Positions 1-33,205 of a stretch of DNA of 33,205 nt are shown piece after piece. Within the stretch, counting starts at the first letter, position 1, and each line of letters opens with the position of its first letter. The notes beneath the pieces are model-generated. The model worked only from the letters and a program-made list of their open reading frames with translations. It had not been told where the DNA came from and did not search any database. Source of the stretch: a virus (taxonomy: Duplodnaviria > Caudoviricetes); IMG/VR virus record IMGVR_UViG_3300025018_000368, positions 1 to 33,205 of that record; one strand, written 5' to 3'. The position numbers were made by a program, and so were the translations under genes.

Positions 1-562
1 GGGTGCTGGGCTTTTTTTTGTTCACCTTGTTAAACGCTTGATCTGCGTCGTCGGCTGCTTTCTTGGCTGCAGCGGCTGCAGCGGCGCGAGCTTCAGCCGC
101 TGCTTGTGCTTCCGCCCGCTGCTGTGCGAGCGCGGCTTCCTGGGCCTGGGCCTGGGCCTGGGCCTGGGCCTGGGCCTGGGCCAAGGCCTGTTCGCGTGCG
201 GTTTGTTCTGCCGCCCACTGCGCTTGTTGCTGTTCGGCGGCCTTTGCCTGCGCTGCTGCCTGGGCATCGGCTTGGGCTTGTTGCTGCGCCAGGGCTTGTT
301 GATTTGCTTTTTGCTGCGCTGCTGCTTGCGCTTTAGTTTCAGCCAGCGCGGCTGCCTGGGCCTCCGCCGTAGCTTTGGCCTCGGCTTGTTGCTGCGCCAG
401 GGCTTGCTCGTTGGCACGTTTGGTGGCTACAGCTTGCTCGTTGGCGAGCTTTACCTGTTGGGCTTGGGCGTCACGCTGGGCAGCTTGGGCCTTTTGGCCT
501 TGGTTGTAAGACGCGGCAACGGCAGCGCCGCCAACAATAACGGCTGCAACAAAGAAACTCAT
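1..562 (-). CDS. Ala/Gln-rich coiled-coil protein, probably virion-associated (runs off left edge; not in ORF track)
   Basis: ATG at 562 overlaps stop of upstream gene (ATGA); reads MSFFVAAVIVGGAAVAASYNQGQKAQAAQRDAQAQQ...KKAADDADQAFNKVNKKKPST with no stop to position 1; position matches the small gene preceding the portal in BPP-1-like phages. Confidence 0.8.
   Translation of the reverse strand, partial: MSFFVAAVIVGGAAVAASYNQGQKAQAAQRDAQAQQVKLANEQAVATKRANEQALAQQQAEAKATAEAQAAALAETKAQAAAQQKANQQALAQQQAQADAQAAAQAKAAEQQQAQWAAEQTAREQALAQAQAQAQAQAQAQEAALAQQRAEAQAAAEARAAAAAAAKKAADDADQAFNKVNKKKPST
139..180. repeat. (CCTGGG)7 hexanucleotide microsatellite encoding Ala-Gln repeats
   Basis: Seven perfect CCTGGG units read directly. 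Confidence 0.95.
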
Positions 563-1050
563 GTCGGGACTCCCTCAATCAGGTTGATAGGGCCGGTCAG
601 CCGCTCGTATTCGGCCCGGCTGTTGGTGACCAGCTCACGCTCGGCCTCTTCCACCGTGGTGGCTTGACAGGTGTGAAAGGTGGTCCACACCATCTCTTCG
701 AGTACCAGGCCAATGCGCTTGACGCCCGCCTTTTGCACAAACGTGACAGGCGCAACAATGTCGGCCTCAGTGCCGTCGGCATTGATCACCCGCACCCGGC
801 CCCGGGTCATGATGGCAATGGAGTCGTGCAGGTGGATGGCGCCGGTTAGCAAGGTGCCAGCCGGGACCGTGAACTCACGCGCATACATGCCATTGCAGAA
901 CCAGTTGCGCACGGGCGTGTCCACCTGGGGCTGCTCCTGCATCATGGCTTCCAGGCGGTAAATCTTTTCTTCCAGGGGCAGGCCCGTGTCGGCAGGCAAC
1001 AGGGCCAGCACAGAGGCGTCTTCGAGCATGGGGGTTAGGGCAACGGTCAT
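559..1050 (-). CDS. Cupin-like phage hypothetical protein
   Basis: NWFCNGMYAREFTVPAGTLLTGAIHLHDSIAIMTRGRVRV resembles cupin beta-barrel motif 1; coupled to downstream gene by ATGA. Confidence 0.65.
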   Translation of the reverse strand: MTVALTPMLEDASVLALLPADTGLPLEEKIYRLEAMMQEQPQVDTPVRNWFCNGMYAREFTVPAGTLLTGAIHLHDSIAIMTRGRVRVINADGTEADIVAPVTFVQKAGVKRIGLVLEEMVWTTFHTCQATTVEEAERELVTNSRAEYERLTGPINLIEGVPT

Positions 1051-1058
1051 AAGCCTGC

Positions 1059-1091
1059 AATTTATGCGGGCTCACGGGCGATGCGCGCACC
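1059..1091 (-). promoter_or_regulatory. Putative late promoter copy 1 (GGTGCGCGCAT-N16-TAAATT)
   Basis: Same 11-mer and 16-nt spacing to an nAAAnT hexamer at 3101-3133 and 24951-24983, each upstream of a late gene. Confidence 0.7.
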
Positions 1092-2636
1092 CTAGCGTTT
1101 GGCGTAGGGGTCGTAGTCGGCGCGCTTGCGGGCAGACTCAGCGCCAAAGCCCTTGGGCGCATCGAACTCAGGCACCGGATAGGCGAAGGTCAGCGCCAGC
1201 GCATCGGCGTCATCAGGGGACGCTAGGCCGCGCGCCTTCATGCCCTGCTTGCTCTCCAGCTGGATCTGGTCGGTGTTGGTGAACTGGTACTCCACGCTGG
1301 TCAGGTCCGTGGCCATGGCTTCGGACTTCTCCAGGCAACCCGTGGCCAGCCACTCACGCATCAGGCCCCACATCTCGGCGCGCTTGTTGAGGTACTTGCG
1401 CGCATCATCGGCCTTGCCGCCAAACTGCACCTCGACCGGGTCATGGCCGAGCTGGCGCAGCCTGTCCACCACGCCACCCCCTACCCCACCCCCGTCCACA
1501 AACACCACGGGCTTGAGCCCCAGGCCGCGCAAATAGTCCACATGCTCGGCCACCCTGGCGGCCAGCTGCATGGTATCAACCCCACGGTACCGCTTGGCCG
1601 CTATGCCTGCCGCGTCGCGCCCGATACGGGTGACGATCACGCTCTGGTCATCACCAAACCGGGCCACGTCCACCCCCACCGCGCAGTGACTGCCCACCAC
1701 CCGCTCGCGCACGGCTTCGCGCGCCATGGCCACGTCCACCCGGCCCCGGTCAATGAACTGCAGGCTTGACGCGTTGGGGAACACCCCCCGCACGCGCACC
1801 TTGACAAAGTCGCTGTTCTCGCCGTAGTCGGTCACCCACTGGTTCAGCAGCGTCTTGTTGGTAATGGCCACGCTGCGGCTGTCAATCTGGCGCGTGTTCC
1901 AGCGGTGCCGGTTCTTGCCAAAACATTCGGCGAAGGCCCCGGTGTTGCGGGTCGGGTTGCCAAACGCAAAGTGCATCGGCTCACCGTCGGTCTTGCCGCC
2001 CTCGGCCACTTCCCAAATCTTGGCCGGGATGGCGCTGGCCTCATCGAACAGGTACCAAGGCGTCGAGCTGGCCGCGTGCAGGCCCGCAAACGACTCGCTG
2101 TTCTCTTCCCGGCTGGTCTGTGCATCCACGCGCCAACTGTCGGGGAAAACGTTGTGGGTCAGGCGCATGGCCCCTTTGCCGGTGGTGATGGTGAACCAGT
2201 GCCTGACCACCGACTTAGCCAACCAGGTGCTGACACCGGCCCAGGTCTTGGAGCTGAGCTGTTCGCCGGTGTTGGCCGTCACCACCCCTTTGCTATGCGG
2301 GCGGGTGGACATGACCCACAAAGTCAGCCAGGCCGCCATGGCCGACTTGCCAATGCCGTGCCCCGAGCTGATGGCGTACTGCAGCGGGGCCACGGCATCA
2401 ACCCCGTTGAACCCGCGCTCGCATACGGCGCGCCCAATGTCGTCAAGCAACTCGCAGGCCCACGCATCCGGGCCAAAGGCGCAGTCGTAGACCAGATTCC
2501 AGGGGCTGGGCAGCGGTACCAGCTGCAGGCTAGGGTCACGGTCCCACGGAAAGGCGTACATCACAAACCCAAGCGGGTCGTCATAAAACGCGGCCAGGTC
2601 CGTGGCCAGCATCAACTCGGGGTTTTCAGCGGCCAC
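1092..2636 (-). CDS. terL: Terminase large subunit
   Basis: Walker A SGHGIGKS, Walker B YLFDEAS, GNPT motif, RNase H-like GVDVARFGDD, C-terminal SPDDADALALTF. Confidence 0.95.
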   Translation of the reverse strand: MAAENPELMLATDLAAFYDDPLGFVMYAFPWDRDPSLQLVPLPSPWNLVYDCAFGPDAWACELLDDIGRAVCERGFNGVDAVAPLQYAISSGHGIGKSAMAAWLTLWVMSTRPHSKGVVTANTGEQLSSKTWAGVSTWLAKSVVRHWFTITTGKGAMRLTHNVFPDSWRVDAQTSREENSESFAGLHAASSTPWYLFDEASAIPAKIWEVAEGGKTDGEPMHFAFGNPTRNTGAFAECFGKNRHRWNTRQIDSRSVAITNKTLLNQWVTDYGENSDFVKVRVRGVFPNASSLQFIDRGRVDVAMAREAVRERVVGSHCAVGVDVARFGDDQSVIVTRIGRDAAGIAAKRYRGVDTMQLAARVAEHVDYLRGLGLKPVVFVDGGGVGGGVVDRLRQLGHDPVEVQFGGKADDARKYLNKRAEMWGLMREWLATGCLEKSEAMATDLTSVEYQFTNTDQIQLESKQGMKARGLASPDDADALALTFAYPVPEFDAPKGFGAESARKRADYDPYAKR

Positions 2637-3093
2637 TGCGTTTACGTGCTTCGGTCAAGATGCCCACCGTGTCCACCTGGCCACTGTGCTCCACCTGTTG
2701 CTTGTCCCCGTAGCGCTTCGGGTCCCACTTGGCCAACAGCTTCAGCCTGGTCTCAATCTGCAGCTTGCGATGCCCCAGCATATCCCCGCGCTTGAGCTCG
2801 ATGGCCTCGGGCACCACCACCTCACCTTCCCGGTTCTTGACGGCCGGCGTAACCCTCTCTTCGACACCTACCACGGGCGTGTCGCTGATGGACAAACAAT
2901 CATCTGCAATGGCGTCATACCCGATTTCTCGGGCGCGTGCGATGCGTTGGGAAACGTTCTCATTCTCATTTGCCCAATCGTAAACCACGGTCCGGTCCGG
3001 CATGTGCACGTCGCGGCAAATTTGAGCCAGCGGCTCACCCTTGCTCAAACGGGCGCATATCTCGGTAATGAGGGATTCTCGGTCTGTGTACAT
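2626..3093 (-). CDS. terS: Terminase small subunit
   Basis: N-terminal ICARLSKGEPLAQICRDVHMPDRTVVYDW HTH and RKLQIETRLKLLAKWDPKRYGDK motif; overlaps terL start. Confidence 0.9.
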   Translation of the reverse strand: MYTDRESLITEICARLSKGEPLAQICRDVHMPDRTVVYDWANENENVSQRIARAREIGYDAIADDCLSISDTPVVGVEERVTPAVKNREGEVVVPEAIELKRGDMLGHRKLQIETRLKLLAKWDPKRYGDKQQVEHSGQVDTVGILTEARKRSGR

Positions 3094-3100
3094 GGTTTGA

Positions 3101-3133
3101 ACTTTGCCCCCAAATTATTTCGATGCGCGCACC
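3101..3133 (-). promoter_or_regulatory. Putative late promoter copy 2 (GGTGCGCGCAT-N16-CAAAGT)
   Basis: Motif copy ending 7 nt before terS ATG. Confidence 0.7.
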
Positions 3134-3354
3134 TGTTTGAACCTGGCCACCGCCTGGCCCCGGCGCCTGCCCTTGATGATGTCGCGGGCATGGCCCTTGC
3201 TGATCTCAAACTTCTTGGCCAGCTTGCCGTAACCCCACCCGGCATTCCTCAATTCCCAAAACAAATCGACGTCGTGGTTCGTCAGCTTGGCACCCGTCTG
3301 GTCCTCACCAATTCGGCGCCCTGAATCGTTCACCGCGACGATTCGCGTGCTCAC
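3115..3354 (-). CDS. Small HTH DNA-binding protein, candidate late-gene activator
   Basis: GAKLTNHDV...GWGYGKLAKKFEISKGHARDII HTH-like pattern; sits between replication and packaging genes. Confidence 0.7.
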   Translation of the reverse strand: MSTRIVAVNDSGRRIGEDQTGAKLTNHDVDLFWELRNAGWGYGKLAKKFEISKGHARDIIKGRRRGQAVARFKQVRASK

Positions 3355-3443
3355 CCCACCACCCCGTAAAAATTTACACGTTCACCAAACGAAAAACAAA
3401 GGCGTAAAAAATTACCCGTTCGATTCAGGACAGCCCCGTCTTT

Positions 3444-3556
3444 ACCGGACAGACAGGACAGGTCTCTTAGACACCTGTCCCTGTCCGTCCGGTTTGCAAG
3501 ACTGCACAGACCGGACGGACAAGCAGAAAATAAGCTGCTTGTCCTGTCCGTCCGGT
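3444..3556. repeat. Two tandem inverted-repeat pairs built of GGAC units; putative replication origin
   Basis: ACCGGAC at 3444 and 3510, GTCCGGT ending at 3493 and 3556, extended by GGACA/TGTCC units; AT-rich flanks; directly downstream of primase-helicase. Confidence 0.7.
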
Positions 3557-3586
3557 TTAAAGCTGTAAAAATTTGCATGTTATTTT

Positions 3587-5674
3587 TTACAAGTACAAGG
3601 AAATACAACCGTCTTCCAGGACATATTCGCCCTCGTCGTCGGCCAAAATGCTTGTCAAAGTGCGGCTGGCTGCACGTCTGTTGCTTTCGCCAATGCCTTC
3701 AGGCGATCTGCGCAACACCTCGTCAATGACCGCTTTCTTTTCGATGCCCGTGGTCTGCACCAGCGTCAGTTCACCCAGCACCTCAAGCACCCGCGCGGCC
3801 CACTTGCCGGTACCCTTGTTGGCACCGGCACCGCCCTTCAAGGGCACCGGCACCGCGGCTTCCAGCACCACGCAACTGGTCAGCACCTCGCCGTCCTCGT
3901 CCACCCCAACCGGCACCACCCCCAGATCAAAACCCCACTCCAGGCCGTCTTCACCGTCCTTTTGCTTGGTGGAGCGCAGCATCCGCCCGGTGGGTGACTT
4001 GACCACCTCCAGCTCAGCATCAGCGGCCGCGCGCAGCCCCGACCAGCCCCGGGCCCCCTTGCTGCTGTCCTTGCCCGCGTGGTGCACCAGGATGACCACG
4101 GCGCCCGTGGCCTTGTGGATACCCTTACAGTGCTGCAGCGCCTTGCCCACGTCTTCGCCCGCGTTCTCGTTGGCGCCAGGCATCACCTGGGCGAAGGTGT
4201 CCACAATCACCACGCTGACCGGGCCCCCCGCAATGATGGCCTTGCACACATCCAGCGCGTCGTCCTTGACCATCAGGTTAGGCGCGGCATTGATCACCCC
4301 CAGATCCAGCCCGGCCAGGTCCAGCTCGTGGGCATGCGCGTAAGCCTTGAGGCGGTTACGAAACCCGCCCGCACCTTCGGCCGCCACATACACCACCCGG
4401 CCCTGCTTGACCTTGCGGCCACGCCACGCCACGCCACGGGCTATGGCCCCCGCAATGTCCAGCGCCACAAACGACTTGCCCGATCCCGACTCACCAAACA
4501 GCACCACCAGCTCGGCCCTGGGCAGCAAGCCCTTGACAACCCAGGTGGGGGGTGGGCCACTGGCAAACGCATTGGCGGGCAGCACCTCGAACCGGTGCCT
4601 GGGGGCGGCTGGCGCGGGGATGCCCTCCACTTTTTGGAGCCCATCCTCGACCACATCGAAGTCGTCGGCATCGCCCACCAGCTCGGTCGGCGCCACGGCT
4701 TGCAGCTCGGGCACCGCGGGCACCGCGGGCATCAGGTTCTCAAAGTCCTGCAGCCCCGCCACTGGGGTGGACTTGGCTTTGCCCTTTTGGCAATGCTCCA
4801 CCCACAAGTACATCAGCGCCCGGTCGCTGTCCTGGCGCCGGTGGTCCAGCGCCACCTCAAACGCCCACGGGTTCAGCGCCAGCAGGCTAAACACCTCATC
4901 ATCGCCCAGGCCCGCACCGTACAGCGCCACGGCCGCGGCAAACAGCGCCCGGCTACGGTCACCGCCATGGTCGCCCGCTGACAAAAACGCGGCCACGCTG
5001 GTGGGCAAGGGCAGGCTGTCCAGGCTGGGCAGCACCATCTCGTCCAGGATGTCGGGCATCTGCAAGCTGATCACCGTGGCCGTGGTCTTGGTCTTGGCGT
5101 ACAGGCCAGACAAACGCTCCAGCACCCCGTCAGCACTGGTGTGCACCTCGTGCTGGCTGGTCTTGAGTCGCTGGCCGGTTACGGTGAGAAAGCGCGGCTG
5201 GTGCCCGCCATACACCTCAATGCCGACCTCGTTGTTGGTCCAGTCGTTGGGAATGGCACCGCTGACCAAAATGCGCAGGCCGTTGCCCGACGGGCTCAAC
5301 TCGGTGTAACTGTCAAGCTGAGCGATCACCTCTTGCGCCCAAAGCTCAATCGTGTTGCCGGTGACACAGTTGTCCAGGTCAACCCCCACCACGTCATGCT
5401 CACCCGTCATCACGTAGCCAACACCGGCAAACAGACTGGGGTTGTCCTGGTAAGCCTTGAGCGCCACGTCGTAGCTGTACCAGCGCTCGGGCTTGGCCGT
5501 GCTGATGCCGTAGTACGGCGCCTTGGCGTGCGCCGGGATCTTGTCAAACTTCTGGCGCTTCTCGTTCCACACCGCGCGCCAGGGCGCCCAGCGCTGGTTT
5601 GCCTTGAGCGTGGCCGGGATGTTGTCGCCGTTGAACGGGCGGATGGTGGGGGGTTGTTTGGTTTGGGTCATCAT
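3587..5674 (-). CDS. Primase-polymerase (NrS-1-like) fused to RecA-family AAA_25 helicase
   Basis: N-terminal VGVDLDNC, YTELSPSGNGLRI, IEVY..RFLTVTG; C-terminal GESGSGKS, YVAAEG, VIVDT, LVHHAGK, ARGWSGL. Confidence 0.9.
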   Translation of the reverse strand: MMTQTKQPPTIRPFNGDNIPATLKANQRWAPWRAVWNEKRQKFDKIPAHAKAPYYGISTAKPERWYSYDVALKAYQDNPSLFAGVGYVMTGEHDVVGVDLDNCVTGNTIELWAQEVIAQLDSYTELSPSGNGLRILVSGAIPNDWTNNEVGIEVYGGHQPRFLTVTGQRLKTSQHEVHTSADGVLERLSGLYAKTKTTATVISLQMPDILDEMVLPSLDSLPLPTSVAAFLSAGDHGGDRSRALFAAAVALYGAGLGDDEVFSLLALNPWAFEVALDHRRQDSDRALMYLWVEHCQKGKAKSTPVAGLQDFENLMPAVPAVPELQAVAPTELVGDADDFDVVEDGLQKVEGIPAPAAPRHRFEVLPANAFASGPPPTWVVKGLLPRAELVVLFGESGSGKSFVALDIAGAIARGVAWRGRKVKQGRVVYVAAEGAGGFRNRLKAYAHAHELDLAGLDLGVINAAPNLMVKDDALDVCKAIIAGGPVSVVIVDTFAQVMPGANENAGEDVGKALQHCKGIHKATGAVVILVHHAGKDSSKGARGWSGLRAAADAELEVVKSPTGRMLRSTKQKDGEDGLEWGFDLGVVPVGVDEDGEVLTSCVVLEAAVPVPLKGGAGANKGTGKWAARVLEVLGELTLVQTTGIEKKAVIDEVLRRSPEGIGESNRRAASRTLTSILADDEGEYVLEDGCISLYL

Positions 5675-5683
5675 GCCGACACA

Positions 5684-5908
5684 TCAGCTTTGGGCCGCGT
5701 CGGCTTGGAACCGCTCGGGATAGATGATCTGGATCTCGGTGATCTCGTAGCCAAAGTGCCGCGCCAGCTTTTCAGCCAGGTTAGGGCGGGCCTTTTGCAT
5801 GCCGTTTTCAATGCGCGACAGGTTGCCGGTGTTGGTGCCCACGGCAGTGGATACATCGGCCAGAGTCTGGCCACGCTTGATACGGGTCTGTTTCAGGGGG
5901 CTGTGCAT
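5684..5908 (-). CDS. cro: Cro-like XRE HTH regulator
   Basis: LKQTRIKRGQTLADVSTAVGTNTGNLSRIENG HTH; ATG 5908 has AAGGA SD; the track start at 5947 overlaps the -10 box. Confidence 0.85.
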   Translation of the reverse strand: MHSPLKQTRIKRGQTLADVSTAVGTNTGNLSRIENGMQKARPNLAEKLARHFGYEITEIQIIYPERFQADAAQS

Positions 5909-5945
5909 GGGGGGTCGTTCCTTTGATAATTCGCATGTTTCCGTC

Positions 5946-5974
5946 ATTATGCGCTATGCGCACATTCAAATCAA
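5946..5974 (-). promoter_or_regulatory. Leftward early promoter TTGATT-N17-CATAAT overlapped by operator TGCGCTATGCGCA (5950-5962)
   Basis: Sigma70-like boxes with 17-nt spacer read on minus strand. Confidence 0.65.
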
Positions 5975-5995
5975 TAAATTATCGGTTTAAAGAAG

Positions 5996-6024
5996 TTGCG
6001 CTAAACGCATGAAAGATTTATAAA
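5996..6024 (+). promoter_or_regulatory. cI promoter TTGCGC-N17-TATAAA overlapped by operator TGCGCTAAACGCA (5997-6009)
   Basis: 17-nt spacing; predicted start falls at the cI GTG. Confidence 0.6.
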
Positions 6025-6030
6025 CACGAT

Positions 6031-6648
6031 GTGAAAAAAGAAGAACTTGGCCAGGCCATCAAACAATTACGCTCCAGCAAGGGTCTGAATCAGACCCAAC
6101 TCGGGGAAAGCATCGGCGTGGCCAGTGGAAATATCTCTCGCTATGAATCAGGCATAAACGCCCCGGACTTCGACAGACTTGGACCACTCGCGGACGCACT
6201 GGGCGTGTCGGTATCTGAACTATTCACGCTGGCCGAAACCGGCAATCTCGCCAGCGCGCCAGATATAAGTGGCTCTGTACCGTTGATCTCGTGGGTGCAG
6301 GCGGGCCACCCGCAAAACGAGGTCAACGATTCACACGCTGGGGAGGGCGAGCGAATTTTTACAACCTACAAAGTGCAAAAGCACACTTACGCACTGAGGG
6401 TGAAAGGCGACAGCATGGAGCCCAAGTTTCCAGACGGTGCCATTCTGATCGTTGAACCCGACGAGAACCCAAAGCCCGGAGCCTACGTTATCGTGCGCCA
6501 CAACGGGGGAGAGGCCACCTTCAAGCAGCTCATGCTTGATGGCAGTACCTATTACCTAAAACCGCTTAACCCACGCTACCCCATTCACGAGCTCAAGTCA
6601 GACTCGAAAGTATGTGGCGTGGTCAAACGAATGGAGATGGATGTATAA
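6031..6648 (+). CDS. cI: CI-like repressor (HTH plus S24 autopeptidase)
   Basis: N-terminal XRE HTH; VPLISWVQAG cleavage region, VKGDSMEP (Ser) and ATFKQL (Lys); divergent from cro. Confidence 0.95.
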   Translation: MKKEELGQAIKQLRSSKGLNQTQLGESIGVASGNISRYESGINAPDFDRLGPLADALGVSVSELFTLAETGNLASAPDISGSVPLISWVQAGHPQNEVNDSHAGEGERIFTTYKVQKHTYALRVKGDSMEPKFPDGAILIVEPDENPKPGAYVIVRHNGGEATFKQLMLDGSTYYLKPLNPRYPIHELKSDSKVCGVVKRMEMDV

Positions 6649-6768
6649 ATTTCCCCCCCCCCTAGTTTGATAACCATCACTCTGTAAAGCCCCACGTCAA
6701 GCTAAAAACAGACGTGTCGCGCTTACCGCGCCCACGCGGCCCGTGGGCTGTTTAAAAGGGAATTTAAT

Positions 6769-7029
6769 ATGCATAAAACAACAGCGATGATCCTAAACCT
6801 ACTGCAGGTGTTCGGCCTACTAATTGTTGTTCTGCAATCTGACAGCCACGGTCACGATTGGCCACTAAAAGATTCGCTAATCTTTTTGTTTCTTATCGCC
6901 GTGCCGGGCGTCACGATGCCTTTGCTGTATGACCTCGAAACAAAACATTCATGGTTTGGCCTTTTTCTGAAAAGAAAAAGGCTTGAAGAGATGGAAAAAA
7001 TTGACTCAATGAAAAAGCAAGACGCGTAG
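6769..7029 (+). CDS. Small two-TM membrane protein (immunity-region moron)
   Basis: AT-rich 86-aa ORF, two hydrophobic segments, basic tail, AAGGGA SD, followed by terminator. Confidence 0.7.
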   Translation: MHKTTAMILNLLQVFGLLIVVLQSDSHGHDWPLKDSLIFLFLIAVPGVTMPLLYDLETKHSWFGLFLKRKRLEEMEKIDSMKKQDA

Positions 7030-7052
7030 AAGCGACAACCGCGCATCGCACC

Positions 7053-7076
7053 AGCCCGCTTAACGCGGGCTTTTTT
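7053..7076 (+). terminator. Rho-independent terminator
   Basis: AGCCCGC-TTAAC-GCGGGCT stem followed by T run. Confidence 0.85.
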
Positions 7077-7136
7077 ACGTCTACGCAGCAACTACGTATC
7101 CGAATACGTATTTTTATTTTGCAAATATTTGCATTC

Positions 7137-7194
7137 TGCAATTGACGCATAGCAAATTATGCGTTTAGACTATAGGCATATTACGCAAAACGCA
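7137..7194 (+). promoter_or_regulatory. Rightward early promoter TTGACG(7142)-N18-TAGACT with three operator-like 13-mers
   Basis: TGCAATTGACGCA 7137, TGCGTTTAGACTA 7160, TACGCAAAACGCA 7182 resemble TGCGCTAAACGCA of the cro/cI gap. Confidence 0.65.
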
Positions 7195-7225
7195 TAATTT
7201 AACGCATTCAACCCCGAGGAACCTC

Positions 7226-7315
7226 ATGACGCCGATCCGCATTGCCACCACGCTGGTCTACCTGGTCAGCGCCCTTGTTGTCTACCTTGACCTTTTTGTC
7301 TGGAGAGCATTTTGA
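7226..7315 (+). CDS. 29-aa single-TM peptide (not in ORF track)
   Basis: GAGGA SD; MTPIRIATTLVYLVSALVVYLDLFVWRAF; stop overlaps next start (TTGA). Confidence 0.65.
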   Translation: MTPIRIATTLVYLVSALVVYLDLFVWRAF

Positions 7316-7725
7316 ACTACGCCTTTCACACCGACGAAGAACTGCTTCGTCACGCCAACATCGAATTCAACGCCCTGACCAGCACCCACCTGGAGTGCAT
7401 TTTGGTCGGCCGCTTTGAGACCCTGCTGGCCGATAAAGCCCTTGGCGACTTCGCCGTGGAAATCCTGGATGAATTTGACATGGGCGCCAGCAACACCCGC
7501 GAAATCGAGTCGCTGCGTGCGGCCCTGCAGTTTGCCAAAGACTTTGACGACCTGGCCTGGGTGCGCGAAATCATGGAGCAGATCACCGAGAGCGGCATCG
7601 ACACCGCCAAAGATCTCAAAGCCCGGCTTGAACGCGCCGACCAGATTGACGCTATCGCAGAAGACACCGCCGACGCCGTCAAAACCCTGAACCAATTTTT
7701 CAACCCCGCTCCCGCAACCCTCTGA
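7312..7725 (+). CDS. Hypothetical acidic helical protein
   Basis: 137-aa ORF in early operon, coupled to upstream peptide. Confidence 0.7.
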   Translation: MNYAFHTDEELLRHANIEFNALTSTHLECILVGRFETLLADKALGDFAVEILDEFDMGASNTREIESLRAALQFAKDFDDLAWVREIMEQITESGIDTAKDLKARLERADQIDAIAEDTADAVKTLNQFFNPAPATL

Positions 7726-7736
7726 AAGGTATCCCC

Positions 7737-8246
7737 ATGTCACTCGAACTTGCACTTGAAAAAAATACGGAAGCTCTGCTGTCCTTGCAGGCCATGCTGG
7801 CCAGCCTGACCCTCACCGCAACCGCCGCCGCCGTCCAAAGCCCAAAGTCTGCATCAGCCCCCGCGGCTGTGGCTGGCCAGACTACTGCCAAGGCCGCTGC
7901 GCCCACCAAGACGGCCAACGTATCCGCCCCGTCTGCAGCGTCTGCGGTGGCCGCTGCGCCAGCCTTGACTGCTGCGACCGCTGACCCAAAGCCTGTTGCG
8001 GCATCCCAACCTACGGAGATCGCCGCTGCGTCGCCTGCCTCAGAGCCCGTGGCGTCAAGCCCCGCCCCCTCTACCGTGACCGCGACGTATGAAGACGTCA
8101 AGACCCTGGTGCTGCAGGTGTCCAAGGAAAAGGGCCGTGACACCGCTGCAGGCGTGCTGGCCGGGTTTGGTGTTGCCAAGGCCCCCGAGCTCAATCCCGC
8201 CAAGTATGCAGACGCCGTGGCCCAGCTCAAGGCAGCACTGGCATGA
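7737..8246 (+). CDS. Hypothetical protein with Ala/Pro linker and helical C-terminal domain
   Basis: AAAGG SD; C-terminal [35 protein letters not shown] resembles the gene usually preceding DUF2800; ATGA overlap. Confidence 0.8.
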
Positions 8247-9514
8247 GCGACCACGCCCGCCTTTCCCCTAGCAGCGCGCACCGCTGGATGGCGTGCCCGG
8301 GCAGCGTGTTTCTTGAAAGCAGCATGCCCGACAGCTCCAGCAGCTTTGCCGACGAGGGCACCGCCGCCCACTTCCTGGCATCGACCTGCCTGGAACAAAA
8401 GGCAGACGCGTCGGCCTTCATCGGCCGCAAGATCACGGTGCACGAGACTGTGACGAATTGGGCCGAAAACTTATCCTATGGCTTGAATTCAACCGGCCGC
8501 GAGTTCGAGGTGGACACCGACATGGCCGGGTTCGTGCAGGTCTATGTCGACAACGTCCGCCAGCACGTGGGCCGTGGCGACATGATGGTCGAGCAACGCG
8601 TGGAGTTCTCGCGCTTTGTGGACGTGCCCGACCAGTTCGGCACGGCTGACGCCATCGTCTTGAGCGAAGACGGCGACTGCCTGCAAGTGCACGACCTGAA
8701 ATATGGCCGTGGTGTGCGCGTGGATGCCGAGAACAACCAACAGATGATGCTCTACGCCCTGGGCGCTTACGACCAGTTTGCGGCCCTGGGTGATATTGAA
8801 TGGGTCACGCTCTACATCCACCAGCCCCGCCTGGAGCACCTGTCCAAATGGGAGCTCAACATCGACGACCTGTTGGCCTTTGGCGAAAAAGCCAAAGCCG
8901 CCGCCGCCCTGGCCATGGACATTGTCGACACCACCATCATCAGCCTGAAAGACCTGCGTCCGGGCGAGGCGCAGTGCAAGTTCTGCAAGGCCAAAGCCAG
9001 CTGCCCCAGCCTGCAACAGCAAATCACCGAGGCCATCGGCGCTGATTTTGACGTGATCCAAACGCCCGCCGAAATTACCAAGGTGGTAAGTGCCGCGCCA
9101 GACCTGGCTTATTGCATGAGCAAAGTTGACCTGGTCGAACAGTGGTGCAAAGCGGTGCGCGCCGAGACCGAGCGCCGCCTGTTAGAGGGCACGCCCGTGC
9201 CTGGCTGGAAACTGGTGCAAGGCAAGCAAGGCAACCGCGCCTGGGCAGATGCCAAGGTGGCCGAGGAAACGCTGAAAACCATGCGCATCAAGCACGACCA
9301 GATGTATGACTACTCGGTCATCAGCCCCACCACGGCCGAGAAGTTGTTCAAGGCCAAAGAAATCGGCCCGCGCCAGTGGCCCGCCTTGCAGAACCTGATC
9401 ACCCGGGCAAGCGGTAAACCCAGCGTGGCCCCCGAGTCCGACAAACGCCCGGCCCTGATGCTGCGCAGTGAGTCTGATTTTGAACAGGTGGCTGAAGGGG
9501 CAGACCTTGTCTAG
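8243..9514 (+). CDS. DUF2800 PD-(D/E)XK (Cas4-like) exonuclease
   Basis: [53 protein letters not shown]. Confidence 0.9.
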
Positions 9515-9692
9515 CCCCCAAAGCCCCCAGGTGTCCGAGCACCTGCCGTTTGACGCGCGCGCCCTGCTGGTGCGTGCCGCCAAAACCCCCATCACGAACG
9601 GTGACCCGCTGGCCCGAGTTCGTGCAATCGAGCAGGCCAGCGACAGCGTCCGTCACCACTATCCCTACTTTTTTAAGAAAGACCCATCATGA
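9507..9692 (+). CDS. Small hypothetical protein (start uncertain, 9468 or 9507)
   Basis: Fills gap between DUF2800 and SSB; stop overlaps SSB ATG. Confidence 0.5.
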
Positions 9693-10240
9693 AAGTCAAA
9701 CTCGCAAACGTCCGCCTGGCCTTCCCCGCCTTGTTCGAGGCCAAGACCGTCAACGGTGAAGGTGCCCCCGCCTATGGCGCCTCGTTCCTCATCGAGCTCA
9801 CCGACAAGCCCAACCTGGCCGCCATCAACAAAGCGATCGACGCCGTCGCCCTGGAAAAGTGGGGGCCCAAAGCCACCGCCCACCTGGCCCTGATGCGCAA
9901 GACCGACAAAGTGGCACTGCACGACGGCGACCTGAAATCCCAGTACGCGGGCTTTGCCGGGATGATGTTCGTGTCCTCACGCAGCGCGGCCCGCCCGCTG
10001 GTGCTGGACAAGGACAAAACCCCGCTCACCGCACAAGACGGCAGGCCCTACGGCGGCTGCTACGTTAACGCCACGGTCGAGCTCTGGGCGCAGGACAACA
10101 AGTACGGCAAGCGCGTGAATGCCCAGTTGCTGGGTGTGCAGTTCTTTGCGGATGGCGACAGCTTCGGAGGTGGTGCCGTGGGCAGCGCTGACGACTTCGA
10201 CGACCTGGCCGTGGGCGCCGAAGAAGACGCCCTGGTTTAA
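9689..10240 (+). CDS. DUF2815 single-stranded DNA-binding protein
   Basis: NVRLAFPALFEA, PYGGCYVNA, LLGVQFFADGDSFGGG, acidic C-terminal tail. Confidence 0.9.
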   Translation: MKVKLANVRLAFPALFEAKTVNGEGAPAYGASFLIELTDKPNLAAINKAIDAVALEKWGPKATAHLALMRKTDKVALHDGDLKSQYAGFAGMMFVSSRSAARPLVLDKDKTPLTAQDGRPYGGCYVNATVELWAQDNKYGKRVNAQLLGVQFFADGDSFGGGAVGSADDFDDLAVGAEEDALV

Positions 10241-10422
10241 CCCCAACACAGGGGCCGTGCAATTCGAACTGCGGCTGGCCCCGCGGTACTCAGGCCCTCG
10301 ATGCTAATCGCCACCCTCCCTACGAACGCGCAGGGGTGACGAGGTGCACAACCCCCCGCACGGCGGCAAGGAACCAGGGGGCATCGGGGGCAATCAGCCA
10401 CCTAATTTTTGAAAGAACAACT

Positions 10423-10701
10423 GTGGAAATCTGGAAAGACATCGAAGGGTTTGAAGGCCTCTACCAAGTAAGCAACTTGGGATCGGTGCGCTCACTCGCC
10501 CACCGCGTGCGCCTTATCGCCCACGGGGTAGAAACCACCAGCCTTGCAGGGCATGAGGTTTTGCACCTCAACCACACCCCGGCGGATAACCGACTCATAA
10601 ACCTTCGCTATGGCACACGCAGCGAGAACTTGCGCATGGATTACGCCGCCGGTAGCCGCAAGGTACACCCAAATTTCATTAGCGCGGGGTGGCGGCCGTG
10701 A
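10423..10701 (+). pseudogene. NUMOD4-HNH homing endonuclease with internal deletion
   Basis: EIWKDIEGFEGLYQVSNLGSVRS (NUMOD4 start) joined almost directly to EVLHLNHTPADNRLINLRYGTRSEN (HNH end); central part including the usual VHRLVA segment absent. Confidence 0.7.
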
Positions 10702-12941
10702 CAACCCTTTTTATTGACCTTGAGACTTTTTCAGAGGTGCCTATCGCCCACGGCACCCACGCCTACGCCGCGTCCGCTGAAATCATGCTCTGCGCCTGGG
10801 CGCTGGATGACGGCCCCATCGGGGTGCTGGACCTGACCGACCCGCACGCGGATCCGCTGGACTGGGCCGACATCACCGACGCCCTGGAGAACCCAGCCGT
10901 CACCTGCATAGCCCACAATTCTTCGTTTGACCGCACCGTGATCCGCCACGCCTGGGGCATTGACGCCCCGGTTACCCGCTGGCAAGACACCATGGTGCAA
11001 GCCATGGCCCACGGCCTGCCCGGTGGCCTGGGGGACTTGTGCGACATCCTGAAGGTTGACCAGGACAAAGCCAAGGACAAAGACGGCCGCGCCTTGATTT
11101 TGCTGTTCTGCAAGCCCCGCGCCAAAACCAGCAAGATCCGCCGCGCCACCCGCGAGACGCACCCGGCAGAATGGGCCAAGTTTGTCGCCTATGCCGGGCT
11201 GGACATTGCCGCCATGCGCGCCATCCACGCCAAACTGCCGACCTGGAATTTCAAGGGCACCGAGTTGGCGCTCTGGCACCTGGACCAGCAAATCAACGAC
11301 CGCGGTGTGGCCGTGGATCTGGACCTGGCCAACGCGGCGATCACCACCGTGGCCCTGGCGCAGGCCGAGCTGGGTGCGCGCACGTCCGAGTTGACGTTTG
11401 GCTATGTCGAGAGCACCACCCAGCGCGACGCCTTGCTCAAGCACATGCTGGCCGCTTACGGTGTGGAGCTGCCCGACCTGCAAATGGCAACCCTGGAGCG
11501 TCGGGCCAATGACCCCGACCTGCCGGCCGAACTGCGTGAGCTCATCGCCATCCGGCTACAGGCCAGCACCACCAGCACCAGCAAATACAAAACGCTGGTC
11601 AATGGCACCAGTGCCGACGGTCGTCTGCGTGGCTTGCTGCAGTTTTGTGGCGCCAGCCGCACCGGGCGCTGGGCCGGGCGCTTATGGCAACCCCAGAACC
11701 TGCCCCGTCCGACACTGAAACAGCCTCTTATTGATGAGGGCATCGAATCATTAAAAATTGGCTGCGCTGATCTGGTGACAGAAAACGTGATGGAGCTCAC
11801 CAGCTCGGCCATTCGTGGCTGCATCATTGCCCCCAATGGCAAAAAGCTGGTGGTGGCCGACCTGTCCAACATCGAGGGCCGTGACCAGGCCTGGCTGGCC
11901 GGTGAAGAATGGAAGCTGCAGGCCTTTCGCGCCTTTGACACCATCGTCGGCTTTGATGCCAAGGGCGAGCCCGTGCGCAAGGGCCACGACCTGTACAAGC
12001 TGGCCTACTCTGCCAGCTTTGGCATCAAGCCCGAGGCCGTGACCAAAGACCAGCGCCAGGTGGGCAAGGTCCAAGAGCTGGCGCTGGGCTACGAGGGCGG
12101 TGTCGGTGCCTTCGTGACTTTTGCCGACGCCTACAAGCTGGACCTGGAAGACATGGCCGACGAGGCTGTCGGCTCGATCCCGCCCGGGATATGGGGCCAG
12201 GCCAACATCATGTTGGAGTGGCACCGTTCGCGCAAGCGCAACCCCCCGGCCGACTTCGGCATGCTCGACAAGACCTGGCTGGTGTGCGAGTCGTTCAAGC
12301 TGTCATGGCGCTCAGCCCACCCCAACATCACCGCCATGTGGCGCGAGTTGCGCGACGCGGTCCGGCTGGCCATACGCGGCCCCGGCAACACCGTGCCCTG
12401 CCACAGCCTCAAGGTCAGGCGCGACGGTGCCTGGCTGCGCATCGTGTTGCCATCAGGGCGCGCACTGTGCTACCCCTCACCCGCCGTGAGCGAGGGCGGT
12501 GAGCCCTGCCCCCACTGCAACGGCACCGGCGCCGTGCTGGTGACCGAGGTGTCAAAAGGCGTGGTCACTGCGCTGGCGCTGGACTGCAAAGAATGCGAGG
12601 GGGGCGGCATCGTGGCGGGCAAGGGCGGCCAGATCAGCTACTTCGGTGTCAACCAGTACAGCCGCAAATGGGGAAAGCTCTACACCTATGGCGGCAAGCT
12701 GTTCGAGAACGTGTGCCAGGCCGTGGCCCGTGACGTCATGGCCCGCAACATGCCGGCCATCGAGGCACGCGGTTACCAGATCGTGTTGAGCGTGCACGAC
12801 GAGCTGATCTGTGAAACCCCCGACAGCGACGAATTCAGCAGCACCGAGCTCTCAAACCTGCTGGCCGCTAACCCACCCTGGGCCTTGGACATGCCGCTGG
12901 CGGCCGCTGGCTTTGAGGCTTATCGCTACAAAAAGGATTGA
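10698..12941 (+). CDS. Phage family A DNA polymerase (3'-5' exonuclease plus polymerase)
   Basis: FIDLET and AHNSSFD exo motifs, RTGRWAG, motif A ADLSNIEGR, motif B RQVGKVQELALGYEGG, motif C SVHDEL; GTGA overlap favours start 10698. Confidence 0.95.
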   Translation: MTTLFIDLETFSEVPIAHGTHAYAASAEIMLCAWALDDGPIGVLDLTDPHADPLDWADITDALENPAVTCIAHNSSFDRTVIRHAWGIDAPVTRWQDTMVQAMAHGLPGGLGDLCDILKVDQDKAKDKDGRALILLFCKPRAKTSKIRRATRETHPAEWAKFVAYAGLDIAAMRAIHAKLPTWNFKGTELALWHLDQQINDRGVAVDLDLANAAITTVALAQAELGARTSELTFGYVESTTQRDALLKHMLAAYGVELPDLQMATLERRANDPDLPAELRELIAIRLQASTTSTSKYKTLVNGTSADGRLRGLLQFCGASRTGRWAGRLWQPQNLPRPTLKQPLIDEGIESLKIGCADLVTENVMELTSSAIRGCIIAPNGKKLVVADLSNIEGRDQAWLAGEEWKLQAFRAFDTIVGFDAKGEPVRKGHDLYKLAYSASFGIKPEAVTKDQRQVGKVQELALGYEGGVGAFVTFADAYKLDLEDMADEAVGSIPPGIWGQANIMLEWHRSRKRNPPADFGMLDKTWLVCESFKLSWRSAHPNITAMWRELRDAVRLAIRGPGNTVPCHSLKVRRDGAWLRIVLPSGRALCYPSPAVSEGGEPCPHCNGTGAVLVTEVSKGVVTALALDCKECEGGGIVAGKGGQISYFGVNQYSRKWGKLYTYGGKLFENVCQAVARDVMARNMPAIEARGYQIVLSVHDELICETPDSDEFSSTELSNLLAANPPWALDMPLAAAGFEAYRYKKD

Positions 12942-12942
12942 T

Positions 12943-13167
12943 ATGACGAACAAAGAATTAACACCCCCGGCCGCGTTTCCCTGGACCTGGCGCTCGTTGC
13001 TGACCGCCGCCGCGCTGGGCATCCTTGCCGCCGCTATCGCGTCTTTGGTAACCGCCGCCAACTGGGTCCCCTGTATCTTTTTGGCACTGGGCTGGGTGGT
13101 GTTTTCCTTTGGGGCCGGGCTTTTTGTGGCGCGCTGCATAGGCTTTGGCATGGGGGCAGACGAATGA
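12943..13167 (+). CDS. Small two-TM membrane protein
   Basis: AAGGA SD; two hydrophobic helices; ATGA overlap with next gene. Confidence 0.7.
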   Translation: MTNKELTPPAAFPWTWRSLLTAAALGILAAAIASLVTAANWVPCIFLALGWVVFSFGAGLFVARCIGFGMGADE

Positions 13168-13358
13168 ACCCTGTGATCACTTACGCCCACCAAAAGGTAA
13201 AGCCCTCGGTGACCGGAAACACCCAGTTTATCGGTAACGGCATCGTGAAGTGGTGCGCAATTTGTGGCACTCACAAACCCCAGCTTGGGGGCGCAACCCG
13301 CCCGGTTCTGGGCGGGCGCCACTGGGTTTGCAGCAAGCACCCCAAATTCGTTAAATGA
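13164..13358 (+). CDS. Small putative zinc-ribbon protein
   Basis: WCAICG...WVCSKH (CxxC...CxxH). Confidence 0.55.
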   Translation: MNPVITYAHQKVKPSVTGNTQFIGNGIVKWCAICGTHKPQLGGATRPVLGGRHWVCSKHPKFVK

Positions 13359-13381
13359 TTTTTACAAAAAGGACTGACACC

Positions 13382-14047
13382 ATGAAAATAACCATCCCCG
13401 CCCAAGCGCTGGCCGTCATCAGGCTGTTTGCGGCCGACGATAAGGACATCCGCGAATACCTGCACGGAGTGCACCTCGAAATAGGCGCCACCGAATCGCG
13501 CTTGGTCGCCACGAACGGACGCGTCATGGCTGCATGGCGCTTGCACACCGGGGTGCCCGATCTGGAAAAGCCGCTCGGAATCATCATCCCGCTGTCCTTG
13601 ATTGAAAAACTCAAGTTCAAAAAAGACAGCACGGTGGAGATTTGTCTCGGGGACATTCAAACGGATTCGCAAGGCAGCACCAGCCGCGCGGTCACGCTGA
13701 CCTATGACTACGACATCAGCGTGACCGGCAAAACCTGCGAAGGCATGTTTCCAGACTGGCGCCGGGTTATTCCGCCAGGCGTGACCGGCGAGGTGGCGTT
13801 CTTCGATTTGGCCTACATCACGCTACTGCACAAAGTGTGGGTGTTGCTGCACGGCAAACGTCCGGCCGCGGTAGGCCTGGGCTACAACGGCGACGGGAAG
13901 TCCCCCTGCCTGGTGCCTAACCTGGACTGCCCCGACCTGCTGGCGCTGGTCATGCCGATGCAAACCCACGCGTGCACCCCGGTCATGCCCGCGCCTGTTT
14001 GGGCCAAAGAGTCGCTGATGCGAAGCGAAGAAAACGATCTGGTGTAA
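13382..14047 (+). CDS. DNA polymerase III beta-clamp-like protein (partial clamp fold)
   Basis: DIREYLHGVHLE, LVATNGRVM, EGMFPDWRRVIP, LVMPM parallel DnaN motifs; AAGGA SD before ATG 13382. Confidence 0.8.
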   Translation: MKITIPAQALAVIRLFAADDKDIREYLHGVHLEIGATESRLVATNGRVMAAWRLHTGVPDLEKPLGIIIPLSLIEKLKFKKDSTVEICLGDIQTDSQGSTSRAVTLTYDYDISVTGKTCEGMFPDWRRVIPPGVTGEVAFFDLAYITLLHKVWVLLHGKRPAAVGLGYNGDGKSPCLVPNLDCPDLLALVMPMQTHACTPVMPAPVWAKESLMRSEENDLV

Positions 14048-14053
14048 CCCGCC

Positions 14054-14218
14054 ATGAACTGCTGCGACCACCAATGCAACCAAGGGTGCGCTTGCCCCAA
14101 CCGAAACCTGGAGTCTCGAACCATGGCCTTTATCCGACTGCTGCGCATGTATTTGCGCCACAACTTCACTGTGCGCGCTGCCGTGCGCGAAGCCTGGAGG
14201 GTGTCGCGCCATGCGTGA
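14054..14218 (+). CDS. 54-aa Cys-rich peptide (not in ORF track)
   Basis: MNCCDHQCNQGCACPNR...; fills gap and overlaps VRR-NUC start. Confidence 0.6.
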   Translation: MNCCDHQCNQGCACPNRNLESRTMAFIRLLRMYLRHNFTVRAAVREAWRVSRHA

Positions 14219-14498
14219 ATCCGACATCGAATCGCACCTGGTCAAGCGGGTGAAAGAACTGGGCGGTGAATGCCGCAAGGTGCAATGGATTGGCCGCCAC
14301 GGCGCGCCCGACCGGCTGGTGATGCTGCCCGCCGATCAGTGCTGGCACGGCGCCACCAATGCGGTCTGGGTCGAGCTCAAGGCCCCTGGCCAAAAAGCCA
14401 AACCGCACCAGTTGCGTGAGCACGACCGCATGCGCGCCCTGGGCCAGCATGTGGTGGTGATCGACAGCATCGAAGGTGTTGAGGAGCTGCTGGCGTGA
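14211..14498 (+). CDS. VRR-NUC domain nuclease
   Basis: MRESDIE, GAPDRLV, VELKAPG, QLREH. Confidence 0.9.
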   Translation: MRESDIESHLVKRVKELGGECRKVQWIGRHGAPDRLVMLPADQCWHGATNAVWVELKAPGQKAKPHQLREHDRMRALGQHVVVIDSIEGVEELLA

Positions 14499-15883
14499 GA
14501 CAAGTCTGGACCCCGCGCGCCTACCAGCGCCCCACCATCGGCCACCAGACTGACCTCAAACGTCAGGCGGTGTTTGCTGGCATGGGCATGGGCAAGACGG
14601 TGGCCACGTTGACCACCATGGACCACCTGTTCTTGTCCGGCGAAGCCACCCGGCCCGCGCTGGTGCTGGCCCCGGTACGGGTGGCACGCAGCACCTGGCC
14701 GGACGAGGCTGCGAAGTGGCAACACCTGAGCGCCATTGAAGTGCAGCCCGTGGTGGGTGACCTGGCCGAGCGCACCCGCGCACTGCGCAACACCAACGCC
14801 AACATTTTCACGACCAATTACGAGCAATTGCCCTGGCTGGTCAAGCATTTCAAGGGCAAGCCCTGGCCGTTTGGCACCGTCATCGCGGACGAGTCCACCC
14901 GGCTTAAGGGCTTCAGGCTGCGCCAAGGCGGCGCCCGTGCGCAAGCCCTGGCCCAAATCGCCCACACCAAGGTGGACCGCTTCATGGAGCTCACCGGCAC
15001 GCCCAGCCCCAACGGGCTGAAAGACTTGTGGGGCCAAATGTGGTTTCTGGATGCTGGCCAACGGCTGGGGCGCACCTGGACGGGCTTTGCTGAGCGCTGG
15101 TTTCGCCCGGCCCACGACGGCTACGGACTGGAGCCCCTGCCCTTTGCGCAAGAGCAGATCCAGGACAAGTTGCGCGATCTGTGCCTGAGCCTGGAAGCCA
15201 AAGATTATTTCAACCTGGCCGAGCCCGTGGTCAACATCATTCGCGTGGCCCTACCCAAAAAGGCCCGGGCGCTCTATGACGACATGGAAAAGAAAATGTT
15301 CATGCAGCTAGGAAGCCACGAGGTCGAAGCCTTTGGCGCGGCCGCCAGAACCATCAAGTGCCTGCAGCTGGCCAACGGCGCGGCCTATGTGGGCGACAGC
15401 AATACCGAGTTTGTTGAGGTGCACGACGCCAAGCTGCAGGCCCTGGAATCCATTGTCGAAGAAGCGGCCGGCGCGCCCATCCTGGTGGCCTACCACTTCA
15501 AGAGCGATTTGGCCAGGCTACAGCGCACGTTCCCAAAAGGGCGGCAACTCGATGCCGACCCAAAAACCATCACGGAATGGAACGCCGGGCACATACCGGT
15601 GTTATTCGCCCACCCGGCCAGCGCCGGCCACGGCCTCAATCTGCAAGACGGCGGCAACATCATCGCCTTCTTTGGCCACTGGTGGAACCTGGAGGAATAC
15701 CAGCAAATCATTGAGCGCATTGGCCCCACCCGGCAAGCCCAGGCCGGGCATGACCGACCTGTGTTTATCCATCACATTGTGGCTGCGGACACGGTGGACG
15801 AGATGGTGATGGAACGGCGCGACGGCAAAGCCGAAGTGCAAGAGATTTTGATGCAAGCAATGAAACGAAAGGGACTCAAGTGA
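14495..15883 (+). CDS. SNF2-like SF2 helicase
   Basis: GMGMGKT, IADES, LTGTP, HPASAGHGLNLQ, RIGPTRQ. Confidence 0.92.
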   Translation: MRQVWTPRAYQRPTIGHQTDLKRQAVFAGMGMGKTVATLTTMDHLFLSGEATRPALVLAPVRVARSTWPDEAAKWQHLSAIEVQPVVGDLAERTRALRNTNANIFTTNYEQLPWLVKHFKGKPWPFGTVIADESTRLKGFRLRQGGARAQALAQIAHTKVDRFMELTGTPSPNGLKDLWGQMWFLDAGQRLGRTWTGFAERWFRPAHDGYGLEPLPFAQEQIQDKLRDLCLSLEAKDYFNLAEPVVNIIRVALPKKARALYDDMEKKMFMQLGSHEVEAFGAAARTIKCLQLANGAAYVGDSNTEFVEVHDAKLQALESIVEEAAGAPILVAYHFKSDLARLQRTFPKGRQLDADPKTITEWNAGHIPVLFAHPASAGHGLNLQDGGNIIAFFGHWWNLEEYQQIIERIGPTRQAQAGHDRPVFIHHIVAADTVDEMVMERRDGKAEVQEILMQAMKRKGLK

Positions 15884-16221
15884 AAGAGACAGATCCAAAT
15901 GGAAAAAACGCCAATGATCCCGGGTCCAAACTGGACGCAGGTAAAAATCGTCTCGGGCTCGTGCTTGGTGGTTTCGCATTGGCGCTGGAAGAAGTCGGAC
16001 GAGTCGGCACCTTTGGCGCAGCCAAGTACGCCCCCAACGGCTGGATGTCAGTGCCCGGTGGTGTCGAGCGCTACACCGACGCCATGTACCGCCACCTGAT
16101 GAAAGAAGCGCAGGGCGAATTGATCGACCCCGATTCCGGGACGTTTCACGCCGCACAAGCGGCCTGGAATGCCCTGGCCCGCCTCGACATGATGCTCAGA
16201 AAGTGGGGCCAGGCATCATGA
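15880..16221 (+). CDS. dATP/dGTP diphosphohydrolase-domain protein (DUF5664-like)
   Basis: GSKLDAGKNRLGLV, VGTFGAAKYAPNGW, RYTDAMYRHL, DPDSGTFHAAQAAWNAL. Confidence 0.8.
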   Translation: MKETDPNGKNANDPGSKLDAGKNRLGLVLGGFALALEEVGRVGTFGAAKYAPNGWMSVPGGVERYTDAMYRHLMKEAQGELIDPDSGTFHAAQAAWNALARLDMMLRKWGQAS

Positions 16222-16907
16222 AGCCCTGGACCCCCGCCGACATCGCGCTCATGCGCGAGCACTACCCCGACAAAACCGCCGCCGAGGTGGCCGCCATGCT
16301 CGGGCGCAAGGTAAGCACCCTGTACCAGGCGGCCGCGCGCCACGGCATCCAGAAAAGCGCGGCCTTTTATGCTAGCGACAGATCCGGCCGCAGCAAACGC
16401 GGCCGCGAAGACGAGCGCATGAAGGTCGGGCAGTTTACGCCCGGCTTCGTGCCCTGGAATGCGGGCATGAAAGGCTGGTGCCCGCCGGGGAGCGAGCGCA
16501 CCCAGTTCAAGAAAGGGCAAATGCAAGGGGCCGCTCAAAAGAATTGGGCGCCAATTGGCAGCTACCGCATCACCACGGGCGACCAGATACTGCAGCAAAA
16601 GACGTCTGACCAGCCCGGCCCAGGCTGCTACCGCTGGACCCCAGTGGCTCGGCTGGTGTGGGAAGCCGAACAAGGCCCCATTCCAGCAGGCGCAATGGTC
16701 GTATTCAAGCGCGGCATGAAAACCAGCGTGCTGGAAGAAATTACCCTGGACAAACTGGACTGCATCAGCCGCGCTGAAAACGCCAGGCGCAACCACCCGC
16801 GCAACCGGGACCCCGAGCTGGGCCGACTGATACAGCTCAAGGGCGCCATTACCCGACAAGTCAACCGCATCAACCGTGAACACCAACAAACAGGAGTAAC
16901 CCCATGA
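16218..16907 (+). CDS. HNH-family protein with N-terminal DNA-binding region, active site apparently degenerate
   Basis: WTPADIALMREHYP, QFTPG/QFKKG repeats, ARLVWEAEQGPIPAG...LDCISRAENARRN. Confidence 0.75.
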   Translation: MKPWTPADIALMREHYPDKTAAEVAAMLGRKVSTLYQAAARHGIQKSAAFYASDRSGRSKRGREDERMKVGQFTPGFVPWNAGMKGWCPPGSERTQFKKGQMQGAAQKNWAPIGSYRITTGDQILQQKTSDQPGPGCYRWTPVARLVWEAEQGPIPAGAMVVFKRGMKTSVLEEITLDKLDCISRAENARRNHPRNRDPELGRLIQLKGAITRQVNRINREHQQTGVTP

Positions 16908-17191
16908 CAAGCCAACCCCACATCACCGAACTGCGCCAGCACCTTATGGACACGCTGGCCGACTTGCGCGACCGCAAGAACCCCATGGAGCCCGACCGCG
17001 CCCGCGCTGTTGCCCAGGTGGCCAGCGTGTTGATCGACACCGCGAAGGTCGAGAACGATTACCTTCGCTTGTCCGGGCAAGACCGTTCAGTCTTTTTGGA
17101 ACAACAGGACGCCACCTTGCGTATTGTCAACACCAAGCCCACCGCAAACAACCCGTTTCCGGTCAGCGTGCGGCACCAACTTGAAGGGTAA
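16904..17191 (+). CDS. Phage hypothetical protein
   Basis: AGGAG SD; ITELRQHLMDTLADL...ARAVAQVASVLIDTAKVE; ATGA-coupled to the HNH-like gene. Confidence 0.75.
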   Translation: MTSQPHITELRQHLMDTLADLRDRKNPMEPDRARAVAQVASVLIDTAKVENDYLRLSGQDRSVFLEQQDATLRIVNTKPTANNPFPVSVRHQLEG

Positions 17192-17196
17192 ACACC

Positions 17197-17406
17197 ATGA
17201 GTGAAGCATCAATCCAGCTCACCCCGGCGCCATACATCACCATCCCCTTGGCGGCCGTGGTAACCGGCTTGTCTGAAAAGGCAATCCGGCGCAAGATAGA
17301 GGATGGCAAGTGGCTGGACGGTCGGGAATACCGCCGTTCGCCAGACGGCGGCATATTTATCTCAATCAAGGGGTACTCATCATGGGTAGAACAGGCGACT
17401 GGGTAG
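17197..17406 (+). CDS. xis: Excisionase
   Basis: TGLSEKAIRRKIEDGKWLDGREYRRSPDGGIFI winged-helix pattern; overlaps integrase start. Confidence 0.85.
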   Translation: MSEASIQLTPAPYITIPLAAVVTGLSEKAIRRKIEDGKWLDGREYRRSPDGGIFISIKGYSSWVEQATG

Positions 17407-18554
17407 AGATCCGGGACAGCAGCATCCGGCTCCGCTTTATGTTTGAGGGCAAGCTGCAGCGGCCCACCCTAAGGCTCAACGGCGAACCAATGGCCCCCAC
17501 CGCGGCCAATGTGAAGTATGCGCACCGTCTGGCCAACGAGATCAAAGATAAGATCCGGCACGACACCTTCAGCATGGCCGAATACTTCCCGGCCAGTGGC
17601 GACGGGGGCGCGCTCACCGTTGGTACCCAGCTTGACACCTGGCTGGGTGCGCAACGCATCGAGGAATCCACCCGGGCCGGGTATGAAAGCGGGGTGCGCT
17701 TTTGGAAAATCGCCCAACTCGGGGGCAAACCGCTGCGGGCACTGCGCACCAGCCACATCCTTACCGCGCTGGCAACCCGGCCTGAGCTCACCGGCAAGAC
17801 CGTGAACAACTATGTGGGCGTGCTGCGTGAGGCCATTGAGCTGGCGGTCACTGACAAGATACTGATGGAAAACCCCGTGCTCAAAGTGCCCCGGGCAAAG
17901 CACCAAAAGGAACCCGCCGACCCCTTCAGCCGCGATGAGATGGAAAAGATCGTGGCCGACCTGAAAGCCAAGCACCCCGGTCAGGCGGCCAACTTCGTGG
18001 AGTTCTGGTTCTGGACGGGCATGCGCACCAGCGAGATATTTGGCCTAAGCTGGGCCAACGTGGATCTGCCCAGCGGTACCGTGCTGGTGGCCGAAGCCCT
18101 GGTGCGGGGCATCCACAAAGACCGCACCAAGACCAACGTGGCGCGCGTGGTGAAACTCAATAGCCGGGCACTCGCCGCGATCCAGGGCCAGCGCGCCCAC
18201 ACGCAAGTGGCTGGCGGCCCGGTGTTTCAAGACCCCCGGTACAACACACCCTGGGTGGACGAGCGCGCATTCAGACGCAGCTACTGGACACCCACACTCA
18301 AGCGGCTGGGCATTCGGTACCGTCGCCCCTACAACATGCGCCACACCTACGCCACGCTCATGCTGATGGCCAATATGAATTCAGCTTTTTGTGCGCGCCA
18401 GCTCGGCCACAGCGTGGAAATGTTCCACAAAACCTACGCCCGATGGCTCGACGGTGATCAGAACGATATGGAAATGGCCCGGCTGGAAAACACCCTAATT
18501 GCCCCGACATTGCCCCGTAAACAAATCAAGGACTCGCAAGGCCTTGATTTATAA
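17382..18554 (+). CDS. int: Tyrosine integrase with N-terminal arm-binding domain
   Basis: TGMRTSE, RTKT, YNMRHTYAT, QLGHS, TYARW; adjacent to att core; likely ATG 17382. Confidence 0.95.
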   Translation: MGRTGDWVEIRDSSIRLRFMFEGKLQRPTLRLNGEPMAPTAANVKYAHRLANEIKDKIRHDTFSMAEYFPASGDGGALTVGTQLDTWLGAQRIEESTRAGYESGVRFWKIAQLGGKPLRALRTSHILTALATRPELTGKTVNNYVGVLREAIELAVTDKILMENPVLKVPRAKHQKEPADPFSRDEMEKIVADLKAKHPGQAANFVEFWFWTGMRTSEIFGLSWANVDLPSGTVLVAEALVRGIHKDRTKTNVARVVKLNSRALAAIQGQRAHTQVAGGPVFQDPRYNTPWVDERAFRRSYWTPTLKRLGIRYRRPYNMRHTYATLMLMANMNSAFCARQLGHSVEMFHKTYARWLDGDQNDMEMARLENTLIAPTLPRKQIKDSQGLDL

Positions 18555-18692
18555 CACTATTCTATGGGGTGGCTGATGGGGCTCGAACCCAAGCGTTCGG
18601 GGAATGTCGGGGAATGTCGGGGGACTTTCCTCAATGAAGAGGGCCAACTGTTGCCCCCATAATCCCCCGTTATTGCCCCGGCAATTGCCCCG
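18499..18692. repeat. Integrase arm-type and accessory repeats around attP
   Basis: TTGCCCC at 18499, 18510, 18651, 18673, 18685; TCGGGGAATG tandem at 18597 and 18607 with partial third copy. Confidence 0.75.
18565..18591 (-). other. attP core equal to the 3' end of a tRNA-His gene
   Basis: Minus strand TGGGTTCGAGCCCCATCAGCCACCCCA = T-loop, acceptor stem 3' half and CCA, matching proteobacterial tRNA-His as recalled; 5' half of tRNA absent. Confidence 0.85.
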
Positions 18693-18696
18693 GAAT

Positions 18697-19143
18697 TCAG
18701 ATTAGCACCACCTCGGCCTCGCGCCTGATGGTCAACCCGCGAAGAACCCGCCCGCCTGCTTTGTTCCACTTGCGCAACTCGGTCGGCACGCCCACCCAGT
18801 CGCCCGCGTTGACCCGGCGGCGCAAGGTGCTGGCGCGCAGGTTACCGGATCCCAGATTAAACGTGAAGTCGATCAGCGCGGCCAGCCGGTCAGGGGTATC
18901 GACCCCCGGGCACAATTTCAGCACCGCGGGCAAATAGACCGTGCGCACCATCCACAGCAGCAGCGTTTCCGCTTGCGCCCGGGTGATCGGCGTATCCGAA
19001 AGGGTTACCCGCGTGCCGTCCTGATAGTAGGTAGCGCCGTAGGCAATCGTCGGAACCCCGGCTGGACAAAGGTAGGGTGTCAGGTACAGCCCCTCGAACC
19101 GGCGCGCAAGGGATGCCGCAACCTTGGCCGCTTGCTCGATCAT
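18697..19143 (-). CDS. Endolysin, GH24 phage lysozyme
   Basis: FEGLYLTPYLCPAGVPTIAYG (E..C..T triad), DFTFNLG, GLTIRREAE. Confidence 0.93.
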   Translation of the reverse strand: MIEQAAKVAASLARRFEGLYLTPYLCPAGVPTIAYGATYYQDGTRVTLSDTPITRAQAETLLLWMVRTVYLPAVLKLCPGVDTPDRLAALIDFTFNLGSGNLRASTLRRRVNAGDWVGVPTELRKWNKAGGRVLRGLTIRREAEVVLI

Positions 19144-19604
19144 TTGCCACGCTTCATCAAATTGCGATCCGCCAGGTAGATGCCCAGCGCGGCACTGGCC
19201 ACGGCCAGCGTGTTGTCACTGAGCACCATGGTCCCGAACTCGCCCAGCGTCATCATCAGCACGGACCAGGTGGCCACGCCCGGGCGGATGACCGCGTTCC
19301 AGGCATCTACCCAGGCAATGCCTACGGTTTTCGTGGTGCCCTTGATGGCCTCAAGCCAGCCTTGGACCTCAATCTCACCGACGGCAGCCTCAGCCTGCAC
19401 CTGGATGGTCTTGACGCCCATATCCGCCTGCACCCTGATTGACTCCATGTTGCGCGTGTGCTGCGCAGCATCAAGCTCTGCCTGCAGGCGCATCCGGTCA
19501 AGCTCCTGGCTATGGTCTTGTCGCTTGGTCAGCCAAGCACTGACCTCACCCCAGATCATCCGAAAGACCGAGCCACCGAAAAACGAAAGTATCGAGGTGA
19601 TCAT
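19140..19604 (-). CDS. Membrane protein, holin candidate
   Basis: Hydrophobic N-terminus, coiled centre, two C-terminal hydrophobic segments after IRPG; coupled to lysozyme. Confidence 0.65.
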   Translation of the reverse strand: MITSILSFFGGSVFRMIWGEVSAWLTKRQDHSQELDRMRLQAELDAAQHTRNMESIRVQADMGVKTIQVQAEAAVGEIEVQGWLEAIKGTTKTVGIAWVDAWNAVIRPGVATWSVLMMTLGEFGTMVLSDNTLAVASAALGIYLADRNLMKRGK

Positions 19605-19900
19605 TTTTGGCCCCTTTCCACCAGGCGGTCTAGCTTGGCGTCCATGCGTGAGAACTGGTCGCGCAAAATTTGCAGAGAGTCGCGCAAGGTGTTTTTGTCG
19701 GCGTTGGACTGCGTTTCTATGGCAGCGGTCTTTGCCTTGAGCAGCTCGACGTCGCGCTTGATGTCCGCGAAAAACATGGTCACAACGACCACCTGGGCGA
19801 TCATCGCGGCAATGAGTGACAGGGGCACTCTTTTATCCAAGTGCCACCCTATCTCGGGTGGGGGCGGGGGTGCGCGTCGGTCATTGCCTTGGTAAGCCAT
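19601..19900 (-). CDS. Single-TM coiled-coil protein in lysis cassette
   Basis: WHLDKRVPLSLIAAMIAQVVVVTMFF then coiled coil ending MDAKLDRL; AAGGA SD. Confidence 0.7.
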   Translation of the reverse strand: MAYQGNDRRAPPPPPEIGWHLDKRVPLSLIAAMIAQVVVVTMFFADIKRDVELLKAKTAAIETQSNADKNTLRDSLQILRDQFSRMDAKLDRLVERGQK

Positions 19901-20222
19901 GGTTTTCCTTCAGGAGTTGTTTGGCGTACGGCACGCCAAGGCCAATGCAGTAGCCCCGCGCCAGGTGCTCGGCCATTTTGTCGGGGTTGGCACCGTGGGC
20001 GATCTGAACCTTGTAGGCCTCAACTTCCGCCCGCAGCCTGAACCGCTGGTGGGTGGCGTAGCGCCACCAGAACCACAGCGTCCCGACTCGACGCATTTGT
20101 TCCTGGTGGCAGCGCTCATGGGCCAACAGCCCAGCGTCGCCGCGATACTTCGAGTTGATCAAAATCAGGCTCTGGCTGCAGGTGAACCCGCCCGTGGGCA
20201 GGAACGGGACGTAGAGGATCAC
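19881..20222 (-). CDS. Small HExxH zincin-like protein
   Basis: GTG 20222 directly after upstream TAA; LLAHERCHQEQ and AEVEAY third-ligand-like Glu. Confidence 0.7.
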   Translation of the reverse strand: MILYVPFLPTGGFTCSQSLILINSKYRGDAGLLAHERCHQEQMRRVGTLWFWWRYATHQRFRLRAEVEAYKVQIAHGANPDKMAEHLARGYCIGLGVPYAKQLLKENHGLPRQ

Positions 20223-20223
20223 G

Positions 20224-20562
20224 TTACACCGACGGGAAGCCAGCCGCGTCCACCTGGGCTTTGACGGCGTTGCGGTAGGCGGTGTAACTGGCGTAGGCCA
20301 CGTCGTCACCCAACAGCTTGTTGTTGAGCACCGCGATCTCGTCGTCTTTGCTGTAGCGCGCGGCTACACCTGCAGAGATCAACGAGGCACGCGAGGGCGC
20401 GCCCGCCAGGGCCATGCTGTCGCACTCAAAGCTATCAGGCGTGGCCTGGGTGTCTTTGGTGGCGGGTGCGCCGGGGATCAGCGTGGCGTTCAGGTTGAAA
20501 AACCAAACGCCCGCGCAAGCGTGCAAGGCGGGAGGCAGTTGGGTAGAGTGCATTTTGTTCAT
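20224..20562 (-). CDS. 112-aa hypothetical protein downstream of RT (in frame with the frameshifted RT)
   Basis: Own AGGAG SD and ATG overlapping the native RT stop (ATGA); MNKMHSTQLP...RYSKDDEIAVLNN...YTAYRNAVKA. Confidence 0.8.
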   Translation of the reverse strand: MNKMHSTQLPPALHACAGVWFFNLNATLIPGAPATKDTQATPDSFECDSMALAGAPSRASLISAGVAARYSKDDEIAVLNNKLLGDDVAYASYTAYRNAVKAQVDAAGFPSV

Positions 20563-21609
20563 TGGAAAGCTCCTTCGAGGGTATAGCGCCCGGTACGAGT
20601 GATCACTCGCTGGCGCAGGGGTTTGGAAACGTGGTGATTGAAAAGGCCTTTGGCCTGGGCGAAGCGCATCCACCCGTAGTAACTCATGATGGAGGACAGC
20701 ACGGCGGCCGGGGTCCTTGCGGTGCCAGGCTTTACGGTGTTGGCACATTTGGCGGCGAAACTTGTCGGCGATGCGGCGACGCACTAGCGTGTGCGTGCCG
20801 AAAAATCGGTATCCCAAAAAATCGACACCCCGCACAGCTACCGGGAACACCTGCCAGTTGTCTTTGAGGGTCAATTCAATGGCCGCCAGTTTGGCCTCAA
20901 ACAAGACGCGCAACTGGTGCAGCTTAGCGGGATCATCGAGCAGCACCACGATGTCGTCGCAGTAACGAAAGTAGTATTTCAGTCCCAGCACCTCTTTGGC
21001 CCAGTGGTCAATGCTGGACAGGAACAGGTTACCCAGAAACTGGCTCAGGTAATTGCCAATGGGCACGCCCGCCAACACCGAGTCAATGATGCCGTCGATC
21101 AGCGCCAGCAGGTCAGGGTCTTTGATTTTCAGGCGAACGACCAGCTTTAGCAGCGGGTGGCTGATAGAAGGGTAAAACTGGGTTACGTCCATCTTGAGGC
21201 AGTAGCGCGTGCCCTCGGGGTCATCACGCATGGCCGACTGCACCCGGCGCACGCCATCATGCACGCCCCGGTTTTTCATGCTGGCGTAGGTGTCACGGAT
21301 GAAGGTGCGCATCCAGATGTCTTCGACCACTTGCATGATGCAGTGGTGAGTGATGCGGTCGGGGAAATAGGGCAACGCGTAGATCACGCGCCGTTTGCCG
21401 TTGTCCACCTTGTCGAACACCCGATAAGGTGAGGTGACGTAGGTCTTTTCGACCAGCATTTTCTGGATTTGCGCAACACACTCGTCCAGGTGGTCGTCAA
21501 CCCACTTGACCTCGTCATACTTAACTTTGCCCTTGCGGGCATTTTTGTGCGCCAGCCGGATGTTCTCCGGCGTGCAGACCTTGGCATAAAGGTTACCGTA
21601 GCGTTTCAT
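20559..21609 (-). CDS. DGR reverse transcriptase with a one-base frameshift near 20710-20713
   Basis: PYFPDRITHH, LKMDVTQFYPSI, GVPIGNYLSQ (DGR SQ motif), YFRYCDD, GVDFLGY; native tail SIMSYYGWMRFA...* lies in the adjacent frame. Confidence 0.93.
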
Positions 21610-21724
21610 ACGGTTCCTGTCCCGGCCCGGAGCCTTCGGCGGTAAAGCCTACCAACACCAAAGGGCCGTTCAATATTTCGCCAAGGGGCGCGGAAACCCT
21701 GTCCTGGATTCAAGGAAAGGACAG

Positions 21725-21840
21725 ACTCCGTGCGCGTGCCGATATTCACATTCGAATTGCCTGACGCATTATTCAAATTGAGCGTGAGAGGACCCGCTAT
21801 CGCGCCATTATTCGCATTCGTCCCAACATAGGGGGTACGC
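21725..21840 (-). repeat. DGR template repeat (TR)
   Basis: Aligns ungapped to 21915-22030 at offset 190; AAT-rich; 21 of 22 mismatches are at TR adenines. Confidence 0.97.
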
Positions 21841-21909
21841 GGTAAAGCGCCAAACGGCGGGCTCTTCGGGTTAGCGGACAGGGTTCCCATTTGTCAAATT
21901 CAAAAAATT

Positions 21910-23187
21910 TCAGAACCCCGCGCGCGCGCCGATACCCCCACCCGAATCGCCCGACGCACTACCCAAAAAGAGCGCGAGAGGACCCGCCACCGCGCCATCA
22001 TTCGCATCCGCCCCAACATAGGGGGCACGCCACGGTTTGGTAGCAGCAGCGTCGTAACCGTACTGCCAGGTATGCTGACGCGCCTTGGTGGTGTCGGTGC
22101 CCCCCAGCGAATCAGGCATGAACCCCACAATGTTCTCGCGCAGCGTAGCGGTGTAACCCAGATTGGCTGCGCCAAAGTTGGTCATGTCCCAGAGCTTGGT
22201 CATGCCGGTGCTGCCGGTGTCGGCAAAATAGGCGCTGTCGTTGGTCACCCAGATCGGCATGGCCGTGGCGGTATCGTTAGCTGTGGCGTCCACCGTCATG
22301 CCATCAACGAACTTCCAGACATGGCCCCAGAAGTTTTCGACACCTCGGTAGCTCATCACGTCGGTCAGATAGCCCAAGGTGGTACCGAGCGCCACACTGC
22401 CGCTGCCATTGCCGAAGCTGTTCGACAAGCCTGTCAACGCCAGGTAGCTGTTGACCACCCACGAACCTCCCGACAGGTTCACCCGGCCCGCGCCAATGGC
22501 GCCCTTGATGTTGAAGCTGCCAAACTCCACCAGCGCCAGCAGTTGCAGCGCGCTGTGTGTGTAGTAGTCATACTGGCGCCAGCCAGCGCCCCGGGCCACC
22601 GCAGCGGCGCGGAACTGGGCGCGGGTGTAGGTTGTTTTTGGCAACACACCAGACACGGACGCGATTTTGGTGGTGCTCAGACTGGCCTCGTACGCGCTGG
22701 TGTAGCGGTAAGGTACCTCGACCCCGTTTTTGATAAACGCTGGGTGTACGCTGAATCCGGCCAGGGGCTGTTCTGCAATATCCCAAGTGTGCCGGGTACC
22801 GACGTAGCTGTAACGTTGGTAGAACTTGGGCACCTCGACCATCACCTGGCCCGCCACGCCCGTCAAATCGGCAACTCCACCCGCCTCGGTGTACGCGCTG
22901 TTGAGCGGGTGCAGATAGCTGACCACCTCGCCCGCATCATTGAGCAGGCAGCGGCGCATGCGCGACTGGATAGGCAGCGCAATAGCCGCCGTGGCCGACC
23001 CGGTGCGCACATAGGTGTCGGCGGACTCATCCCAGCTCAAACCGTAGTAGTTGGTCAGGTCGGTGGATCCCGTGGGCTCCAGCGCGGCCAGCCCTTTGGC
23101 CGCATAGGCCAGCTTTTGCAAATCGGTTTCGGTGGCCGATACGGTGGCGATACGCGCTACGAGTGCGCTTTGTGCAGTGGATGCCAT
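21910..23187 (-). CDS. DGR target: putative receptor-binding tail protein with C-terminal CLec-type variable region
   Basis: AAGGA SD; GQVMVEVPKFY, YRGVENFWGHVWKFVDG, ends in VR ...GIGARAGF; directly follows tail fibre. Confidence 0.9.
   Translation of the reverse strand: MASTAQSALVARIATVSATETDLQKLAYAAKGLAALEPTGSTDLTNYYGLSWDESADTYVRTGSATAAIALPIQSRMRRCLLNDAGEVVSYLHPLNSAYTEAGGVADLTGVAGQVMVEVPKFYQRYSYVGTRHTWDIAEQPLAGFSVHPAFIKNGVEVPYRYTSAYEASLSTTKIASVSGVLPKTTYTRAQFRAAAVARGAGWRQYDYYTHSALQLLALVEFGSFNIKGAIGAGRVNLSGGSWVVNSYLALTGLSNSFGNGSGSVALGTTLGYLTDVMSYRGVENFWGHVWKFVDGMTVDATANDTATAMPIWVTNDSAYFADTGSTGMTKLWDMTNFGAANLGYTATLRENIVGFMPDSLGGTDTTKARQHTWQYGYDAAATKPWRAPYVGADANDGAVAGPLALFLGSASGDSGGGIGARAGF
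21915..22030 (-). repeat. DGR variable repeat (VR)
   Basis: Encodes RAPYVGADANDGAVAGPLALFLGSASGDSGGGIGARAG versus TR RTPYVGTNANNGAIAGPLTLNLNNASGNSNVNIGTRTE. Confidence 0.97.
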
Positions 23188-23202
23188 GGTGAGGTTCCTT
23201 CG

Positions 23203-24924
23203 TTAAAAAAAGTTAAGGCAAAAATCTGAATCCGCCGTCACGCGGGCCGCGCTGGCAGCAGAAACGCTGGCGCTGGCGGCAGAAACGCTGGCGCTGGCGG
23301 CATTGGTAGTGGCGGCGATGATGCTGGCCATGTTGTCGGCCGCTAGCGCCACGTCAGCCGCGATGCCCGCCACGGTGTTGATGTTGGCCAGCGCACCCGC
23401 AACCGTGGTCACGTTGGCCTGAATGCCTGCCACAGTGGTCACCGCCGGGGCGACACCTGCAACCGTGGTCACGTTGGCCTGAATGCCTGCCACAGTGGTC
23501 ACCGCCGGGGCGACACCTGCAACCGTGGTCACGTTGGCCTGAATGCCTGCCACGGTATTCACGTTGGCAACGGCGTTGGCAACGGTGGACACCGCTGGCG
23601 CAACCCCCGCGACAGTGGTCACGTTGGCCTGAATGCCTGCCACGGTATTCACGTTGGCAACGGCGTTGGCAACGGTGGACACCGCTGGCGCGATACCGGC
23701 CACGGTACTGACAGCACCGTCGATCGTGGCGACAACCCCGACGCTGTAGGCAATACCCGCCACGGCGGTGACGTTGGCCTGAATGCCTGCCACGGTGGCT
23801 ACCGCCGGGGCGACACCCGCCACGGTCGTGACGTGATGCCCAATGTCTGCCACCTGGGGCACTTTCACCAGCAGGTGCAGGGCATCGGCCACGGCCACAA
23901 TCTCGTCCACCGCGAACGCCACCTCGTTGATGGCGCCCGAGCTGGTGTTGAGCGCCACCACGGCCGCTTCAACGGCGGCCACAGTGCCCAAAGCCGACAA
24001 GGCGTGTGCGGCCGCATCCACGGCGGACTGATTGGCCGCCACGGCACTGCCAGCGGCCTGGCTGGCACGCGCGGGGGCTTCTTTAATTGCGATGATGTTG
24101 GCCGCTGCCGTGCTCACTGCAGCGGAAATGCCTGCCACGGTGGTGACGTTGCCAGAGATACCGGCCACAGTGGTGACGTTGCCAGAGATACCGGCCACAG
24201 TGGTGACGTTGCCAGAGATACCGGCCACAGTGGTCACCGCAGGGGCGACACCCGCCACGGTGGTGACGTTGGCCTGAATGCCCGCCACGGTGGTGACGTT
24301 GGCCTGAATGCCCGCCACGGTGGTGACGTTGCCGGCAATGCCTGCCACGGTGGTGACGTTGCCGGCAATGCCTGCCACCGTGTCAATATCCGCAGCTGAA
24401 TTTTCAACCGTTTGCACCGACGCAATGGTGGGCCCGGCCTCCGGGTCTCCCGTGGTTTCGTTGAACGCCAGCACGCGGCCCGCGCGGTGACTCACATCGG
24501 GCATGACCGGGTTGACTGTTGCGTCATTGAGCGGCATGACCAGGGCGCGGTCGGCCTTTTCCTGCACCTGCTGCACCTGGATGGTGGCCCGGTCCATGGC
24601 GTCATTGATCACGCGCGGGTAAAAGCCCCCCGAGTTGGTGAGCTCCATGGGCTGCAGGTTGCCCACCTGACTGGTCACAACCACCTGAATGCCAGTTGCC
24701 GGGGCTGCGATGAAAGTCACTGTGCCGCCGGGACTGGCGTCTTGGTCTGCGTTGAGCGTTGCGGTGTAGTCGGTACCCAGCACCGCCACCGTTTCGGCAC
24801 CGCTGGTGTATTTGCTGACCCGCAAATCGCCCGCAGCGAACACCTTAAAGGTGAACGGGAAAACGGTGGTAGCGCCGTTGCCGGTAAACGGGCCAGCTTT
24901 GCGCAAGGTGCTGGAGATAGTCAA
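23203..24924 (-). CDS. Tail fibre with podovirus N-terminal adaptor and 10-aa repeat shaft
   Basis: TTG start with AGGAG SD; GNGATTVFPFTFKVF, GGFYPRVINDAMDRATIQVQQ; many NVTTVAGIxx repeats. Confidence 0.88.
   Translation of the reverse strand: MTISSTLRKAGPFTGNGATTVFPFTFKVFAAGDLRVSKYTSGAETVAVLGTDYTATLNADQDASPGGTVTFIAAPATGIQVVVTSQVGNLQPMELTNSGGFYPRVINDAMDRATIQVQQVQEKADRALVMPLNDATVNPVMPDVSHRAGRVLAFNETTGDPEAGPTIASVQTVENSAADIDTVAGIAGNVTTVAGIAGNVTTVAGIQANVTTVAGIQANVTTVAGVAPAVTTVAGISGNVTTVAGISGNVTTVAGISGNVTTVAGISAAVSTAAANIIAIKEAPARASQAAGSAVAANQSAVDAAAHALSALGTVAAVEAAVVALNTSSGAINEVAFAVDEIVAVADALHLLVKVPQVADIGHHVTTVAGVAPAVATVAGIQANVTAVAGIAYSVGVVATIDGAVSTVAGIAPAVSTVANAVANVNTVAGIQANVTTVAGVAPAVSTVANAVANVNTVAGIQANVTTVAGVAPAVTTVAGIQANVTTVAGVAPAVTTVAGIQANVTTVAGALANINTVAGIAADVALAADNMASIIAATTNAASASVSAASASVSAASAARVTADSDFCLNFF
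23350..24380. repeat. Two blocks of coding 30-bp tandem repeats with 60- and 90-bp higher-order units
   Basis: GCCACAGTGGTGACGTTGCCAGAGATACCG-type units at about 24130-24380; duplicated 60-mers at about 23400-23550 and 90-mers at about 23525-23690. Confidence 0.9.
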
Positions 24925-24950
24925 GGGTGCACTCCTAGGGGATTGGCGGC

Positions 24951-24983
24951 AGTTTCCCCCCTACGTCGGGCAATGCGCGCACC
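24951..24983 (-). promoter_or_regulatory. Putative late promoter copy 3 (GGTGCGCGCAT-N16-GAAACT)
   Basis: Upstream of tail fibre SD; same spacing as the other two copies. Confidence 0.7.
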
Positions 24984-24995
24984 CCTAGCGCACCC

Positions 24996-27900
24996 CTAGC
25001 GCGGCTCTTGGTAGCCGGTCAGCACCGCCCCCGGGTTTTGCGTCTTACCGTCGGCCAAGGCCTCGATCCCGTTGATGGTGCGGTTGATCTGCGCGGCCGG
25101 CAGTTTGAACATGTCACCCGCCGCATTGACCACCGATTTGCGCAGCGGCGCGTCGATGTCGCCCTGGCCCACCTGCTTGGCCAGCTTGAGAATATCAGCG
25201 GCCATGCGCGTGCCCACTGCACCGCCGTAGTCCCCGCCGGGGTCGCCCGCGAACGCGGCGCCCAACTGCGCAATTTCCCGAAACCCCACCAGCTGCCCGA
25301 GCATGAAGTTCATTTGCTCCTTGAGGTACTTGGTGGCCAGCTTCTCGGCGTCGTCTTCGCCCGAGTCGCCGGGTGTCAGGGCTGCGGTGAGCATCATGGC
25401 CATGAACGTGGGCAGCGCGTTGACCAGCACCAAGTCCACCGCTTTGGCCCCCACGGACTGGTCCGACCGCAGCACCCGGTAATTGACGTTGAGCGTGGTA
25501 TTCATGAAGGCCATGAAACCCGTCAGCAGTCGGAATGCCCCGGTGGCACGCTCCAGGCTGGCCAGGTCTTTTTGCAAGCCACTGCCCTGGGCGTCAATGA
25601 CGGCCTGGTCTGCCAGCGCCACGGCCATGTCTTCGTCTTGCCCGGCGTCAATGGCTTTTTCGTAGCCGCCCCACCAGGTGGGCACGTCGACCGCGCTTTG
25701 CATGGCCAGCATCATGACGTAGCCGCCCTGGTCAAGCGCTTTGCGCACTTTGCCGGTGTCTTGCACCGTGGCGTTGACCTCAGCCAGGTCGCGCATGCGG
25801 GTGGTGGCGCGTTTGGCCATGAAGCTCGACTTGTCCACAGCCTGCAGATAGGCCTGGCGCGGGTTACGCATGGCGTGCGCCACTCCGCGAGCCATCCACT
25901 TGGCACCAATTACGCTGATGCTTTGGGTGTAGCCGGTCACCTGTTTGGCCGCGCTCAACACATTGAAGGCCAGCCCGGCAAAGGTAACGTTTCGCGCCAG
26001 CTCGACCATCTTGCGCTCGGCCGCGTTGCGGGTGGGTTGCGACCCTGCAGCATTGTCCCCGGTCCACTGGCGCAACTGGTGCACCACCTCGGACCCGTAG
26101 TACCGGCGCATGGGTGCGTCCATGGCTTTGATCAGGCGATTGGCGTCAATGATCCAGGGCTGCCAGTGCAGGTAATGGATGGTATCTTGCAGGCTGCCCA
26201 CCATGGCGTTGAGCGACAGCAGCAGCGGGCGCCCCTTTACTTCCTCGGCCCGGGCTTTGACAAAAGATTTGCTGACCGTGCTGGCCACGCGCGCGGCCTG
26301 CATCATGGCTTTGGCGTCTTTCTGGTCGGCAAAGCTGGCCGACTTGCCGTTGGCCCGGGGGTCATACACCACCGGGGCATAACCGCCGCGCAGTTGCAGG
26401 GTGATGCCGTCGCTGGTTTTGACTTCCAGCGGTACCGCTTCCACCCAGTTAGGTTCAACCCCGTTGATCAGGCGCTCCATGGCCCCCACGCGCGGGCGAA
26501 ACGACTCGTAGTAGTCCCACATGCCCTGCACGAACTGCCAGTCCGCTGCGCTCAGAGTGGCCAGCACGGGTTCAATCTGCGCAGGGGTCCAGCCCTCGCC
26601 ATCGAGCAAGCGCTGGCGGTTGCCGTCGTTGCCCAGGTTCAGCGCCATCACAATGCGCGCCTGGCGGTTCAGGCTGCGGTCAATGGCGGGGAAGTATTGC
26701 GCCCGGTCGGTGATGTTGCCCAGGTTCTTGACCGGCTTGAGCAGGGCCTGCACCGCGTCGTGGGCTGCGGCCACTTCGACCACCTCACCGTTGGCGGCGT
26801 CGTTGGCCGTCATCATCAGGTGCTCCCACATGGGGCCGCCCGCGCCCCCGTCCATGATGTGCAGCAGGTTGGCCGCTTTGATGTGGCTAAAAAAGAACCC
26901 GCGCCAGCTCAGACGGCTTTGGCCTTTCTGGTCGTTGGGGGTGCGGGTGTCGCCCGCCTTGCGCCCGGCCTTGATGGCGACCCGACTCAGGTGGTCGGTC
27001 ATGCGCGCCACCACTGCGTCAAACTCGCGGTTTTTGCGGTCGGTCAACACCTTTTTGGTGCGCCGACCGATATGCTCGATTTGCTTGATGGCCTGCACCA
27101 GCCCGCGCATCTCTTCGACCGTGGCGTCCTTGTAACTGCGCACCTCGATCTGGTCGATGAACCCGGCCAGCAGCAGGGCCTGGTCTTCCTCGTTGGGGTA
27201 GATCAGTTCGCCGTCGGAGTTGGTGCGCTGGATCTCGGCGGCGTACTGTGCGCGTTGCTTTGGCCCAAGCAGTAGCTCGGCATTGGGCGGTACCAAACCG
27301 TTGTCAATCTGCGCCTTGGCCCAGGTGCGAAACTGGGCCGCGTTGTCCAGGCTTTTCAGGGTGATGCCCTTGCGCAAGTCAAACTTGCCCAGCAGCGCCT
27401 GGATTTGCTCGAAGTGCTCGGCCGGGATGCTGCCCGGTTTCTGCACCCGATCAAAATAGGCCAGCGCTTTGGCAATGTCGTCTTGCGCGGCATAGGCTGC
27501 CTTGGTGGCGTACAGGTTGATCAGCTGGTTGCGCTTGTGCATGGTCTGTTTGGTCAGGTCACCCAGCGCCTTCTCTGCGGCCTTGGCGGCACGCACTTCG
27601 GCCGCCGCGTACTGGTGCGGCCGGATGTCGCGCACCTTGAGGCGGGCAATGACGGTATCGGCATGCGCTTTGGCCATTTGCACCAGCACGTCGACCGTGT
27701 GCTTTTTGCCTGGTATCAGGCCACGCACGCTCATGGCCTGCGCCAGGGCTTTGAGTTCGGTCGCCACAAAGCGCACCCGGGCGTCGTTGTGGATGGCCGC
27801 ATCGGTGGCGCGCTCCAGCCCGGCCGGGGTGGCCAGGTCCCCGTGTTCTTCCAACATGCGCTGGTCGGTCATGCCCTCGATCACATCTTTGGGGTTTTGT

Positions 27901-30900
27901 GCATCGGCCAGCGCTTTGACCAGCTTACCCCCCGACTCAAAGCCAAACATGGCGCCCACTACGTCGGGGTGCAGCCCGGTTTCGTCGCTGGTCATGCGCA
28001 GCTTTGAGAGCTTGCGCCAAAGCGCGTCGTCTTGCGTGCCGTACATGTAGCGCAGATCCTCGGTGCGCAGTTTGCCGTAACCAAAGTCCGGCAGATCCGG
28101 CACGTCCAGGGGGGCGTCCCCGTAGGCCGCCGCCATGTCGCGGTGAATCGAGAACCGGTCTACCCCGCGCAACTGGTCGTCCCACATCTCCTCGAACTTG
28201 TCCAGGTCGGCTTTGCCGTTCTCGTCGGGCAGCAAGTAACCGTATTCCAGCAAGCGCTCGGCCATGGCGTCCAGGCCGTAGCCCTTGGTCTTGCGCACCA
28301 CGGGGGTGCCAAACACGCCAGATTCAGCCGCGCCGTTCTTGGCCTCATAACCCCACTGCGCTTTCACTTGCGCGGCGTCCAGGCCGCCCAGCTTGGCAAT
28401 GGCGGTGAACAGGTTGTCCACCTCGGGGTTGATGCCGACCGACTGGCCCACGGGCTTGTCGCCCACCACCTTGTCGCCGGCCTTGGCGGTTAAAAACGTC
28501 CAGGCCCGGTACAGGGGCTGGCGCATAACGTCGGCCTTGACTTCTTGCTCGATGCGTGCACGCAAGGTGTCGTGCATCTTTTGCATTTCTTTGAGCTTGC
28601 GACTGCGGGCGTTGCGCAGCCACTGCATATCGGCCAGCCCTTTGGCTTGCAGCGCGTCCACCGCGTCCAGCGTGGCCTGCTTGCCCGCGTCGTGGTAACG
28701 CTGGTATTCGTCCAGCGTCATACCCGCTTCTTCGGGCGTCTTGAACAGCGGCCCCATGTTGCGCGCGGCCTCGGCCTGGGCGATCTGGTCGTTGGTGGCG
28801 AGCATGCGGTCCATCACGGCGCGCACCTCGTCGGTGAGCTCCACCTTCAGGGCCCCGCCGATGTCGCCGGGTGTGGCGCTGACCGACTTCAGCATGGCGC
28901 GGTAGACGTTCACCAGCCAGGCGCGAAAGGTCTGGAACATCTTGGTCAGTTCCAGGCTGGGGCTCTTGCCCTCGAAGGCATAGGCCTCAAAACCGCGCGC
29001 CCATTGCTCGTGGTGCGTGCGCTTTTCATCAGGCGTCATCAGGTACCAGGTGTCCAGCGCCGACAACTCGGGCGAGCCTGTCACCCCCAGCCAGGCCAGC
29101 GTGGTGTTGAAGTCATCTAGCACGGCGCGTTCTTCGGGCCTGAGGCTGTCCAGACCAAACACATTGGCTTCCTGCTGAAGCTTGGTGGCCAGGTCGGCAT
29201 GCACTTCCAAAAAGAAGTGACCGCCCTCGTGGACAAAGGTCGAAAGGTCGGCCCCGCTCAGCATGCTGATGATGCTGGCTTGTTGGGTGATGTCGTTGCC
29301 GAAGGCGATCTGGCCACGGGCATCCTGCATGAATACCACCTGCCCAAATCCGCGCGGCTTGTAGCTCATGATGTTGCCGGGTATTTTTCTGTAAACACTC
29401 TCGGTTTCGCTGCGCAGTGGCGGCTGGTCAATGGCGCGGTTTGCCGCTGTGTCACCGCCAACCGTTTCTCGCGCGGCGCGTTGGACAATCATGCTTATAC
29501 CGGCTTCACTGGTGAAGCCCGCAGCCATCATAGACCGCATGTAGTCAATCCGGACGTTGGTTACGTATATCCCTAAACCGTATTTGTCGGCGATCTCTTT
29601 GGCCTCGGTAATGATGACGTCGCCGGGCGCTTTGTTGTGGTTTGCGGTGATGTTGCCCAGGCTGTCCAGCAAAAACGCGCCAGGCGTACCGATCAGGTCG
29701 TTGAGGTCTTCGAGCTCTTGAGCGACTTTTGGGGCGAGTAGCTTCCAATCTTTGGCGGGCAGCGGTTCGCGCCGGTGTGGATCGTTTCGGTAACTTTCGG
29801 GTAGCAGACTGACGACGTCGTTGTATTCGGCGCGGCTCCAGTTACGAGTTTGTGGCCAGGCTTTGAATTTTCCATCTTTGGATATTACGCTCGATTTACC
29901 ATCTTGGTGCAGGATGTTGGCGTCCTTGGGGTCGTAAGTGCCCCGGTTGAAAACGCTTTTGATTTGCTCAGGCTTGAACGCCACGTAGGTGGTGGAATTC
30001 TTGGCGGCTACATCACCCACGCCCTGGTCGTGTACTTTGGACACCACCACCCCGTCGTACTTCCCGGAGTCCTTGGCTAATTGCACAATGTCGTTCAGGC
30101 TGCGGTATTCGCCCTTGTAGAGGATTTCCCGCCAGTTTTCACCCTTGGCGTTGACCCGCAACGGCTTTTTCAGGCTGATGTGAACCGGCATGACGTTGGC
30201 GTTGTCTTTGAGTTTTTCCGAAAAGTCGCCCCGCCACTGCACGGTATAGCTGCTGGCTACGGCCGGGTCATCAGTAAAAAAGTAAGTGCCTTCGGGCGCA
30301 CCCGTTTTGGAACTTTTGCCGGAGAGTCCAGGGTCGAAGTTGTCAAAGTCGCCTGACATGAATTCACCACGGTTGCCGACATTTACCCCGGTACCGTGGT
30401 ACACCACCAGCGGCTTGCCCTCCTTATCCACCACCTTGCTGTCCCCGAACCAGCCCTTGAATGCTTCGCTCTCAGGGGCCAGCTTGCCCTGGTCGTACAT
30501 GCCGTCCGTGCTGCTTTGCCCGCTGAACCCCAGTTTGTACCGGTCGGCAAAGGCCTGCACGCTCACGCCAGTGCGCGCGGCCATGACGGCGTAGAAGGTG
30601 CCCGCCAGTGTGGCGTAATGCTCGTTGACCTTGGGGGTGAAGCGCCCCACAGCGTTGAGTTGGGTCAGCAGCTGGGCCTGCACGGCTTCGCGCCCGGCGT
30701 TGAATTCGGTGTTGGTTTGCTTTTCCAGCAGCACCGATTCAATCTCTGCGTTCAGCGCGTCGCCTTTTTCCTGCATGTAGGTTTTGGCCTCAAGGCGACT
30801 CATGGCGCCCACGTCGGTGCGGGCGTTGTCGATCAGGCTTTGCGAGAATTCGGCGCCGATGGTGCCCACCAGCAGCTCGGCGGTCGGTATCACCAAATCA

Positions 30901-32162
30901 CCCCCGGTTTGCACTTGGTCAAGTTGCGTGGCCACGCTGGGCACGGCCCGGGCCAGGGCTTGCAAGTCCACCCCGGCCTCGATCAGTTTGGCGCTGTCGA
31001 CAAACACGGTGCCCGCGCCATCGTCGATCAGGTCTTGCATGTAACCGGCCAGCGTCTCGGGGCTGCGCTCCAGCATTTTTCCGGCCTGCATCGTGGTTTG
31101 CAGGTCCTGCAGGAGCTGGGCCTGCTGTTCGGCGTGGGCTGCCAGGCGGTCGCTCTGGCTAGCACGCGCCATGACACTTTCAACACCTTTAATGACACCG
31201 ATCTGGGTGCCCCCGCCCACCAGCGTGGCGATGGCGGTTTGCATCAGTGCCTCGGGCTGTTCGGCGAAGAACTCACCAATGGACTTGTCGGGGTTGACGT
31301 TGCCCCATTCGTTGAAGTTCTGCCACAGCGTGGCGGCACCTTCGCCGCGCAGCTCCTTAGATATCTCGTAGCCGAACAGCTTGCCCGCGCTGGCCCCGGC
31401 CTTGACGTTTTTCAGCAGGCCAGCCACGCCCAGAAACTTCTCAGTGACGATCTCGGCCGTGGCGTCCTGGATGCCGTAGGCACCCGCTTGGGCGGGGCTC
31501 AGGCCCGCGTCGCGCCCCTTGCCGTAGGACTGCCCCCCGGCGGCCAGGCCCATGGCCCCCAGCATGAGTTGTTCCCCCGCGACACGCGCGCCATTGGCAA
31601 AACCAAGGGGCAGCAGGGCCAGGGTCTGGCCGGCACTCTGAAAGCCCGACATGACACTCTTTTCAACAAACCCGGCGTCCGGGTTCGCGCCCATGACCTG
31701 GTTCGCTAGGCCTTGCGCGTTGCGTTGTTGCTGGCGCATCCAGCCCCCCGCGCTCTCCAGCCCCACCAGTTCGGTCGGAAAGGCGGCCGCGCCCCATAGG
31801 CCCGCGCTCAGAGCGGGCAGGCCACTGGCGATGGCGCGCGGCACCTTGGCCAACATGCTGGCGCTGGTTTCCAGCAGGCCCATGTTGTCCAGGTCGTCAT
31901 GCGCGATTTGCGCCCGCTGGGGCTCGGCGGCCAGCCAGCCGCGAAGCTTGGGGGATTGGTCCAGCACCGCGTTGGCCTCATCCAGTTTGGCGCGGGTTTC
32001 GTACTCAGGCTTGTACTCGGCAATTACCCCGGGGGGCAGGCCGTAGCGTTGGGCCAGTTTGGCGTTTTGGGCGACCTCGTCGGGTTTGGCTTCCAGGCCA
32101 AAGCGCAAATTGGCGCGCGCTTGCACGTCCATGCCGTCATCAAAAAGATCAGTGTTTGACAT
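24996..32162 (-). CDS. Giant internal virion (ejection) polyvalent protein, 2388 aa
   Basis: Position before tail fibre as in BPP-1-like phages; ART-like segment FKGWFGDSKVVD..PLVVYHGT..YVAFKPEQIKS; metallopeptidase motif TFVHEGGHFF. Confidence 0.85.
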   Translation of the reverse strand: MSNTDLFDDGMDVQARANLRFGLEAKPDEVAQNAKLAQRYGLPPGVIAEYKPEYETRAKLDEANAVLDQSPKLRGWLAAEPQRAQIAHDDLDNMGLLETSASMLAKVPRAIASGLPALSAGLWGAAAFPTELVGLESAGGWMRQQQRNAQGLANQVMGANPDAGFVEKSVMSGFQSAGQTLALLPLGFANGARVAGEQLMLGAMGLAAGGQSYGKGRDAGLSPAQAGAYGIQDATAEIVTEKFLGVAGLLKNVKAGASAGKLFGYEISKELRGEGAATLWQNFNEWGNVNPDKSIGEFFAEQPEALMQTAIATLVGGGTQIGVIKGVESVMARASQSDRLAAHAEQQAQLLQDLQTTMQAGKMLERSPETLAGYMQDLIDDGAGTVFVDSAKLIEAGVDLQALARAVPSVATQLDQVQTGGDLVIPTAELLVGTIGAEFSQSLIDNARTDVGAMSRLEAKTYMQEKGDALNAEIESVLLEKQTNTEFNAGREAVQAQLLTQLNAVGRFTPKVNEHYATLAGTFYAVMAARTGVSVQAFADRYKLGFSGQSSTDGMYDQGKLAPESEAFKGWFGDSKVVDKEGKPLVVYHGTGVNVGNRGEFMSGDFDNFDPGLSGKSSKTGAPEGTYFFTDDPAVASSYTVQWRGDFSEKLKDNANVMPVHISLKKPLRVNAKGENWREILYKGEYRSLNDIVQLAKDSGKYDGVVVSKVHDQGVGDVAAKNSTTYVAFKPEQIKSVFNRGTYDPKDANILHQDGKSSVISKDGKFKAWPQTRNWSRAEYNDVVSLLPESYRNDPHRREPLPAKDWKLLAPKVAQELEDLNDLIGTPGAFLLDSLGNITANHNKAPGDVIITEAKEIADKYGLGIYVTNVRIDYMRSMMAAGFTSEAGISMIVQRAARETVGGDTAANRAIDQPPLRSETESVYRKIPGNIMSYKPRGFGQVVFMQDARGQIAFGNDITQQASIISMLSGADLSTFVHEGGHFFLEVHADLATKLQQEANVFGLDSLRPEERAVLDDFNTTLAWLGVTGSPELSALDTWYLMTPDEKRTHHEQWARGFEAYAFEGKSPSLELTKMFQTFRAWLVNVYRAMLKSVSATPGDIGGALKVELTDEVRAVMDRMLATNDQIAQAEAARNMGPLFKTPEEAGMTLDEYQRYHDAGKQATLDAVDALQAKGLADMQWLRNARSRKLKEMQKMHDTLRARIEQEVKADVMRQPLYRAWTFLTAKAGDKVVGDKPVGQSVGINPEVDNLFTAIAKLGGLDAAQVKAQWGYEAKNGAAESGVFGTPVVRKTKGYGLDAMAERLLEYGYLLPDENGKADLDKFEEMWDDQLRGVDRFSIHRDMAAAYGDAPLDVPDLPDFGYGKLRTEDLRYMYGTQDDALWRKLSKLRMTSDETGLHPDVVGAMFGFESGGKLVKALADAQNPKDVIEGMTDQRMLEEHGDLATPAGLERATDAAIHNDARVRFVATELKALAQAMSVRGLIPGKKHTVDVLVQMAKAHADTVIARLKVRDIRPHQYAAAEVRAAKAAEKALGDLTKQTMHKRNQLINLYATKAAYAAQDDIAKALAYFDRVQKPGSIPAEHFEQIQALLGKFDLRKGITLKSLDNAAQFRTWAKAQIDNGLVPPNAELLLGPKQRAQYAAEIQRTNSDGELIYPNEEDQALLLAGFIDQIEVRSYKDATVEEMRGLVQAIKQIEHIGRRTKKVLTDRKNREFDAVVARMTDHLSRVAIKAGRKAGDTRTPNDQKGQSRLSWRGFFFSHIKAANLLHIMDGGAGGPMWEHLMMTANDAANGEVVEVAAAHDAVQALLKPVKNLGNITDRAQYFPAIDRSLNRQARIVMALNLGNDGNRQRLLDGEGWTPAQIEPVLATLSAADWQFVQGMWDYYESFRPRVGAMERLINGVEPNWVEAVPLEVKTSDGITLQLRGGYAPVVYDPRANGKSASFADQKDAKAMMQAARVASTVSKSFVKARAEEVKGRPLLLSLNAMVGSLQDTIHYLHWQPWIIDANRLIKAMDAPMRRYYGSEVVHQLRQWTGDNAAGSQPTRNAAERKMVELARNVTFAGLAFNVLSAAKQVTGYTQSISVIGAKWMARGVAHAMRNPRQAYLQAVDKSSFMAKRATTRMRDLAEVNATVQDTGKVRKALDQGGYVMMLAMQSAVDVPTWWGGYEKAIDAGQDEDMAVALADQAVIDAQGSGLQKDLASLERATGAFRLLTGFMAFMNTTLNVNYRVLRSDQSVGAKAVDLVLVNALPTFMAMMLTAALTPGDSGEDDAEKLATKYLKEQMNFMLGQLVGFREIAQLGAAFAGDPGGDYGGAVGTRMAADILKLAKQVGQGDIDAPLRKSVVNAAGDMFKLPAAQINRTINGIEALADGKTQNPGAVLTGYQEPR

Positions 32163-33205
32163 CAGAAACGTCCAAGTTGTAAGCCACGGGTGTAAGCGCG
32201 TTCAATTTCGGCCTTTTGGCCGTCGGTCATGGCGCCCGCGCCCAGGCTGTACTTGGCGCGGTAGTCGTTGACCAGCGCCTCGCGGGCACCGGTGGGGATG
32301 TCATCGAAGCGTTTGGCCACAAAGCTGGCATCGGGTTTGATGCTGGGGTCGGTGGCAATTTGGTAGCCGCGCTTTTTGGTGGGGAGCAGGCCAAACAGAC
32401 CAGTGCCTTGTTCCACGCCTTCACGCACCAGGCCCAGGCCCACCCGTTTGCCCTCCTCGGGGGTGAGTGCTGCGCCCTTGGCTTTGGTGGCGTCATCCAG
32501 GCTGCGGGTGAGTGCGTCCATGAACAGCGCGGTTTCCCGGGCTGCGGGCGTGCCCTCCTTGGGTGTCAAGTCGATGCCGATGGCCGTCACCTCGGCCTTG
32601 ATCGTGCCCAGGGTGTTCCTGATGGTGCGCTGGCTTTCCATGGCCTTGGCATCGGCTTTGCTGATGCTGGCTTGCACCTCGATCAAATGCCGGTAGTCGC
32701 TTTTGCTCAGGTACGGCTCGGACTTTGAAAGGTCAAGATTGGCGAACTTTTGCGCGTCGTCCATGGCCAGGCGGCGCAGTCCGTAGTAAGCGCCTTCTTT
32801 GGCTGCGGACCCGCCCTCTGATTCGGCTTTGTCTTGCCTGCGCTTTTGGTCTTGCCAGTCACGGATCTGGCGTAGCTCTTCGGGTGCGGTCTCGGTCAGC
32901 GCGGCAATTTGCAAATTGCTCAGGCGGCCCGTGGACATCATGCTGGACCATGCCTGTTTGCCCAAGTCCTTGGCCTTGTTGGTCTGCGCGATGTCGGCTT
33001 CCTGGTAACGGTCGTGCAGCTCTTTGACTGCCTGGTCGCGTTCCTCGCCGGTAAAGCCCTCACGCGCGAGTTTCAAGGCGTCTTCCATAGGCAGACTTTG
33101 CCGCATGATGCCGTCACCAAAGGCCTGCACTTTAGCCCGGGTGGTGCCCACGTCCAGCGCCTTTTGTAGGCGCAATTTGGCGTCCGCCGTGATCTCGGTG
33201 TCGAA
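32162..33205 (-). CDS. Internal virion protein (5' end beyond window)
   Basis: Frame is open to the right edge (FDTEITADAKLRLQK...); helical; stop overlaps start of the giant protein. Confidence 0.75.
   Translation of the reverse strand, partial: FDTEITADAKLRLQKALDVGTTRAKVQAFGDGIMRQSLPMEDALKLAREGFTGEERDQAVKELHDRYQEADIAQTNKAKDLGKQAWSSMMSTGRLSNLQIAALTETAPEELRQIRDWQDQKRRQDKAESEGGSAAKEGAYYGLRRLAMDDAQKFANLDLSKSEPYLSKSDYRHLIEVQASISKADAKAMESQRTIRNTLGTIKAEVTAIGIDLTPKEGTPAARETALFMDALTRSLDDATKAKGAALTPEEGKRVGLGLVREGVEQGTGLFGLLPTKKRGYQIATDPSIKPDASFVAKRFDDIPTGAREALVNDYRAKYSLGAGAMTDGQKAEIERAYTRGLQLGRF

Follow-up and report, generated by a model that had tools for sequence, protein, structure and literature searches.

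The excess of A-to-G changes in the variable region (VR) of a DGR carried by the DNA analysed here, 33,205 nucleotides of a Caudoviricetes phage (IMG/VR record IMGVR_UViG_3300025018_000368; hereafter the window), is judged, with somewhat better than even confidence, to combine a context pattern common to a whole subclade of reverse transcriptases (RTs), which is likely set by the RT, with one unusually G-rich allele. A more tentative proposal, held at a little under even confidence, is that the RTs of this subclade work in two modes, giving a random base at AAT codons of the template (TR) and almost always G at adenines before G or C, in which case adenine would be a silent stand-in for G, AAC would have given way to AAT, and tyrosines at the positions of F143 and L184 of the BPP-1 enzyme (bRT) would be candidate determinants. 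Adenine-specific change in DGRs and the direction of bias exerted by a +1 G were already known, and the new part is a clade-wide, near-deterministic rule at sites outside AAY codons. This clade-specific context rule is unreported in the literature covered, which excludes most subscription papers, supplements and figures and in which sources are cited for the covered part of their text; general biases towards G or T over C are described (PMC10743442, 10.64898/2026.07.21.739853), while the covered parts of bioRxiv 2023.09.22.558884, PMC11792537 and 10.64898/2026.02.18.706561 contain nothing bearing on the rule. All evidence consists of assembled genome snapshots taken after integration and selection, from which we infer the mechanism, and such snapshots cannot tell a bias of the RT apart from RNA editing or the repair of G:T mismatches.

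The cassette lies on the minus strand in the order target, VR, 74-nt gap, TR, spacer and RT (Table 1) and is, to judge from its sequence, an avd-less phage DGR of the target-VR-TR-RT type. The VR-TR gap contains no ORF and leaves no room for avd, a search of the contig (about 70% complete) with BPP-1 Avd, run without a positive control, returned nothing, and the 112-aa gene beyond the RT has no family match, an NCBIfam search included. The window RT contains both DGR motifs, [ILV]GxxxSQ and YxDD, and R74, I181, Q187 and both catalytic aspartates of bRT are conserved. The predicted fold of the target (pLDDT 83.9 overall and 62–77 in the VR region) resembles the C-type-lectin-like DGR variable protein TaqVP, with the VR at the 3' end of the gene; the top Foldseek match is 5vf4 (E 7.9e-09) at a moderate TM of about 0.4, and in a PDB search by sequence TaqVP matched the target only weakly (E 0.013). 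No special RNA fold of the TR was detected between 21600 and 21900, as this interval folds no better than its shuffles (z -1.16).

Table 1. Coordinates of the DGR cassette within the window
Feature	Position	Strand	Description
Small 112-aa gene	20224..20562	-	overlaps RT stop (ATGA); not Avd-like
DGR RT	20559..21609	-	349 aa when intact; IGNYLSQ, YCDD; PF00078; phrog_1423, E 7e-109
TR-to-RT spacer	21610..21724	-	near-identical in L001; likely part of the DGR RNA
TR	21725..21840	-	116 nt, 29 adenines; in-frame AAT x9, AAC x0; 8 adenines before G/C
G/C-rich VR 3' end	21915..21931	-	putatively IMH-like, from its position; 3 of the 19 G at 21927, 21921, 21917
VR	21915..22030	-	target residues 387–425; 19 A>G, 2 A>T, 1 T>G against TR
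Target gene	21910..23187	-	phage tail protein of 425 aa (phrog_5302, tail protein; E 4.6e-81), variable at the C-terminal end

The contig encodes an integrase, a repressor, a DNA polymerase and a terminase, and belongs to a temperate tailed phage. At 8243–18554 of the window a Gp2.5-like SSB, DNA polymerase, helicase and integrase follow the gene order of BPP-1, and the combination of this BPP-1-like replication and integration order with an avd-less DGR suggests a cassette swap. The tail fibre gene that lies upstream of the target contains repeats with a 30-nt period (23277–24411), and 24996–32162 encodes a polyvalent protein of 2388 aa in which LPD22 and ART-PolyVal domains are recognised.

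TR (21840–21725) and VR (22030–21915) align without gaps over 116 nt on the minus strand, and 21 of their 22 mismatches fall at adenines, which is the hallmark of DGRs. The hand count in the earlier note was exact on realignment (29 TR adenines, 21 changed, 19 to G, 2 to T and none to C, with 8 still A), as was its statement that the sole non-adenine difference is a T>G (21748/21938). By context, the 19 G comprise 8 before G or C, 10 at AAT codons and one at ATA; G is found at all 8 window adenines before G/C and at 10 of the 12 changed AAT positions. The three G in the G/C-rich end, a feature matching the description of IMH as a GC-rich 3' boundary (PMC5758913), are fixed in all haplotypes covering those sites and in the relative L001.

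The probability of at least 19 G among 21 changes is 8e-8 under equal thirds; this is the wrong null, because published surveys found G commonest and C rarest with a wide spread from VR to VR (DiGReF, PMC3521204; for the order of bases also PMC6642488), which also departs from the earlier note's picture of DGRs as balanced A-to-N mutators. Against the pooled G share of 0.62 in 80 distinct related TR/VR pairs (G/C/T 1116/270/405, or 62/15/23%) the probability becomes 0.0044, while a codon-context model built from 106 related VRs gives 0.0017 and the subclade rates give 0.0037. A G share of 0.90 or more is reached by none of the 106 related VRs (maximum 0.88) and by 3 of 210 VRs in four other RT groups. 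The window VR stands at the upper end of this range without leaving it, and is of a kind that a scan selecting for extremes can turn up. Its AAT sites exceed the model prediction (10/12 G against a clade share of 0.45, P=0.008) and do not differ significantly from those of its siblings (22/38, p 0.17); their G-richness is treated as that of an upper-tail allele.

Eight of 23 listed runs, all represented by contigs and not reads, were compared (X1, X2, X3, X4, X5, X7, X8 and X10), and these contain five VR haplotypes, namely A (window and X1; G/C/T 19/0/2), B (X2, X3, X4, X5 and X8, also L100; 15/0/3), C (X3 and X4; 15/3/2), D (X10; 13/1/1) and E (X7, partial; 6/1/1). A metagenome scan found one locus only, which carries haplotype B. 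No TR differences are listed across the compared runs and the TR of L100 is identical, while outside the VR the contigs of the eight runs have one listed difference (22046) besides an indel in the RT. Across haplotypes 19 of the 29 adenine sites vary and 10 are fixed (8 as G, 1 as T, 1 as A). As far as these contigs go, VR variation is focused on TR adenines with an invariant TR. The synonymous site 21952 is G in all five contig records covering it and in L001, and 21975 in haplotype B is likely a G-to-A reversion. The T>G of the window at 21938 is absent from the six other runs covering the site, and non-adenine changes to G that adjoin changed adenines occur in siblings at 21992 (X10, X7) and 21934 (X3, X4). 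A slippage rule for non-adenine changes was tried on 39 cases and rejected, as T>G before A was commonest and no clear +1 templating was seen.

The target protein cluster has seven members, and decoding at AAT codons on the assumption of the window TR gives 6G/3C/2T for P0123 (one amino acid different outside the VR) and 3G/7C/1T for P0124. The VR of L001, which has the nearest RT (90% identity), reads 14G/3C/4T. P0123 and haplotype C, and likewise P0125 and haplotype A, have the 3' half of the VR in common and differ in the 5' half, which hints at patchwise rewriting or at recombination between haplotypes. Related DGRs with two VRs per TR (L012, L014, L015, L037 and L060) differ widely in G share between them, the two VRs of L015 having G/C/T of 3/2/11 and 7/4/7. 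Many VR variants of homologous targets are also present in two other phage lineages, represented by the P0008 cluster (109 members) and P0029–P0073.

On a tree of 145 RTs the window belongs to a subclade of 51 tips (support 0.935), which has 52 tips and support 0.975 in a rerun with two more RTs. The subclade was drawn after the trait labels had been seen on the tree and its p-values are therefore flattering; the contrast is also present in query-defined groups, which were fixed before any tree. In the 106 related VRs the G share is 0.95 at ACN, 0.96 at AGN and 0.87 at four-fold third positions, and 0.45 and 0.43 at AAT positions, while A is left at only 7–16% in the first three classes, compared with 47–87% in the BPP-1, VP585, ANMV-1 and Versailles RT-query groups where counts existed. 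For the clade counts, one VR per TR cluster was taken from the first to the last AAY codon only (49 clusters in the subclade and 102 in the rest). The counts exclude duplicated pairs, those shorter than 80 nt and the family to which the window belongs, and include at least one non-DGR repeat pair (L384) in the comparison group. Interior non-AAY adenines before G or C read G233/A33/T5/C0 in the subclade, or 233/271 G (about 85–86%), and G73/A171/T18/C9 in the rest, or 73/271 (p 3e-46), whereas AAY sites show no difference (G 226/893 and 484/1822, p 0.52).

The templates of the subclade also differ in codon use, having 8.8 AAT and 1.3 AAC per template against 3.1 and 6.9 elsewhere. Tyrosine occupies the bRT F143 position in 51/51 RTs of the subclade and 16/94 others, and the L184 position in 49/51 and 23/94, respectively, a correlation that makes the two residues (Tyr146 and Tyr187 in the intact RT) candidate determinants. 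The YxDD variant was rejected as a cause (AAY G share 0.46 for YCDD and 0.45 for YMDD), and in-frame TR stops were discarded as extra evidence, as there is one case in the 49 subclade clusters and four in the other 102, all from the likely non-DGR pair L384.

It is unlikely that the RT is an ordinary one and that G becomes absorbing after reverse transcription, with an isolated G:T mismatch repaired or skipped during patchy integration and the clustered mismatches of AAY codons passing. The hints of patchwise rewriting in the target variants agree with this, as do the mixed and always-A sites among sibling pairs (9/37) and the report that mismatch repair limits retrohoming in Bacteroides, while in that same study loss of MutS left base frequencies unchanged (bioRxiv 2024.11.15.621889). 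Absorption is also opposed by the AAY sites, which accumulate no extra G, by the likely reversion at 21975, and by the way in which the trait tracks the RT clade across loci of 29–62% GC. Where sibling VRs differ at AAY within 15 nt on both sides, the pair stays GG at 28/37 sites between in the subclade and 1/45 elsewhere, a test of flanking sites weakened by the patchwise rewriting that P0123 and P0125 suggest.

Selection at structural positions of the protein was named as a competing explanation by the earlier note, and in its fullest form selection and boundary effects alone would account for the data, framework Ala, Gly and Arg and the 3' G/C tract fixing G on top of a generic G>T>C order and chance supplying the rest. 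Four of the eight window context sites are at VR edges, eight of the ten fixed sites are G, the Gly, Ala and Arg residues of these columns hardly vary, and across all DGRs G replaces about half of the adenines that change (MetaCSST, PMC6642488). This account is nevertheless rather improbable, being disfavoured by the interior four-fold synonymous sites, which read G52/A8/T1 in the subclade (52/61 G) and G22/A34/C3/T4 elsewhere (22/63; p 8e-9), since protein selection cannot explain a rule that holds at silent positions. One homologous column holds 23 of the 61 subclade sites, and with the commonest homologous column dropped the contrast is 30/38 against 17/56 (p 7e-6); it also holds when counted per cluster (all G in 29/37 against 9/42), and only 3 four-fold sites are at +1 C. 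ACN sites have G and T at about 129:6, although Ser would presumably often be tolerable there. Dividing the relatives' VRs into synonymous and non-synonymous sites, as the earlier note had proposed, gave a G excess before G/C at silent sites and mixed outcomes at AAY codons. Host GC was likewise rejected as a driver: G share is not significantly correlated with locus GC (rho 0.16, p 0.16; at AAY sites rho 0.14, p 0.16), and the context rule persists in loci below 40% GC, where 32/41 sites are G although T is the commonest four-fold base.

Sorted by triplet, the subclade has G at 48/52 CAC, 84/89 CAG, 12/15 GAG, 7/9 AAG and 4/15 GAC sites, and at only 30/66 second positions of in-frame AAC codons, which are followed by C; because of the low values at GAC and AAC the +1 base alone is not the whole rule. 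The highest values, at sites with a 5' pyrimidine, would suit an editing of TR RNA from A to I at context sites with inosine copied as G, and bRT-Avd does place dC opposite hypoxanthine in 96–97% of cases (PMC7826257). Such editing is very unlikely here, as a scan of 23 ORFs of the window found no deaminase, the distribution of the trait follows the phylogeny of the RT and not the host, and GAG and AAG are also mostly G.

The window RT has one extra base near 20710, by which the conserved C-terminal S[YF]xGW segment is replaced and the RT is fused in frame with the downstream 112-aa gene into a 461-aa ORF ending at 20224. The base is missing from seven of the eight runs, from L100 (99.5% identity over 6.8 kb) and from L001, and present in X1. 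As L100 and L001 encode intact RTs of 349 aa, the repair that the earlier note thought necessary before testing the enzyme is dispensable. The 15.2-kb contig of X1 (depth 18.9) is identical to the window over 20600–22150, the T>G and the frameshift included, and neither is thus an artefact of one assembler; assembly error was dropped as an explanation of both, while X1 is a possible source of the window DNA and not independent support. The window lineage is likely frozen unless complemented. Lineages of this one phage with broken and with intact RT both occur in groundwater-type samples. That the frameshifted RT, acting as a G-biased mutator, produced the window allele together with its T>G is highly improbable: the most G-rich of the five haplotypes is indeed the frameshift-linked one, against which stand the single case, the removal of a segment conserved in the clade, which makes loss of activity likelier, the non-significant difference from siblings at AAT sites, and the non-adenine changes at 21934 and 21992, which occur in siblings from intact-RT runs and are of a kind common in DGRs.

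The reading favoured by the earlier note, an RT making almost only A-to-G transitions at all adenines, can hardly be maintained, as the 19 of 21 in the window VR, with zero C shared by only 2/106 related VRs, is set against sibling haplotypes with the same TR, target variants as decoded above and the nearest relative, among which A>C and A>T occur and contradict it at AAT codons. The observation itself was confirmed and the interpretation holds in part: an RT peculiar to this element and making transitions almost alone is not supported, while a narrower form is, in which adenines before G/C in the subclade end up as G at about 86% of sites, synonymous ones included.

The mechanism proposed for the context pattern is that the RT, having copied a template G or C, would mostly place dC opposite the next adenine, and an adenine before G or C would thereby act as a quasi-G. 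Framework codons for Ala, Gly and Arg could then acquire A in the TR at little cost, diversification would be confined to AAT codons, which give mixed G, T and C, and the move of subclade TRs away from AAC and towards AAT would be accounted for. Selection on framework residues and the unmutated 3' boundary add to the fixed G's, and the siblings with intact RT carry other VRs.

If this is true, the number of TR adenines greatly overstates the repertoire of these elements, and 4^n estimates for crAss-like and gut phage DGRs would need correcting. What makes DGR RTs err at adenine, and what decides the base they insert, has been investigated almost exclusively in BPP-1; a natural clade that follows another, near-deterministic context rule would provide a comparative handle with named candidate residues, and would add an Avd-free RT with another bias to the tools for mutagenesis in vivo. 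The VR that prompted the analysis is, taken alone, just an extreme allele.

Among known systems, the window matches lineage 3 DGRs (TG-TR-RT, architecture A1, CLec3 targets; PMC5758913) in the order target-TR-RT, the lack of avd and the C-terminal VR. The crAssphage LMMB, one published lineage 3 member (PMC7290462), has 44% RT identity to the window RT and G at 6/8 sites with A before G/C, and joins it in a clade of 60 tips (support 0.865), while the nested subclade of 52 tips leaves LMMB out; a context-dependent A-to-G rule is unreported in the covered parts of both papers. Within the subclade, the DGR of Psychrobacillus phage Perkons (MT325768; recorded host Psychrobacillus) has 50% RT identity and G at 11/13 such sites, and its annotated RT ORF is intact, unlike that of the window.

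Survey-level bias of G over T over C is reproduced by the related pairs when pooled, while a split by context and clade uncovers the strong bias at non-AAY sites; DiGReF, which stopped short of an analysis by codon, had argued that the enzyme itself is not strongly biased (PMC3521204). Non-adenine TR/VR differences are described in 23% of DGRs (PMC5758913), errors at U have been published at 12% of mutations, and BPP-1 shows some errors at U. In unselected Bacteroides VRs adenine is the commonest base at most sites (bioRxiv 2024.11.15.621889), which would weigh against the proposed rule if it applied to the subclade.

The BPP-1 DGR (mtd-avd-TR-brt) has the adenine-specific TR-to-VR change seen in the window, but possesses avd and an AAC-type TR, whereas the window DGR is without Avd and uses AAT. 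In BPP-1, dC accounts for 59.3% of the errors made in vivo, with AAU biased towards Gly or Asp (PMC12875486), a template +1 G biases towards A>G (bioRxiv 2025.03.24.644984), and bRT in vitro prefers dA over dC over dG, with L184A and M214V shifting the bias towards dC (PMC7826257). Unlike in the subclade, however, +1 G lowers the error rate of BPP-1 and +1 C favours A>C (bioRxiv 2025.03.24.644984; PMC12875486), while the subclade rule extends to CAC and TAC, where BPP-1 favours A>C. The rates differ as well: BPP-1 errs at about 30% on average, and in BPP-1-like VRs roughly one isolated site in two is still A, whereas such sites are about 86% G in the subclade.
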